Source of the DNA: a virus
Length of the DNA: 64,000 nucleotides
IMG/VR virus record: IMGVR_UViG_3300035670_000014
Coordinates: 96,001 to 160,000 of that record
Reading direction: 5' to 3' (one strand)
Part shown: one piece after another, positions 1 to 64,000 of the stretch
Numbering within the stretch: position 1 is the first letter of the stretch
Layout of the letters: the number at the start of each line of letters is the position of its first letter
Made by a program: the position numbers and the translations under genes
Notes under the pieces: generated by a model
What the model was told of the DNA's origin: nothing
The model's input: the letters and a program-made list of their open reading frames with translations, nothing else
Database searches by the model: none

Positions 1-557
1 CTGATCCTTTCAGTCCATGCATCTTTAAGCTGATTGTTAGGTTGATTGCTTCTCAGTACATAGGCTGGATGAAATACTCCATGTACACCAATCTGAGAAT
101 CATTAAACTTAACAGAGTAGTCTACATTAATTGCAGGGCCTGCGTCTTGATTAAACAAAGTTTTTATTGCAGTAGATGCAACTTTACCCACACACAAAAC
201 AACCGAAGGTTGTAATATCTCTATCTCTCTAATCAGGTGATTAGATGCGCACTGCATTGACTGCTCTAGAGATGGGGTTGCATTATTTACTGGCCTACAT
301 TTAACAGTGTTAGTGATATAGAAAATATTAGGTCTTTCATCAGAGGCTGCCAATAGAGTATCTCTTAGCAACTTACCTGACTTACCAACAAAAGGAACGC
401 CTTGGAGATCTTCCTCCTGACCTGGAGCTTCGCCAACTACAAGCACAGGCGGCTTAGAGTTAGTAGGTGCACTTGAGTGCCCAACAACTGGACGAGTACA
501 GCTAGATCTTAGTTGGCAAGAGTGACAATTAAGTATAGACTCTTGTAGTATTCTCAT
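1..557 (-). CDS. Uracil-DNA glycosylase, family 4 (3' end outside window)
   Basis: Manual translation from ATG 557: CHSCQL, VVGEAPGQEED, PFVGKSG, TNTVKCRP and HPAYVLR motifs; frame open to the window edge. Confidence 0.9.
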   Translation of the reverse strand, partial: MRILQESILNCHSCQLRSSCTRPVVGHSSAPTNSKPPVLVVGEAPGQEEDLQGVPFVGKSGKLLRDTLLAASDERPNIFYITNTVKCRPVNNATPSLEQSMQCASNHLIREIEILQPSVVLCVGKVASTAIKTLFNQDAGPAINVDYSVKFNDSQIGVHGVFHPAYVLRSNQPNNQLKDAWTERI

Positions 558-563
558 ATGCCT

Positions 564-887
564 TTACATTAAGGATTCTTTTATTTTAATAATGAGCGGA
601 AAGACAGACTTGAAGTGATCATTCCACTCTTTGGCTTTGTTAGATTCAAAGTCAAATGCTAAATAAGATAAAAGAGAAAAGTCAGAATCAGATTCAGCAG
701 CTGAAATAATTTCATCTGCTGTCATTTGAAAAGCTGGGATATCCTTATCAAAGAATACAAACCTGCGAGTCAAAGGGCTATAGTAAATAGAATAAACTTT
801 TCCCCTTATTGTTTCTTTACCAAGTGTGTAAGTCAGACTTTCAATGAGAGACATGCTCATTTTCCTTACGCTTCTTCTTCTGCTCAC
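564..887 (-). CDS. hypothetical protein
   Basis: ORF in a tightly packed operon; true start probably ~854. Confidence 0.5.
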   Translation of the reverse strand: MSRRRSVRKMSMSLIESLTYTLGKETIRGKVYSIYYSPLTRRFVFFDKDIPAFQMTADEIISAAESDSDFSLLSYLAFDFESNKAKEWNDHFKSVFPLIIKIKESLM

Positions 888-1473
888 AAAGCAGGATTGT
901 AGCTATAAGGTTATCTTGTGCCTCTGGGATTGGGAAGTCAGTATAGAGCATCTCCCAACACTCAAAGTAGTCAGATGGCCTAGAAGGATCGTAAGAGAGA
1001 AAAGAATAATATGAATCAATATAGGTACTTATAATCATCCTGGCTAAGTCAGACTTAAAAGGCACTACAGAAAATACTTCATTCAGATTAACTTCTGGAT
1101 GATCCTTAATAAAGTCAATGAAATCAAAAGCTTTGCTTAGTTTCTCATAAGGACAATCTCTAAAGTCCATAGATGAACCTTCAAAGATCTTCCTTAGATA
1201 AGAATCTACATCAACAATAGTATTAATAGGAGGGCTGATAAAGTAATGCTTTCCATTAAACTTCAGGAGCAATGAGGAGTCTATATAGATACAATAGTCT
1301 TCATAAGTTTTACTAAATAGTAAAGCTATAGCTTTACGAGAAGTAGAAAGATTGCCCTGAATCAAAGGAAAGTAAATTGGAGAATCAATTATGTAACTAA
1401 AAACAGTAGAATGAAAATGATTTAGGTAATAAGCACTAGCTGAAGCAATTTTAGAAATAGCAATCTTAAGCAT
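841..1473 (-). CDS. hypothetical protein
   Basis: 210-aa ORF with GGAG RBS. Confidence 0.6.
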   Translation of the reverse strand: MLKIAISKIASASAYYLNHFHSTVFSYIIDSPIYFPLIQGNLSTSRKAIALLFSKTYEDYCIYIDSSLLLKFNGKHYFISPPINTIVDVDSYLRKIFEGSSMDFRDCPYEKLSKAFDFIDFIKDHPEVNLNEVFSVVPFKSDLARMIISTYIDSYYSFLSYDPSRPSDYFECWEMLYTDFPIPEAQDNLIATILLCEQKKKRKENEHVSH

Positions 1474-1544
1474 AAAACTCCAATGATATAGCTAAAATAA
1501 ATACCCCGATGGGGTATAGTCATTTAGTTTAATGTTTACTTTTA

Positions 1545-4250
1545 CTAAAGCAGTTTCCCAACTTTAGATGCAAGTGAATTTAGTGAAGTAAAAGTCTTCT
1601 CTATCAGGTTAGGCAGAATAGAAGTATCTACTACTGAGTCTACAAAAGTCTCGACAGGAAGAGTAAGTTGCTTGATTTCATTCAAGGGAACTTTCTCAAT
1701 AATAATGTCGTCATCAAGTAGATCAATAACAGGAGGCTTAGATTCAAATTTAAACTTGAGTCTAATTCTATCCGCTAAAGCCTCAGGACAAAGAGAAGCA
1801 AAGTGTATATAAGTTTCTTTGTTTCTTTTGTTGTTAGTAGAACAGTAGTCAAGATAATGATCAATTGAATCTGCCCAAATGCCTAGAGCTTCTCGAAAGA
1901 ACTCATTGCATTTATTATGATTGCGAGAAGTAATTGCGTCAAGTAGTTCTTTACTTGATTGCTCATAAGAAACAACCTGATCGTATACACGACCCAAAGA
2001 GAAGCCTAGTACTTTTTCTGGCGCAAAGCCAGGCTTAGATACTACATGCTTAAGAAGCTGTCCTCCCTTTTGGCCATCGTAAAATCCTGCCTCAAATGAC
2101 TTTTTATCAAAAGCAAAAGACGGAGGAGTCAAGCTGCTATCACTACTGGTAAAGTTGCACTCATAAAAATAAGCAAACATGTCCCTGAAGAAAGAACTGT
2201 TAAAATCCTTAAACAGAGTCTTATTTAGAGTGGCACTACTAAGCTTAGCAAAGTTTATATCTGTGTCGATCATAAAGTCATCATCTGAAATTAGCATCGA
2301 GATATAAGTAGTAATGAAAGGCCAGGCAATATCTTCTGTAAAGCAATAGAACTTATCATCAGTAGAGAATTCATTGCTAAGAAGACTCGGATCTGACATC
2401 ACACAAGATGTACCAATAAGAGTAAGAAAGATATCATCAAAGCTAAGATTGTAAGATTCATCTGCCTTGGACTGATGCCCGTGAGACTTAAGATCTCTAT
2501 CAATGTCAATGATCCTAATCGCATGACCTGCAATGAAAGCAAAATACTCTAGCTCATTCATCCCAAATTGTGAACTTAATGATATGGGCTTAATGCCTAG
2601 CAGGCCCATATAGTAGAAATCCTCTTCGTTAGAGCAATATTTCCTAACAGCATCAAGAGTATGCCTAATGTTAGGATCATAAAAGGTATGATTATAAATT
2701 GAGCTAAATGCACTGTTAGGAGTGTCTTTAAGATTACTCATGTAGAAGTCAGCAAGATCAGGATTAACTTTCTTATACATAAGAAAGTCTAGCTCGCTAA
2801 TAAACTTGCCCCTAGACATGAGGTCTTTCATGACAGGTATGTTGTCATCTTTTAGATTAAGAAAAGATATCCTACTCTCTAGATTTGACTTGAAGAAGCC
2901 ATTTGCTTGAGTGTTAGACTTCAGATCAATGCTAGGCTGCTTCTTTGGTTCAGAAGTTGGAGCAATAGAAGTCAAACAATCAGTATTATTACTGAATAAC
3001 TCAGACCAATAGTTAATCTCTTTAGTCAATTCAGTGCCAGTAAAGTAATCAAACTTACCATTCTTGATAAGAGATTTGCTTCTACTGTTAGTCTTTGAAG
3101 TAGACTGACTAGGTGTAGTTCCACTAAAGGTCAGGTCCTTGTAAGGATAACCGACACTAATAGAAGCATCAGAAACATATGTATTACTTTTGGCAGTAGT
3201 AGTAATCTTCTTATTCTTGTAGTTAATTGAACCATAAGGCTTATTGTTCAATATGCCTTTGTCAATCTCACTAGACCATTCATTGGTCGATATCTTGAAG
3301 AGTAATGAAGTGAAGTAATCCATGTCATGCTCATTGGCATAAATGAATTTATCTTCGTTCTTGTGGCATATGCTCCAGATGTGGGGGATGGGTTCTGATT
3401 TAGAAAGAACCTTCTTCATCTCCTTTCTTGTCAGCGTACCAATGCAAGCAGCATTGTAACCAGCTGTCCTGAGAGGCATTGCGTCATTAGGAGGGCAGTT
3501 AATGTTTGCGTAAGTAGAACAAGTATGGTTCTTTACAGCTTCCTTAAACACCATAGAAGCAGAGTTGTAGCTCTGGTCAATCCAGTAGTGAGTGCCCCTT
3601 GCTGTAAGCTCCAGATTAAGAATCAGCCCGATTTTACCATATCGGTCTGTAGCCCTGAGTACATTAGCAAGTGCCTTGCTGCCTCCCATGCCTGACTCTT
3701 CTTCGTCAAGGATCGCAATCATAATATTATGATAAAGCAATCCTCCGCTGGCAAGGTAGTTACAGATCCTTTTGTTAAGAGCAATCAGGTGACAACAGCT
3801 AGCAAGGTTATCTTGAATGTTATCACTGTAAGAGTTTACTATGTCGTGATGGGCGGTAAAGACAATAGTATATTCTTCTTCTACCTTCTTAAGTCTATTC
3901 CTAACAGCTGATGACATAAAAATAGAATAAAGATTAACATTGGAAGGTTTATCCTGGTTTTTATTCTTGCTGTAGTTATGAAACTCAACTTTTGAGAATG
4001 GAGTATCACCCTGAACTGAATGGGAAGCTTGAAGCAAATAAGAAATCATCTTATCTGGTCTTTCTAGCAATCCATAGTCAGGATTAAAGACGTTAAGACT
4101 TCTATTCTGAGTGCAATGAGCTTTACTAGAAAGTAAAGACTCAGCAATAAGATAAGCATTTGAATCAAAGGGAGGCAAAGCCCCCCTTTGATTCAAGTTG
4201 TAGCTTCTAGTGTCAGGAATTTTTTCATTTGAAATACTAATGGCAACCAT
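1545..4250 (-). CDS. Large protein with N-terminal M28-like metallopeptidase domain
   Basis: AHHD, DNLAS, DEEE, LNLE and distal H Zn-ligand pattern; C-terminal half unassigned. Confidence 0.65.
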   Translation of the reverse strand: MVAISISNEKIPDTRSYNLNQRGALPPFDSNAYLIAESLLSSKAHCTQNRSLNVFNPDYGLLERPDKMISYLLQASHSVQGDTPFSKVEFHNYSKNKNQDKPSNVNLYSIFMSSAVRNRLKKVEEEYTIVFTAHHDIVNSYSDNIQDNLASCCHLIALNKRICNYLASGGLLYHNIMIAILDEEESGMGGSKALANVLRATDRYGKIGLILNLELTARGTHYWIDQSYNSASMVFKEAVKNHTCSTYANINCPPNDAMPLRTAGYNAACIGTLTRKEMKKVLSKSEPIPHIWSICHKNEDKFIYANEHDMDYFTSLLFKISTNEWSSEIDKGILNNKPYGSINYKNKKITTTAKSNTYVSDASISVGYPYKDLTFSGTTPSQSTSKTNSRSKSLIKNGKFDYFTGTELTKEINYWSELFSNNTDCLTSIAPTSEPKKQPSIDLKSNTQANGFFKSNLESRISFLNLKDDNIPVMKDLMSRGKFISELDFLMYKKVNPDLADFYMSNLKDTPNSAFSSIYNHTFYDPNIRHTLDAVRKYCSNEEDFYYMGLLGIKPISLSSQFGMNELEYFAFIAGHAIRIIDIDRDLKSHGHQSKADESYNLSFDDIFLTLIGTSCVMSDPSLLSNEFSTDDKFYCFTEDIAWPFITTYISMLISDDDFMIDTDINFAKLSSATLNKTLFKDFNSSFFRDMFAYFYECNFTSSDSSLTPPSFAFDKKSFEAGFYDGQKGGQLLKHVVSKPGFAPEKVLGFSLGRVYDQVVSYEQSSKELLDAITSRNHNKCNEFFREALGIWADSIDHYLDYCSTNNKRNKETYIHFASLCPEALADRIRLKFKFESKPPVIDLLDDDIIIEKVPLNEIKQLTLPVETFVDSVVDTSILPNLIEKTFTSLNSLASKVGKLL

Positions 4251-4510
4251 TAGCGAGTTAACGTTGCGTAGTTAACCAAGATGATTGAAGTTCCAGCTTT
4301 ACTAAATTTAAACTCATAGTTTTTATCTGGAGAAATATCAAGACGATCCGTATTTACATACGGGAAAGACTGTGAGTTCAAATAAGTACCGTCAGGCTCG
4401 CGATAGGCGACCCTCATAAGACTTGGCTTACTCGTGTTAAGGTAAGCAATCCTATCAGGGTTAACAGTAGGTTGAGAAGGGATCTTTTGCTGCGGAATCT
4501 GAGTCGCCAT
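4250..4510 (-). CDS. hypothetical protein
   Basis: ORF with stop/start overlap to the next gene. Confidence 0.55.
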   Translation of the reverse strand: MATQIPQQKIPSQPTVNPDRIAYLNTSKPSLMRVAYREPDGTYLNSQSFPYVNTDRLDISPDKNYEFKFSKAGTSIILVNYATLTR

Positions 4511-4708
4511 TAGATAACATCTTTGTTATTTTGTTAACGAAAGCCTCAACGAGGCGAGTGATATATTGAGTAATTTCATCAAGTAAATTCAAAACATAAT
4601 CTCTACCTTTTTGAGAAATGAAAAATTCAAGAACATAATCAGTGATGATTGAAGCTACTAGAGAAATAAATTTCATCAAAGTCCTTAGGTAATATACAGG
4701 AAGTCTTC

Positions 4709-5089
4709 TTAGTTAGAAGTTCCTTCCTGAGGGGTGGATAGCAAAGTCTCATCAACAGCATCCAGAACTATAGGAGTAGTTGAAGCTTCAACTGGGACTT
4801 GAGGTGTACCAGCTTCAGTTACTTCTCCTGCGTCAACTTGTACAGGTGCTGATGCTTCTTGTGCAGGAACTGTATCCGATTGTAAGTCCAAGTTACAATC
4901 TGCATAAGGTGCGTCAGCGGATCCACAAGGACCAGTACCTTCAGTCTGAGCGCTAGCTTCTAGTGCCGAACCATCTGCCGGAACGGCAGGAGTCTGGGCG
5001 CTAAAAGCCCAGTATCCTAGGATCGATAGAATAATCAAGATTGCTAGAATTGACGAAAGAACTGGGTTGGGAGTTGAAAGTGATCTCAT
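4709..5089 (-). CDS. Membrane-anchored or secreted acidic low-complexity protein
   Basis: N-terminal hydrophobic helix, Ala/Glu/Pro-rich tail, GAGG RBS. Confidence 0.6.
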   Translation of the reverse strand: MRSLSTPNPVLSSILAILIILSILGYWAFSAQTPAVPADGSALEASAQTEGTGPCGSADAPYADCNLDLQSDTVPAQEASAPVQVDAGEVTEAGTPQVPVEASTTPIVLDAVDETLLSTPQEGTSN

Positions 5090-5645
5090 GTTGTTGTTCC
5101 TCTAAAATAAGTTTGGTTGATTTTTGCGAGCTAATAGATGAAGTACACAATGTAATCCTATCTTTTAGCTCTAGTAAAGATGCATACTGACTAGAAAGTA
5201 AGTAAGTATGTAGCTCTAGTACATATTGAAATAGATTTGTATTCTCTACAAAAGTAGAGAATGGCAACCTATAAGTGCTAGGAGATTTAAACAATCTCTG
5301 TAAGTCTACAAAGTTTGTATTAATATTAAGAACAGTATTGGGCGAGATCGCCTGAGAAAGATTCTTCAAAGTAGAAGAACCAAACTGGATATCGTTCCTG
5401 CCATAAGTCTTAATGGGATTAGAAGCATTAAGAATATTGCAGGTAGTAAATGTAAGATTCATCTTGAGAGATGACAAGTCACCGAAGTCATCATTCTCAT
5501 TGAATGAAACAAAGAATGAATCACAAGCATAAATGTGTGAAGAAGAAATATTCTGGTACTGAAAATCAATTGAAAAGTTAGACTTAAAGAAGTCAAGAAG
5601 TAATTTTTCAGCAGATTTGTTTTTAGTAAACAACTTATTATTCAT
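5001..5645 (-). CDS. hypothetical protein
   Basis: 214-aa ORF. Confidence 0.5.
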   Translation of the reverse strand: MNNKLFTKNKSAEKLLLDFFKSNFSIDFQYQNISSSHIYACDSFFVSFNENDDFGDLSSLKMNLTFTTCNILNASNPIKTYGRNDIQFGSSTLKNLSQAISPNTVLNINTNFVDLQRLFKSPSTYRLPFSTFVENTNLFQYVLELHTYLLSSQYASLLELKDRITLCTSSISSQKSTKLILEEQQHEITFNSQPSSFVNSSNLDYSIDPRILGF

Positions 5646-5847
5646 TTCTTTTAAGAGCAGCGATTTTGGAAATCAAAAGTTTTTGTGCTCTGTTGAGTTC
5701 ATGTAAGCTAACAACGAGGCCTTGATAATCAGGTCCCTTAGGAGTTTCTTTCATCTCTACTTCAAGATTATATATTTCATCTTGTACAGATTCAAGTTCC
5801 TCGCTAAGTTCTTCTAAAGTTTCACTAAAATTAAGTTCTTTGTTCAT
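5638..5847 (-). CDS. small coiled-coil hypothetical protein
   Basis: Heptad-like sequence; overlaps the next start. Confidence 0.5.
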   Translation of the reverse strand: MNKELNFSETLEELSEELESVQDEIYNLEVEMKETPKGPDYQGLVVSLHELNRAQKLLISKIAALKRNE

Positions 5848-6136
5848 TTTAAGGTATGATAAGATTATATGTTATAGGTATAGTATGAATTGGAACATTA
5901 AACCAGACAAAGATTTGCTCGAAAAACTTGTTTGGGATTATTCATTAGTTGAATTATCCCTGTTCTTCGAGACATCTAATAAAACAATTGAAAAAAAATG
6001 CAAAGAGCTTAATATTGAATTGCCGCCTAAGGGGTACTGGCACACAGGAGCCAGAAGAGATTCAAAGATTAAAAGACTTGAATCACTCTTTTCTCTCAAA
6101 GAAAAAATACAAAGTCCACAAGAAGCCGGCAAATAG
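5840..6136 (+). CDS. small HTH-like DNA-binding protein
   Basis: LEKLVW..SLVELS..F..S..TI.K.CK.LNI.LPPKGYW pattern; true start probably 5886. Confidence 0.45.
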   Translation: MFILRYDKIICYRYSMNWNIKPDKDLLEKLVWDYSLVELSLFFETSNKTIEKKCKELNIELPPKGYWHTGARRDSKIKRLESLFSLKEKIQSPQEAGK

Positions 6137-6325
6137 AGAAGCGAATACTCCAATTATACTTTTAGTAACAGAAGTAATTGTAAAGTAAAAGAAGACCAAG
6201 CTTAGTACCTCAGATAAGAAGGGTGCCTTCTTAAAGAAGCCTCTGATAGTAATAGGTAGCTTTACATATATAAAGTATAAAGCCATGAAAGCAAAGAATC
6301 CGAATAAAAGAACCTGGATTATCAC
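6083..6325 (-). CDS. small membrane protein
   Basis: Three hydrophobic segments. Confidence 0.5.
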   Translation of the reverse strand: MIIQVLLFGFFAFMALYFIYVKLPITIRGFFKKAPFLSEVLSLVFFYFTITSVTKSIIGVFASLFAGFLWTLYFFFERKE

Positions 6326-6404
6326 CTACAACCTCTTGGGAACAGAGTAATTTATACTCATGTTTAAGTAAAAGTAAACCCCTTATGGGGTTTATCTTCT
6401 AAAG

Positions 6405-6523
6405 TGATAAGGGTTGGATTCGAACCAACAACGCGAGGTGTATCAAGCCTCCGCTCTACCGAGAAGTAGTTCTTAGTAGTAAATTAATACTAGTTAAGCT
6501 TTCTTCATTGGAGCTACCTTATC
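6405..6523 (-). tRNA. tRNA-Ile(GAT) with a ~45-nt insertion in the D-loop
   Basis: Acceptor GATAAGG/CCTTATC, D-stem GCTC/GAGC, anticodon loop TTGATAC, T-arm GTTGG-TTCGAAT-CCAAC; extra hairpin at ~6461-6505. Confidence 0.75.
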
Positions 6524-6550
6524 ATGCACTGCAAATTTCGCGAAGCGAAA

Positions 6551-6673
6551 TGTCTTCCCCAGAGCAAGACACTGTTCATTTAATTAAAAATGAAACTTTG
6601 AAACCTAAGTTTACAGAGTATACTTTGAGTATCAGTGCCTTACTCCAGGGAGAACACCACACCAGAGACATGC
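6551..6673 (-). ncRNA. putative structured ncRNA
   Basis: 19-bp stem (6556-6574 with 6633-6651, G-U pairs on the minus strand) enclosing three short hairpins; lies between two GAA hairpins. Confidence 0.5.
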
Positions 6674-6711
6674 AACATAAATTTCGCGAAGCGAAATTAT
6701 TCCTTAGTAAG

Positions 6712-6987
6712 CTAATCTTCTGTAGAAAGTAGAAAAACTTCGTAAGGAATACATTCCATGTTATCTGATGTACAGATAACGGAGGTAACTAGACCTTCTG
6801 TTTCTGTGAATTCTGCATAGCAAAAGTTAAAGTCATCAAGTTCCCAGCACTTAATGATTTCAAACTCAAGTGGTTCGGGTGCAAAAGAATTAAAGAGATA
6901 ACCTATTAAGACGCCAATAATTAATGTAAAAATTATGAACTCAAGATTCTCTTTAATGTATTTTTTAATATCTAAACGGTTTGACAT
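6712..6987 (-). CDS. small membrane protein
   Basis: One TM helix followed by a four-Cys segment. Confidence 0.55.
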   Translation of the reverse strand: MSNRLDIKKYIKENLEFIIFTLIIGVLIGYLFNSFAPEPLEFEIIKCWELDDFNFCYAEFTETEGLVTSVICTSDNMECIPYEVFLLSTED

Positions 6988-7318
6988 TTAACCTTGTTCT
7001 TAGGCGCTTTGTTGTAAAAGGCCTGTATTTGGCTATCCTGGAGGCTCCTTCTGAGGGAGCATCTGGCTTACCAACTTTAAGCCTAGGAGCTCTTAATGGA
7101 GGCTTTTTAAGCGTTAGAGGTTCTTCTACAAGTATTGTGTGAATCTCCTCTTCTGCTTCGTCCTCTTTATCATGAAGGCCAAAGTATTTCTCGACAACTA
7201 TTTGACCAGCTACAGTCGCTGCTGTTCCGAGGAAAGTAGAAACAGTTGATACTGCAATGTCAAAGAGAACACTTTTAGTTCCTGCTGCTGCAAGAAGCTG
7301 AATGGCCTGTAGATACAT
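6965..7318 (-). CDS. hypothetical protein
   Basis: ORF with AGGAG RBS. Confidence 0.55.
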   Translation of the reverse strand: MYLQAIQLLAAAGTKSVLFDIAVSTVSTFLGTAATVAGQIVVEKYFGLHDKEDEAEEEIHTILVEEPLTLKKPPLRAPRLKVGKPDAPSEGASRIAKYRPFTTKRLRTRLNVKPFRY

Positions 7319-7349
7319 AAAACTCCTATTAAGGTATACTTTTATGGTA

Positions 7350-8660
7350 TCAACTATAGTACTGACAGACTTGATTTATATTGATCGGCTCAGTTGGTTG
7401 ATTCGGAATCATAAGAACAGAACAGCTTTTTCGACTTGATGCAGCATAAGCACTAGAGTTTAGATACAAATATGGCAAGTCATAGCGTGGATCTCTAAAG
7501 CCAAACTTGACGCCCATAGATCTGCAGTCATTAAATCGAGTAATAATGTCAAATCTCAAAGGCTGCCAGTAAATAATTGGACTAGGATCCATATCTTTAA
7601 TTAGAGTACTTGTATTTCTTGACTCAGTATTGTAAGATCGCGCATAAGTAGGGTTATTAAACCAATCTACAGCAGTAATCCACTCATTACATTGTGCAAT
7701 TGTATTGCTAGTTGACTCTTGAGTTTCTGCTTTGTATGCAAAACTAAGGTCTAAAGAAGCAAACATTTTATTAGAGTGAGATCTTTTAGCTAGACGAAAA
7801 GAAAAATCTTCAAACGAAAACTCAGAAAGAATAGACTGGTTAATTATCTCAATCTGATCGCTAAAGTTAGGATCCTCAATAACAGAATATAAAGCAGAGG
7901 TAAAATCTTGAGGAACAAGACCCTGAAATAAATATTTTGAAGAACTGTGAAGGATGCCTTCTTCTGGAAGAATACTAAGCAGATCAGAGAACTTCCGATT
8001 AGTCTTCATGTGCTCGAAAACTAAAATCTTCTTAACATAATTAAGAACATTGAAGAATAAGTATCTATAGTTATCGTGGCTTTTTCGTGAAGATGACTTT
8101 AGTATAGGATTAACACAAGCCTTAACAAAATCCATAGATAGATCTAGGCAATTTTGAGTAAGCAAAGGGAAGTCACCCATTGCATAACCCTTGTTAAAGC
8201 CTCCAAAGAAGTAATCTATACCGATTAGACCTTTATATCGCCTGTTCCAGCGTGACCAGTTAGAGTCAATAATCTCAGGATAGTGTTTTCTGAATAAAGT
8301 ATAAATTTCAGTACCTGAAAAATAATCAAAGTTATAAGAAGGAATACCAGAGCTACCAAGAATACCAGAGTAAGAAATCAAGTCATTAACATGATTCGTA
8401 TAGTCAGCCATAATAGGCCGCTCTGGCTCCCTTTCTCTAAACCTCAGGTCCATACCATTGGTGTACAAATGGAAAGTGGTACTCCAGGGATTATAAAGAA
8501 TCGTGCCTGGAATATCAGAGTAAACCTCTAAAGCTTGAATAGATTCCTTATTAAGATCATATAGCTTTACAATCTTATAATTATCAGATTCAAAATTTGA
8601 ATGCACTCCAGAGGTTAAGTTAAATGTTTTTTTATTTTTCTTTGTAGATATATATGGCAT
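7350..8660 (-). CDS. hypothetical protein
   Basis: 436-aa ORF. Confidence 0.6.
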   Translation of the reverse strand: MPYISTKKNKKTFNLTSGVHSNFESDNYKIVKLYDLNKESIQALEVYSDIPGTILYNPWSTTFHLYTNGMDLRFREREPERPIMADYTNHVNDLISYSGILGSSGIPSYNFDYFSGTEIYTLFRKHYPEIIDSNWSRWNRRYKGLIGIDYFFGGFNKGYAMGDFPLLTQNCLDLSMDFVKACVNPILKSSSRKSHDNYRYLFFNVLNYVKKILVFEHMKTNRKFSDLLSILPEEGILHSSSKYLFQGLVPQDFTSALYSVIEDPNFSDQIEIINQSILSEFSFEDFSFRLAKRSHSNKMFASLDLSFAYKAETQESTSNTIAQCNEWITAVDWFNNPTYARSYNTESRNTSTLIKDMDPSPIIYWQPLRFDIITRFNDCRSMGVKFGFRDPRYDLPYLYLNSSAYAASSRKSCSVLMIPNQPTEPININQVCQYYS

Positions 8661-8670
8661 TTACTTTTAC

Positions 8671-9168
8671 TTAAAGTACAGTTAAGGATGATGTGTTTTT
8701 CATATTCTCAAGTTCATATAAGTCTCTGTTAATTACATACTCTCTCCTGGTGGTCAGACTATATGTCTCAACTAGAAGATCAGAGACAAAATTCCAGGGA
8801 AAAGATTTACAGGAACTAATATCGACCTGAATAAGACCAGATTCAGGAAATGTATGAATAGCAATATGGCTTTCAGCTATAACTGCAATAGCAGTGTGTC
8901 CATATACACCTTCAGATCTATAAGACAAAGACTTTCTAAGTAAGTCGGCCGTCTTAGAGTTACCCAATCCTTCTTCTTCAAGAGACTGAAGACTTCTATG
9001 CATCTCTGAAGTAGCCATTGGAAATGCTACGCAATAAGGAGCAACTATCAAAGTCATATCAAGTAATTCTACTGCTTTATTGATAAAAGCCAGAGTTACA
9101 TTGGTATCATTAAGTAGTTCAGGGGAGCCTATTGCGTCAAGTATATAGTGGAGACCATTGTATTGCAT
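8671..9168 (-). CDS. speD: S-adenosylmethionine decarboxylase proenzyme-like
   Basis: GLHYILD, IAESHIAIHTFPE (ES cleavage site), VDISSC. Confidence 0.85.
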   Translation of the reverse strand: MQYNGLHYILDAIGSPELLNDTNVTLAFINKAVELLDMTLIVAPYCVAFPMATSEMHRSLQSLEEEGLGNSKTADLLRKSLSYRSEGVYGHTAIAVIAESHIAIHTFPESGLIQVDISSCKSFPWNFVSDLLVETYSLTTRREYVINRDLYELENMKNTSSLTVL

Positions 9169-9209
9169 TTAATTACCAGTTACAGGGCTGAATTGCCTAA
9201 TAGATTCTA

Positions 9210-9713
9210 TCACTTACTAAGTAAACTAGCAGATTCTATAAGCAAAGGGTATGGATTTATATTGCTTTGGACTTTATATTCTTTGGATAGAGACTTCCAA
9301 AGGTGAATAGCAGACTCAGATGTACTGCCTGTGTCACTGTATAAAGCAGGAACAAACATAAACTTGGAATCAGGCCACATAGTAGAGGCAAACTGTATAG
9401 CAAACTTATAAATAAGTTTACCTACACCTTTATTCTTATGGGATTCATACTGAATGATTGCAAGATCAACCATTAGGCAGTTAAAATCCTTTATATAAGG
9501 ATGAGGAAAAGATTTAGCTTCATAAAGATGAAAGATAAAATGAAAAACATCTATCTCAAAGCCTGGAACAACATAATATGCTGTTATGTCCAGTATGGAT
9601 GGTTTATTAGCTAATCCTTTGTCAAAATTGACAGATATAGAAATATTAAGGCCTAATATAGAAGAGACTGTGTCTTGCAGTTGACGAGCAAGATTTTGGA
9701 TGCTATTAGTCAT
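9210..9713 (-). CDS. possible GNAT-fold protein
   Basis: HKNKGVGKLIY acetyl-CoA loop-like motif and SAIHLWKSL. Confidence 0.45.
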   Translation of the reverse strand: MTNSIQNLARQLQDTVSSILGLNISISVNFDKGLANKPSILDITAYYVVPGFEIDVFHFIFHLYEAKSFPHPYIKDFNCLMVDLAIIQYESHKNKGVGKLIYKFAIQFASTMWPDSKFMFVPALYSDTGSTSESAIHLWKSLSKEYKVQSNINPYPLLIESASLLSK

Positions 9714-9808
9714 AGAATAATTCCCAAAAATAAAATAGAGAAAATGGAAGCATTTTTTTTCTCAATTTTGAAACCTCCTATTAGGCCCCTTTTCTTTATA
9801 TGAGTAAA

Positions 9809-10402
9809 TTAAGGAAGGTTAGCGAAGTAATTAATTGCAGAATCTATAAGATCAGATGTAATACCGGTCTTATAGTTACTGTGTATTAATTGATTGCCAA
9901 ATACCAGACATTCGTCGTCATCGTCAATAACGATGTAGTTTCCAGTATAGTTGCAATAGCTAACCCAGTCCTTAATTTCTTCACTCCTGACAAAGAAACT
10001 ACCTTCGTTTCTTTGTTTGGTTCTAGAAATAATAGAACCAGTAAAACCTTGTAATTTAAGGTATTCTATAGTTCCGTAATAATTAGATCTCCATGTACTT
10101 GAGAGTACATATCTAATATCGGGATAAGTAGAATGAAGTCTATTTAGAATACTAACAAGATCAGGAAAAATACCAGGGTATTTGTCGTCTTGATTGGCGT
10201 TAAAACTACAGGTCCAATTGAGGGCATCTAGATTACTGCCCTCAAAGTTAAGGACACCATCTATGTCAAGAAAAACTAACCTGGTTATTTTAGCCAGGTT
10301 AGGTTTATTTAAGTAATCATCTGAATCATAGAAATTAAGTGGCATTTGAAAATGCCGACAATAATTTATCTCTGATAAATGACTAGAAGATGAATTAGTC
10401 AT
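9809..10402 (-). CDS. HAD-family phosphatase (Swiss Army Knife RNA-repair-like HAD)
   Basis: FLDIDGVLN, VLSSTWR, R.EEI..W, YIVIDDD. Confidence 0.85.
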   Translation of the reverse strand: MTNSSSSHLSEINYCRHFQMPLNFYDSDDYLNKPNLAKITRLVFLDIDGVLNFEGSNLDALNWTCSFNANQDDKYPGIFPDLVSILNRLHSTYPDIRYVLSSTWRSNYYGTIEYLKLQGFTGSIISRTKQRNEGSFFVRSEEIKDWVSYCNYTGNYIVIDDDDECLVFGNQLIHSNYKTGITSDLIDSAINYFANLP

Positions 10403-10676
10403 TGTAAGGAAACAGATTCATGATTGTTTCTTCGCATTTTTCAGTGATCATAAGAGTAACCAAATCAATATCACTCTCACAGTAACCAAATTTCTTCATA
10501 AACTGAAGCAAAGGTTGATAAGATTTAAACATTACAGTTTCTGTAATGTCATCATAAGTTTCGTACTTAAAGCAATCGGAAAACTTTTTGCCATTTTGCT
10601 TCTCGATTAAATAAGTTTGATAATAGAATAAATCAGCTAATTCCATAGTTGTAACCAATGATAAAGTCGCAAGCAA
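10395..10676 (-). CDS. hypothetical protein
   Basis: Short ORF overlapping the next start. Confidence 0.4.
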   Translation of the reverse strand: MLATLSLVTTMELADLFYYQTYLIEKQNGKKFSDCFKYETYDDITETVMFKSYQPLLQFMKKFGYCESDIDLVTLMITEKCEETIMNLFPYND

Positions 10677-10852
10677 ATGTTACTGGATATTGTTCTTTCT
10701 CAGTATTCATTGAATGACTTAAATAGGGGTAATGTCGTAATAAAGACACAAAACCCATGTTGAGTTTCGTTTATAATTTACTTGTATCGGATATAAAAGG
10801 CAAGTAAAGATAAACCAAAAGAAAGAAGGTGAAACCTTCTAGGTTTCACCTT

Positions 10853-11743
10853 TTAGAAAGCATACCTTATCCTGCAATAGGGGATGTACTCTTGTATTAC
10901 AGATTTAAAATTAGAAACACTTTTAGCCTTTAAATCGTATTTATAGCAAATAACATCAGGCTTGTTGTATTTAGTTTGTTGACTCTTAGGATTCCAAAGG
11001 AATGATTCTCCCTTTGGGTTCCATACTTCGTTGATCTTATGAAGCTGCTCACTATGGGTGAGCATTATGACTTCACAAGCAAGTTGATCTTTGGCCTTCT
11101 GAGATAAAGTTGAATCAATAAGCTGGAAAAGCTTAATCCAGTCCTGCCTGGCACCAGGATAAAGAATCACCGGACTAAAGTTCAAGTGAACTTCATAGCC
11201 GGCATCAACAAGTTGATTGATTGCATTTATTCTTGCTGATATTTGACTAGTCCTGATGTCAACATATTGGGATATAGATTGAGGCATAAGGCTATACCTT
11301 ATCCTTACCCTATCCCCAGGATCAAAAGCCAGTAGAGGGGCAATATTGACCGTTTTAGTAGCAAAGCTAACCTTAGCATTCTCGCTGTGCTTAACAGCTT
11401 CCATTATTTCCAGTGGAATGTTGGAAATCATAAGGTCAAGGCTTACATCATTGTTATTACCAATGTCATAAGTCCAATACTTGGAATCACACTGATTAGG
11501 TTCAAGCTTAGGACCCAAAGAGTTAGAATGAGAAATTATAGAATCTATAACATCATCTGTATTAACAAATATAGTAACAGGATTAGAACCACCCTTTCTA
11601 CGAGCCGTATAACAGTTGTGAGTTAGAATATTTTCAGCAAAATAATTTTCATAAACAGGAACATGGAAATTATAAACAGTCGTATTTTTTTCAATTTTCT
11701 TTATACTTTGAATTTTAGAAAACTTAGGAGTTTTAAGTTGCAT
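10853..11743 (-). CDS. Split intein C-fragment (43 aa, 11743-11615) fused to the C-terminal part of spore photoproduct lyase
   Basis: VYNFHV..ENYFAENILTHN/C intein end, then CYTARRK, SFATK, RIRYSLMP, GYEVHLNFSPVI. Confidence 0.9.
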   Translation of the reverse strand: MQLKTPKFSKIQSIKKIEKNTTVYNFHVPVYENYFAENILTHNCYTARRKGGSNPVTIFVNTDDVIDSIISHSNSLGPKLEPNQCDSKYWTYDIGNNNDVSLDLMISNIPLEIMEAVKHSENAKVSFATKTVNIAPLLAFDPGDRVRIRYSLMPQSISQYVDIRTSQISARINAINQLVDAGYEVHLNFSPVILYPGARQDWIKLFQLIDSTLSQKAKDQLACEVIMLTHSEQLHKINEVWNPKGESFLWNPKSQQTKYNKPDVICYKYDLKAKSVSNFKSVIQEYIPYCRIRYAF

Positions 11744-12574
11744 AACTGTTCTGTTTGTGGAAAGTTTACTAATAAAAAATGCTGTGAAGAAAAAGTATTC
11801 CTAGAGAAAGGTTTAGTATTTAACTATCACAGTGAAGCTGCAAGATATTTTAATGTAGATTCAAGATATGCAAAAAGAAAACTCTATAATGTAAACTATA
11901 CTTTAAGTGAAATAAAAATAACAAAAAACAGCAAACTAGTTAATTGTAAAATTTGCAATCAATCATCAATAACTTCAAAATGTAGAGCTGGATATTGTAA
12001 AAATTGCTCTCGTAAAGGATTAGGTAAGAAAACTAGAGGAATAGAATTAAGAAATAAATACCTTGGAGAGAAAAATCCAAACTTTAAAGATGGTAAAGCA
12101 AGGCAGTCGATAAGAAACAGACATGAATGGAAAGAAATAAGAAAAGAAATTCTTTCAGAAAGACAATGCTGTGAAGTAAGTGGACATAGTAAATACTTAC
12201 ATCTTCATCATATATTGCCAGTTTGCTTATTTCCACAATATTCATTAGAAAAATGGAACATTATTGTTCTTCAGGCTAATCTACACATAGAAGTTCATCG
12301 TCAAGATTTAGATATTGTGCTTCTACCCAACCTCTGTTCTTTGTATAAAGAGGATGTTCACCTGATACGCGAAGAGTTCGTCCGTCAACTGAAATTTCAT
12401 AAATTTCACTTACTTGACGAGATGCCAAATGAAAAGCTTGAGCTACTAAAGGAGAACCAGAATTGGTATCGTAAGAAATTACATCTGATCCCGATAGAAT
12501 TTGTTCTACAGGAATTTGGCCACTTGGAGTGGATATCAAAGTTCCTTCTTCCACGCAGTAGAGGCAAGAACTAA
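11663..12574 (+). CDS. HNH homing endonuclease with Zn-finger and NUMOD-like segments, antisense to the SPL gene
   Basis: CKIC, CKNC, GEKNPNFKDG, CEVSG...HLHHILP...NIIVL..NLH.EVH. Confidence 0.85.
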   Translation: MEIINSRIFFNFLYTLNFRKLRSFKLHNCSVCGKFTNKKCCEEKVFLEKGLVFNYHSEAARYFNVDSRYAKRKLYNVNYTLSEIKITKNSKLVNCKICNQSSITSKCRAGYCKNCSRKGLGKKTRGIELRNKYLGEKNPNFKDGKARQSIRNRHEWKEIRKEILSERQCCEVSGHSKYLHLHHILPVCLFPQYSLEKWNIIVLQANLHIEVHRQDLDIVLLPNLCSLYKEDVHLIREEFVRQLKFHKFHLLDEMPNEKLELLKENQNWYRKKLHLIPIEFVLQEFGHLEWISKFLLPRSRGKN

Positions 12575-12866
12575 AACAGCCGTTTGCATGAGACGGCGGA
12601 ATAAAATCAGTTGACCTTCCAGAATCAGTCATTGCCATATTAGACATACGACCAATAACAAGAACATGTCTTTTATTTGCTATCCAATCTACAGGATCGG
12701 CCTTAGCTAAATCTGGAATAAGCCAGTGATTCTTAACATATTTAACTTCATAGTTAGAGCCAGAATCTGCAAGCTTTTGACAGATTGATGTGATTCTAGA
12801 TATTTCCTTTTCACTATAATTACAATTCTGTATATAAAGAGTATTTATATCACTCAGTTTAATCAC
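12276..12866 (-). CDS. Spore photoproduct lyase N-terminal part fused to split intein N-fragment (93 aa, 12557-12279)
   Basis: GRSTDFIPPSHANGCFSSCLY/CVEEGTLISTPSG...SGEHPLY...WVEAQYLNLDDEL; likely GTG start at 12866 after a GGGGA RBS. Confidence 0.9.
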   Translation of the reverse strand: MIKLSDINTLYIQNCNYSEKEISRITSICQKLADSGSNYEVKYVKNHWLIPDLAKADPVDWIANKRHVLVIGRMSNMAMTDSGRSTDFIPPSHANGCFSSCLYCVEEGTLISTPSGQIPVEQILSGSDVISYDTNSGSPLVAQAFHLASRQVSEIYEISVDGRTLRVSGEHPLYTKNRGWVEAQYLNLDDELLCVD

Positions 12867-12916
12867 TAGGTCCCCTTGGTTGGTATTAAGAAAAGGCCCC
12901 AAGGGGCCAGATAGAG

Positions 12917-13465
12917 TTAAGACTGATACTCAGCAAGTAAATTCCTTACACGCTGAATTTCTTCTAGTGTATGAGGAGTACCTGTAGCGTTGATTCGTAG
13001 GTATAACATTAGCCGATCTGCAGGACTTAGGTCAACATACATAATCTTAACTTCCGTCTTGCGATATAGCTGTCGAATGTCCTTATCATCAAACTCATGT
13101 ACATAAATGTTCTCGCCGGTAGTCGGTTCGATTGCCGGGATGTTACCAAGCATCCAATGGTACAGCGAAAAGAGCCGATGTTGCCCATCAATGATCTCCA
13201 TATGATCATCGTAGATGTTTCGATTGATCCAGCATGGAGGACAGAATCCTCCAGTAATCATACTTCCGACAAAAGCACTAGCTTGATATACAGTCCAAGT
13301 ATGATTTCGTTGATAGTCAGGGACTACCCACTTTCGATTAGGATCATCTGGACTACCTGCAAATCCCTTTTGTATCTCAAACAAGTTAGCATGCGACTCA
13401 ACAACAAAAGGCAATGGTTTAAAGATAGAATCAAATGATCTTTTGATTAGAGTTGAAGCTGTCAT
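12917..13465 (-). CDS. DUF262/ParB-like domain protein
   Basis: PDYQRNHTW, IIDGQHRL, YLRINATGTP. Confidence 0.85.
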   Translation of the reverse strand: MTASTLIKRSFDSIFKPLPFVVESHANLFEIQKGFAGSPDDPNRKWVVPDYQRNHTWTVYQASAFVGSMITGGFCPPCWINRNIYDDHMEIIDGQHRLFSLYHWMLGNIPAIEPTTGENIYVHEFDDKDIRQLYRKTEVKIMYVDLSPADRLMLYLRINATGTPHTLEEIQRVRNLLAEYQS

Positions 13466-13475
13466 GTTTTAGATT

Positions 13476-13799
13476 TTAGCCTTTAATTTTAGTATTTAAA
13501 GCACTAATATTTGTTCTTTCAGGGATAGAAGTACTATACCAAGTACTATATTCATCTAGAATATAAGATAGAGAATTAATAAATAAAGATATAGAAGGAT
13601 CGAAACTATAAGTATTATCAAGAGTCATACTTAAGCCTAGATTTGAAATTCTATATCTTGCATAAAGAACTCTATCAATAAAAATGCTTAACTCTCCGGT
13701 ACCATAGTCTTCAAATAAGATTCCTGAATCTTGGTACTTGAAGAAGTATGAAAAGAGTTTCTGAGTTACAGTTCTGCTTATAGGTAAAGTTTTACTCAT
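13476..13799 (-). CDS. hypothetical protein
   Basis: ORF with AAGG RBS. Confidence 0.5.
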   Translation of the reverse strand: MSKTLPISRTVTQKLFSYFFKYQDSGILFEDYGTGELSIFIDRVLYARYRISNLGLSMTLDNTYSFDPSISLFINSLSYILDEYSTWYSTSIPERTNISALNTKIKG

Positions 13800-13831
13800 T
13801 TTTACCTTAATATAGGTTAGATTTAGTTAAG

Positions 13832-13906
13832 TACGCCTGGAAGGATTCGAACCTCCGACCGATCGGGTAGAAACCGATTGCTGCTATCCAACTGAGCTAC
13901 AGGCGC
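13832..13906 (-). tRNA. tRNA-Arg(TCT)
   Basis: Cloverleaf; anticodon arm ATCGG-TTTCTAC-CCGAT; CCA not encoded. Confidence 0.92.
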
Positions 13907-13942
13907 ATGAATAATGGCACTTAATATAAATTAAGTTAAGAT

Positions 13943-14296
13943 TTAGTGGTCAGGATAGTAGAGCATATCCTCAAAGAGATAAGGATCATCAAACGGCTCT
14001 TCTTGGGTAATAGAGCCATCAGGGTGAACTTCAAAGTGATCATGAATTGACCAAATTGAAGAATCGTTTACCAGAGCTCTAAGGTGCTTAAGGATTTGAG
14101 CATCCGTAAGCTGATTGCATGCTACATCTTCAAGAAAGATAGAAAAGTCAATTGACTTATCGCCCTTAATTGACCTGATATAGGGTGCCCTGACGTAGAT
14201 TACAATTTCAGCATCTAAATCTACAGCAAGTTTACGGGCATATTCAAATGCCTCAGACTTAGTAGTAAAAGTATTACCATTAACTAAATACTTCAT
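13943..14296 (-). CDS. hypothetical protein
   Basis: ORF with GAGG RBS. Confidence 0.6.
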   Translation of the reverse strand: MKYLVNGNTFTTKSEAFEYARKLAVDLDAEIVIYVRAPYIRSIKGDKSIDFSIFLEDVACNQLTDAQILKHLRALVNDSSIWSIHDHFEVHPDGSITQEEPFDDPYLFEDMLYYPDH

Positions 14297-14314
14297 AAGG
14301 TAACCTCTAAGGGT

Positions 14315-14533
14315 TTAGTTGAAAGATGTAAGTATATCTTGCACGTCAAGGAGGCAATCAATAGTATCCTGATGGGTAGGATTACTCATTTTCATAAGTA
14401 AGTCTATTCTATCAAGAGCTTTAGTGATTGTAGACCTGATAGGGCTACCATTTATTTTCATTTCAGTTACAGCTTTAATCAAAGCCGAAATATCTTCAGG
14501 AGATAAAGCAAACCTGTAGTCGGTTTCGGTCAT
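14315..14533 (-). CDS. hypothetical protein
   Basis: ORF with GGGGA RBS. Confidence 0.55.
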   Translation of the reverse strand: MTETDYRFALSPEDISALIKAVTEMKINGSPIRSTITKALDRIDLLMKMSNPTHQDTIDCLLDVQDILTSFN

Positions 14534-14609
14534 AGTTCCCCTATTATTTTAGAAATAAAAGCCCAACTAAACCCAAGATTAAAAGGATCTAGTTGGGCAG
14601 TTATTTGAA

Positions 14610-15011
14610 TTATTCTGAGTCAGACTCAGAAGACTCCAGAGCACCTAGCATGGGGAGTGCAGAACGCACACTTTCCATGAGGGGCTCGGCTACATCACGT
14701 CCTACAGCCTCAGATACAAGACTTGCAGCCTGACGGGCTGTACGAGCAGTACGACCAGTAATTAGGTTTGTATCTGCTGCCATTGACAGAGCCATAGCAC
14801 CAAGAAGCTTAACAGCAGCACGGCCGTAAGGATTCTCGAGAACTACATCTGCACTTTCACCAAGTAGGCCACGGCCTACCTGAATAGCAACTTCTGATGC
14901 CTGATTGGCAACACCGACCTTGACTCCGTGACGGAGGCCAGAGGCGATTGACTCAAGAGAATTTGAAACTGGTGAACTGCCAGGAGCAGTTCCGATAGTG
15001 ATTGTAGCCAT
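14610..15011 (-). CDS. Ala/Gly-rich hypothetical protein
   Basis: ORF; probable start MATIT at 15011. Confidence 0.55.
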   Translation of the reverse strand: MATITIGTAPGSSPVSNSLESIASGLRHGVKVGVANQASEVAIQVGRGLLGESADVVLENPYGRAAVKLLGAMALSMAADTNLITGRTARTARQAASLVSEAVGRDVAEPLMESVRSALPMLGALESSESDSE

Positions 15012-15453
15012 TTGTTTATTTTTCCATGGAGGTTGTTTTAGTATGAATTTTATATAAGAATAGACTTGTCTGATCAAGTAAGATTTTAATACTTGTCTGT
15101 ATTTAAATAATAAGACACGGGTTTACTTAATTAGACAATTTGAACTTTTAGTAAGATTAGTACCCGACTAGTGCTTTGTTTTAGCTTTTCTATTATTTTT
15201 TGTTCTAGTCGTGGGTGAATCTATAGTCTTACTATTAGTTCTTTGATCTACGCTTGTTGCAAGAATCCGATTGATCAAATTGGATCCAAGCTCAATCAAA
15301 TTAAAACGGACCGAAAAGGTGGCGGGGCCAACCTTTAGAGTTGTAATGTTACTAAGTCTGTTGTTTTTTAACATAAGCATATCCTGGTAGGACTTACACT
15401 ACAGATTGCCGGAACGGCAACAGGGCAGTTAAGCAAGTTTCCTTTAGGAAAAT

Positions 15454-15741
15454 CTACTTAGAAATTTCAATTTGGCCATTGAGAATGCAAACAATGGGAT
15501 TGATAGATCTAGATAGTATGCCATTAAATGTCTCTTCGGTCATTGAAACAAACTTCGCAGATTTAGGTAAGCAATCTGTAAGTTTAATTTCGTTAAGGTG
15601 AAAAGCATATATAGATTGTGTTCCATCTTGTGCTCTTAGAATCAGGTGGTAATTTTTAGCTGATAAGTTGGATAAAAATGAAATATCATTAGTTTTAGAA
15701 TGGGAAAAGTAACTATTGGCAAGTTTTATCGAATGATGCAT
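15454..15741 (-). CDS. hypothetical protein
   Basis: ORF. Confidence 0.5.
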   Translation of the reverse strand: MHHSIKLANSYFSHSKTNDISFLSNLSAKNYHLILRAQDGTQSIYAFHLNEIKLTDCLPKSAKFVSMTEETFNGILSRSINPIVCILNGQIEISK

Positions 15742-15751
15742 TTTTAACCTA

Positions 15752-16540
15752 CTAACTTAAGATTAACACTCGTCTATTCCATCGAGATAAGAAAGGAGTA
15801 GCTTGTTGGTTTTCTTTGTATTCCGTAATAAAGGAATGGGACAAACCATAGCAATCTTGAAGAAAGGACATTACTTCAACCTCCGAAGGAGGGTTGGCTT
15901 TTATATCAAGAATATTAGACTTAAATATAGGTCTTTTTATAAGATACTTATTAACTAAAGTGCCTGACTCAAAGTATGGTTCAAGACTGAATTTGATTGC
16001 ATAAAATGTTGAACAGAAAGCCTGATAAATAATATCAACCTTTTCATCTTTAACTTCATTTTTTAGATCAAATCCTGGTAAAGGAATGACTAAATCTTCA
16101 AAATGAAAAGCTAAATTATCAACTTTATGTACTAAATCATTAGCTTTGATTCCTAAGTGATTATAGAATGAAAGCCTAAGATTCTCAATTGCCAGGTGGG
16201 CATTGTCACTCAGATGCTTTTTAACAGGAGTAATAATGTCACCAGTAACAGATTCTTCTACATCATGAAAGAGGCATTCATCTATAAAATCTTCATAGAT
16301 TACTTGGCCCTTTCTGTTTAAGACAACATTCATTGCACTAAACATCTTAGTAGCAATGAGGTAGCAGAATATACAATGCTGAAGTACACTGTACTCAGCT
16401 CTTTGGCCAGCAAATCTGTTAATTCTACTTAAAGTTGCTTCAATAAGCTCAGGCTCAACTTCTTCAACAAATTTCCTGATTTGACTGTTATCAAATAAAT
16501 CAAAGTGAGAATAGTTGAGACCATTTAGTATAAATGGCAT
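15752..16540 (-). CDS. HD-domain hydrolase (YfbR/5'-deoxynucleotidase-like)
   Basis: LSRINRFAG, YSVLQH, LFHDVEESVTGDIITPVK, VD. Confidence 0.85.
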   Translation of the reverse strand: MPFILNGLNYSHFDLFDNSQIRKFVEEVEPELIEATLSRINRFAGQRAEYSVLQHCIFCYLIATKMFSAMNVVLNRKGQVIYEDFIDECLFHDVEESVTGDIITPVKKHLSDNAHLAIENLRLSFYNHLGIKANDLVHKVDNLAFHFEDLVIPLPGFDLKNEVKDEKVDIIYQAFCSTFYAIKFSLEPYFESGTLVNKYLIKRPIFKSNILDIKANPPSEVEVMSFLQDCYGLSHSFITEYKENQQATPFLSRWNRRVLILS

Positions 16541-16569
16541 TATCCAGGTCTCCAGGATTGTAGAGTAAG

Positions 16570-17211
16570 TTAAGATTCTTCCATTGAAAGAAACTCTACA
16601 TTATTCATTTTGTGTTTAATTGTAGACTTCAAGTTTGGAAAAACTTCAAGTACCTGATCAATAAGCTGCATTCTGACTTTAGACCTAAGACCAGATGAAT
16701 CAAAGTTAGTAGGCTCCTCAAAGTAAGGAACGCCTTTTCTATCGCACCAAGAGATTAGTTCAATCTTTGGAGTTGAAAGAACAGGCCTGGAAATGCCCAT
16801 AGAATGATTTACAGTGGGCATTAGCTTGGGATTGCCTCCAGAGAATGAAGACATAATCCAAGTTTCTACTTGATCATCCAGGTTGTGAGCAGTATGAACG
16901 TAAGCCATATCATACTGTCTCCTTAGAGCAGAGAAAGCAGAATACCTCTCATTTCTCCAGTATTCGTACCAAGATTCAGATGATTTCTTGGAAGATTGAT
17001 TCTTGGAGCAATGAAGTGTGATCTTGCGATCATTACAATAAGATTCAACTAAATCTTGTAGATAGTTACAAGAATCTGCACCATGATTATGGTGAAAAGC
17101 TATTACTTGTTTCTTTCGAGAAAGAAAATCAAGTAATGCCATTGAATCAGGACCGCCGCTGACAGCAACAAGAACACTATTATTTGGAGTTGGCCGAAGG
17201 AGTTTGATCAC
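16570..17211 (-). CDS. tilS: tRNA(Ile)-lysidine synthase, catalytic PP-loop domain only
   Basis: AVSGGPDSMALL, RNERY, TAHNLDDQVET, RP.L, R..VR. Confidence 0.88.
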   Translation of the reverse strand: MIKLLRPTPNNSVLVAVSGGPDSMALLDFLSRKKQVIAFHHNHGADSCNYLQDLVESYCNDRKITLHCSKNQSSKKSSESWYEYWRNERYSAFSALRRQYDMAYVHTAHNLDDQVETWIMSSFSGGNPKLMPTVNHSMGISRPVLSTPKIELISWCDRKGVPYFEEPTNFDSSGLRSKVRMQLIDQVLEVFPNLKSTIKHKMNNVEFLSMEES

Positions 17212-17368
17212 ATCAACACTCTTAGGGTTATAAGATTTAAACTTAAAATAAAGACCCCATAATAAAACATGGCTCTATAAGTTATATGTTTAGGAGTAAA
17301 AAAAATAACAACTAAAGCTGCAAATAACAATACAAAAACGTATAGATTAGTCACAAAGCTAAGCATGA

Positions 17369-17749
17369 TTAATTTCCTAGATACATACATGACCAGGTTT
17401 GATCATTATTAGAATAGAAGACTCTTCTTATTCCGACGTATCTAAGGGCATTTTCACACATAGAGCAGGGCTTACTGTTGGCAAGTTTATCATTGGAGAC
17501 TAATCTTGCAACGTAAACATCTGCTCCCCTTGTAACTTTAATATCAACGTTTAAGATTAAAGCAAGCTCAGCATGGCATGAAGCAAAGTATTTATTTTCT
17601 CTAAATCTAGCACCAAAGCTTGAAAAGCCAGGTTGATTAAAAGAAGTCTTATATACTTTACCGCCCTTATATAGAGCGGCACCATGGCGCATTCTAAAGT
17701 TAGAATCTAAAGCTGCCAGAGTGGCAGCGCGAATAGGTGCCTTTTTCAT
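17369..17749 (-). CDS. Cytidine/dCMP deaminase-fold protein
   Basis: HAE and KPCSMC Zn motifs. Confidence 0.85.
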   Translation of the reverse strand: MKKAPIRAATLAALDSNFRMRHGAALYKGGKVYKTSFNQPGFSSFGARFRENKYFASCHAELALILNVDIKVTRGADVYVARLVSNDKLANSKPCSMCENALRYVGIRRVFYSNNDQTWSCMYLGN

Positions 17750-17758
17750 AAGGGTAGT

Positions 17759-18607
17759 TTAATGCATAGAATCTGGTTCAGTATTTGGGCTTTTGACTGA
17801 AGTAGGAGAATTAATCTCCCAATTGTTAGTTAAGCGATCAGAATCCTGAAGCCAAAGTTCGTAGATGTACTCGTTGAGAGACGGGTAGTCAGCACCTTCA
17901 AGATTGAAAATCATACACTTGTAGTAGTAAAACGCATACCTAACAAAAGTCAAAGCAAAGGGAATGAAATCCAAATAATTCCAATACTCAAGCTCAAGCT
18001 CAATGCTTGGTTCATTGTTCTGGAGATTAGGATTATAGGTTCCACCTTCTCTACTATTCAGGATTTCTCTAGATTCTGTTTCTGCGAATTTAAAATACTG
18101 AGAAAGATAAGGAGTAACAATATCGGGAATGTTATAAATGGAAAAATATGTATGGCCATTTCGACTATAGTCTCTTGCAAGGGAGTAAGACAAAGCCAGC
18201 AAGAAGCAAGCATGTCTAGTGTGCAAAACTGGCCTATTGAGATTGTCAATATTACTGATGGTGATTGTATCTTCCTCTTCCTCGGCGTCGAAGAATGTAA
18301 AAGATTCAATTACGCCACTATGCTTGTAGTTGAAAACTACATCGCCCTTATTAAGATTAAGGGCTGCCTGATTTTGTCCCTTAATTCTTGAAGGAGTATC
18401 GTTGGTAGAGCAACGAGACAAAGAAACTAGCTTGCTATTTTCACTATGGGGAGCCATGCAGAAAGTGTAAACATGCTCACCCATGCTTACATATTCCTCA
18501 ATAACACAAGAAGTGTATTCGTACTCAGGAAACAACCTATGCTTCGATGCATAGCGATCAAGTGTACGGGACATTGACAAGAACTCATCATTATTTTTAT
18601 GTGTCAT
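17759..18607 (-). CDS. hypothetical protein
   Basis: 282-aa ORF. Confidence 0.6.
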   Translation of the reverse strand: MTHKNNDEFLSMSRTLDRYASKHRLFPEYEYTSCVIEEYVSMGEHVYTFCMAPHSENSKLVSLSRCSTNDTPSRIKGQNQAALNLNKGDVVFNYKHSGVIESFTFFDAEEEEDTITISNIDNLNRPVLHTRHACFLLALSYSLARDYSRNGHTYFSIYNIPDIVTPYLSQYFKFAETESREILNSREGGTYNPNLQNNEPSIELELEYWNYLDFIPFALTFVRYAFYYYKCMIFNLEGADYPSLNEYIYELWLQDSDRLTNNWEINSPTSVKSPNTEPDSMH

Positions 18608-18609
18608 TT

Positions 18610-19290
18610 TTACTTACAGGTTAAGAGTACAAAGAAACCAGGAGGAACTTCATTTGGCAAGTAAATATAACTATGCTCATGAAGTATACCTAAAAATAAA
18701 AGTCCGCCAGAGTCTAGTGTATAAGAGCCCTGCATCTCGTCTTCTAAGAAGTATAAATCCACATCAACTAAAGATTTGCCATCTTGAGGAATCCATAGTA
18801 AATATGAATTATGCTGAATAGGCTTCTCATAGGGCTTATCTGGTTTTCTGTCGTGTGAAGCAGGCAAGCTCAGAGTTAGAGCCTTGCAAGATTCAATAAC
18901 TGAGACTGAATAGCAAATATTTCTATTCCCCATCATTCCATCAATGACACCAATAAGTGCCATAAATGGGATTGGAATGGGGTCAAAGTAAGACTCAGAA
19001 GAGAGTGCCCACCAATTAGAAGAGTCAAAATAAAGTTCACTTCCAAAAAATAGGGAGTTAACTTCAAAGTAACTATTATCTGGCAAGGGCCAGTCAATAA
19101 TACTATATTCTAATCTCTCCAAATAAGACTTAAGCCATGATTCCATTTCAAATGGAATGTGGCCTCTATAAAGGTCAAAGGCATACTTCTCAACTTCAAT
19201 GCTTTCATTGTAATCAAAAAGTACATCTTGAAGAGAGAGTGATATTTCTCTATCAGAAAATCTACTTTCTGATTTGATTGGATCCCTCAT
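18610..19290 (-). CDS. hypothetical protein
   Basis: 226-aa ORF, ATGA overlap. Confidence 0.6.
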   Translation of the reverse strand: MRDPIKSESRFSDREISLSLQDVLFDYNESIEVEKYAFDLYRGHIPFEMESWLKSYLERLEYSIIDWPLPDNSYFEVNSLFFGSELYFDSSNWWALSSESYFDPIPIPFMALIGVIDGMMGNRNICYSVSVIESCKALTLSLPASHDRKPDKPYEKPIQHNSYLLWIPQDGKSLVDVDLYFLEDEMQGSYTLDSGGLLFLGILHEHSYIYLPNEVPPGFFVLLTCK

Positions 19291-20447
19291 AGTGTAAAGT
19301 ACTCCATCTTTTTGTTTACTTTAAACGAGTCAAAGTTATCAATTATTGACTTAACTTCTTCAGCAAACTTGGCTTTCCTGTAATAGCTTATTGGAATAAT
19401 GGTACATCCAGCACAAGATTGAAAGTCACCTGATAGCAAGTTATACTGCTTCTCTAAGGTTTCCATAAGCAAGTTAGAGTCAATGAAGTATCCTCTATCA
19501 GAATACTTTTTGACTCTTACATGAAAGTTAAGAATATTAGAATGATAAGGATTTATAACTAAAGTTTTCGACTCATTGTCTTCATAGAATGAATCAACGC
19601 AATTGACTTCACCATTGTAATAGTAGGCACTTACACAAGTAAAGTCATAGGTTTCAATCAAGTTATAAGGAGAAAGTATAAGTCTCCTAAGAGGATTTAA
19701 CATGTAATAATGAGTAAAAACTTGCTGTGATGGAGTACGAACTTTAGAAAAGAAATATGAATAAAACACTGAAATTATGTATTCAAGCTTTTCCTCGGGG
19801 AATGGAAGATTGAAAGAATTAATTTTACTGCTAAGAGTAGTAAAAGAAAGATCTCCTATAGGAGTAATTAATGTATCGTCAGTATCTGGGGTCAAATTAG
19901 AAACAGTAAAGAAATAATCAATAGGTTTTTCTGGAGGAAAAATATTCATCAGAGATTTAGAATTAAGTGCTATTACCTGAATGTGTACAGATTCAATTTC
20001 ACTTAAAACAACCTCCAAAGAGATTAGTCCAGAATTTCTAAGTTCCTGATTTCTATTTACACCAGCTGTATCTTCAAAAAAAGTAGAAACAATATAAGTA
20101 TCTACTTTATCTTCAGATTTAGAGTTATTAGAATGAATCTTAAGCTTAGAGTTAGGATATTTCTCAGCAATAAATTCAATCAAGAGCTTAAAAATAAATC
20201 CTCTTCCATTAGGAGTATAAGAGAAGCTTAAGTCCATAATGTATAAGTCCCAGTCATTAACTGGAGTATCATTCCATACGGAAGTTAGACTGCCACCTGA
20301 TAAAGCCAAAGCTGGGTAAGAAGATTCACCTAAAAAATCTTTAAATTTAGAATATTCAATAATAGGATTAACAACTTCAGCGAAGTGTTTATTTTTATTA
20401 AGTTTATCTAACAGAATTTTGTTGTTAGCTTGTTTCTCAAAATACAT
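19287..20447 (-). CDS. Pol-beta-type nucleotidyltransferase (CCA-adding/poly(A) polymerase head-like)
   Basis: LSGGS...NDWDLY, YDFTCV, R.KKY..RGY. Confidence 0.7.
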   Translation of the reverse strand: MYFEKQANNKILLDKLNKNKHFAEVVNPIIEYSKFKDFLGESSYPALALSGGSLTSVWNDTPVNDWDLYIMDLSFSYTPNGRGFIFKLLIEFIAEKYPNSKLKIHSNNSKSEDKVDTYIVSTFFEDTAGVNRNQELRNSGLISLEVVLSEIESVHIQVIALNSKSLMNIFPPEKPIDYFFTVSNLTPDTDDTLITPIGDLSFTTLSSKINSFNLPFPEEKLEYIISVFYSYFFSKVRTPSQQVFTHYYMLNPLRRLILSPYNLIETYDFTCVSAYYYNGEVNCVDSFYEDNESKTLVINPYHSNILNFHVRVKKYSDRGYFIDSNLLMETLEKQYNLLSGDFQSCAGCTIIPISYYRKAKFAEEVKSIIDNFDSFKVNKKMEYFTL

Positions 20448-20479
20448 TCAGTTAGTCCTACTATTGATATAGTTTAAAG

Positions 20480-20698
20480 TTAAAGTTTCTTATTTATTTC
20501 AAGGATGTTATCTTGGAGATCAGATATAGCTTGCCATAGCATTTTAATTTCTTCATCAGAAGAGCTCCTATTGCTCATTAGCTGAGGAAACTCAGGAACA
20601 AATACCATTGACACTTCATTCTGGAAGATGCTTTGATAAATCCAGCCGTTGGGAACTTTAAAGCGAGCCAAATATTTGTCTACTTTTTCGTATTCCAT
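20480..20698 (-). CDS. hypothetical protein
   Basis: ORF with GAGG RBS; RFKVPNGWIY...MVFVP. Confidence 0.55.
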   Translation of the reverse strand: MEYEKVDKYLARFKVPNGWIYQSIFQNEVSMVFVPEFPQLMSNRSSSDEEIKMLWQAISDLQDNILEINKKL

Positions 20699-20726
20699 TT
20701 ACCCTCTTAGATTGCGATTGGAGCAA

Positions 20727-20799
20727 TGTATCTGTCGGGACTCGAACCCGAAATCAGTAAATTAAAAGTTTACTGCCTTACCAATTAGGCCACAGATAC
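20727..20799 (-). tRNA. tRNA-Lys(TTT)
   Basis: Cloverleaf; GTAAA-CTTTTAA-TTTAC. Confidence 0.93.
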
Positions 20800-20812
20800 A
20801 AATAAAGAAAAA

Positions 20813-20895
20813 TGCCCAGAGCGGGACTCGAACCCGCAAGGCCCTAAGGCCGGGGGATTTTAAGTCCCCTGCGTCTACCATTTCGCCATCCCGGC
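20813..20895 (-). tRNA. tRNA-Leu(TAA), copy 1
   Basis: Cloverleaf with long variable arm; GGGGA-CTTAAAA-TCCCC; one acceptor-stem mismatch. Confidence 0.88.
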
Positions 20896-20926
20896 ATTTA
20901 CCCCAGTGAGCGGGGTGTTCTATCTA

Positions 20927-22084
20927 TCACAAGCGGATGGGCATGACAACTGCCATCTTGTCACCTGATTCATCCTGAAACAGGATCGGTGAAAGGGAAT
21001 TTTCCGCATACATCAAGACCTTATCATACCCCTTCAACGCATCCATCATGTAGTTTACGTTGACGGCGAATTTAGCGGCCTTGTGTTCTGCAAGGTAACC
21101 GCCTTGAATTATGATTTCGTGATCCTGCGTAAATAGGGTGTCTTCGGACACAACGCCGATAGAAATCTTCATTTCGTTATTTTCAGCAACGACACTCACG
21201 CATTTATACTTCTTATCCACTAGCCGCGAAAGGGTCTTGAACGCATCTAAGGCAACCTTTGCTGATCCCGCAAACACAGGAGATTTGTAATAGGGGATTA
21301 CCTGATTATAGTTTGGGAACGACATGGTATCGTCCCCCTTAATACGGATTTCGTACCCGTCAAATCCCGTGAATGAGTTATCGTCCCATATGATAGACGC
21401 ACGGGTACCGTTTTTACGCACCGTGGGATCAAACCGATATTGCGCGTTTTCTATGCCGGAAAACAGATTCCACACGTCCCGTGGAATTAGGTAGGTATCC
21501 GCCGTGTCATCTTCTGATCTGGTAGATGCGTTGGAGGGTGTTATCACCGCGTCTTTTTTTAGGGACTTGAATTCGAGTCAATCGGTGTCCGTCCGTTGAA
21601 ACGAGTGCCATCTTCCCGTTTTTCACTTCTGCCATAACATGCATAAGCGAGGGGAGGGATTCGTCCGCTGACACGTTAGACGCAACACTATCCGCATAAT
21701 TGCGAAAGGCTTTACCCGTATTTATCAGTACGGCGTCCGGTTGATCCACCGACGGAGGAATCTGGAAGTCCAAAGGCGGGATTTCATTCAACTGGTTGTC
21801 AACCGCAGGGGGAAGTAAATTGACTTGGGAAGTCAACGGGGATTTTTGACTCCGAAGCCTAAATCCCGTTTCCGTAGCTTCAATACTGTCAAACCCATTA
21901 GCGCGTAGGGAGTCGTGCAAAATCACCCCTAGAAAATTGGCATTTTCTGGAGCTGGGAGGATGTAGAACGCGGAAAATAATCCCGCATTTACACGAATCA
22001 CAGCCTTGCCCCTTCCGCCTTCACGAGGCATTTTGGGAAGGTGGATTTTTTCGGGATTAGGCTCAATAGGTGCTTTAATTGCAT
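20927..22084 (-). pseudogene. dnaN: DNA polymerase III beta clamp-like gene split across three reading-frame segments
   Basis: IPKKSTFP (from ATG 22084), LVSTDGHRL and C-terminal AVVMPIRL; frame changes at a G4 run (~22010) and an A7 run (21554-21560). Confidence 0.7.
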
Positions 22085-22110
22085 GATTTACCTGTGGGGT
22101 TATGGTTGAT

Positions 22111-22563
22111 TTACCAGAGGACGATCTTGTAAATCGTTTGATTAGTTTGGTAGTCGAATGACTCAGACATCTGAATCATGCCTTCAACACACATGTGTGT
22201 AAGGTATGTGTGTATTTCGCCTTCGCATTCCCTGAATGAGAGATTCCGATCTGCCATTAATTCCCACGGGGTTAGCTTCTTCGCAAGCTCCTCTATTGTC
22301 CCTGACAAGCAGGCAACGCCCGAAATCATTTCCGCGTAATTTTTCGCACGATCCATGATTAGGGTCATGACCTCATCTTCGCGGGGTATCTTGGGATCGT
22401 TAGAACCCGCATAAGGGGGATTAGGGGAGTCAATTAGCTTCACGCTCGCAGGGGATTCGCCGTAGATTTTTGCCAGTTCACGGTACGCCTGTTCGGGTGA
22501 AAGGGCAACCCGCGAGACCTGCCCAAATAGGTTAACTTCGATTACCACTTGCAATATGTCCAT
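22111..22563 (-). CDS. hypothetical protein
   Basis: 150-aa ORF. Confidence 0.55.
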   Translation of the reverse strand: MDILQVVIEVNLFGQVSRVALSPEQAYRELAKIYGESPASVKLIDSPNPPYAGSNDPKIPREDEVMTLIMDRAKNYAEMISGVACLSGTIEELAKKLTPWELMADRNLSFRECEGEIHTYLTHMCVEGMIQMSESFDYQTNQTIYKIVLW

Positions 22564-22642
22564 GATGATTCTCGGTATTATTTCGGTAGGGTTATTTCGG
22601 TAGGATTCGGATAATCCCGTCGTTACTAACGAAGAGAAAGCC

Positions 22643-22900
22643 GTGGAAAATGCTACTTCGCCGTATCAGGAATTTCAAGGATATTGGTTACAGTATCTGT
22701 TGACCAAACACATCAAAGATAACGTGGTCGAAATTGCCTGCCTGTACGAACTCATGCAGGAGCTGATTTCTAAGCACAAGGGAAATCCGGAATTCGTCGA
22801 TTTCCTTTATCAGATTCCGGGCTATCGGGATCACATGACGTATCTCTACGACGAGCACGGGGATTCGTCCACATATCGGCAGTTTCTACCAATTCGGTAG
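22643..22900 (+). CDS. hypothetical protein
   Basis: ORF filling the gap; AG-rich RBS. Confidence 0.5.
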   Translation: MENATSPYQEFQGYWLQYLLTKHIKDNVVEIACLYELMQELISKHKGNPEFVDFLYQIPGYRDHMTYLYDEHGDSSTYRQFLPIR

Positions 22901-22908
22901 AATCGCCC

Positions 22909-23214
22909 CTACACGAATAGGGAACGTAGCGGGTGCTTCGAGTCTAGCAGTGAAGGCAGTCGATCTACCCCTCCTATCTGAATGGCGATTTCACGATTAT
23001 ACATCGCGAGTTCGTGATTTCGATTCTGAGGGTACATGAACCCCATCGCGACGTATGCGAAAACCGACGCGGCTTCTTCCGGAGTCAGATCCGCCGTATA
23101 CTCAAAATTCCCGTCGTCGCCGTCGTTGTTGCTGTCGGCAAGGGGGTCCACAGGCTGCAAAGCCTCTGCGAGAGAAGCTGCGATTGCCGCTGCGAGGTCG
23201 TTCATGTTCATCAT
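22909..23214 (-). CDS. hypothetical protein
   Basis: ORF with AGGA RBS. Confidence 0.55.
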   Translation of the reverse strand: MMNMNDLAAAIAASLAEALQPVDPLADSNNDGDDGNFEYTADLTPEEAASVFAYVAMGFMYPQNRNHELAMYNREIAIQIGGVDRLPSLLDSKHPLRSLFV

Positions 23215-23308
23215 CTTGTTTCCTAGATCAAAGGGCGGAAGTGCCTATCAGATAGACACCGCTTGTGGAAGATCTTACAAGATCCTAATGCAATACCCTA
23301 ATGCGAAG

Positions 23309-23392
23309 TACCGAGAGCGGGACTCGAACCCGCAAGGCCCTAAAGCCAGGGGATTTTAAGTCCCCCTTCTTTACCAGTTTGAACACTCGGGC
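23309..23392 (-). tRNA. tRNA-Leu(TAA), copy 2 (imperfect acceptor stem)
   Basis: Anticodon, variable and T arms nearly identical to copy 1; acceptor pairing poor. Confidence 0.7.
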
Positions 23393-23396
23393 GAAA

Positions 23397-23471
23397 TGCA
23401 CTCAGCCGGATTTGAACCGGCAACCACCGAATTATGAGTACGGTGCTCTAACCAGATTGAGCTATGAGTGC
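23397..23471 (-). tRNA. tRNA with CAT anticodon (probably Ile2; elongator Met not excluded)
   Basis: Cloverleaf with G1-C72 paired and no initiator GGG/CCC stem; tilS is encoded in the window. Confidence 0.85.
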
Positions 23472-23539
23472 AAATTAGCTAAATAAAGCCTAAGAAATTG
23501 CCGGAACGGCAATCGGATATTGACTTATATAGCCTCTTA

Positions 23540-25210
23540 TTAAAGATACATTTCTTCTTCAAGATCTGTGTTACCGCTACCATTACCATTAGTAGAAAAA
23601 TCCCCAGCACAACGACTAAAGCCACAACCTAGTCCAAATTTGACAAAGCTCCCATAGCCATGGCCTCTACCACTACCATCACCATGAAGATCTATAGATC
23701 CATGACTTGAGCTAATACCAGAACCAAAGCCAGTAAAGAGTGGCTGACCATATTGGTCGCCATTACCATGACCAGTTAGGTAGCCAGATGCCACCCCATG
23801 AGCAACTCCTGGACTTGCACCGCATAGCTTATTAGTGCCAGCTGAATTGCTTAATCCAGCACCATAGCCTGTTTCTGTGTTTTTATACACTATAAGCTCC
23901 TTAGGTTATTACTAATTTAGTAATCTTGACTTGAACCAGTGCAGTCCCTGACTCCAGACCCATGAGCAATACCTCCTCCTATTCCTTTCATGTTTGAAGA
24001 TCCAGGAGAAGAACCAAAACCAGCTCCGTAGCCTTTAGCGTTTTCTGTCAGATCATTAGATTGATTAGCACAACCGTAACCAGTACATTTATAATATCCA
24101 TCACCATTTGAAATTCCGCCTCCATAATTAAATGTAATATTTTCAGTATGAGTCATATGTGCCACAAAGAGAGAAAGAGTAAACAGAAGACTTAGTCCTT
24201 TCTGCGTTAGTAGGAAATTGATTACCAAATCCCATTCCAGTTAAGTCTTTATTACCTGGGGATGTTGCCAGACCATCGCCTTCTCCAGTTAAATTAGTTT
24301 CACCAAATCCGTGAGCAATACCATCTCCCAAGCCTATAAATTGATTTAGACAATAATAGTTATCAAGGCTACTAAGTCCAATTCCCTTGCAGTTCTGTGA
24401 ACCATATGAATTGGAATTTTGGAATTCAAAAGTTTCTGTCATGGTATGTCCTTCAAAAGATTCGGTCATTAGTTATAGCTGAGCCAGAAAGAGATAAATC
24501 TCCATGTGCCAGGTCGTCACCTCCACCAAAGCCCATAGGAAGTGAAGATTCAAAGCCTGAAGCTTCACCAATACCGTCTCCATAACCATTGAGCATGCCA
24601 TCGCCGGCGGCAAAAGCAATGCCCATACCATAACCTGATATATCAATAAATCCAAATGAAGAGCCATACCCCTTTCCATTTCCTGTGGAAAGGAAGTTTC
24701 CATGGCAATCACTTTCGCCATAAGCGTCACCTGAAGAGTCATCATAGCCATAGCAACCGCTATCGCCATTGCCAAAGCCTAAAGCCTCTTCATCACCTGA
24801 ACTATTGTTGTAACCATTACCAAAGCCGGTAAGGAATTTATTTCCACAGCCAAAAGATGAACCGTATCCGAGGCCATAGCCAAATTCTTTGTTATTATCT
24901 AGAGAATCAACCATAAGTTACATTATTCAGTTTCATAGTCATCAGCGCCTTCACCTTCACCATAGCAGCTACTGTGACCTTTAGCAGAGCTATAGCCACA
25001 ACTAAAGCCATTGGCGTTTTTACTTCCAAAACCACAACTCATGCCACAGCCTGAGCCTTGATAGCCGAAGCCAGCAGCGCCACCTTCGCCTTGAGCAATT
25101 CCATTACAACTGCTATCACCAGATGCATCCGATTTACCATAACCCCAGCCATTATTTTCACAATAGCCGTATTTATAGTCAAGGGAAAGGGTAAATTCAG
25201 ATTCAGTCAT
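23540..25210 (-). CDS. Array of five AT-rich Gly/Cys-rich (GxG repeat) small proteins: 23540-23890, 23917-24156, 24143-24442, 24453-24914, 24923-25210
   Basis: Consecutive ORFs dominated by G-x-G-x repeats with scattered Cys. Confidence 0.7.
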
Positions 25211-25754
25211 ACTTCCTCCCAAGGTGATTCACTACCGCTTTCGATTAGATAAGCGTGTGCTTCGCTTATATCATTGAACGCCTGAAAACCGTTTTTGATT
25301 AGATAGGCGTGAACTTCGTTTACGTCATTGAACACTTGAAGATCACTACTTGTATCTAGGCGTACTACTGTTTCCTTTTCGTCGTCTGGGGTATCTACGT
25401 TGATGGGCATAGGTGGGTACAGGTATATTACCCCTGCCTCAGTGACTGACCGCCAGCCTTTACGCAGCTTTAACATACTTCCTCCAAAGGGGATTCTACT
25501 TCCTCCCATGGTGATTTATTACCTGCCTTAATCAGTAATTCATGCGCTTCCAGAATACTGCTAAATATCAGAAACTCGCTATCACTAGCGCGTCGTAATG
25601 ACTTTGGATATGCCACTACCTCTTTTTTACCGTCTGGCGCATCCAGATAATAAACGTACCATTCGGAACCAGACGTATCTCTACCGGGCGGATACAGATA
25701 GGTTATTCCATCCTCAGTAACCAAATCCCATTCGTTACGTAATTTCAGTGTCAT
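25207..25754 (-). CDS. Two paralogous small proteins of the 'LKLR...EAHAYL...SPWEEV' family (25207-25476, 25470-25754)
   Basis: N- and C-terminal motifs shared with the 28031-28751 ORFs. Confidence 0.75.
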
Positions 25755-25926
25755 ACTTTCTCCCACGGCGACTCGCTGCCTCTAGGCGAGGGTGCGACGT
25801 ACCTAACCACCTCGCGCCAAACCGGCGAAAAGCAATCTCAAGCATTTCTGCCTGAAGCTCGGCCTGTGATTTTGACCGCACTTCGTCAAGCAGTCGATCT
25901 ATGAGCTGCTTCGTTTCGGTGCTCAT
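25735..25926 (-). CDS. small hypothetical protein (MSTETKQ...)
   Basis: GGAGG RBS inside the repeated junction motif. Confidence 0.5.
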   Translation of the reverse strand: MSTETKQLIDRLLDEVRSKSQAELQAEMLEIAFRRFGARWLGTSHPRLEAASRRGRKYDTEIT

Positions 25927-26029
25927 ACTGCCTCCCATGGCGATTCGTCGCCGCAGCCGTTGCCGCTGCCGTCGCGGCCACTGCTGTAGCCGTAGCCGCA
26001 TCCTGTCTGTGTATTATTCTGAGTCATCG

Positions 26030-26539
26030 TCATCGCGAGTACCCGAGTTCCCGCAAGCGAATCAATATCATATACGCGGACACATCGAAGTCGCGCGCCA
26101 GCTGGTTACCGTCCACCATCCCACGCACCCGGATGGCTGCATGCATGTAGTCGGTCGGCATAAGGAAGCTGGTAGCAAACCGATTAGCCTGTCGTTCCTG
26201 GATGGGGTCACCGCTTCCCCGAAGTTCGGTGTCTCGAAATACCAGACCGATGGGGTGCAGGAGGATGTGCCCAAGTTCGTGCGCCATCGTGAACCGCTGG
26301 CGTTGGTGCGAATCGCCAGCCCGAACCCAAATCTGGCCATATCCAAGCACGTCGGTCTTGGCAGCGCCGGCCACGTCCATCACCGAGCGATAGACTGCGA
26401 TGCCCAAGGAGTTGCAGAGCGCCTCCACATTAACTGGCAGACCCTTGACTTGAAGCTGATTCAAAACCAACTGCGCCGCAAGTTGTGGGGAGTTAGTAGC
26501 CCACGTTTCCACTATGTTTTTGAGTTCAGTCCAATGCAT
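26030..26539 (-). CDS. ImmA/IrrE-family (M78/DUF955) metallopeptidase
   Basis: LPVNVEAL, RQRFTMAHELGH, ERQANRFA..FLMP, LA..FDVS; likely start MHWTE after GAGG. Confidence 0.88.
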   Translation of the reverse strand: MHWTELKNIVETWATNSPQLAAQLVLNQLQVKGLPVNVEALCNSLGIAVYRSVMDVAGAAKTDVLGYGQIWVRAGDSHQRQRFTMAHELGHILLHPIGLVFRDTELRGSGDPIQERQANRFATSFLMPTDYMHAAIRVRGMVDGNQLARDFDVSAYMILIRLRELGYSR

Positions 26540-27680
26540 GCCGACCTCGCGAGCTAGGTGTTGACTCGCTGCAACCGTATCCGCTGCTATGAGCGCCGCC
26601 ATAACCACTACCGCCGGTGTTGCCGGTGCCGTAGCCTTCACCGTATCCGTAGCCGCTGCCGGAGCCGACGCCTGTCTGTGTATTATTCTGAGTCATAGTC
26701 ATCATCGTCATCACTTGCGGTGCCATTGCCATAGCCTTCTCCCTCTCCAAAGCCGAAACCGTTACCGTAGCCATAGCTATCGCCGCTACCATAGCCATCA
26801 CCGCCACCAGAGCCGGTGCCGTAACAATAGCCTAATCCGTTTCCAGATCCGTAACCTTTGCCCCATCCGTAGCCATCGTCATCGCCATAACCATCGCCAG
26901 AGCCAGAGCCTTTTCCGCGGCCAGAGCATTTTCCGCGGCCAGATCCGTAACCTTTGCCCCATCCGCAGCCGAAACGGTATCCGTTGCCGGAGCCGCTGTC
27001 TATCTGTGTATTATTCTGGGTCATTGTCATCTCCGCAGCCTTCGCCGTAGCCGTTGCCTCCGCCGTTGCCGTCGCCGCGACGGTAGCCGCTGCCGTAGCC
27101 GTCTCCGGCGCCATAGCCATAGCCGTAGCCATCACCGCATCCATGGCCGCGACCGGGGCCACAACCATCTCCGCTGCCGTAGCCTTCGCCGTTGCCATAT
27201 CCATAGCCATATCCATATCCGCAGCCGTCGCCGTTGCCATGGCCATAGCTGTAGCCATAGCCGTAGCCATCACCGCATCCATGGCCTCGACCATCGGCGT
27301 ATCCTTCTCCGCAGCCATCGCCGCGCCCTGATTCGGTCTGTGTATTATTCTGTGCTATCGACATCGCCACCTCCATCGCCGCGACCGCAATCGTAGCCAC
27401 CACCGTAGCCGCAGCCATGGCCGTAGCCATCTCCTTCGCCGTAACCTTCGCCGTAGCCGTCGCCGTTGCCGTAGCCGACGCCGCCGCCGTAGCCGCTGCC
27501 GTATCCGCTACCGCTACCGTCGCCATTTCCTTTGACGTGACCTTCGCCGTTGCCGTAGCCGTGGCCGTCTCCGGTGCCCCAGCCGTAGGCGTAGCCGTAG
27601 CCGCCTCCCTCGCTGCCGTCGCGGCCACTTCCGTAGCCGTTGCCGTAGCCGTCGCCGCGCCCTGAAGTCACGGTGTCCAT
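26526..27680 (-). CDS. Array of GC-rich Gly/Tyr-rich (GYG/GDG) proteins: 27345-27680, 27011-27364, 26683-27024, 26526-26696 (plus 25923-26027)
   Basis: All but the first start with an M(T/SIA)QNNTQ motif that overlaps an upstream acidic DD..E-stop. Confidence 0.75.
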
Positions 27681-27967
27681 ACGGGTGCCCCCATGACACT
27701 AGCTGCACCTGCTTCGGAGCAGAGCACAATCTCCACCACGTCACACGAAACAACCGCAGCAACGACCGGGGCAACCTTGCTCTCCGCGTGACTCAGGCCG
27801 TTCGCGGCAATCCCGTGACAGGACGCTGCCCCGCTCCAATACCAGACCTTGCGCGCATCACGCAACACGCATGACTTGCTGGCAAGGTCCAGAGACACCA
27901 ATACTCCGACGTGGACACCCGCGCGGTGGTCCCGAACCAACACTGTCTTTCCAACAAACTGTACCAT
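27668..27967 (-). CDS. Conserved small phage protein (DUF6948-like), paralog of 30959-31267
   Basis: VLVRD.RAGVHVG.L...ARKVWYW.GAASC..IA; GAGGAG RBS. Confidence 0.7.
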   Translation of the reverse strand: MVQFVGKTVLVRDHRAGVHVGVLVSLDLASKSCVLRDARKVWYWSGAASCHGIAANGLSHAESKVAPVVAAVVSCDVVEIVLCSEAGAASVMGAPVWTP

Positions 27968-28030
27968 GATCTCTTCTCCTCTTGTTACGCCCGAAATTGG
28001 GCATTTTGCGAACCAAAATATGGAATGTAG

Positions 28031-28751
28031 TTAAAGCACTTCTTCCCACGGCGATTCGCTACCGCTTTCAATTAGATAGGCGTGAGCCTCATTCATGTCA
28101 TAAAATACCATATATTCTTCTTTCCCATTGGGGTATGCTGCTATTTCTTTTTCACCGTCTGCTATATCTAGATAATCGACGTACCAGCCGTTACCAGTGG
28201 TGACTTCCTCTAGAGGATATAAATAAGTTACTCCACGATCGGTAACTGATTTCCACCCTTTCCTTAATTTCAACATACTTCCTCCCAAGGCGATTCGCTG
28301 CCAACGCTCAGAAGGTAAGCGTGGGCTTCTTCTATAGAGTCAAATTCAAAATCATTCATACCGCCGTTGGGATACACATAAATCCCTTTGCTTTCGATTA
28401 AAGCATAGGCGTGCCCCCAGCTCTCCCCTTCCCGGTAAATCCGTTCATGGCCTTTTCGGTAAGGATTATACATTTTTTCAATTTTCCAACCCTCACGTAC
28501 TTTCAGTGTCATACTTCCTCCCAAGGCGATTTGCTACCAACGCTTAACAGGTAAGCGTGTGCTTCTTCGGTGGATTTACATTTAAATGAATCATTCCCAC
28601 CATTTGGATATGCATAAACAATTTTAGCATTTAAATCCATATAGACATACCAAAAAGGACCAAACTTAGGGCTAGTCCAGGGCGGGTAGAAATAAATGCT
28701 GCAATCTGTTTCCCAAGTCTTCCATCCTTCCCTTAATTTCAACATAGTCAC
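28031..28751 (-). CDS. Three tandem paralogs of the 'LKLR...EAHAYL...SPWEEV' family (28031-28276, 28270-28512, 28509-28751)
   Basis: Shared termini, translationally coupled junctions. Confidence 0.75.
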
Positions 28752-28781
28752 CTCTCTTGAAAGGATTAAGTGTTAAATGTT

Positions 28782-29105
28782 TTACTGAGCTACGTCAGAG
28801 TCTGCTTCCTCTTTAAGCATAAGTAATGCATAGCCAAGAATATCACCATAGGGTGACTCTCCAAAGGCATCTTTCCTGTTAGCAATGCGCATAAGCTTAT
28901 CAAAAATACGAGCAATAGTTAACATGTCTTTATACTGACTTACAGCAATTCCATTTGGATAAAGAATTTCAAGAAACTGCTGGGATTTACTAAAGCTACT
29001 TCCATAAGCTTCATTCTTTTGAGAAACAAGATTAGCAATAAATATTGCAATATTTTGATATGAGTTATTCATAGATTTTACTCTCTGATTACAAGTTAAG
29101 GCCAC
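28782..29105 (-). CDS. DUF1599-like (nucleotide-modification-associated) protein
   Basis: KNEAYGSSF, RIFDKLMRI, DILGYALL. Confidence 0.65.
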   Translation of the reverse strand: MALTCNQRVKSMNNSYQNIAIFIANLVSQKNEAYGSSFSKSQQFLEILYPNGIAVSQYKDMLTIARIFDKLMRIANRKDAFGESPYGDILGYALLMLKEEADSDVAQ

Positions 29106-29412
29106 AAGATTTTAATTCTTGCAAAGCAAGATATTCAATAAGACAATTATTAACAGACTCGTGGTCTAGTTCTTCATTATCAATCTTAGCTTTATTTATC
29201 ATAATAAAATCAGGGTCTTGAGTGTCTAAGGTTGCAGCAATGCACCAAGTATGAATACGTCTTGTATAAACAAAATCGGGGTCAAGAAGTGAAGTCCCTA
29301 TGTACTCTATATTAATAAAGTCACCAGGATTCACAACATTCTTCTCTAGAAGAGTAGAGATCTTCTTACTAGAGTATTTAATCAAGTTCTTTATAACATA
29401 TTCAGGCAGCAT
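29089..29412 (-). CDS. hypothetical protein
   Basis: ORF with AGGA RBS. Confidence 0.55.
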   Translation of the reverse strand: MLPEYVIKNLIKYSSKKISTLLEKNVVNPGDFINIEYIGTSLLDPDFVYTRRIHTWCIAATLDTQDPDFIMINKAKIDNEELDHESVNNCLIEYLALQELKSCGLNL

Positions 29413-29749
29413 TATAAGTCCTTTAGTTGGTTTAGCAAAATAAAATCTTCTATTTTATGAGTATACACCCATACCCATGGGTAAGCAGAGCTTACCAAGT
29501 CACAAAAGGCTAAATAAAACAACAAGTTCCTCGGCGGCGGAATATAACAATGTCAATTTTCTACTTCTTCTAGACTAAAATCTACAAGTTAGAAAAACAA
29601 TCCTTCTATTTTACCTAATAAAGCAACCTACCTAAAACAACCGAAGGTTGTTTCACCCAGTAACTATAAATCCTACTAACCCTAGATTCTACAAACCTAA
29701 TTACTACTAACTAACTACACCTAACACATAACGCATAGACATATATGCA

Positions 29750-29880
29750 AGTAGCATAAGACAGGTAAAGCAGAGTGCGAAGTGAGTGCAAAGACAGGTC
29801 AAGCAAAGTACGAAGTCAGGTCAAGCAGAGTGCATAAGGTAAGCATAAGATAGTTACAAAGTAGGCATGAAGCAGTTAAC
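29750..29880. repeat. Degenerate ~11-nt tandem repeat
   Basis: ggtaaagcaga/gtgcgaagtga/gtgcaaagaca/ggtcaagcaaa/gtacgaagtca/ggtcaagcaga. Confidence 0.6.
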
Positions 29881-29960
29881 CCTCCGCATAAATCCTACTT
29901 CCAGACTTCTTATTACTCTGTTTACTATGGTTATAGTGGGTTTAAGATTAGTTGTATTTG

Positions 29961-30535
29961 ATTTGTCTATGGGGGAATAAACCTATTTTAATATTCTTAT
30001 TATGGTACTTATAGGTGTATTGAATGATATCAAGTACTTAGCTTATTTAGTATCTAGAAGATAGATAAACTGTATCTATATTGCCGGCGATTTCCTGTGT
30101 GAAATAAAACCTCCTTTCGATTTCCCTATGGGGAAATAAACCTCTTTTGCTTCTTAAGAAGCCAAGGCTATATGTCTCTTGTGTAATATCAAGGACTTAG
30201 CGGAGTTGGGGTATAAGGCCCTCTTAGGAGGTTGGTACAAGTGGGTCAATTTCACTATGTAAAAATGAACCACCTTTCGATTTCACTATGTAAAAACAAA
30301 CCTCTTTTAGGGCCGGCGTAATACAGAATATACCTGATTGTAATAATATCAAACACTTACAAACTTAGCCTGCTAGATACATCCTAGACCCATATACATA
30401 TAGTGTCAATTTCATATAGGAGAAACAAACCACCTTTCCATTTCCCTGTGGGAAATAAAACCTCTTTAAGGATAAAGAGAGATGAAAGTGAGTCTAGTTG
30501 TAAAAGGGCAGGCCAAGGCTATATGTCTCTTATGC
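29961..30535. repeat. ~160-bp periodic repeat with paired ~30-bp iteron-like units and three IHF-consensus sites
   Basis: Paired units at 30090, 30249 and 30409; WATCAANNNNTTR at 30028, 30187 and 30347. Confidence 0.8.
30381..30409 (-). promoter_or_regulatory. sigma70-like promoter
   Basis: TTGACA-17 nt-TAGGAT on the minus strand. Confidence 0.45.
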
Positions 30536-30579
30536 TGGTGTAGGCCGGAGTTTTAAGGCCCCTTTTCAGGGGCCTCGTT

Positions 30580-30798
30580 TCAGGGATCGTATTCCTCAAG
30601 GATCCCTTCGATCACTTCGATCCGGTCTCTGGCATCCGCGATGCTTGAGACGTGCCTGTCGATCTCTTCGTCGAAGAGAGTATGCTCACCTATACCCACT
30701 GGGTTTTCGATGATGGCTAGAAGGTTTGATTGTGCTGTAGCCTCTTTTGCCTTTTCACGCATAAGGGCCGCTTTAAGAAGTGCGATTCCTACTCTCAT
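30580..30798 (-). CDS. small conserved phage-type hypothetical protein
   Basis: NPVGIGEH motif; GGAG RBS. Confidence 0.65.
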   Translation of the reverse strand: MRVGIALLKAALMREKAKEATAQSNLLAIIENPVGIGEHTLFDEEIDRHVSSIADARDRIEVIEGILEEYDP

Positions 30799-30828
30799 TG
30801 TATTCTCCGTTTTGTTGTTAGGGACCAG

Positions 30829-30902
30829 TGACCCCGACAGGAATTGAACCTGTGGCCTACGGATTAGGAATCCGTCGCTCTATCCGACTGAGCTACGAGG
30901 TC
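30829..30902 (-). tRNA. tRNA-Arg(CCT)
   Basis: Cloverleaf; ACGGA-TTCCTAA-TCCGT. Confidence 0.93.
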
Positions 30903-30958
30903 AGATAAGAAAAGCCCACTAGGGATAATGACAAAGTCACTAGCTAGTGGGTCAGATC

Positions 30959-31267
30959 TTACGCAGGCTCAGGTCCCCATTCTGGGCAGTCCATTACTGA
31001 ACTTGCACCTTCTGGGGTACAGAGTACTACTTCTACCACATCTGTAGAAGCAACCATGGGCACCATGGGTGCGACCCTGCTACCCTTGTGGCACAAGCCT
31101 CTGGCTGCAATGCCATGACATGAGGCAGCGCCTTCCCAATACCATACCTTGCGCGCATTTGTCAAAGTGCACGTTTTTGATGGCAAGTCAAGTGACACCA
31201 GTGTACCTACATGTACACCTGCACGGTTGTCTCGAACGAGAACAACCTGATTGATCATTGTATCCAT
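30959..31267 (-). CDS. DUF6948-like protein, paralog of 27668-27967
   Basis: High visible identity to 27668-27967. Confidence 0.7.
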   Translation of the reverse strand: MDTMINQVVLVRDNRAGVHVGTLVSLDLPSKTCTLTNARKVWYWEGAASCHGIAARGLCHKGSRVAPMVPMVASTDVVEVVLCTPEGASSVMDCPEWGPEPA

Positions 31268-31296
31268 GAGAGCACCTTCTAGAAGAAGAAGTAAAC

Positions 31297-31707
31297 TTAC
31301 GCTGTGTGCGTCAGGTTCTCAGTTGGATAGATTACCTGAGCAACGCGTTTCCGAACTGTTTGATTGATTGTTGCCTTGACTTCCGGCTTTACTTCCGTTG
31401 TCACAGGAACAGCATTGGGAGCAGAAGCCACTGTCTCGGTCTTTGCTGCCGACTGAGCGATAGTCACTTCAACTGGAGTTGCAGTGGTGCCGCTAGCAGG
31501 AGCAGGAGCTGTCCAGTCCCGAGACTGCCTGAAGAGTTTCTTGTTAAACTCCCTGAAAGCTGGCAACATCTTCAGGCCGAAGGCCTGGTCGACAATAGCC
31601 AACGCAATCGTTACGCCAAATACTACAAAGATGTAGTAGCAGCCAACGAGGCAAAAGTAAGCGATAGAACCAAAGATAGCTGTCCAGATTGAACCTTCAT
31701 CTTGCAT
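31297..31707 (-). CDS. membrane protein with Ala/Thr/Pro-rich tail
   Basis: N-terminal hydrophobic segment. Confidence 0.6.
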   Translation of the reverse strand: MQDEGSIWTAIFGSIAYFCLVGCYYIFVVFGVTIALAIVDQAFGLKMLPAFREFNKKLFRQSRDWTAPAPASGTTATPVEVTIAQSAAKTETVASAPNAVPVTTEVKPEVKATINQTVRKRVAQVIYPTENLTHTA

Positions 31708-31892
31708 GGCATTTCTCAGTAGTTAAGGGGGTGATCCCTGTATGGTTGATGATACTCGTAACCAGAATGGGAAACTGCAGCAGGGCCACCTGCAAATACC
31801 CAAAGAATACTTGCAATGGGAATTAGTATTGCGAAAAGTAATGTGCTCAAAAGAATGACTGTCAGATTGAGGACAATACTCTGCATTTTCTC

Positions 31893-32318
31893 TTACTTGC
31901 GGCGAGAGGATTTACGAGCACTCGGAGTTTCCTCCTTGATACTTTCGATTGCTGCACTGAGTGCAGTATCTGGTTCCTCCTGTTGAAGGATCGTAACTCC
32001 TCCCTGGGTGGGGAGAATGAAGCACATCTGACTGAATGCAGGAGTACCCTCCTGATTCACGAAGTGCTCCAAGGTGCGGCGACGCAACTGAAGTGAGCCA
32101 GTAACACTGACTCGGGTCGAAACCTGAAGTTCCGAGACTGTCTCGGCACTTGGTTCGTCGATGAGCACGTTGAACACGTTAGGTCCATTCAACTCACGAG
32201 TGTGAGCTGAAGTGGCCACCTGGATTTCGAGTACCTGCTTCCCCGCACGGGTCGCCTTGAGGCGAGGAGCAGCCACGATGTTGCCCTCAATCTGAAACTG
32301 GTTGATGTCTCTTGCCAT
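31893..32318 (-). CDS. ssb: Single-stranded DNA-binding protein-like (OB fold), basic C-terminus
   Basis: INQFQIEGNIVAAPRL, RVSVTGSLQLR. Confidence 0.75.
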   Translation of the reverse strand: MARDINQFQIEGNIVAAPRLKATRAGKQVLEIQVATSAHTRELNGPNVFNVLIDEPSAETVSELQVSTRVSVTGSLQLRRRTLEHFVNQEGTPAFSQMCFILPTQGGVTILQQEEPDTALSAAIESIKEETPSARKSSRRK

Positions 32319-32415
32319 ACAAATCTCCTAATGCTTGCCCCGTATCTGGAAATCAGATACTGATAAGAAAGGCATAATAAAGGCCCCGAAGGGGCCTGGG
32401 TCACAACAGTGGGAT

Positions 32416-32658
32416 TCACCGCGTGTATAACAGATCAGTCGCGAGTTCAAACACTCGGTTAAAGTATTCGAGCTGAGACTGGTTGAGTCTACTATAATTT
32501 GCAATAGTAAACTCCAGAGGATGCGCATCCGGCGTATATTCAATTTCAACATTGAACAACCCAGACTGCAAATCCAGCTTCTTACTCTTGGAAGATAGCA
32601 TGACCCTACATAAGTTGATCACATCTCCCTCTTCAATGAGCTGTTGTATTTTACTCAT
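32416..32658 (-). CDS. hypothetical protein
   Basis: ORF with GAGG RBS. Confidence 0.5.
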   Translation of the reverse strand: MSKIQQLIEEGDVINLCRVMLSSKSKKLDLQSGLFNVEIEYTPDAHPLEFTIANYSRLNQSQLEYFNRVFELATDLLYTR

Positions 32659-33194
32659 CACATCCTCTTGAAAGAAACTTCAGCAACAATCTTGTGATTG
32701 TCGATGAGATCAGGGATTGAGCACAATTTGCCTAAGTCTAACCAAGTCTGAATGTTCCCATTAGGGTCACTTTCAAATCCCAGAATCTCACTAGGACCAC
32801 CCCAAGGAGGAATGGTCCAGGAAGTTACAATGTAACTGTTTCCCTTCTTCCAAAGAAACTGAGATCCCTTGGCATCGGGATTGACCGGCCCAAGAAGTTT
32901 CAACTCACTGAACTTCTCGTTCTGAGTCTTGATCTTGATGATGAACGTCATCTCATTCAAAACATAGTTTTTGAACTTCTGGAAGAACACACACTGTTCA
33001 AACATGTCACTGAATTTGCCATTGATTGCATCAATGACCTCGTACTCGTCCTGAGCGATGAAGACATGAATCTTCTCATACTCAGTGTGGATTGAGATGC
33101 AGTACTCTTTACTTTGAGTACTGTTCCCGAAGCTGTAAGTAGCACCACTCTCAGCTAAAACCTTAGCCGTACAAAAGAAAACATCGTTACTCAT
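32658..33194 (-). CDS. hypothetical protein
   Basis: ORF with AGGAGG RBS downstream of a GAA hairpin. Confidence 0.65.
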   Translation of the reverse strand: MSNDVFFCTAKVLAESGATYSFGNSTQSKEYCISIHTEYEKIHVFIAQDEYEVIDAINGKFSDMFEQCVFFQKFKNYVLNEMTFIIKIKTQNEKFSELKLLGPVNPDAKGSQFLWKKGNSYIVTSWTIPPWGGPSEILGFESDPNGNIQTWLDLGKLCSIPDLIDNHKIVAEVSFKRM

Positions 33195-33358
33195 CTAACC
33201 CTCCTAATCTAAAGTAAAAGGAACCAAGATAAAGGCCCCGAAGGGGCCAAGGTCATTTGTCTCTAATGTCGGAGAGACCCGTGATCAAAAAGCCCCTGAA
33301 CACAGATAACACCAGTATGGTGCACCTGTGCCCAAGGGCATCACGTCCCGAGTGGGAC

Positions 33359-33901
33359 TTAGAACGGCAGGGCCTCGTCTTCCGACGAAGTGGCCACCGG
33401 CTCCGAAGGAGCCGTGGCCTTGCGGCCCGGTCCCCGACGGGCCGGCTGGGCTGCCTCGGTGCCTTGCTTCGCGATCAGCGAAGCAAGGTGGCTGAGTTGC
33501 TCCGGGGTGAAGTTCATTGCTGAACCACCACCTGAACCCGAGCCGCCAGTCGAACCCGACCCACCGCGAGCACGCTCTGCACCGCGGGGATCCAGCGTGA
33601 GCTGGGTCACCTGCATCTTGAGCGCAACGCCGTCCGTCCCGTCCTTACGCTTGAAGGACACGGGCTCCAGCGAAGTAGAGTCCACGGTCAAGAAGTCGCC
33701 CTTGTGGACGTAGCGCTTCACTACGTCTGCGAGCGAGTCGCTGTTGACGTAACAGTCGTGCTGTGTAGCACGAGTCACTTCCACTCCGTTGGCGTCCTTC
33801 CACCGCTTATTGTGGATAAGGCGGAACACCACGGAACCGGAGTCAAGGATCTGAGGGTCTGCTGCAACGTTTCCGGTGACGGAATAATTCTGTCGTGACA
33901 T
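33359..33901 (-). CDS. ssb: Single-stranded DNA-binding protein with acidic PF tail
   Basis: VTGNVAADP, YVHKGD, Gly-rich linker, C-terminal EDEALPF; AGGAGG RBS. Confidence 0.88.
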   Translation of the reverse strand: MSRQNYSVTGNVAADPQILDSGSVVFRLIHNKRWKDANGVEVTRATQHDCYVNSDSLADVVKRYVHKGDFLTVDSTSLEPVSFKRKDGTDGVALKMQVTQLTLDPRGAERARGGSGSTGGSGSGGGSAMNFTPEQLSHLASLIAKQGTEAAQPARRGPGRKATAPSEPVATSSEDEALPF

Positions 33902-34272
33902 GGTGGCACCTCCTGGTGTGTTTGGTAAATGAGCAGGACATGTCAACCTGCTCACCATAAAGGACCCGAAGGGGCCTTGCGCTAGAAGCCTCGGAATGAA
34001 GGCGAAAGGTAGTTGTGTGCACGGCGCTGGGTAATGGACACGGAGCGAGCGAAGCGAGCGGAGTTCGCCGGCTTACAAGAAAGAACTGAGAAAAAAGCCC
34101 CAACTGGGGCTGAGCACCTACTCACGAAGCATTTGCTTGTAGTGAGTAAGTTCTAGCTGGTGGGCGATCTTTATCCGGCGTATCTTGGTTTCCAGCTTGT
34201 CTATGTAGATAGCCAGGCCGGCGTTGCAACCACAGGCAAATACTAAGATGATGTCATACATGAACTGGGGCA

Positions 34273-34765
34273 TCATGACTTCACCAGAGCCATGTCCAGG
34301 AGCCGCTGGACCTTCTGACGATAGACCTGGCGGTCGTAGTCCTCAACTGGAATAGACTGCTGAAGATGAGGCGTGTTGGTCAACTCAAAGACCTGAGCCT
34401 CCAGGTGATTGATTCGCTCAACAAACCTCATCTTCATTTCCCAGATGTACATCCACATGATGATCAACAGGGCAGTCTCAGCAGCGGAAAGGAACATGAG
34501 AAAATTTAAACCAGTATCCATGGCAATCCTCCTGTTTTAGTCCGGCGAAATGCCAGACTTGTCATTATAAAGATCCCGAAGGGATCTTGTGCCCTGTAGC
34601 TTCTTCATTGATCAGACTCGGCCAAGAAGTACGAGCCAGCTGAGCTTCAAGGTTGGCAACTCGGTCAGAGTTGCGCATCTTGAGTTCATAGATGTAAAGC
34701 CAGAGGATCACAACCATTCCGGTCATGAAGGCAGAGAGTGTCATGTAAAAGTAAGTAAAGTCCAT
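34273..34765 (-). CDS. Two paralogous small TM plus coiled-coil proteins (34273-34521, 34565-34765)
   Basis: Shared W.YI.E.KMR...R...LEAQ; each has its own hairpin and leader. Confidence 0.7.
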
Positions 34766-34804
34766 GAGAATCCTCCTGTTTAGTTCAGCGAAATGCTGAA
34801 CGTG

Positions 34805-35062
34805 TCAGGCCAAAGACCCCGAAGGGGTCTGAGTCCCGCAGTAGTTCAAATCATGGTTATTAAGAGTAGAGATCAGAGCCACATAAGACACCTGGATGTC
34901 AAGCCGGGCTCCGTATCCAAATCTTTGCTCGACGTCACGAATGATTCGATGCTCAGCATCACTGCTTGAGCAGCAAACTCTTCCTCTGGCAAGAAAATAC
35001 TCACTCTCTCCAAGTATTGGAGTCTTGAATACTTTAGCTTCGTAGTACCATGGCATTCTCAT
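34805..35062 (-). CDS. hypothetical protein
   Basis: GAGGA RBS, downstream of a GAA hairpin. Confidence 0.6.
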   Translation of the reverse strand: MRMPWYYEAKVFKTPILGESEYFLARGRVCCSSSDAEHRIIRDVEQRFGYGARLDIQVSYVALISTLNNHDLNYCGTQTPSGSLA

Positions 35063-35299
35063 AAGTCCTCCTGTATTTTGGTTTTACTTGGGGTATCCCA
35101 AGTGCAAGATGCAAGTAAAAGATCCCGAAGGGATCTTTGTGCCTTGGAGCTGTTTACTTTTGAGGATAAAGGTCTCTAATGTCGGAGTGCAAGTTTGAAA
35201 AGACGGGGCGTTACGAAAGCCCCTGAACAACGACACTGTTCAATGCGTGCGCCCGCGCTGGTTTTCAGGCCGGCGTACAAAAGTTTAGTCTTCTTCTAG

Positions 35300-35397
35300 A
35301 AAAAAGAAACCCCATAGTGACCAGCTATGGGGGAATTCACTAAGGATACACTAATGTATCAACTCGTGAACTCGGCAGGGAGGGTGTCTGCCTTCTC
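35300..35397 (-). ncRNA. putative ~100-nt ncRNA
   Basis: Lies between the GAA hairpin (35405-35421) and a terminator (35301-35332); stem-loops, no ORF. Confidence 0.45.
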
Positions 35398-35516
35398 ACC
35401 ACATAGTCCCCGAAGGGGACTTGTTCCCTTAGCCAGAGATTATCTGTCTAGTATAAGGGAAATAACTGAAAATGAAAAGCCCCACTAGGGGGCAGAGCGA
35501 GATAGATGATGTTCTT

Positions 35517-35756
35517 CTATTCTGTGATTGAAACAGAATCTTCTGACACCACCGGCTTGATACCCGAGCGACCTTCTACGATCGCCATAAAGCGACCGAG
35601 GAACTGCTCGCTAACACCAAGAGCAGAGATGTACTCTGCTTCAGTGTATTCGACGGTAGCCTCTATCTCCAACTTTAAGGACTTATCCAGAATCCCAGCG
35701 CCAGGGTTAACGAAGGAAGCCGGAACAAGGGCATTGATTCTGAAAGAAGACTTCAC
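35517..35756 (-). CDS. hypothetical protein
   Basis: GTG start after AAGGTG; terminator downstream. Confidence 0.55.
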   Translation of the reverse strand: MKSSFRINALVPASFVNPGAGILDKSLKLEIEATVEYTEAEYISALGVSEQFLGRFMAIVEGRSGIKPVVSEDSVSITE

Positions 35757-35889
35757 TGTTTCACCTTTTAATTGACTGGGGCGAAATTGCCCAGATGGTT
35801 TAATACCCTCGTTGCCATGAGGGCGGAGCCCGATGGTCTGCCTGAGCGAAGCGAACTACGCCGGCGCCAGTTGAAACTCAACTTCCTGC

Positions 35890-36108
35890 TCAATGATAGT
35901 ATGAGAAGTAACTCTCATGGAGCAGTGTGCTGAGGCAGACCAGGGACAATATGGTCGGTGCCCAGAAGAAACCAATCATCATAAAGTGGTCGAAGTTGTT
36001 GATGCTTGAGAAGCCTCGCTTGGCCCCATCAACCTGCTCGTTGGTAAAGCGAACTGTACACATGATTGACAACCACAAGCTAGCAGCAAATGCAAATACC
36101 TGGAACAT
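35890..36108 (-). CDS. small membrane protein
   Basis: Two hydrophobic segments; GAGGTG RBS. Confidence 0.6.
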   Translation of the reverse strand: MFQVFAFAASLWLSIMCTVRFTNEQVDGAKRGFSSINNFDHFMMIGFFWAPTILSLVCLSTLLHESYFSYYH

Positions 36109-36276
36109 AATTCACCTCTAATTTATCAGTAGGAAGAAATAGCCGAAATGGCCGGAGAAAATGCTCGGTCACACTATGGGCCCCGAAGGGGCCCTGGAGC
36201 CTATGTGTCTTGGATGCAGGATAAGAGCTGAAAATGAGAAGCCCCACGAAGGGGCAAGAAAATACCATGGACACAG

Positions 36277-36453
36277 CTAAGCGGGTGTTACGACCACTGG
36301 CTGCATCTGATAGTACCCATAGCCGACTACACCAAGAAGGTAAGCCTCGGCTGACTGCTGTGCCTCCTCCAAAGAGGAGGCTTCAATTGCCCACGTCAAG
36401 ACGAACGGATCGTCCCACGCGGGGCTAAGGTTAAAGTTGGCTCTGAAAAGCAT
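36277..36453 (-). CDS. small hypothetical protein
   Basis: AGGAG RBS; complete hairpin-leader-terminator cassette. Confidence 0.6.
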   Translation of the reverse strand: MLFRANFNLSPAWDDPFVLTWAIEASSLEEAQQSAEAYLLGVVGYGYYQMQPVVVTPA

Positions 36454-36619
36454 GGCAACTCCTGTGGTGCTTTGCACCCGTGTTTGATCCAGGGAATCCC
36501 AGATCTAGTCGACTTATGGGCCCCGAAGGGGCCCTGGAGCCTATATGTCTAAGACTTAGGGTAAAGCTGGAAATGAAAAGCCCCCAGAAGGGGGCAGGCG
36601 GTAGAGTTACCGCAACAGC

Positions 36620-37621
36620 TTAGCGGCCGGTGGCTAGCTTCGCCATTGCAAGCACACCCTCTCGGGTGGCCGCGCCGGCGATGAAGCGTCCAGGGTGACA
36701 GAAGATGGCATCTGCCACTCCAGTCAGAGCCTGAAGCTCCGAGTCACGCTTCGCTGCCCACTCCTCGGGCAGAGGAAGTCGCTTGTCAAACGACCCCTCC
36801 GAGGGAGGAACGCACTGAAGCATCCACTGACCTCTGGGGTCGGGATAGACAACGAAGTCTATCCCTGTGGAGGAGTCAGCGTTAGCAGCGATAACTGGTC
36901 CTTGCCAGGAGCCGCCACGCTCCAGCACCAGCACGGTTTCGCCCTCAGCGAGGGCTTCCTGTGCCAGTTCCAGGATGCGGGCACGATCCAGCTCCGCCTT
37001 CATAGCGGAGCGAATCTCGGCAGCCAGCAGCGTGCCGGCCAACTCGACTGCCCGCTCGAAAGCGGAGTCGAAGTCACCACCGTCCTCGGTGGGGTTCATC
37101 GCGCTGATAGCGCGACTCACCGACCAAACGTTGAGGCCCCGAGGAGCTGCTCCGACGTCTGCAGCGTCCACTGGCTGCACGACCTGTCGGTCGATCAGCT
37201 CCCAGACTGCCTCGGTGGCCGGGTCCGTGGTGTGCCCGCAAACCATGGCGATTGCGGTCCTGCCGAACGCGGCCCATGCCAGCCCGAAGGCTGCATAGGG
37301 AGCACCCTCGGGGGTGCCACCTCGACGGCCAGCAGCGTCCGTAGGCCTCCACTGGTGGTGGTCGAGGTAGTGGAGCGGGCCGGACTGTGCATGGTTGCGC
37401 TGCGTTTCATGACGTCCTCCGACGTCAATGACCGCAATCATGCAGCTGTCCAGGATCTCGGGCTGGCGAGTCCTGACAACAGCCAGACCCTCGCCGCAGT
37501 CAAATGCCAGCGCCGCCACGGCGCAGGCAAACGTCTCGTCTGCGTGGAACACACCATCGTGTGTTCCGATGTGAGCGGGAGCAATTTTGGCTGCAGTTGT
37601 GTCGATGGTATGAATCAGCAT
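36620..37621 (-). CDS. MYG1-family (DHH-like) exonuclease/hydrolase
   Basis: THDGVFHADE, RTR, DVGG, DHHQ, FCHPGRFI. Confidence 0.9.
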   Translation of the reverse strand: MLIHTIDTTAAKIAPAHIGTHDGVFHADETFACAVAALAFDCGEGLAVVRTRQPEILDSCMIAVIDVGGRHETQRNHAQSGPLHYLDHHQWRPTDAAGRRGGTPEGAPYAAFGLAWAAFGRTAIAMVCGHTTDPATEAVWELIDRQVVQPVDAADVGAAPRGLNVWSVSRAISAMNPTEDGGDFDSAFERAVELAGTLLAAEIRSAMKAELDRARILELAQEALAEGETVLVLERGGSWQGPVIAANADSSTGIDFVVYPDPRGQWMLQCVPPSEGSFDKRLPLPEEWAAKRDSELQALTGVADAIFCHPGRFIAGAATREGVLAMAKLATGR

Positions 37622-37767
37622 GACTTCTCCTGTGGCCCAGAGGGCCGGTTTTGACTCGGGGGAGTCCCGAGTCTGGTCGCCTTATGGCACCCGAAGGGTG
37701 CCTGGACTTATAAGTCTCAGATCTAGGCAAGACCTGAGAAAGAAAAAGCCCCTTTCGGGGCGGGGGC

Positions 37768-37986
37768 TCAGGAGCTGGGAAGCCCCGGGAGGTTAATTAA
37801 GTGGGGACGCTCCGTCAACAACCGGAGCGCGGGCTCATCGCCCATACCCGGGCGCAGCACTGCCGCGTAGAGGTCCCTCAGCTTTTCGTAGTGTTTCCAG
37901 GTGTCCATATCGCGGGTTGTCGACGCGATCCACTTTGCATCATGGTAGTTGTTATAGCAAATGCTATGGGCCTCGGCTGCTGTCAT
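37768..37986 (-). CDS. small hypothetical protein
   Basis: GGAGG RBS before MTAAEA; complete cassette. Confidence 0.6.
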   Translation of the reverse strand: MTAAEAHSICYNNYHDAKWIASTTRDMDTWKHYEKLRDLYAAVLRPGMGDEPALRLLTERPHLINLPGLPSS

Positions 37987-38104
37987 AACTCCTCCGGTGG
38001 CGCCATGCGCCGGTTTTTGACTCAGGGAAATCCTGAGTCTGGTCACACTATGGCACCCGAAGGGTGCCTGCAGCCAAAGTCCGTGATATAAGGCAAAAGT
38101 TGAG

Positions 38105-39022
38105 AAATAAAAAACCCCTTTCGGGGTAGTTTACGCTTATTGCAACTCACTTCCGGTTTCATCACCGGCTGGACCCTTCACCTTTACTACCAGCCCTATG
38201 ATAGGGTATAGTTGCGACCGAAAGGTCGCAGCTGGTCGCTTCCGCGCGAATAGCGCCGCAGTCAACTATCCACCGGTTTGCACCCCGATGGTAGTCCTGC
38301 TAATATGAGTCTAGGTGACTCACAATAAGGGACCCGAAGGGTCCCTGCAGCTAAAACAACGTAAGAAAAAAGCCCAATCTTGCGACTGAGCTTAATCCCC
38401 ACCTTCGGTGTATGTTTCGTGGTCTCATCACTCCAACCGCCACTTTCAGCGGGCCTTGGCAGGCGACGTGTTTCGGTTGTTCCTTGCCTAAGGGAAGCCT
38501 AGGTCATAATCTTGACCAATAGAAAAACCCCGAAGGGGTGCATGTCTTTATAAGAAAAATACCCAACCTGCAGATTGAGTAAATTTCCGAAGAGTGGCCA
38601 CTCTTCTACCCGAATACCAGAGCCTCTGGTGTTCCCCTCGGGTCAGGGGGGCTTTGACATGCCAAAATTATTCTCCCCAAGTTGTCAGCTTGGGGACCCA
38701 GTTGTCGCTGGGATGGGGACTTCGCTCCCTGGGGTGACAGCCTCCCCTTGGGTTCGTATGCACGGTATCAGCGTGCTTAGATACGAAGAACATACCATGG
38801 TACCCGAAGGGTACCTGCAGTAAAAGCGGCGTATACAAATCTTTTCTTCTAGAAAAAAATACCCGCCTAGCGGAGTTCCAATAGTCAAACTATAAGTCTA
38901 ACTACAAAGGAAAAGAGAACCCCTGCTCGCACCGCCACCTCCAATGGGAGATGACAGACACGACAGGGGGAGGTTCGCTGCGCTAGACTAGGCAGGCCTC
39001 ATGTGGCGGGGGGACCACACTC
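38105..39022 (-). ncRNA. Four tandem ORF-less structured transcription units (~38105-38321, 38365-38517, 38553-38791, 38852-39022)
   Basis: Each starts after a GAA hairpin and ends in a hairpin plus U-tract; dense stem-loops. Confidence 0.6.
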
Positions 39023-39125
39023 ACAAGAAGGCACCCGAAGGGTGCCTGCAAGTGTGTCCGAATGTCCGGCCGGCAGGGTGTCCGGCAGGGTGTGCGGAGC
39101 CCGCGAAGCGGGCAAGCTAGCGGAG

Positions 39126-42100
39126 TTATTCCTTGAAGAACTTCTCCACGTACTTCTTGGCCGCAAGCTTGACTTTTGGCAGATTTGCAACCTTACACAG
39201 AAGCTGGCCAAGGTGATTCTCACCTTTACCCTTACACTTACCCCAGAAGGTATCACCCCAGTGGTTATTTTCCACAGGAGTAACTTTGCCGCCCGAAGTT
39301 GCAGCGTAAAGGCGAAAAGCCAAATACATTCCTTCTGGAGTATCTGCTTGGTCAGCAAACTTAGACTCCAGGATGCAGTACATGACATCTAACCTTAAAG
39401 CCTCCCAGGTTGCCATTGCATCAGGTGAAGAAGGCTTAAAGTCCTTAGCCTTCTTCTTTGCCGTGTACCCGTTGTCAGTAGGAAGAATAGTGTTTTCTTC
39501 TTGATTGAGAATATTACACTTAATCCACTGATACAAGGTCTCACTTGAGGCAAAGACAACACCATCTGCCACTACGGAGCACGGATACATGTTAGACATA
39601 AACTCAAAGTCCTTAGACTTAAAGTTATCAGTCTCACTGATTACCAGTTGTCCATAGTGGCTCTTTCGAGCTGAAGGCTCGTGCTCGGTCGACTTATTTG
39701 CCAGCTTCAACAAGATGTCACCGTGACACTTCTTGGGTGCACACCAGCACACTAAGTCCTTGCCTTTCAATTCATGCAAAGATTTCATGAGTTCTGGTTG
39801 TTGTACTACCCAGTCAGCGTACTTCTCCACAGCTTCGTCTCGCGTCTGACACTTCCACTTGGCTGATGTTTCAGCCTGGTGGCTAAATGGATTACCCCAC
39901 TTAGTAGGGCGTCCAATGTAGACTGCGGTTTCGGGAGCCGTGTTGGCATGCTTGTTGTGCACCACTGGCAAGCCAGGAGGAGTCGGAGGCGTGTCATTAA
40001 CAACACCAACCAAAGACACATGACGAGCATTCTTCTTGCCCAAGGCAAGATACTTGTCATAGGTGTCCTTAACACCTCCAATTGGTCCGTTCTCCCCAAA
40101 GGTAAAGGCAATCAAGAAGTCCGAATCTTCCGCAATCAGAGTATTGCGATCAAACAGGCCCTTGATCTCTCCACTCTGGAAAGTTACCTGGTGCCGCTCA
40201 TCCCGAGGATCATTCCAGTAGGTATTAACCATTGCCTGGATGTCCTCAAGAGACCAGGACTGGCTTTCGCCGTCAGTCATGGCAAGGCTAAACTGCCGGT
40301 GATACTTATTCATGGCATCACCTGCGTCGTTTGCCTCTTTGACAGTAAAGGCATTATTCTCAAACTCAGCACCAAGGTGCAAAGTAAGAGCTTCAACCTC
40401 TGCGCCCATGAGGAGGGATATTGCAACATGGTCAGACCAAGCCGCACCTCCACTGACAAGACGAATCGCCTCGGCACCAGTTGCAGCCTTAATTGCTGCA
40501 ACAGCCTTCTTGGTGCGCTCAACCATGAACAAGAAATGTTCTTTGGTCAAGTTCTCACCGCGGCCAGCGGTGCCAATAACACCCAGAGTCACCGTCTTCT
40601 CAGGCAAACGGTAGTAGCCGTCGATGTCCTCGGTGCGATTATCGCCATCGCCGTCAAAAGTGACGACATAACGACTCTCATCGTTCCCAAGGAAGCTGAT
40701 ACCAGAGTAACCAGCTGCCTTCACTCGTGTGAAGAAGGCGTTGCTGTTGTCCCCTGGATTCAGCAGGTCGAACGGCTTACCAGTCTCCCGGTAGTGCTCA
40801 GACCGCAGCTGCTCGTAGGCCGCCCTTCCATCCTTGGACAGTCTAACCAAGAAGTTGGTAAGGTCAACCTTACGGGAGTCAATCTGACTTCCATAGGTCT
40901 TTGCCTCCTCCTTGTCCTCGGTCCAGTACTGGAATTCACGTCCATCGCTCCTACCATGAAGACCCTGATAGACAGTGACCTCAGCAGCAACTTCTGGTTC
41001 GACTTCTACTTCTGCTGGCCCTGGCTCAGGATCAGAGCCACTACAGAAGTCAAGAGACAGCTGATAGCGGTAGGAGTGACAGCCACTTCCATCTTCATCT
41101 CCGTAGAACCAGAACAAAAGAGGCTCTGAGAAATGGTGCAGGAAGTGCTCCATGAAAGCTTCATCCATGTCCCCTTGTTCCTCGAAGTACCCTACCTCAA
41201 TGTAGAGGCCAGTATAGCCTCTCTTCTTGAGGTACAGGAAGAATTCACCATCAGACTTCAGGTCCTCAATGAAGTCTTCACGAGTCTGCAGTGACTTAAC
41301 ATCAAGGCAGTACTCGATGTGGATCTTGAGGAGCTGACGAAGGCTGCTGGGCGACTCAATGACCAGCATAGCCGACCTATCAAAGACTCTATAGTCTCCG
41401 ACGCCTGCCATGGAAGCTTGACTAGCAAGCCAGGTCGAGAAGTCCTCTTCCTCTTCCTCATCCCCCTCGTAGTACTTAGACGCAAGGATAAGGTTTGGAT
41501 CAGGATCTGTAAATGGATGCCTATAAGTAGGCACTTCCACTTCAGGTTCCGCCTTCACCTCAGTCTTGATCTCGACTACCTCAGACTCGACAACCTCAGG
41601 CTTAGCCTCGACAACTTCAGCCTCGATCACCTCACTGTAAGTGAAGTCCTCGACTGCCACATCTTCGAGACCATCGAAGTCGTAGTTGTCGAAGTCCACA
41701 TCAGTGTGATAGCCGATGGGGCCTGAGGTGTAGTCCACCTGCTCAACCGAAGGAGCGAACTCCGACAGGTCCAGCTTGCCGAGAGGAGAAACCTCGCCCT
41801 CAAATGCAACCGTGACCTTAAAGGTCGGGTGCAGAACCTGCACCGCTGGGTTGCTTGCCTTGGTATTCCCGGTCACATCAGTTTCGATGCTGATGACACG
41901 GTACTTGTCAAGGCCCTTGTGGGAGATAAACTCCTCAAGCAGCTCGGGGGTGACGACCTTCGTGTCTTTGAAGAAATCCCTGAAGGCCGTGTTGATCAAG
42001 GTTGTAGCACCCCTCTCAACCCTCAGCTTGCCAAGGAAATTCTCACCCTTGGTCTTGAGGATTCCACCACGCAGAACGTCACTCAGAAGCTGACCAACAA

Positions 42101-45100
42101 CCTCAGAGTTGATCTGAGAAGCAACCTCAGAATCAAGCACGAAGGCATCGCCAAACTCTGACTTCCGCTTGACCATCGGGGTCTTGATGTCAAGTCCCAA
42201 CTCAGCCACGTCAGGCCCCTTGCCATTGATGAAGGCAAAGTAGGCCTTCCCGAAGTCCTTATACTCGTCGTTAAACGAGAAACCAAGGACAACGGTGCTC
42301 TGAGGAGCGGAAGCGCCCAGGACATTCAGGGCCTTGAGCGAGTAGACCCAAGGACCCTCAGGCAGGCCGTCAGCAGACATGACCGGCGTCCCGTCCTCAT
42401 TCAGGTAGTTGCCCACATACAGAGTGTGGATGGGCAGCTTGTCAACCTGAATTGAACCGAAGCTCCGGCGGCCGCTCTTGATGAACTGCTCGCAGGAAAG
42501 CGCCCGCTCAGGATTGGCCTGGTCAGTCTTGAACGCGTTCGCACGCTTGACCAGCTGGAGGAAGGTCCAGAGGGCAAAGCGCAGCTTGCCAGACTCATTC
42601 CAGGCATGCCACTCCTTGAGCCAGGCCTGCTCGACAGCTGCCCTTGCACGGATTCGGCTCTTCTTGTCAAGAGGAAGAGCTTCAACCTGGGCAATCTTGT
42701 CGAATCGACCCCTGTTCAAGCGAGAGCAGAAGTCTGCAAAACCTGCAATCTCTGCCTCGTGGGTGCCAAGGGCAGCCTCAAGCTGAAGCCAGGGTGACTC
42801 CTCAAGAGTCTGCTCGACCTGCTCGAAGGCGATCCGCAACACGGAATCCTTGTACTTCTCGAACAAGTCAAAGACCCATGAAGTAGCACGCTCAACCTTC
42901 ACGTTCTTGAACGCAAAGTGCAGTGCCTTGATGCCCTGACCGGTCGCAGCATCACCCTCCTGAAGGAGCTGACTCTGCCCAGCAAAAGGAGCCGCAAAGG
43001 CCGCAATGCCACGCTTCATCAGCCAGCCAGGGAAGTAGAACTTCATCTGGCTTGCAGGCAGCATGTGCATGCTGTACGAGACGGTAGTTTCACCCTCGTA
43101 CTTTTCGACCTTCTTGCTCGGGTCGCCGAACAGAGCAAGGCCCATGTACATGGAAACAGACCAGATCATCTGCATGACCTTTACTGCCTCCGGCACATTC
43201 TGACCCTGAGTGTCGGCGTCGATGACGTTCGACAGCATCTCTGACATGGTCAGCAAGATGAGGTCGAGGTAGGTCAAGGACTTCCACTCACCGTTCGGGT
43301 CAAGGCCATCAGACTCAATTACTGACCTGACGTTTGCCCTGAGGTTAAACTTGTCACCAAAGTGAACAAGCCCCTGCATGATGGCACCCATCAGCATCTG
43401 CACGTTAGCTGCAGTACCAGTGGTGCCCTTCATGTTCTCCAGTGCAAAGATTGCACTGTCGACCCTCTCCAGAGGAGAGCTGAACACCCGGAGGTTGCCG
43501 CTCGTGTCAAGTGCACCCTCGGTGAAGTACCTCTCGGCAAACTGCAGCTTCGCCATGTTCATGATGAACGCAGTCAAGCCGACTGGGATAGTCGAAGGGG
43601 GAAGCTTGGCATTCGTTTTACCTTCTGCCTGCTTCCTATTCCTCCGCTCCTCAGCCTTCAGGTGAGCGTTGTTCAGCTCCTTGAGGACGAAGTCGTTGGC
43701 TGCCCTGTCTCCAACAAGGTCACGAACCAAAGCCTCGTCGTCTCCGCCAAAGCCAAAGGAGTACCAGCCTTTGAAGTCAAAGCGGGTATCCAGTGCCATG
43801 TGCCGGAACTGACCGACCTGAGAGTTCAGGAAGTCAAGAGCCACCTTCCTCTTCTCCTCGCCGGGAGTCATGGCAATAATGGCCTGCTTCTTGCGCTCCT
43901 GGAAGCGGATGCAAGACTTGGCCAAGTCGCCGTGAATCTCCGCCATCCGGTCGTCAAGGTCTGCACCGTCCTGTGCCTTGAAGAAGATTTCAAAGGCCTC
44001 AGGAGTTGGCATGACCCAGCGGCACCCGACTGGCACCGAGTCCATTGGGACAAGGATACCCCATGCTCCCGACTTGAAAGTCGAAGGGTTCCGGTAATAG
44101 AACACCAACGGGGAGCCATGCAGACCCATGATCCGGTTGTAATCTGCAGTGTTGCAGAAAATAACCCGGTTGTAATCATAGGTCAAGCCAAGTGGCTTGA
44201 GGTGATTCTCGACCAGAGACTTAATCTGCTCCTCAGATACTGCATTCTTATATGCAGACCAAAGAGCCTTCGTCTCGTCCTTGACGTTGAGCTTCATCAC
44301 CTCAGCTACGGCCTCAAACATCAGGCCAGGGTGCACCTGCGGATACACCGACTCAGCGATCTTGGTATACACCATCTCGCCGTTGGCGTTTGGCATCTTC
44401 AATGCCAAGGGCAGTCGGGTCCTTGCAGGGTCCATTGCCTGATTGGTGAGCTGGTTCATGATTGGCGCTACCAGCTGAGGCAGAGGAATGCCGTTCCCAA
44501 TCACCTTAGCAGTCCCACCGAGGACCTCCTTGAGGCGGCTCGCAGCGAGGAGTGCGTCAGCAACGCCTTCAGGCTCTGACTCATCCCCATCCATGAGGTC
44601 GGTGAAGATCTCAGAGTCAAGCTCTGACATTTCGTTCTTCACTCTCAGGTTGGAGAGAATCTCCTCAAGGCGGGTCGTTGCATCCTCTTCAATCTTCTTG
44701 AAGATGTCAATGACCGCCGGATCCCTCAGGTCAAACCCGTTGATCAGGCTCTGAGTGTCAGTGCAGACACCCTTACGAGCCTTCGGGACACCCGAGTTCA
44801 GGATGATCGTAGCTCGATCATCTGACCAGGTGGGGCAGATTTCACCCTTTGACCCGTAGGCAATCATGTCCTTCCCAGTAGCCTTCATGAACTCTGGAGA
44901 CATGATGTGGAAGCCACCCTTCACCATGAAGTTGGTGAAGTAGGCTCGGCCAATGAGGATCTTCCCATCGAGCTTGCCTGCCTTGAGGTCAGCCAGATAG
45001 TCCTGAGGCAGCACGAGAGCCATGAGGCGGCGAGAGACAAACACCACGCCGTCATAGATCTCATCGGCAAGCATTGCTGCCTTAGCCTTCTCGAACAGGC

Positions 45101-46136
45101 TGTCACCGTTAACTGGCTTGACGACCAGGACAGAGTCCTTAAGAGCATTAAGCTTGAAGGTCTGCCCTTCCAGCTTGTAGCTCTTATTGAACTCAACGAC
45201 CTTGCCACGGAGCAAGTTCGGCGCAAAGTACTGAGAAATGTACTTCTGCGCCTTCGCTGCAGCCTGCACCTGCTTCGCCGGTGAGCCGTCCTCTTTGACC
45301 TTCACTCCATAGACGCAAGAAGCAAGCTTCATTGCTTCGTCGTCAGTTGCCTTAGACAAGGCATCATTGGTCAAGTTGAGGAACAAGCAGGTGGGGTTGA
45401 CATCGGGAGTCTTATCAATTCCCTTGTCGCTCTCCTCCCAGGTCTCCCCAGCGGCCTCAGCTGCCTTCCGCTTCAACTCCCTGAGCTGCTTCTTCTCAGC
45501 CTTCTTGGAGGCCTCGATTCGTCGCTCATAGAGTGAGTCCATCGAGTCTTTGCTGAGAGCATTGACCAGAGAGGTCCTGGCAGCAACCTCGACCTGCTCG
45601 GACCCATAGTTGGTCTGAATCAGGTTGAGTGTTGCCCATGCCTGAGCAAGCTCGCCCGCAGTCAGGTGGCGCAGGTCGCCGTGCTTCTTCAGACAGTCAA
45701 GCGCTCGCTTGACCGTGAAGTAGAAGTCAATGCTTGCGCCTGAGCTTGGAGCCCGGTGCAGGTGATGCAAAGACTTCTGCCAGACATTGACGTCGCCAGG
45801 CTTCACGTTAAACGGCTTAAAGCCGTAAAACTTCTCAAAAGCGGCCATGATTTCTGCCGTCTTCTGAGCATACGGTGCCATGGAGTCAACGTGGACCTTG
45901 TAGGCCACCTTGGCATCTTTCTCGTCAAATCCTGGCCAGTTGAAAAGCTCAGGAGACGTCAGGTTGAGTCCAACCTTATGCCCAAGCAGAACACGGATCA
46001 TTGCCACTGCCGCAGGCAATACGAGGGACTTGTAGTCTTCCTCGTTGCAGCGGATAGCCTCGATGTTCTCAGACTTCAGCGTCTTGAAGAGTTCGAGTGC
46101 CTGGTCATTGGCTACTTCTACTTTCACTTCGCTCAT
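39126..46136 (-). CDS. Two-barrel single-chain RNA polymerase (YonO/QDE-1-like) fused to ART-like, SLOG, DUF4326 and NADAR domains
   Basis: YDGVVFVSRRL, GR...VKG, YRNP, DGADLDD, TGTAAN, SNVIDADTQG; C-terminal GRPTKWGNPF/CWCAPKKCHGD and SN.Y..ENNHWGDTFWG..GENHLG; AGGAGG RBS before ATG 46136. Confidence 0.75.
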   Translation of the reverse strand: MSEVKVEVANDQALELFKTLKSENIEAIRCNEEDYKSLVLPAAVAMIRVLLGHKVGLNLTSPELFNWPGFDEKDAKVAYKVHVDSMAPYAQKTAEIMAAFEKFYGFKPFNVKPGDVNVWQKSLHHLHRAPSSGASIDFYFTVKRALDCLKKHGDLRHLTAGELAQAWATLNLIQTNYGSEQVEVAARTSLVNALSKDSMDSLYERRIEASKKAEKKQLRELKRKAAEAAGETWEESDKGIDKTPDVNPTCLFLNLTNDALSKATDDEAMKLASCVYGVKVKEDGSPAKQVQAAAKAQKYISQYFAPNLLRGKVVEFNKSYKLEGQTFKLNALKDSVLVVKPVNGDSLFEKAKAAMLADEIYDGVVFVSRRLMALVLPQDYLADLKAGKLDGKILIGRAYFTNFMVKGGFHIMSPEFMKATGKDMIAYGSKGEICPTWSDDRATIILNSGVPKARKGVCTDTQSLINGFDLRDPAVIDIFKKIEEDATTRLEEILSNLRVKNEMSELDSEIFTDLMDGDESEPEGVADALLAASRLKEVLGGTAKVIGNGIPLPQLVAPIMNQLTNQAMDPARTRLPLALKMPNANGEMVYTKIAESVYPQVHPGLMFEAVAEVMKLNVKDETKALWSAYKNAVSEEQIKSLVENHLKPLGLTYDYNRVIFCNTADYNRIMGLHGSPLVFYYRNPSTFKSGAWGILVPMDSVPVGCRWVMPTPEAFEIFFKAQDGADLDDRMAEIHGDLAKSCIRFQERKKQAIIAMTPGEEKRKVALDFLNSQVGQFRHMALDTRFDFKGWYSFGFGGDDEALVRDLVGDRAANDFVLKELNNAHLKAEERRNRKQAEGKTNAKLPPSTIPVGLTAFIMNMAKLQFAERYFTEGALDTSGNLRVFSSPLERVDSAIFALENMKGTTGTAANVQMLMGAIMQGLVHFGDKFNLRANVRSVIESDGLDPNGEWKSLTYLDLILLTMSEMLSNVIDADTQGQNVPEAVKVMQMIWSVSMYMGLALFGDPSKKVEKYEGETTVSYSMHMLPASQMKFYFPGWLMKRGIAAFAAPFAGQSQLLQEGDAATGQGIKALHFAFKNVKVERATSWVFDLFEKYKDSVLRIAFEQVEQTLEESPWLQLEAALGTHEAEIAGFADFCSRLNRGRFDKIAQVEALPLDKKSRIRARAAVEQAWLKEWHAWNESGKLRFALWTFLQLVKRANAFKTDQANPERALSCEQFIKSGRRSFGSIQVDKLPIHTLYVGNYLNEDGTPVMSADGLPEGPWVYSLKALNVLGASAPQSTVVLGFSFNDEYKDFGKAYFAFINGKGPDVAELGLDIKTPMVKRKSEFGDAFVLDSEVASQINSEVVGQLLSDVLRGGILKTKGENFLGKLRVERGATTLINTAFRDFFKDTKVVTPELLEEFISHKGLDKYRVISIETDVTGNTKASNPAVQVLHPTFKVTVAFEGEVSPLGKLDLSEFAPSVEQVDYTSGPIGYHTDVDFDNYDFDGLEDVAVEDFTYSEVIEAEVVEAKPEVVESEVVEIKTEVKAEPEVEVPTYRHPFTDPDPNLILASKYYEGDEEEEEDFSTWLASQASMAGVGDYRVFDRSAMLVIESPSSLRQLLKIHIEYCLDVKSLQTREDFIEDLKSDGEFFLYLKKRGYTGLYIEVGYFEEQGDMDEAFMEHFLHHFSEPLLFWFYGDEDGSGCHSYRYQLSLDFCSGSDPEPGPAEVEVEPEVAAEVTVYQGLHGRSDGREFQYWTEDKEEAKTYGSQIDSRKVDLTNFLVRLSKDGRAAYEQLRSEHYRETGKPFDLLNPGDNSNAFFTRVKAAGYSGISFLGNDESRYVVTFDGDGDNRTEDIDGYYRLPEKTVTLGVIGTAGRGENLTKEHFLFMVERTKKAVAAIKAATGAEAIRLVSGGAAWSDHVAISLLMGAEVEALTLHLGAEFENNAFTVKEANDAGDAMNKYHRQFSLAMTDGESQSWSLEDIQAMVNTYWNDPRDERHQVTFQSGEIKGLFDRNTLIAEDSDFLIAFTFGENGPIGGVKDTYDKYLALGKKNARHVSLVGVVNDTPPTPPGLPVVHNKHANTAPETAVYIGRPTKWGNPFSHQAETSAKWKCQTRDEAVEKYADWVVQQPELMKSLHELKGKDLVCWCAPKKCHGDILLKLANKSTEHEPSARKSHYGQLVISETDNFKSKDFEFMSNMYPCSVVADGVVFASSETLYQWIKCNILNQEENTILPTDNGYTAKKKAKDFKPSSPDAMATWEALRLDVMYCILESKFADQADTPEGMYLAFRLYAATSGGKVTPVENNHWGDTFWGKCKGKGENHLGQLLCKVANLPKVKLAAKKYVEKFFKE

Positions 46137-46219
46137 GAGACCCTCCTGGTCTACGTGGGGTTGGTTCCCCTGGTCATTTGCATCCGGCAGACTATCTGCC
46201 TTTTGCACAGTAATAATTG

Positions 46220-46954
46220 TCATGACTTGGCCTTAGGCTCGGCTAAGCAGGGTGACTGCAAACCCTCCGAAGGAGGGTCGGGCCATGCTTGCTCTGTATC
46301 CAGAGCAAGGTAAGCAGCCTCGGCAGCTGCCTGCTCCTCAAGCTGGCAGTCGTGCATCCACTGGTCGAACATTGCCTGAGACCAAGCAAGCTCGTCATCA
46401 TCAGTGAAGTGCCTAGACCTGTCCGCTGCAGCAGGTACTTGCTCGACCCACTTCTCCAAAGCTCGTTCCAGTTCCCATCGCTGGAATTCCAGGTTTGGCC
46501 AGTCATTGCCAAGGAACAGGGAACAGCCCATGGCCGAGGGCAAGCTGGCCATAGAGAAGACCTCAGCCTCCTCCTCAACATGCCACTGATCGTAGCTGTT
46601 AATGGCTTGAGCCCAGCGGATTCGGACCCCGCAGCTCAGAACCTGCCCTTTTTCCTGAGCCTGAGCCCACTCGATCTGCTCTCGCAGCTCCGAGTAGTAC
46701 TCATCCCAGTCGTGCATGGTAGCGTAAGATACGCCACCCACTGCAACCTCAGTGTTGAGGCTGTAGAAGTGCGAATCCTGACGCAACATCTCTGCCGCGA
46801 CCTCGGCTGCTTCCTCAGTAGTTTCCCACTGAGCAAGGAGATCAGGGCACTCGTCCGCCTTACTGGCCTTGAACTTACCCACAATCATAGAGATCATAAG
46901 CTTAAAGTATTTCATTTTATTACCCTCGTGTTGTTTGGTTTGCTGGTTGAGCAA
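46220..46954 (-). CDS. acidic hypothetical protein
   Basis: ORF; likely start MKYFK at 46915 after GAGG. Confidence 0.6.
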   Translation of the reverse strand: MLNQQTKQHEGNKMKYFKLMISMIVGKFKASKADECPDLLAQWETTEEAAEVAAEMLRQDSHFYSLNTEVAVGGVSYATMHDWDEYYSELREQIEWAQAQEKGQVLSCGVRIRWAQAINSYDQWHVEEEAEVFSMASLPSAMGCSLFLGNDWPNLEFQRWELERALEKWVEQVPAAADRSRHFTDDDELAWSQAMFDQWMHDCQLEEQAAAEAAYLALDTEQAWPDPPSEGLQSPCLAEPKAKS

Positions 46955-46965
46955 AGACTGGCTGC

Positions 46966-48420
46966 TTATGCAGCCTTCTTTGCGTAGCGGGCCAGGACAT
47001 CCGCAAACTTAAAGTTTGCGCTGCCTCCGACCTTGCTGGCTGCTGCCCAGTCTTCAGTGAGCGTAAGGTCCATGAAGACCTCCGACTCCTGGCTGGCCAG
47101 CCAAGCCTGGCGCTTTGCTTCGCGCTCAAGCTCCTTGATGGTGCGGCGGTGAGCCGCAGCCTTCTGGTTCATGACCAGTCGGTAGCCACGGAAGCTCAGA
47201 ACCCGCAGGTTCTTTGGCCCGGTGATGCTGTCCGTCGTCATTGCCCAGACGAGCCTTTCGATCTGCTCGTTGATGCAGGCAATGTCGCTTCGCAGCGATT
47301 CGGTCGCCAGGAAAGCTGCCTTCTTGGGAAGGCGGGTGAAGGCCTGCGTGACCTTCTCCTGCACTTCTGCGCGGCTAGCCAACAGGCTTCCAATCTTGGC
47401 CATCACGACGGCCACAATCGACCGGCGGCGAGCAGCGAGGGCCTTAGCGGCCTTGATCTGTGCCTCGGTCTGGACCTGACGCCAGGCCGGGGCAGCTGCT
47501 GCTGCCTTTGCGGCCGCCTTGCCCTTGCGGGTCATGGCAGCGCGCTGAGCCGGAGTGGTCTCCGGTGCAGTAACAACGTGTGCCCAGCGAGCGCGGGCAG
47601 GAGCCTTCGGAGCAGTTGCCACTGCCTTGGGTGCCAGCACGTCGCTGGCGATGAGGCGAGCACGACTAGCCGTGCTGACCTTCTTAGCCATGGTGGCCCG
47701 CTCTGCAAGAGAGCAGGCTTCCCAGAAGCCAAGAAAACTGAAGATGGCCTTGACGAAGGCCTTCTCAGCTGCACGCTGAGTGCGTGCAGCAAGCTTTGCC
47801 TCAGCGCGGGCTTGCGCCTTTGCTGCAGCGGGGCTGACGGTAGCCTGGGAGTCCAGGTCGCCGGTCGAGGTGCTGTGGTCAGCGTGCTTCGATCGGTCCA
47901 TGATGACCAAAGGAAGCACACGAAGGGGTGCCGGGGCCGCCGGTACGGTGGCCTTCCGGCCGTAGATGTTTTCGCGGACCGCAATCCGGTCCGCATTGGC
48001 AAGCACCTTAAGTGCCGCCAATGAAGGAATAAGGTTTGCCACGGTAACCTCCTTGCTCATAGAGCATTTGATGCCAACTAAACGCCCAACAACGGGCTGA
48101 TTAGCTTTCTCTGTGGCAGAGAAATGACCACTATGGTCAAGGCAATAGTCGACTGGGATTTGAACCCCATTAACTCCACAGTTGGAGCTATCAACTTTGG
48201 GCCAAGTGCAAGGCCCAATGGTATCTGTCTGGCACTTCAAACAATTGCCGCTCGTTGCCAAAGTGGCATCCTGTGAGCGGGTTGAGCAGAAGCCCATGCT
48301 GGTCAGGCACTGGAGGAGAAAGACCGAGGCTTGACCAGAGCCTCGGTTTGCCCAGTTGCCCTGGGCGGGGGCGCAGCCAAGGGTGGCTGCCACCGCGAGA
48401 ATGATCTCGCAGGTGTTCAT
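46966..48420 (-). CDS. Ala/Lys/Arg-rich basic hypothetical protein
   Basis: Long ORF; start uncertain (48420 with GGAGG, or 48060). Confidence 0.55.
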   Translation of the reverse strand: MNTCEIILAVAATLGCAPAQGNWANRGSGQASVFLLQCLTSMGFCSTRSQDATLATSGNCLKCQTDTIGPCTWPKVDSSNCGVNGVQIPVDYCLDHSGHFSATEKANQPVVGRLVGIKCSMSKEVTVANLIPSLAALKVLANADRIAVRENIYGRKATVPAAPAPLRVLPLVIMDRSKHADHSTSTGDLDSQATVSPAAAKAQARAEAKLAARTQRAAEKAFVKAIFSFLGFWEACSLAERATMAKKVSTASRARLIASDVLAPKAVATAPKAPARARWAHVVTAPETTPAQRAAMTRKGKAAAKAAAAAPAWRQVQTEAQIKAAKALAARRRSIVAVVMAKIGSLLASRAEVQEKVTQAFTRLPKKAAFLATESLRSDIACINEQIERLVWAMTTDSITGPKNLRVLSFRGYRLVMNQKAAAHRRTIKELEREAKRQAWLASQESEVFMDLTLTEDWAAASKVGGSANFKFADVLARYAKKAA

Positions 48421-48707
48421 GATCACTTATTACCTCCAAGGGTAAATGAAGTTTAGGAGTAGCAGCAGGATTGCTACTATCCAGGGCTAGGATCACGGCC
48501 CAAGACCAAAGTGTCATGTCTTTGACACTATGGGTCTCATATTAAATGAAAAAAGAATGGAATACATCTTCTAGAAGAAGAATGAACTCCAATTCCCCGC
48601 GAAGATAAATGCCAATGGCAAATGTCTCCTGTGAGATTATAAGTCTCATATTAAATAAAAAAGGAATGGAAATTAATCCATTCCTTCCCCCTGACCTCAC
48701 CTAAGCG

Positions 48708-48854
48708 TTATTCAACGCAAAGGCGGGTCAGTTCATCAGGCGGGCAGTGGTGGTTGTACTCCTGCGCGTTCCACACATGCAGCGCGATAGCTGCAGCGAG
48801 AACCACCAGGAAAAATACCACCGTTACCAACCGATCGACAAACACCTTGTCCAT
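48708..48854 (-). CDS. small membrane peptide
   Basis: GGAGG RBS, one TM segment. Confidence 0.55.
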   Translation of the reverse strand: MDKVFVDRLVTVVFFLVVLAAAIALHVWNAQEYNHHCPPDELTRLCVE

Positions 48855-48978
48855 AACTCCTCCGATGGTTAACCTATACACCATAAGGTAAGGGATTAAC
48901 AGAGAATGAGACGACATGTCTCATTCCCCATGAAAAAAGAATGCAACCAGGCCGAAGCCTGGCTGCATTCTTCAAACT

Positions 48979-49416
48979 TTATGCCCAGTTTCTACTCTTG
49001 GCCTTGAGGGGCCTGTGGTACCTGGGCTCCGGTGGTGGGAGCTTTGCCGGCTCCCACTCCTGGGCCCAGGCCAGTCGCTCTTCCGCCTCCCGCTCCAAGC
49101 GGGCCCGGAGGCGGCGGTCGGCCTCCGCCTCTTCCCGGGCGGCCTTGGCCGCCTGGGCCTCCCGCACCAGGCGGGCGTCTTTCGACGCCCACTCATTTTC
49201 CCAGGCCGAGCACCTGGGTACGTAGTCGGGCATTGGGGCCTGCGCCCAGAGTGGGCGCTGGTCCTTGGGTGCGGGGGCCGGGGCAGGTGCGGCGGCGGTA
49301 GTGCTGGTGGTTGCGGTGGGGGTGGTGGCGGTGATGGCAGCCATGGCCCGAGCTTCTGCTCGGGCAACGATGACTATGACTACGACGACAATAACAACGA
49401 TGATGTCAAGCAACAT
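48979..49416 (-). CDS. membrane-anchored Ala/Pro-rich protein
   Basis: N-terminal Val/Ile TM segment; GGGAG RBS supplied by the repeat. Confidence 0.65.
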   Translation of the reverse strand: MLLDIIVVIVVVVIVIVARAEARAMAAITATTPTATTSTTAAAPAPAPAPKDQRPLWAQAPMPDYVPRCSAWENEWASKDARLVREAQAAKAAREEAEADRRLRARLEREAEERLAWAQEWEPAKLPPPEPRYHRPLKAKSRNWA

Positions 49417-49542
49417 GAGCGAAACTCCCGACTAGTACCTACTAGCCTTAATGGGATGGATAGGAAATGAGACAGAATGTCTCATTCCCCATGAAAAAAG
49501 AATGCAACCAGGCCGAAGCCTGGCTGCATTCTTCAATCTTCC

Positions 49543-49728
49543 TTACTTAGCCCGAGTCCTCCAGGCATGAAGGAACTTAACTGGATGCATTACTGCATCC
49601 AAAAAGTCAAGGAAAGTGACCGGGTCTGCGCCCAGGTGGGCCCATGCCCACTCCGCGACGACGTAGATCAGGAAGGCCACCGATGCCAGAACGAGGATAG
49701 AAACAGCCACCAAGAACAATGTGAACAT
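49543..49728 (-). CDS. small membrane protein
   Basis: One TM segment; RBS supplied by the repeat. Confidence 0.65.
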   Translation of the reverse strand: MFTLFLVAVSILVLASVAFLIYVVAEWAWAHLGADPVTFLDFLDAVMHPVKFLHAWRTRAK

Positions 49729-49853
49729 GGCGAACTCCCGGCTAGCGACACGCTAGCCTTATTGGGATCAATAGGAAATGAGACAGAATGTCTCATTCCC
49801 CATGAAAAAAGAATGCAACCAGGCCGAAGCCTGGCTGCATTCTTTAATCTTAC

Positions 49854-50156
49854 TTACCAGCTATCGACAAAAGCGTCGACAAGCTGACCCCAGGTCACCC
49901 AGTCCTGGCACGCCAACCCAAGCTCGTCGTGCCAGCCCAGGTCGGGGTCCATGCCCCCGAGCTCGCTGAGGATCACGACTGTGTCCCACATTGCGCCAGA
50001 TGGAGTTCCCTTGAAGAGGAACTCGGCCGTCAGGCGGTCGATCCCATGGGGGCCGACGTAACCCACTGTAAAATCTCCGCTGTAGCTGAGGATGTTGGGG
50101 CAGTAGCCCAGCAGGATGCGGGTGGCGGTGATGGTGGTGGTAGTGGTGTTCTGCAT
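49854..50156 (-). CDS. hypothetical protein
   Basis: Start MQNTTT; RBS supplied by the repeat. Confidence 0.65.
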   Translation of the reverse strand: MQNTTTTTITATRILLGYCPNILSYSGDFTVGYVGPHGIDRLTAEFLFKGTPSGAMWDTVVILSELGGMDPDLGWHDELGLACQDWVTWGQLVDAFVDSW

Positions 50157-50284
50157 GGCGAAACTCCCGGCTAGCGACACGCTAGCCATGATGGGATGGA
50201 TAGGAAATGAGACAGAATGTCTCATTCCCCATGAAAAAAGAATGCAACCAGGCCGAAGCCTGGTTGCACCTTTAATCTTAGACC

Positions 50285-50626
50285 TTACTTCCTAGCAAGG
50301 CAGGCACTCATTGCCTGCCAGTGTTGGTCGAGAGTGGGGCGAGCAAAGCCAACCTCCACTTCGTTGTAGGACATCATTGAAACTGGGGATCCGTCCTCCC
50401 TACAGGAAAGGACGGCCAAAACGCCGTCCTTTCGGTGAAGTGATTTTACCCATCCCGCTCCGGGCACTGCCCAAAGAACAATTCCCTGGTTGATGCGGTG
50501 AGCATCAAACCAGATGGTGTTGGCGAGGGGGCTGCAGATCTCGCTGTTAGCGACGGCGTGGTCGGCCTCGGTGATGATCTGTGCGGCGTTGGGAACAATG
50601 AGAGCGATGATGGTAGCGTTCAACAT
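50285..50626 (-). CDS. hypothetical protein
   Basis: AGGAG RBS. Confidence 0.65.
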   Translation of the reverse strand: MLNATIIALIVPNAAQIITEADHAVANSEICSPLANTIWFDAHRINQGIVLWAVPGAGWVKSLHRKDGVLAVLSCREDGSPVSMMSYNEVEVGFARPTLDQHWQAMSACLARK

Positions 50627-50730
50627 GAGAGACTCCTATGCCAGTTAACCTAATACACTGGCAGGTCGAAAGTTTCCAGGGGGTGGGCTCGGAATTAAGC
50701 CTATATCCCTGGTGCCATAATCGGCATAGT

Positions 50731-50910
50731 ACCCTCTCATCCACATTTTTTACCTTTTCCATAAGGCCCTATAAGGTCCACCCAAGACCCTCTCATCCAC
50801 ATTTTTCACTACTTCTATAAGCTCCCTATGGCCCAGTCTCAAGCTACCTCGAACCCACCTATCTACATTTTTTAACGCCCCCTAAGGCCCCATAAGGCCC
50901 ACCTGAACTA
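50731..50910. repeat. Three degenerate ~56-66-bp direct repeats at the strand switch
   Basis: ACCCTCTCATCCACATTTTT...TAAGGCCC.ATAAGG units at 50731, 50787 and 50853. Confidence 0.7.
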
Positions 50911-51090
50911 TCCTAGGGCCCACTTGTCCATATATAATACTGTGTCAATATTTAGGAGGGGGTGGGGTGTGAGAAAATAAATAAGGAAATTTGCTATGGA
51001 GATTTTTAGATTTTTTTTAGTAAGATTTCGCCCATATGTAATAGGAGTTTTTATTCTTCTAGAACCATATTGATTTGTTGAAGCGAGTTT

Positions 51091-51348
51091 ATGAATACAC
51101 AGATTGAAAGAAATGATTTACTCAGACTCAGCCTTAAGGCTTACAGTTTATCAGCTATGCTTAGTAATGGGGCTATGGGCATAGTAGCAGGTAATTTTCT
51201 TAAGAAGCGTTACTTCTGTCCTATGGTTATCTCTGGAATGAAAGATCTACAGGACATGGTAGAGATTGGTAAGGTGAAGAAGGAATTACTTGAGCTTGTA
51301 GATTTAATTGATAAACTTGAAGGTAGAGAGATTAGCAATGACGAATAG
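51091..51348 (+). CDS. hypothetical protein
   Basis: First ORF of the plus-strand block. Confidence 0.5.
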   Translation: MNTQIERNDLLRLSLKAYSLSAMLSNGAMGIVAGNFLKKRYFCPMVISGMKDLQDMVEIGKVKKELLELVDLIDKLEGREISNDE

Positions 51349-52420
51349 AGGAACTGAGAAAGCTAAAGCCAGAGGAGAGACTTCGTCTCTCAGTCCAGAA
51401 GAAAGGAAAGCAGAAAGGCACAGGAAAGCCATGGCAAAGTACATGGCAAAGAGAAGGCAAAAGGAGAAGGAAGCCAGACAGATTCTGGCCAGGGAAGAGA
51501 AGGCAAAGCAAGCGGCCGAAAAGGAGGAAATTGCAAAAAATCTGGAGGAACAAATTGCAAGTGTTCCCCCTGGGAAGCATTTTGCAACAGAGTTGCAAAA
51601 GAAGAACTCCTTAAATGAATTAGATTTTGGCCGCGTTTTAAATGATGCTTTAACTGTAATTGAACCTTCTCAGGTAAATGTAGAAGAGTTCTTCAGTTTT
51701 CTGGAGTTGAACAAATATAATGAGACCCTTTATAAGGGCATAACCATGACCAGGGCCATGGCAGAGGGAATTAAGAATCACCTCATGGCAATGAAGCATG
51801 GTACTTACAGTGCTGTTCCTTTACTCTGTAAAGGTGGTCTTAAGTGTCCCATGGTCAGTCAGTGTTGGTTTGCTCACAGGGATGATGATGGTCAAATAGA
51901 TCATGAGAAATCTACATACCCTTTATTTAAACCTTGTCCTGTAGAGTCTGGAATTATTGAGTTAAAGATTAGACAATATATTAGTGAACACCTGGGGAAT
52001 AACATGAACATTACTCCCAGTGTTATGAATCTTATTTCCCGGCTTGCTGAGTTGGATATATATGAAATAAGAGCTGACATATTACTTAGTACCGGTTCTG
52101 CTCTTAGCTCGGATGGGCAGAATCTCCTTATTACCGTGGTTGATGCAATAAATCAAAAAAGCGGGGAGGCATTCTTCACCGTAAAAGAGCATCCTGCCTT
52201 GGTAATCAAAGAGAAGCTACAGAATCAAAAAGATCGACTTATGAAAAGTCTGCTTAGTACACCTGAAGCTAAGCTTGCTATGGCAGCTAAGCTTAAAGGT
52301 ACAAGTGAAAAATCTGATCAGACAAACATATTAACTCAGATTGCAACTACCCTGAAAAAGAATGCATCAAAAGTAGATTCTTATTGGGACGTTGATTTAA
52401 TTGATCCAGAGGATCTATGA
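51338..52420 (+). CDS. hypothetical protein, possible terminase small subunit
   Basis: Cys cluster C-x5-C-x5-C...CPVE, KEHPAL..KE; lies upstream of terL. Confidence 0.4.
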   Translation: MTNRGTEKAKARGETSSLSPEERKAERHRKAMAKYMAKRRQKEKEARQILAREEKAKQAAEKEEIAKNLEEQIASVPPGKHFATELQKKNSLNELDFGRVLNDALTVIEPSQVNVEEFFSFLELNKYNETLYKGITMTRAMAEGIKNHLMAMKHGTYSAVPLLCKGGLKCPMVSQCWFAHRDDDGQIDHEKSTYPLFKPCPVESGIIELKIRQYISEHLGNNMNITPSVMNLISRLAELDIYEIRADILLSTGSALSSDGQNLLITVVDAINQKSGEAFFTVKEHPALVIKEKLQNQKDRLMKSLLSTPEAKLAMAAKLKGTSEKSDQTNILTQIATTLKKNASKVDSYWDVDLIDPEDL

Positions 52421-55400
52421 TAGATAAGGACTTACTCGATAAGCTTGGAAGCGTCACCAGCGTTGCAAAAATGCGCATTCTGATGCAGGGAATACAAGAT
52501 AAGGATACAGACATAGGTACGATAAGAACCATGTCTAAAGAGGCATTTGAGGCCATTAAATTCGATCTTGCAACCGGGCACTTAAAGGCGATGAGACACC
52601 TTACTCTCGGAGTAAGTCCTGAGATTAGAAATGCTTTACTTCTAGATATTGAAGGTGGAGGTATTGACAGATTTGCTCCTGTTCTTCAGATTGCTGTTGG
52701 TACAGTTGGTCTTGATTCTACTGAGACTAAATATAGCTTTGTAGATAAAGCTGGACAAATAACTGAAGATTCTAGTAAGGCTATACAGGAACTTGAACTG
52801 TTGCCTGTTTCTCACATTAAAGATGTAGAAGAGGTTATTGATCAAAATAGGTCGGGTTATAAAACAGCGACCTATAAAGGTCGCAGGGAGATGTATTTAT
52901 CTCAGCAAGCCTATACTCAGAATGTAATGAATTCTGGATGGGTGTTTAATGCTTCAGAAAAGTCTGATGCGTTAAAGACAAGAGCCCTTTATGAGTACCT
53001 AGAAACCTTACCTGAAAATGAAAAACTTGCTAAGTTAAAGGAAGGCTTTGAAAAAGGTAGCTTTGAATTTACAGATAGAGCTGGAAAGGTTCAAAGGTTA
53101 TATACTCCGAGAGAAGCTGCAATTCGAGTTCTAGAAAGTCTCCTTGACATGAGGAATAAGAATGGCGCAGTAATTGGCGCTAATATTCAGTTCGACTCCG
53201 AAAGACTCATGACCCTTATAGGGTCCTACATCAAAGAAGAAGATGGATCTATTAATGCTCATAGATTCTCCAGTGAAACTACACTGGTAGATGAAGCGGG
53301 CAGGCGAATTGATGTTATTGAACAGGCAATTAATAACGATCCCCGTATAACTAAATTCTTTGGAGGGCAAGCCATAAAGGGCTTTGAAGACATCAGAGCA
53401 ATGATGTCTTCAACCTACAAAAACCCCGGCAAGACTAACATACTTGACCCGACCCAGACAAGATATAGAAGTAAAGTTGCTAGACTAAACCAGCTAGGTG
53501 CTGGTTATATGTCTTCTCTGTATCTCAAGTTATTTGAATCTGAACTAAGAGATAAAGGCTTAAGCTCAATAGACCAGCAAGATGTAACAGCAAGGGCAAT
53601 CTATAGTGCTGCATCTATGTTGACCAGAGACAAGGCACTTGAACAAGCGCAACTTAAAGATCAAGCAATAAGAATAGCAGATCAAAATAGAGCTTCAAAG
53701 ATATATGGCCTGAATATTCCAGACTCTGAGTCGATGCTTCCCCGAGGTGGAATACTGGATACCACGGATCCAGTAGAAGGTCAAGTTAGAAGGCTTGGTG
53801 TAGGAAGTAGAAATGTAAAAGCATTATTAGATGATACCTTTTCACTAACAAGTGTTCAGTATAACCTCAGTGTTCTTTTTCCTGAAGCAGCAAAACAAGC
53901 TCACACTGCTGGACAGGACCTAGTAGATCAGTTAAAAATTCTTAATAAAGTAAATCCAGTAGCTAGATTCCTTGCAACAAATGCAGGGCTATATCAAGCT
54001 GGTGGTTTTGTAAATTCAACACTAGCATTTTTAAGAGAAACTGCTGCTGTTCTAAATACAGAAACTAGAGAAGAAATAGAAAGTGTATGGAAGCTTTTTA
54101 CAACAAAAGCTGTTGATGTAAGTTACTATGATTTTATTTCTAAAAAAAATATAACAGGACCACTAGCTCAGGTCAAAAAGTATAGAAGCTTGCAAAGAGC
54201 AATGTTCCAACTTCAAGAGTCCATGGAGATATGGACTGCTAGTTTAGATGAGATAGAAAGAGGTGAAGTAAAGTCTACTTTATTAGCTAGAGATGCAACT
54301 GGAAAAGTAATTATTAATGAAGTAGATGGCAAAAGAGTACCAAAGATGGAGGAAGGATTTACTTTAACACAAGTAAAGACAACATCAAAGCAAATGGTAA
54401 GAGCAGATGGTCTTACCATTACTGAGTTAAGAAATGTAGGTAGAGATTACACAGTAGAAAATAGAGCTAGGCTTTACTATGATTTTAAATTTTCCGAACT
54501 TGGACAGGATCCTAGTGGTCTAGACTACCAGACAAAAAGAGCAGAAGCTTTAAAATTCGCAACATCAGAAATTAGAAAAGAATATGCTGCCTTGCCAAAT
54601 GTAAAACAAAGTGGATTTACTATTGAAGATTTGGAAAGAATGTCTTCTGAAATCCAGGCAAGGTATGCTGATACAGGTGGCCCTGAGGAACTAAGAAGCC
54701 AGTTAGTTCAAGGAGGCAAGTCAACTAATGTAGAAACAAATCAAAGCTTAATTAAGCTTGGTGCAACTGAATATAAAGGAGAAATAAATATTGAAAGAGC
54801 ACTAACAGATCAAGCTATAAAAGCAGAAGGTGCAAGCAGGACGCTTGGAGGTCAAGCTTCAATGCTTCTAGACAGTTATACTTCTAATTATATTAGAAGA
54901 CATGCAGGAAAGATTGCTGGTGGAGCCATAGGCTTAGGTGCAGTTGGTGTTATGAGTGCTGATGCAGCATATGAGTTTATTACTAAAGATAATTATGATC
55001 CAAGTAGAGTATCAACTTTAGATATTATTGGAAGGAGAGATGAAATAGATCCATTCCTAAGTCAATTTACAGAAGCAAATGATAACTCTTCAGATTACGA
55101 ACCAAGTAGATTCCAGCAGCCATTTTATATGGCCTCAAAAGCTCTTAGAGCAATAAGTAATCTTGGTAATAGTTTTATGCCTCAAATGGAAGCTGATATA
55201 GGTCAATATTTAACTGGACCAAGTCAAGTAAATAACATGTCTTCTTCTTATTCAGGTATGGGAGTTGATCTTAATAAGTTTGATTTGTCCGTTGAAGACG
55301 CAGATACAGTTAAGCTTATAAGTAAGTCAAATGCAAATGCAGAATTTCAAGTTCGTTTCTCTGGTGTCGATACTCCAGAAACAAGGCACACTGGTGGTGG

Positions 55401-56724
55401 TAGTGGCCTAATTATAGGTGAAGGTAACGTTGGTCAGCCAATGGCCAACGAAGCTGCAAACTATACTAAAAACTTACTTCTATCAACAAAGAACTTGAGC
55501 CTTAGCCTTGGTGAGAAGGATGCATACGGTCGATATGTAGGTGTCTTTTCCTCAGGGAGAGGCAAGAACATTAATATGCAAATGGTTCAAGCTGGTGTAG
55601 GTCAAGCTTTGCCATGGGGTCCACAGAAGGTAGATACCATTAATCAGAAGGATTTCCTTTATGCAGAAAAACTTGCACAGCAAACTGAATCAGGAATACA
55701 TGGGTTAAGCTACTATAAGAAATATTATGAATCTCTCGAAGGTCGCTTCTCTAAGAGAACTTTTAATACCATTTCTCAAATTTCACCCAACAGAGACAGT
55801 AGAAATAACCCTGCTCTTTTTGCTGTAATGAATGCAGGCACCAGAGAACAAGCAAGAAGATTTAAGCAAGTAAGAGAGATGGATGAAAGGCTTAACAGAG
55901 AAGTCTTCTCTGAGTTATTTGGCACAGGTGGTGACTCAAGGCAACTTGAAGCACTAGGTCACCAGGGTATTGCCTGGCAGATAAGGCAACAGATGACAGA
56001 TTTCGGATCAGGCTATCGAGGACTTGACGGTTCACTTTTTAAGAGAATTACTAATATTTTTGATAAAGGATTTGAGCAATCTCCTGGTCATAGAATTTGG
56101 TATCAGAAAGATCACCTTGCAATAGTTCAAAGAATATCGGATGACTTACTAAAGACAAAAGGCGGGGATAAATTTGTATCAGATCACCTTGTCTGGATGC
56201 ACGACCTGCCTAAAGCCTTAAATATGGATAAAGACCATAGTGTTTCTTTTAGCTTACTAAAAGAGGCATATGGCAGTAAGGTAGCAAGTCAAATAACAAG
56301 GAACCTGGAGGAAGTAGACAACATCAAAGAGATGAGTCCACTGGAGTTAATGAAGCTTTCTGCTGATGTAAAGAATGTATCTACTGCAGATGCCATGTCT
56401 CACTACTCTACAGGAGAAGGCGGGTTCTTACAAATCTTCATGAATGAAAAAGGTCATTCACTTAAACTAGAAGATGTAATGGAATCCAATATTAAAAAGC
56501 TGGCCAAAGACCAAAAGAAAATACAGTATCAAGAATATAACCTTGATGATGTTTCATTTGAATATGGGAAAAATAATAGGATTACTGTAGAAGGAACTGT
56601 TCCCAGTTTAGTTACATCAAAATACATGGGTAACAGAGATGAGATCTTAAAAGATAATACTTACCTTACTTTGGCTGGAACCATGCAAAGAAATCCAGGT
56701 AGGTCAAGAACCAGAAGATCTTAA
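52417..56724 (+). CDS. Large multidomain protein: DEDD exonuclease-like, thermonuclease (SNase) and HD-like domains
   Basis: LLDIE/NIQFD/HTAGQD; DADT..VRFSGVDTPE..DAYGRYVG..SGIH; H..WMHD..AD. Confidence 0.7.
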   Translation: MIDKDLLDKLGSVTSVAKMRILMQGIQDKDTDIGTIRTMSKEAFEAIKFDLATGHLKAMRHLTLGVSPEIRNALLLDIEGGGIDRFAPVLQIAVGTVGLDSTETKYSFVDKAGQITEDSSKAIQELELLPVSHIKDVEEVIDQNRSGYKTATYKGRREMYLSQQAYTQNVMNSGWVFNASEKSDALKTRALYEYLETLPENEKLAKLKEGFEKGSFEFTDRAGKVQRLYTPREAAIRVLESLLDMRNKNGAVIGANIQFDSERLMTLIGSYIKEEDGSINAHRFSSETTLVDEAGRRIDVIEQAINNDPRITKFFGGQAIKGFEDIRAMMSSTYKNPGKTNILDPTQTRYRSKVARLNQLGAGYMSSLYLKLFESELRDKGLSSIDQQDVTARAIYSAASMLTRDKALEQAQLKDQAIRIADQNRASKIYGLNIPDSESMLPRGGILDTTDPVEGQVRRLGVGSRNVKALLDDTFSLTSVQYNLSVLFPEAAKQAHTAGQDLVDQLKILNKVNPVARFLATNAGLYQAGGFVNSTLAFLRETAAVLNTETREEIESVWKLFTTKAVDVSYYDFISKKNITGPLAQVKKYRSLQRAMFQLQESMEIWTASLDEIERGEVKSTLLARDATGKVIINEVDGKRVPKMEEGFTLTQVKTTSKQMVRADGLTITELRNVGRDYTVENRARLYYDFKFSELGQDPSGLDYQTKRAEALKFATSEIRKEYAALPNVKQSGFTIEDLERMSSEIQARYADTGGPEELRSQLVQGGKSTNVETNQSLIKLGATEYKGEINIERALTDQAIKAEGASRTLGGQASMLLDSYTSNYIRRHAGKIAGGAIGLGAVGVMSADAAYEFITKDNYDPSRVSTLDIIGRRDEIDPFLSQFTEANDNSSDYEPSRFQQPFYMASKALRAISNLGNSFMPQMEADIGQYLTGPSQVNNMSSSYSGMGVDLNKFDLSVEDADTVKLISKSNANAEFQVRFSGVDTPETRHTGGGSGLIIGEGNVGQPMANEAANYTKNLLLSTKNLSLSLGEKDAYGRYVGVFSSGRGKNINMQMVQAGVGQALPWGPQKVDTINQKDFLYAEKLAQQTESGIHGLSYYKKYYESLEGRFSKRTFNTISQISPNRDSRNNPALFAVMNAGTREQARRFKQVREMDERLNREVFSELFGTGGDSRQLEALGHQGIAWQIRQQMTDFGSGYRGLDGSLFKRITNIFDKGFEQSPGHRIWYQKDHLAIVQRISDDLLKTKGGDKFVSDHLVWMHDLPKALNMDKDHSVSFSLLKEAYGSKVASQITRNLEEVDNIKEMSPLELMKLSADVKNVSTADAMSHYSTGEGGFLQIFMNEKGHSLKLEDVMESNIKKLAKDQKKIQYQEYNLDDVSFEYGKNNRITVEGTVPSLVTSKYMGNRDEILKDNTYLTLAGTMQRNPGRSRTRRS

Positions 56725-56750
56725 GTTTAAGTAATAATTGGAGATATTAG

Positions 56751-58007
56751 ATGAGTTTATCTAGAATAATATCAGAAATGGGCCAAAACTTAGCGGAGAA
56801 TAGTCCGCAGGGAGCGGGCCTGGTTACCTATGGTGTAAATAGAGCTACTAGGGGAGAAAGTGGATTTGGTGCCTACTCCACTCCACTAAAGTTACTTGGT
56901 GCAGCTGGCGTCCTATCACTAGGCGCAGGAGCGTACAAAGGAGCAACAAACAGAGACGATAAAGACAACGCACTAATAGGTGGAATAAAAGGAATGCTGG
57001 GTGCTACCTCAAATTTCAGTCAAAATGTACTAATGCCAACTTCAATTGGAGTCGGAGCTTTAGCAGCTACTGGATTCACAAGAAAGTTTGAAACCGGATA
57101 TATGTTGACAAAAAGGATTTCAAACAGCAGAGATCTTGCTACGAAATACAAAAAAACTGGAAAAGAAAAAGATTACAGAGCTGCTGTTTCTGCATTATTT
57201 CCAGGAGGCAAGCCTCCTAAGAATTCAGCAAATTATTTTGGGTCTATTGATGAAAGAAATGCCGTAGATAGAGTTACTAATTTGATTGAGAATCAAAAGG
57301 GAACTGTTAACTCTAGAAATTTCTCTACTGATATTATTTCAGAAATAATAGAAAGAGATACCAAGGGTCAAGGAAGTGCATTAAATAATGTATTCCAGGG
57401 AGCCAGTTCACTTGGCTATGCAGCAGGTGGCCTTATGGCTGAAGTAGACATTGCAATCGGCAAGGGAACAAAAGCTCTATTAGGCGGTAAGTATTACGGA
57501 AAAACTAAAAGTGAAATTAAACAAATGAAGGAAGCAGAGAAAGTAGCATATGCTCAAGCTCAACAAAGAAGAAGAGATCCTGAAGCTACAAATTTTTGGG
57601 CTGATGAATTTTCTACACTTGCAAAAGGTGGAGCAATTGCCTCCATGGTTGGAATGGGTATTTTTGCTGGGGCTGCAGCTGCAGACACTGGATATTTTGG
57701 TGGATCTCCCATCAATGCAGTAGGTAAAGGTCTTTCACTTAGACAAAATGATGCAGATTATATCTATTCAATGGAACAACAAAAAATGGGACAATATGAA
57801 ATGGTTGCTGCATATAACCCATCACAAGTCGGCATGAGAGATACAGATGATGCATATTCTTATGCAAGGTCTGTAAATCCATCTAGTGTAAATCCGATGA
57901 ATGCAGCTCTTGCAGAAACAGCAGGAAGACAAAGAAGTATATCTCCTGGTCAATTTGGAGATACTGGCAGCCTTGTCTTTGCAATGAATACATTAAGAAG
58001 AGGTTAA
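56751..58007 (+). CDS. Gly/Ala-rich putative virion or ejection protein
   Basis: Gly-zipper-like hydrophobic segments; late block. Confidence 0.5.
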   Translation: MSLSRIISEMGQNLAENSPQGAGLVTYGVNRATRGESGFGAYSTPLKLLGAAGVLSLGAGAYKGATNRDDKDNALIGGIKGMLGATSNFSQNVLMPTSIGVGALAATGFTRKFETGYMLTKRISNSRDLATKYKKTGKEKDYRAAVSALFPGGKPPKNSANYFGSIDERNAVDRVTNLIENQKGTVNSRNFSTDIISEIIERDTKGQGSALNNVFQGASSLGYAAGGLMAEVDIAIGKGTKALLGGKYYGKTKSEIKQMKEAEKVAYAQAQQRRRDPEATNFWADEFSTLAKGGAIASMVGMGIFAGAAAADTGYFGGSPINAVGKGLSLRQNDADYIYSMEQQKMGQYEMVAAYNPSQVGMRDTDDAYSYARSVNPSSVNPMNAALAETAGRQRSISPGQFGDTGSLVFAMNTLRRG

Positions 58008-58008
58008 A

Positions 58009-58848
58009 ATGGCAAGTTTTTTAGGTGCCTTATGGGAGCGTGAATTAGCAAACTCAGCCATGGACAAAGGCCTGGCAAGACAAATAAGCTCTATTGCTCC
58101 TGACTTTGGTTTTCAGAGATATACCGTAGAAGGAGTAAGTAAGCCAGTCGATACCTTTTTAGGTAAGGCTATAGGGTCCTCATCGGCAAGAGGTAGTTTC
58201 ATAGCAGGAGAGGGGGGCGCCATGTTTGGCAGCTCTACCAGTTACCGTGCTTATAACACAGCAGCAGAAGCATCACTATATGATGATTCAATTACTTCAA
58301 GAATTGCGAGAAAAGCCTTAGGTGGAACTGAAATAACTGGTAAAAAAGCGGCAATTAGAGGTGCAATATTTAGATTTGCAAACTCAAGAAATCCTGCAAT
58401 GCTATTCACTGGTGGCTTTGCTGCTTATTCTGGACTTTCCGCCCTAGGTAGAGGTGAAGGAGTTGGAGCGGCTGCTTTTGCTTTTGGGAAGGAATTTGCA
58501 GTTGCTTCAATCTATGCCAAAGGTTTAGGTTTATTAGCAACGCCAGCTGGAATGGCAACAGCAGCAGTAGCCGGTGCCGCAGGGCTTGGTGCGTATGGAG
58601 TATATTCAACAAGAGAATATGGAAACATGTACCTGAGGTCATATCCCAGGAGTTCTTTTAATACTCCAAGTCTTAGTGACTCCGTTATGGCTTCGACAAT
58701 GAGACAAAGAGCTGTCATGTCAATGCAGCAATCAAAAATGAATGCCTTTAGAAATCTATCTAACGAAGCGACTTTCGCACATCAACCTAGATCAAGATAC
58801 GGTAATAGCTACCAAGGCTTGACTCCTACTCCAGTTATGGGCTACTAA
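58009..58848 (+). CDS. Gly/Ala-rich putative virion protein
   Basis: Gly-zipper segments; TMRQRA...Q.S.MNA...L.NEA...H tail. Confidence 0.5.
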   Translation: MASFLGALWERELANSAMDKGLARQISSIAPDFGFQRYTVEGVSKPVDTFLGKAIGSSSARGSFIAGEGGAMFGSSTSYRAYNTAAEASLYDDSITSRIARKALGGTEITGKKAAIRGAIFRFANSRNPAMLFTGGFAAYSGLSALGRGEGVGAAAFAFGKEFAVASIYAKGLGLLATPAGMATAAVAGAAGLGAYGVYSTREYGNMYLRSYPRSSFNTPSLSDSVMASTMRQRAVMSMQQSKMNAFRNLSNEATFAHQPRSRYGNSYQGLTPTPVMGY

Positions 58849-60996
58849 ATGGAATTTGCAAAATCAATAGCTGAACTTTATATTCAGCCTGATGAAGAGC
58901 ATGAAAGTGTAAGCTATATAAATTATTGGACAAAAATAGATAAAAGGCTAAAAGATGAGTATAGGGATAAGTACAAAATAAAGTCCGATAACATAGCAGA
59001 AGAATGTGTTACTTGTCAAATAACTCACATTGATAAGTATAAATCACTATACCCAAATACTCCTAGGGAGTCCATAGTTCAATACAGGGCAAGTGGAGGT
59101 AAGGCAGCATTAAGCCATGCATGGCAAATTAGCTGTCCCTATATTCCGGTTGATTATTTGGCTGGTGTTAATAAAACTGTACTTGCTTCAATGAGTTCAG
59201 AAGAAAGAGAAATTATTAAAGCTACACTTGACCCTGTTGCATTTGGTAGAAGAAACTTTGCCTGGCAAGCTAGAAAACATCAAGAAATTATGATGAGGTG
59301 CCAGGCTAAGAAGAAGGTTTTAAGGTGCGGGAGACGTACTGGTAAATCTGAAGCAATGGCAATGGAGCTTTTATTTCATGCCTTAACAAGAGAAAAAGTT
59401 ACTATAAATCCAGATACAGGAGATGAAGTAACCTCACCAATAAAAGTGCTTATCATTGCCCCTTACCTGGCTCAGGTTAAGGAAATTTTCCTAAAGATAA
59501 AAGGCTTCCTAGAGAAAAACAAAGAACTAAAAGATACAGTCATTAGAGATGTTCAGACTCCTAATTATGAGCTTAAGTTTACTAATGGCTCTACAATAGT
59601 AGGATTTACTACAGGTTCTAAAAACACCGGTGATGCTTCTACTATCCGTGGTCAGGGTGCTGATGTTATCTATATAGATGAAGCTGATTACCTAGGAGCT
59701 GGGGATTTTAAAGCTTTAATTCCAGTCTTTGCTGATAATCCAGACATAGTAGTAAGAGCTTCCAGTACACCTTCTGGAAAAGATTTAAGATTTAAAGAAT
59801 GGTGTAATGACTCTCCTGGGTGGAAAGAGTTTTACTTTCCAACTCCAGTTCTTGAAAAAACCTCAGGAATAAACTGGAAGAGAATGAGAAGAGAGCAACG
59901 CTCTGAGTTTTCATTTGATGAGTGGCAGCAAGAAATGATGGCATTATTTATTGCCGGCTCTAACTCAGTATATCAGTCAAGGTTTGTAAGTGAAGCTATG
60001 GAAGATTATACATATGAAGATATGTCAGAACTTCAAGCTCAAGGCAGACTTATTGGTTGGGACTTTTCTGTTGGCGTTGACTGGAACAAAGATGTCGGTA
60101 CAGAAATATGCGTAATAGGCTATACCAGGTCATCTGGCAGGCACATGTTTAAAGTCTTTGATTATTACAATGTGCCGAAGCAAGACTTCACTCAACATGC
60201 AGGCTTGAGTGAAGTTATAAGGATATGCAGAAAGTGGCAGGCTAAGTATGTATATATTGACCGTGGATATGGAGCCGTGCAGTGGGAAATGATAAGGCTA
60301 TGGTCCTTACAGCAAAGATCCGGTACTTATGAAAGAAGTCTTGAAAGACGAGTTAAATCATTTGAGTTTGGCGGCAATATAGAAATAAGAGACCCAGCAA
60401 CAGGCAAGAAAGTAACCCACCCAGGAAAGGCTTACATGGTTGAGGCTTCCGTGAGGAAGTTTGAAGACGGCGTTATAAAATTCTCTAAAGATGATGAGAA
60501 GTTAAGAAAGCAATTACTTAACTACATCATAAAAGGAAGAGATAGAAGTAATAGGCCTTTATATGGAGTTGAATCTCCCAAAATAGGAGATCACTATTTA
60601 GATGCTTTTAATCTTGCTCTTGTAGCTTTTGTCATAGAAGAAGGAGTGTTAAGTAAAGGTTACTATAATGGGTCTGCTACAGTAGGCATAGCTGGAACTG
60701 AAATGCAACAAGAAGCAGCAGTAAATGCAGTTAAAAAGAATCCATCAGTGGCGTTTTTCCCAACAATAGAAGAGGAAGTAAAAGGGCCAAATGGAATTCG
60801 CCTAATGGCAGAAGCTAGAGCTAGTAATGTAGCTTCTAGAAATAATAACCTTGAAGGTAATAGTAAAAATGAAATGTTCCCTGTATATGATAAAGGTTAC
60901 AAAACAGGAAGTGAAGGAAAATATAGTAGTAAAACTTCTGCTGTAAGTAGAGGGTCTGGTAAAGGCAGTATTTTTGGAAGAAATTCTAGACTATAG
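58849..60996 (+). CDS. terL: Terminase large subunit
   Basis: Walker A GRRTGKS, IRGQGAD, Walker B IYIDEAD, SSTP, nuclease GVDWN...ID.G...DHYLDA. Confidence 0.93.
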   Translation: MEFAKSIAELYIQPDEEHESVSYINYWTKIDKRLKDEYRDKYKIKSDNIAEECVTCQITHIDKYKSLYPNTPRESIVQYRASGGKAALSHAWQISCPYIPVDYLAGVNKTVLASMSSEEREIIKATLDPVAFGRRNFAWQARKHQEIMMRCQAKKKVLRCGRRTGKSEAMAMELLFHALTREKVTINPDTGDEVTSPIKVLIIAPYLAQVKEIFLKIKGFLEKNKELKDTVIRDVQTPNYELKFTNGSTIVGFTTGSKNTGDASTIRGQGADVIYIDEADYLGAGDFKALIPVFADNPDIVVRASSTPSGKDLRFKEWCNDSPGWKEFYFPTPVLEKTSGINWKRMRREQRSEFSFDEWQQEMMALFIAGSNSVYQSRFVSEAMEDYTYEDMSELQAQGRLIGWDFSVGVDWNKDVGTEICVIGYTRSSGRHMFKVFDYYNVPKQDFTQHAGLSEVIRICRKWQAKYVYIDRGYGAVQWEMIRLWSLQQRSGTYERSLERRVKSFEFGGNIEIRDPATGKKVTHPGKAYMVEASVRKFEDGVIKFSKDDEKLRKQLLNYIIKGRDRSNRPLYGVESPKIGDHYLDAFNLALVAFVIEEGVLSKGYYNGSATVGIAGTEMQQEAAVNAVKKNPSVAFFPTIEEEVKGPNGIRLMAEARASNVASRNNNLEGNSKNEMFPVYDKGYKTGSEGKYSSKTSAVSRGSGKGSIFGRNSRL

Positions 60997-61005
60997 AGTT
61001 GTAAA

Positions 61006-62370
61006 ATGGCAAAGAAAAATTCTCCATCCTTTAAGTACTCAGATGATGAGTTATCAAATCTTATAAATGAAGCAGATGCTGCAAAAGCTAGGCAGCCTGT
61101 TTCTGTTGCTACAAATTATGATAGTGGCAGTCCTCTTTCATCTAGAGTATTTAATGATTCTGATGGAATGCTGCCTAAATTTGATACTGAAATTAAAGCT
61201 CCTAATAGTCGTAAAATTAATAAAAAAGAAACAAGAAAACTAAAAGAAATTTCTAATACTTATGATGCCTCTTCAGATATCGTAAAGGGTGGACCAACAG
61301 AGTCTCAATATGGAGAATTAAGAGCTTCACAAAAAAGCAGTTCAGTGACTGGTAATAGTCAAAAGTTTTATACTGCTGATGAGTTTACAAATCCACGCCG
61401 AACTGGTCCTGACTTTAGTTTTGTAGATAATGCAAATGAAGCTGCAAATGCAAATAGTGCAACTTCAGATTATAACATTCTTGATAAAGACTCAAGTGGT
61501 GTAGATAATCGTAAGCCAGTGTCAAATGCAGCTAAAAGAGAAGCAGCAAAAACTAGTGTTCCATTTTCTAATTCTTATGATAGTGCAGCTGACTTCACTG
61601 CATCTGGAGTTAGTGAGTCTGAGTATGGAAAGGTAAGAATTGGAGAAAAGGGTAGTCTTATAGGTGGAGCAGGAGGCTCAGACGCAGGCAGGGCACCTTA
61701 TTATCAAGCTGGACAGGTGAGTCCAGTAGGTGGACAGAGTAGATCTCCCCTGTCTTTTTCTCCCGCAATGGGAGGAGAAATTAAAAGTTATACTGGTGAG
61801 GGAAGTGTTTTATCTGATGACATAAATTCAATGAACTCAATGCCAGATGAAAAAATGGCTCAAAGAGCTCAAGCACGAGCTGCTAGTGCACAATATAAAG
61901 CTCCCCAGCAAGTACTAAGTGGCACAGGACCTTTATTTGCCCCAGCTGGTGGTAGTAAAGTTGGACTTAGCGGGATGCTTTCAAGTGGTAAAGTTGGAAG
62001 AAATGCAATAGCAGGTGCAGTTGTCGGTGCCGTAGCAGGAGGGTTAAATCCAGCTGGAGACGATGGTCTTTTTAGAGGCGCGGCAGGAGGAGCAGCTGTA
62101 GGTGCAGTAATGGGCGGGCTAGCTGGTGCAGTTAATGCTCAGATGAATCCCAAGGGAAGTGAAACAGTCTCAAAAGGGGGAAGGCTGTTCCCTGGTCCGA
62201 TGAAAGATGGAGCGCCGCCTAAAATTGGTAGAGCTGGAATGTTAATGTCAGTAGGTGGAGTAGTTGGTGGCCTGATGGGAGGCCTCCTAGGTGGATCAGG
62301 AAGAGGGAAAAGGCATAATACTATAGATAGCAACGGCTGGTCTAAGGGAACTCACCCGGCCTATTTCTAA
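61006..62370 (+). CDS. low-complexity protein with C-terminal Gly-zipper
   Basis: GAVVGAVAGG repeats; internal YD.S.D....G..ES.YGE.R duplication. Confidence 0.55.
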   Translation: MAKKNSPSFKYSDDELSNLINEADAAKARQPVSVATNYDSGSPLSSRVFNDSDGMLPKFDTEIKAPNSRKINKKETRKLKEISNTYDASSDIVKGGPTESQYGELRASQKSSSVTGNSQKFYTADEFTNPRRTGPDFSFVDNANEAANANSATSDYNILDKDSSGVDNRKPVSNAAKREAAKTSVPFSNSYDSAADFTASGVSESEYGKVRIGEKGSLIGGAGGSDAGRAPYYQAGQVSPVGGQSRSPLSFSPAMGGEIKSYTGEGSVLSDDINSMNSMPDEKMAQRAQARAASAQYKAPQQVLSGTGPLFAPAGGSKVGLSGMLSSGKVGRNAIAGAVVGAVAGGLNPAGDDGLFRGAAGGAAVGAVMGGLAGAVNAQMNPKGSETVSKGGRLFPGPMKDGAPPKIGRAGMLMSVGGVVGGLMGGLLGGSGRGKRHNTIDSNGWSKGTHPAYF

Positions 62371-62378
62371 GGTTAATA

Positions 62379-62771
62379 ATGTTAAACATATACAAGAGTC
62401 AAGAATCTTCCTCTATGATTGGGGAAGAAAATCTTTTACTGACAGTTCATAATGGAAGAATCGGTAGCTGGAATATAATTAAGTGCTTCTTAAGAAATGA
62501 TAACCCAAGCACAAAATATAATAATATAATACTGTCAGTTATTAACACCTCAAGCTCAGGTGCAACATTCCAGCTTTACCCTGGAGATTTTGAACCTACT
62601 GCACTTGAGTGGAATTTTGTTGGATTTAATAACTCTATTACAATGCAAGACATAGAAGGAACTGAAGTTTATCTTCCATTCTGGCTGAGAGTTTTCTATC
62701 CAGGCGAAACTGCAGCCAATCTATATCAGGAAGCAAGTATTAAAATCCTTGCTACAGAAGAGGCTATTTAA
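62379..62771 (+). CDS. putative structural protein
   Basis: Beta-rich; FLRNDN and YLPFWLRV. Confidence 0.5.
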   Translation: MLNIYKSQESSSMIGEENLLLTVHNGRIGSWNIIKCFLRNDNPSTKYNNIILSVINTSSSGATFQLYPGDFEPTALEWNFVGFNNSITMQDIEGTEVYLPFWLRVFYPGETAANLYQEASIKILATEEAI

Positions 62772-64000
62772 TGACCTTTAAGAAAATTAAGTCTCCGAAA
62801 ATTCCAATCTATACAAATCTTGGAGTTTCGTATGAAGATGAAATAGAATTTAGAAGTAGTTCACCTCCAGTAGAAAAAGAAGAAAAAAGCATAGCTGATT
62901 TGGTAAATGATCTTCTTTCCAAAATAGAAGAAAAAGGTACATATAATAATGTCAGTGACACTGTAAATAAGCCGGACTCTGGAGATACATATAATCCAGA
63001 AGAGATGCTTGCTCTTAGGTTGCAGAATAGAGAAAATGCAAAAAGAATAAGAGCAGAAATAGATGGGTTAAAAGCAAGATATATAGAAAGCGTAACTTTA
63101 AATAGTTATGAAATAAAGTATAAAGTTAATCAAAATTCTAAGATTAATCAGTTTATAAATGAATACTTAGATCGTCCTGCTGATAGTCCCCAGGTTGTAA
63201 AGTCCTCTCAGTATTTAGATTTAAAAGAAACTGAAAGGAGAATGATAAAGCAAGAATCAAGGGGAGTATTTGCGGAAGCAGAAGTTAATGCATCTGATTA
63301 TGTTTCTTTTCCTAATCTTAATAGCCGGGACAGGATAGCAACAAGGTATGGAATAGATGTCGTTAGTGCTAGTGTAAATCTAATTGAGGATAGTGATTTT
63401 TCTAGAATTCCTGATGGAATTCCAGTAGGCTATGGACTGCTTCCTGTTTTTGAATCTGTAATGGATGTAGAAGAACAAATAGCAGGAGTAGAAGAAATTC
63501 TAGCAAGAACAGATGAAGATACTTCCTATATAGAAAATTTATTTGGGAGAGATCTTGATGAGCCTATTGACGCTAGCGCACTAGGAAGACCAGCAAATTA
63601 TTCATTTAAAGAAATAATGAAGAATTGCTTTGATTGCTTTATTGGTGCATGGAATGGTCCTGTAGACTTCAAGTTTCACTTGCAAGTTGAACTTAGTATA
63701 AAGGAACTTCTTGCTCAGTTGGATTTTCTAATTGGAAGGATAAAGTTTGCCTTAGATATAGAAGGAATAATTAAGAGTAATGCTTGTTCATTATTTAACC
63801 TGGGAGTGCTATGTCCCATTGAAATAATGTTTCTAATTGCTTCGCTGTTTGGATTATTAAAATATTGTGCTCTAGAGATAGTATTAAATTTTAGAGGTTT
63901 CTTGATGGGGCTTATAGCTTCTATCCTAGGGCCTCTATTGCAAATGCTACAGCTTGCTGCCAGTTTTGGCATTGGTCCTCTTAATATATATATGGGTTGT
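62771..64000 (+). CDS. hypothetical protein (3' end outside window)
   Basis: ATG overlaps the previous TAA; starts MTFKKIKSPK; frame appears open to the edge. Confidence 0.65.
   Translation, partial: MTFKKIKSPKIPIYTNLGVSYEDEIEFRSSSPPVEKEEKSIADLVNDLLSKIEEKGTYNNVSDTVNKPDSGDTYNPEEMLALRLQNRENAKRIRAEIDGLKARYIESVTLNSYEIKYKVNQNSKINQFINEYLDRPADSPQVVKSSQYLDLKETERRMIKQESRGVFAEAEVNASDYVSFPNLNSRDRIATRYGIDVVSASVNLIEDSDFSRIPDGIPVGYGLLPVFESVMDVEEQIAGVEEILARTDEDTSYIENLFGRDLDEPIDASALGRPANYSFKEIMKNCFDCFIGAWNGPVDFKFHLQVELSIKELLAQLDFLIGRIKFALDIEGIIKSNACSLFNLGVLCPIEIMFLIASLFGLLKYCALEIVLNFRGFLMGLIASILGPLLQMLQLAASFGIGPLNIYMGC

Follow-up and report, generated by a model that had tools for sequence, protein, structure and literature searches.

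The P0001 gene of an uncultured phage with a 171-kb genome encodes a single unbroken open reading frame (ORF) of 2365 residues, located on the minus strand of the window (the whole 64,000-nt stretch of DNA that was analysed). We conclude, with a probability of about 60%, that its product is a multidomain protein in which residues ~321–1335 form an active, single-chain, DNA-dependent two-barrel RNA polymerase (RNAP) with a metal site built on a contracted loop, and that this protein is made early, is not a virion component and carries anti-defence domains in its C-terminal part. Within this composite picture, the two-barrel polymerase fold with a conserved DxDD loop is the element of which we are highly confident. 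That P0001 is catalytically active, copies DNA, binds metal through the ligands proposed below, is expressed early, stays out of the virion and acts against host defence through its C-terminal part is what we infer from the conserved motifs, the predicted fold and the gene context described below.

Gene layout and conserved motifs

Homologs that are 45–55% identical to P0001 span most of its length. M30 (nt 46136) is an alternative start candidate, as relatives have a methionine at this position and none at the position of M1. Residues 1–320 had no match to any family. All motifs listed in the original prediction were found in P0001, in the same order and at the same places, and the coordinates of YRNP and DGADLDD were exact (Table 1). 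The span that had been assigned to the polymerase (43170–46136) does hold these motifs, but it covers only residues ~30–1018, whereas the conserved core comprises residues ~321–1335, and the protein extends for another 1000 residues past this core, bearing other domains. Judging from domain order and the full-length alignment with QDE-1, residues ~385–500 would form the β-like barrel, and the helix that begins with TGTAAN is a candidate equivalent of the bridge helix.

Table 1. Features of P0001 and its immediate upstream region (window coordinates)
Feature	Residues	Coordinates	Strand	Basis
Hairpin C-GAA-G, 7 bp, template strand, promoter-like		46262..46278	+	38 nt upstream of P0001 ATG
Upstream 244-aa gene, stop overlaps P0001 start		46220..46954	-	homologous to P0002 aa 454-687, 55% identity, E 2e-61
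Whole ORF P0001, polymerase core and C-terminal accessory domains	1-2365	39126..46223	-	translation
N-terminal region	1-320	45264..46223	-	conserved only in close (~50% identical) relatives
Two-barrel RNA polymerase core	~321-1335	42219..45263	-	shared with P0005 and stand-alone 1090-1260-aa homologs; model; fold matches
First (putative β-like) barrel region	~385-500	44724..45071	-	invariant D391-G392, K435-G436-G437, K459, K484, T488-D489-x-Q491 (13-sequence alignment); pLDDT 84-91
YDGVVFVS	390-397	45033-45056	-	translation
VKGG	434-437		-	translation
Second (β′-like, catalytic) double-psi β-barrel, predicted	~620-775	43899..44366	-	model alignments; pLDDT 81-95
YRNP	710-713	44085..44096	-	R711, P713 invariant; counterpart of β′ N-R-A-P, YonO R-S-P
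Catalytic loop DGADLDD	752-758	43950..43970	-	D755, D757, D758 invariant; 752 is D or E throughout the family
TGTAAN	935-940	43404..43421	-	begins 16-residue helix; invariant G936, A939, N940, Q942, M943
SNVIDADTQG	998-1007	43203..43232	-	helix-loop-helix; invariant S994, L997, S998, D1002, Q1006
Weak ART-PolyVal-like segment	1757-1858	40650..40955	-	Pfam PF18760, E 0.012-0.068, below its cut-off
Conserved domain with SLOG-like motifs	~1878-2075	39999..40592	-	alignment; motif-level resemblance only
DUF4326	2093-2173	39705..39947	-	Pfam E 3.8e-24, above cut-off; phrog_464 E 5e-35
NADAR	2204-2345	39189..39614	-	Pfam E 4e-7, 30.8 bits, below 35.1 cut-off; phrog_1017 1e-24

A contracted catalytic loop conserved throughout a rare family

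Searches of ~15 billion proteins returned only 13 sequences that share the polymerase core. Their alignment, in which identity falls to ~21%, contains 38 invariant columns, all of them in the motifs of Table 1, and because invariant columns coincide with the motifs at such low identity, the motifs are not there by chance. The first barrel region has three invariant lysines (K435, K459 and K484) and a nearly invariant R426, which are candidates for the two basic residues that a β-like barrel contributes in two-barrel RNAPs.

In all 13 members the catalytic loop has the pattern [DE]-[GT]-[AG]-D-x-D-D, and the next residue is R, G, A, H or S. The aspartates are invariant, the middle residue of D-x-D-D varies (L, F, E, G, Q or Y), and the DxDxD triad is absent in every register from all 13 sequences. 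DxDxD is the only motif described as common to all 23 two-barrel RNAP families (PMC10770324). When the phage loop is aligned with that of E. coli β′ (ADLD-DRMA versus ADFDGDQMA, with a one-residue gap), the glycine between the last two aspartates is indeed missing, as had been noticed from the sequence. The spacing from R-x-P to the first aspartate is 44 residues in P0001, 43 in YonO and 35 in E. coli β′. The DxDD contraction is a conserved family trait, and the view of P0001 as a member of a divergent subfamily is supported.

The original prediction also allowed for an inactive enzyme. According to this reading, loss of the glycine destroyed the metal site and left a polymerase module that has no catalytic activity or serves regulation alone, as a pseudo-polymerase binding to nucleic acid or to the other RNAP of the phage. 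The lack of a canonical DxDxD in any register would fit such a protein, as would the presence in the genome of another candidate RNAP with a canonical loop (P0014, described below). However, the whole set of active-site motifs is invariant: the three aspartates, R-x-P, KGG and further Lys, Arg, Asn and Gln residues are all retained at ~21% identity, with neighboring positions varying freely. Dead enzymes usually lose exactly such active-site residues. In addition, the stand-alone members of the family contain little beyond the polymerase core. A precedent for activity is archaeal PolD DP2, a two-barrel polymerase with a non-canonical loop in which only two aspartates, D956 and D958, are invariant, both of them critical for activity (PMC4996933), so the loop tolerates variation. 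PolD DP2 is a DNA polymerase of a different overall architecture and was not among the structural matches listed for P0001. Conservation of the loop contraction across the family argues for an active enzyme, and we consider a pseudo-polymerase highly improbable.

In the active enzyme, the catalytic Mg2+ would be held by the contracted loop [DE]-G-A-D-x-D-D. D755 and D757 would correspond to the first two aspartates of DxDxD, with D758 next to them, or possibly the acidic residue conserved at position 752, serving as the third metal ligand. The geometry of metal binding at the DxDD loop may be altered.

Predicted fold of the polymerase core

An AlphaFold model of residues 330–1330, built from only 13 sequences, had a pLDDT of 73.6 and a pTM of 0.73. 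A double-psi β-barrel (DPBB) was predicted at residues 620–775, and pLDDT over this catalytic barrel was 81–95. Neither of the two outcomes named in advance as refuting the original prediction occurred: the model does contain a DPBB, and the homologs do conserve the aspartates. The best matches in a Foldseek search of the PDB were phi14:2 gp66 (E 8e-7), QDE-1 (4e-5), P23-45-type gp64, gp96 and RDR2. When the model was compared with 48,161 PDB representatives using VIA-align, just five chains had Z ≥ 8, all of them single-chain two-barrel RNAPs: QDE-1 (Z 14.2, 510 residues aligned), RDR2 (12.9), gp62 (12.6) and two crystal forms of gp96 (10.9 and 10.8). The largest subunits of msRNAPs and plain DPBB domains, which aligned on model residues 275–458, ranked below these. 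The second barrel (model residues ~290–445; 292–458 in the alignments) aligns with the N-domain of p97/CDC48 and designed DPBB proteins, and also with the β′-type barrels of Pol I/III, archaeal, AR9 and phiKZ RNAPs. Matches in BFVD comprised pieces of crAss-like RNAPs, phage entries named 'RdRP', phi14:2 gp66 and P23-45 gp64. Global TM-scores of the core model were low (0.2–0.3). The modeled catalytic core comprises two predicted DPBBs on one chain, β-like followed by β′-like. The β-like (YDG...KGG) and β′-like (RNP...DLDD) barrels would face each other, as in QDE-1, YonO, crAss gp66 and P23-45 gp64 and gp96.

The proposed likeness to YonO and QDE-1 is borne out at the level of fold and motifs but does not extend to membership in the YonO or Pfam RdRP families at the sequence level. 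The core had no match in Pfam, PHROGs or NCBIfam, and P0001 did not match the Pfam RdRP model (PF05183; QDE-1/RDR family) even at E ≤ 1. Neither phmmer nor the family profile found a polymerase among PDB sequences, and the match of the family profile to YonO, used as a single sequence in hhalign, was not significant (probability 0.1). The core had no tblastn match among 50,697 phage records and 72,556 plasmid records, and no relatives emerged when IMG/VR and 185,579 prokaryote genomes were scanned by pattern and tblastn. Since relatives are absent from these prokaryote genomes, plasmids and deposited phages, the family appears to be confined to uncultured lytic-type phages.

Comparison with characterized polymerases

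The best structural matches were the cellular RdRP/DdRP enzymes Neurospora QDE-1 (Z 14–15, 510–549 residues aligned) and plant RDR2 (PDB entries 2J7N, 7Y7P-T and 7W84 for the two). Like P0001, they are single chains with the same barrel order and an R-x-P strand before the acidic loop. However, they have no detectable sequence similarity to P0001, and their families are described as sharing DxDxD (PMC10770324), whereas the P0001 family has DxDD. They are also eukaryotic silencing enzymes without fused DUF4326 or NADAR, whereas P0001 is a phage protein. Phage single-chain two-barrel RNAPs are represented by the non-virion enzymes P23-45 gp64 and P74-26 gp62 (350–368 residues aligned) and by gp96, the tape-measure-fused virion RNAP (PDB 8F72, 8F5M, 8H2N; PMC10770324). 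Both gp64 and gp96 carry DxDxD and lack sequence similarity to P0001, and gp64 has ~600 residues and no accessory domains, in contrast to the multidomain P0001. The top Foldseek match, gp66 of the crAss-like Cellulophaga phage phi14:2 (PDB 6VR4), is similar to P0001 in being a giant phage protein (>2000 residues) that holds a single-chain two-barrel RNAP. It is, however, a virion protein encoded in a structural/transcription block and has a DxDxD-type loop, whereas P0001 belongs to an early-type block and has DxDD; moreover, the phage encoding P0001 has a baseplate-wedge-type tail module and its PHROG matches are not crAss-like. YonO of the Bacillus prophage SPbeta is likewise a single-chain phage RNAP homologous to msRNAP, with V-K-G in the first barrel (PMC5467207). 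Its R-S-P precedes D-N-D-G-D, a canonical DxDGD loop, where P0001 has R-N-P before D-L-D-D, and it comprises 839 residues without fused domains. The likeness to the coliphage N4 virion RNAP gp50 is one of functional analogy only: both are giant multidomain proteins with an RNAP module (PMC4496689, PMC5512222), but the N4 enzyme is a T7-like right-hand polymerase with a fold unrelated to that of P0001.

Gene neighborhood and a second candidate polymerase

The P0001 gene heads a GC-rich, early-looking block of small genes, ~5 kb from the packaging genes, which run divergently on the opposite strand. The counterpart of the 244-residue gene directly upstream is called within one ORF with the polymerase in a relative (P0002). 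Synteny, with a late block diverging from a polymerase block on the opposite strand, is kept in four other phage contigs. The late block is marked by a giant SNase-domain protein in L010 and L014 and by terminase in L016. The polymerase side consists of small ORFs, the polymerase, more small ORFs and SSB, and L013 shows this polymerase/SSB block only. In the window, SSB is encoded at 33359-33958. In all five phage contexts seen, the polymerase gene shares its strand with, and heads, a group of small early-type genes with SSB and exonuclease.

P0014, a second candidate polymerase of the same genome, carries R-F-P...S-D-R-D-G-D-Q with a canonical DRDGD loop. It is encoded among giant ORFs in the tail module, just upstream of the baseplate wedge gene, and hhalign of the DxDD family profile against it was not significant. 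The motifs and gene position of P0014 suggest a scheme with two polymerases: P0001 would probably be expressed early and act as the non-virion RNAP of the phage, and P0014 would be the injected enzyme. This would parallel the gp96/gp64 pair of Thermus phage P23-45: the genome appears to encode two such enzymes, one among giant ORFs by the tail genes and the other in the early region, with the role of P0014 deduced here from its motifs.

The genome also encodes a DnaG-DnaB fusion and a split DnaE, so the phage need not rely on the P0001 polymerase for priming or replicating its DNA, and a main role in either capacity was rejected. Another reading is that P0001 is an active two-barrel polymerase that does not make phage mRNA, either an RdRP or an enzyme synthesizing RNA on ssDNA (in the manner of QDE-1 together with RPA) that would serve priming, recombination or the countering of an RNA-based host defence. 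The constant presence of an SSB gene nearby is consistent with this reading, as is the position of the RdRP/DdRP enzymes QDE-1 and RDR2 as best structural matches. However, Z for gp62/gp64 is within ~2 of that for QDE-1, over a much shorter target, and every phage member characterized to date (YonO, gp66, gp64 and gp96) is a DNA-dependent transcriptase (PMC5467207, PMC10770324). A DnaG-type primase-helicase and DnaE are already encoded by the phage, and the P0001 gene sits amid about 20 promoter-like elements that precede genes (see below). A polymerase devoted to something other than phage mRNA is in our judgment very unlikely.

Hairpins preceding start codons

Perfect C-GAA-G hairpins with a stem of at least 6 bp occur 21 times on the template strand and once on the other strand, with 0.045 expected in shuffled sequences. 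Ten of them, including the one that precedes P0001, lie 38–69 nt upstream of an SD and ATG. A hairpin is also located at 38052-38068. The same hairpin is present at the homologous spot in L010 (12944-12958), and in L014 a hairpin at 9919-9935 lies 65 nt upstream of the P0005 gene. This hairpin does not keep to one reading frame from phage to phage. The association does not reach the most distant relatives: hairpins in L016 are of the C-AAA-G type, sit on the coding strand and carry U tails, and in L013 hairpins are scarce. That C-GAA-G hairpins strictly accompany the polymerase family is therefore unsupported beyond relatives of at least 33% identity.

Coding-strand terminators with a cUUCGg tetraloop were considered and rejected, as pairing of the stem leaves a loop of 3 nt, which is GAA on the template strand and UUC in RNA. 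Further points against terminators are that most of the hairpins lack a U tract, that separate canonical U-tract terminators are found 16–45 nt upstream of several of them, and that their distance from start codons is fixed at 38–69 nt. Termination may still be the function of the minority that combine a short stem with a T-rich tail. Promoters of the N4 virion RNAP are DNA hairpins on the template strand whose stem has 5–7 bp and whose G-N-A loop of 3 nt is closed by C:G (PMC4496689). The phage hairpins, promoter-like in sequence and position, share the template-strand location, the stem and the C:G-closed 3-nt G-N-A loop and are positioned upstream of genes.

Domains of the C-terminal half

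The ART-PolyVal-like segment sits inside a block that is 73–77% identical to P0002/P0003. The conserved domain that follows contains the SLOG-like motifs IGTAGR, SGGAAWSDH and FDRN...SD...FTFG...GG.KDT. An assignment to SLOG was not established: hhalign gave no significant match to SPbeta YoqJ, a protein whose record notes similarity to B. subtilis YpsA, and the domain has no Pfam match. The NADAR region also matches the NCBIfam NADAR anti-phage protein (2e-10). Phage proteins that join DUF4326 with SLOG, NADAR or Macro have been described (PMC7824862). A model of residues 1330–2365 from a 6-sequence alignment had a pLDDT of 43.8, and no fold is claimed for residues 1336–2090; a look-up of residues 1720–2094 in the ESM Atlas gave no usable match. 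The fused domains (DUF4326, NADAR and possibly the ART-like and SLOG-like segments) would probably address host defence based on NAD+/ADP-ribose.

P0001 has the trait of polyvalent proteins (Iyer et al. 2017), being a large protein that joins an RNAP core, DUF4326, NADAR and a weak ART-PolyVal-like match. In N4-like phages, an RNAP module is a known component of polyvalent proteins (PMC5512222). The resemblance of the effector-type C-terminal domains to injected 'polyvalent' proteins is a feature that would favor virion packaging over early synthesis.

P0001 could accordingly be read as a polyvalent protein that is packaged in the virion and injected, functionally like N4 gp50 or crAss gp66, and that transcribes the first genes from the C-GAA-G hairpins while delivering ADP-ribose/NAD-directed domains against host defence. 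A large protein with effector-type domains is a polyvalent hallmark (PMC5512222), the gene is just ~5 kb from the divergent packaging genes, and the template-strand hairpins display a G-N-A triloop closed by C:G, the type recognized by the N4 virion RNAP (PMC4496689). However, the gene lies outside the structural module and, in five phage contexts, goes with small early-type genes. The distant relatives are bare ~1100-residue polymerases that lack effector domains, and for one of them DUF4326 is encoded by a gene of its own. The P0001 gene has a hairpin of its own 38 nt upstream, as is expected of a product of the transcription program rather than its initiator, and it is P0014, among giant ORFs by the tail genes, that has the position of the tape-measure-fused virion RNAP of P23-45 (PMC10770324). 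Packaging of P0001 in the virion seems unlikely to us, and early synthesis of a non-virion RNAP remains the preferred reading.

Implications

The DxDxD triad is the sequence feature said to unite two-barrel RNAPs, from bacterial β′ and eukaryotic Pol I–V to RdRPs and phage enzymes, and it also serves as the signature for discovering new members in phage genomes. A loop that is invariably one residue shorter would mean that motif-based searches miss real polymerases and that the two-metal site of an ancient fold can be built in another way. The fusion of a two-barrel RNAP to NAD+/ADP-ribose-processing domains is a new architecture. Current annotation libraries reveal none of the RNAP identity, architecture or transcription program of the family.

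A more specific proposal, which we put forward only tentatively and hold to be possible rather than probable, is that the DxDD enzyme itself reads the C-GAA-G hairpins. Using its contracted-loop metal site, it would transcribe its own gene and the GC-rich early regulon as the second stage of a two-polymerase cascade begun by the tail-module RNAP, and the fused NADAR and DUF4326 would act where transcription takes place to disarm defence based on ADP-ribose. If true, this would be a two-barrel RNAP that uses extruded template-strand hairpin promoters, an ability for which the T7-like N4 virion RNAP, an unrelated enzyme, is so far the only known case. The family marks large uncultured phages that probably run host-independent, two-polymerase transcription with hairpin-type regulatory elements.

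Polymerase gene and its catalytic loop

The source virus record comprises 170,948 bp with 127-bp direct terminal repeats, and the window corresponds to its bases 96001-160000. All of the motifs from which a YonO/QDE-1-like polymerase had originally been predicted were found at the expected places in translated P0001, the ORF that encodes the polymerase. The span assigned to the gene in that prediction lies inside P0001 but takes in just residues ~30-1018. The real start codon may be M30, as the relatives lack an equivalent of M1. Directly upstream of P0001, a 244-aa ORF (46220-46954, minus strand) shares 55% identity with residues 454-687 of the 3002-aa relative P0002, so two genes that are separate here make up a single called ORF there, through either gene fusion/fission or read-through in GC-rich DNA.

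Positions of features of the polymerase and its genomic setting (window coordinates unless marked otherwise)
Feature	Position	Strand	Remarks
P0001 ORF	39126-46223	minus	2365 aa, single, uninterrupted; holds all motifs
YDGVVFVS	P0001 aa 390-397		
VKGG	P0001 aa 434-437		
YRNP	P0001 aa 710-713; nt 44085-44096	minus	
DGADLDD	P0001 aa 752-758; nt 43950-43970	minus	
TGTAAN	P0001 aa 935-940		
SNVIDADTQG	P0001 aa 998-1007		
ART-PolyVal-like, weak	P0001 aa 1757-1858		E 0.01-0.07
DUF4326	P0001 aa 2093-2173		E 4e-24
NADAR	P0001 aa 2204-2345		Pfam below cut-off; PHROG 1e-24; NCBIfam 2e-10
C-GAA-G hairpins	29635-39113 and 46262-46278	plus	template strand for block genes
C-GAA-G hairpin of P0001	46262-46278	plus	38 nt before P0001 start
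DnaG primase-DnaB helicase fusion	L004:14996-17533		outside window
Split DnaE (Pol III alpha), two ORFs	L005:1429-3951 and 4242-5492		outside window
P0014, second candidate polymerase	genome 13449-19508 = L002:5450-11509		outside window; 2019-aa ORF

The alignment of 13 family sequences contains 38 invariant columns, which are located in the predicted motifs. They include three aspartates, R-x-P, K-G-G, two more lysines, G-x-A-A-N-x-Q-M and S-x-M-L-S-[ND]-[VI]-[IV]-D, and position 752 is always acidic. The catalytic loop reads [DE]-[GT]-[AG]-D-x-D-D in 13/13 sequences, so the DxDD aspartates are kept in all of these homologs; the middle x is variable (L, F, E, G, Q, Y), and the residue directly after the motif is R, G, A, H or S. 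DxDxD is absent in every register from all 13 members, and the loop contraction is therefore a family trait and not a lesion of the P0001 gene. E. coli beta' and YonO have the canonical loop with Gly between the last two aspartates, whereas P0001 lacks this residue (D-L-D-D versus D-F-D-G-D in beta'), as originally noted. In the simplest alignment, a single residue between the second and the third aspartate would have been deleted.

Active-site strand and catalytic loop in P0001, E. coli beta' (MG1655 record) and YonO (SPbeta record)
Protein	Strand	Loop	R-x-P to first Asp
E. coli beta'	N-R-A-P-T-L-H	N-A-D-F-D-G-D-Q-M-A	35
YonO	R-S-P	D-N-D-G-D	43
P0001	Y-R-N-P-S-T-F	G-A-D-L-D-D-R-M-A	44

Every two-barrel RNAP family has been described as sharing DxDxD (PMC10770324, PMC7824862, PMC7886860), and the searched literature on two-barrel RNAPs makes no mention of a DxDD variant. 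The conservation pattern argues for a working enzyme, because the active-site residues are invariant in proteins that otherwise share only about one residue in five. In the two-barrel DNA polymerase PolD DP2, only two loop aspartates are invariant, both critical for activity (PMC4996933), and the variant loop is therefore compatible with catalysis. The metal-binding carboxylates would be those of D755, D757 and D758, or a set with D752.

Predicted fold and kinship

The fold assignment rests on an AlphaFold2 model of P0001 residues 330-1330, built on the 13-sequence alignment (mean pLDDT 73.6, pTM 0.73; pLDDT 81-95 in both barrel regions). The best Foldseek match in the PDB was the virion RNAP gp66 of crAss-like phage phi14:2 (E 8e-7), followed by QDE-1, P23-45-type gp64, gp96 and RDR2. 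An independent comparison with all 48,161 PDB cluster representatives using VIA-align gave five chains with Z of at least 8, all of them single-chain two-barrel RNAPs: QDE-1 (Z 14.2, 510 aligned), maize RDR2 (12.9), P74-26 gp62 (12.6) and two chains of P23-45 gp96 (10.9 and 10.8). At Z 5.4-7.5 were the largest subunits of Pol I, III, IV and V and of archaeal, mycobacterial, vaccinia, ASFV, AR9 and phiKZ RNAPs, together with plain double-psi beta-barrels (the CDC48/p97 N-domain and designed DPBB proteins). The single-barrel matches cover model residues ~275-458, which contain R-N-P and D-L-D-D. Viral proteins in BFVD showed the same picture. On these matches, the double-psi beta-barrel on which the original prediction hinged is predicted to be present.

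By its predicted fold, P0001 would group with single-chain two-barrel RNAPs. Neither the literal signature DxDxD nor any sequence model of a known family fits it, and profile comparison of the family with YonO, taken as a single sequence, was not significant. The designation YonO/QDE-1-like thus holds for fold and active-site motifs, but the data do not justify placing P0001 in the YonO or Pfam RdRP family.

The family is rare. Among 5.8 billion protein clusters, a word-indexed search picked out three long relatives (~51% identity); in 1.84 billion representatives, exhaustive HMMER searching returned only nine clusters, among them one 2020-aa protein (33% identity) and seven stand-alone proteins of 1090-1260 aa (21-24%); a profile search added one further relative. 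The region common to all members is P0001 residues ~321-1335. Neither deposited phages and plasmids nor IMG/VR nor 185,579 prokaryote genomes yielded a relative. Residues 1-1700 have no match in Pfam, PHROGs, NCBIfam or PDB sequences; the first three match only the C-terminus. In one of four relatives' contigs, a gene of its own encodes DUF4326 within the block that holds the polymerase.

Genomic setting

P0001 is among the first genes of a minus-strand block, which consists mostly of small genes, includes an SSB and diverges from the packaging genes; the same arrangement is found in four other contigs with family members, stand-alone polymerases included. The GC content of the block is 0.45-0.60 versus 0.36 elsewhere, and likewise in relatives. 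The GC-rich island spans window positions ~20000-51000; misassembly was rejected as its origin, and the same compositional split in related contigs L010, L014 and L016 makes it a lineage feature. The 0.60 peak is produced by small minus-strand ORFs (24143-27680) for Gly/Tyr/Asp/Cys-rich low-complexity proteins with G-Y-G and G-D-G repeats, a common M-T-Q-N-N-T-Q-type leader and acidic tails. Five paralogous ~80-100-aa ORFs (25207-25754 and 28031-28745, minus strand) have conserved L-K-L-R-x-G-W starts and S-P-W-E-E-V ends, and six minus-strand tRNA genes (Arg-TCT, Lys-TTT, two Leu-TAA, Met-CAT and Arg-CCT) lie at 13831-30902. Divergent from the block, a 1435-aa protein (52417-56724, plus strand) carries a staphylococcal-nuclease-like domain; its counterparts at the same place comprise 1445 aa in L010 and 1150 aa in L014.

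Hairpins upstream of block genes

The window contains 21 perfect C-GAA-G hairpins (stem of at least 6) on the plus strand versus one on the other strand, with 0.045 expected. Ten sit 38-69 nt upstream of a Shine-Dalgarno sequence and ATG, a second conserved stem-loop often follows (GACCAGAC...), and several are preceded by separate U-tract terminators. The hairpins are kept in relatives L010 and L014, and the one upstream of the polymerase gene is kept in relatives with 51% and 33% identity at the protein level; it lies in different reading frames among them, so that it is the nucleic acid that is conserved. Other types of hairpin occur in the more distant relatives. The template-strand element recognised by N4 virion RNAP is a G-N-A triloop closed by C:G (PMC4496689); the C-GAA-G hairpins show the same triloop on the same strand and look like promoters.

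The ~1 kb directly downstream of the polymerase gene (38105-39125, minus strand) lacks a convincing ORF and is occupied by five or six hairpin units together with several U-tract terminators; the ORF-free stretch after the relatives' polymerase gene measures ~1.4 kb in L010, ~0.75 kb in L016 and ~0.64 kb in L014. At 48520-50268, a ~40-107-nt unit is repeated four to six times with small ORFs between; each copy combines a conserved inverted repeat (TGAGACA...TGTCTCA) with a CCAGGC-UUCG-GCCUGG hairpin and U tract that resemble a terminator on the minus strand.

Role of the polymerase

The phage encodes portal, major head and baseplate wedge proteins, terminase, a class II RNR, a DnaG-DnaB fusion and a split DnaE, of which one ORF covers PHP and the beginning of the NTPase domain and the other what is left of that domain plus fingers, HhH and OB domains. 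With these enzymes, the phage does not need P0001 as a primase or replicase. P0014 has the motifs S-T-R-F-P...T-S-D-R-D-G-D-Q, with a canonical two-barrel RNAP loop, and no family or PDB sequence match. It is a candidate virion RNAP because it is one of three giant ORFs (1613, 2019 and 2798 aa) directly upstream of the baseplate wedge gene. This suggests a P23-45-like pair, in which P0014 would be the tail-module virion RNAP and P0001 the early non-virion RNAP. An effector-type C-terminus would also suit a P0001 that is itself injected as a polyvalent protein (PMC5512222), which we consider unlikely. P0001 belongs to a new family whose metal loop is contracted; its fusion to DUF4326 and NADAR is also new, and its genomic setting is lineage-specific.
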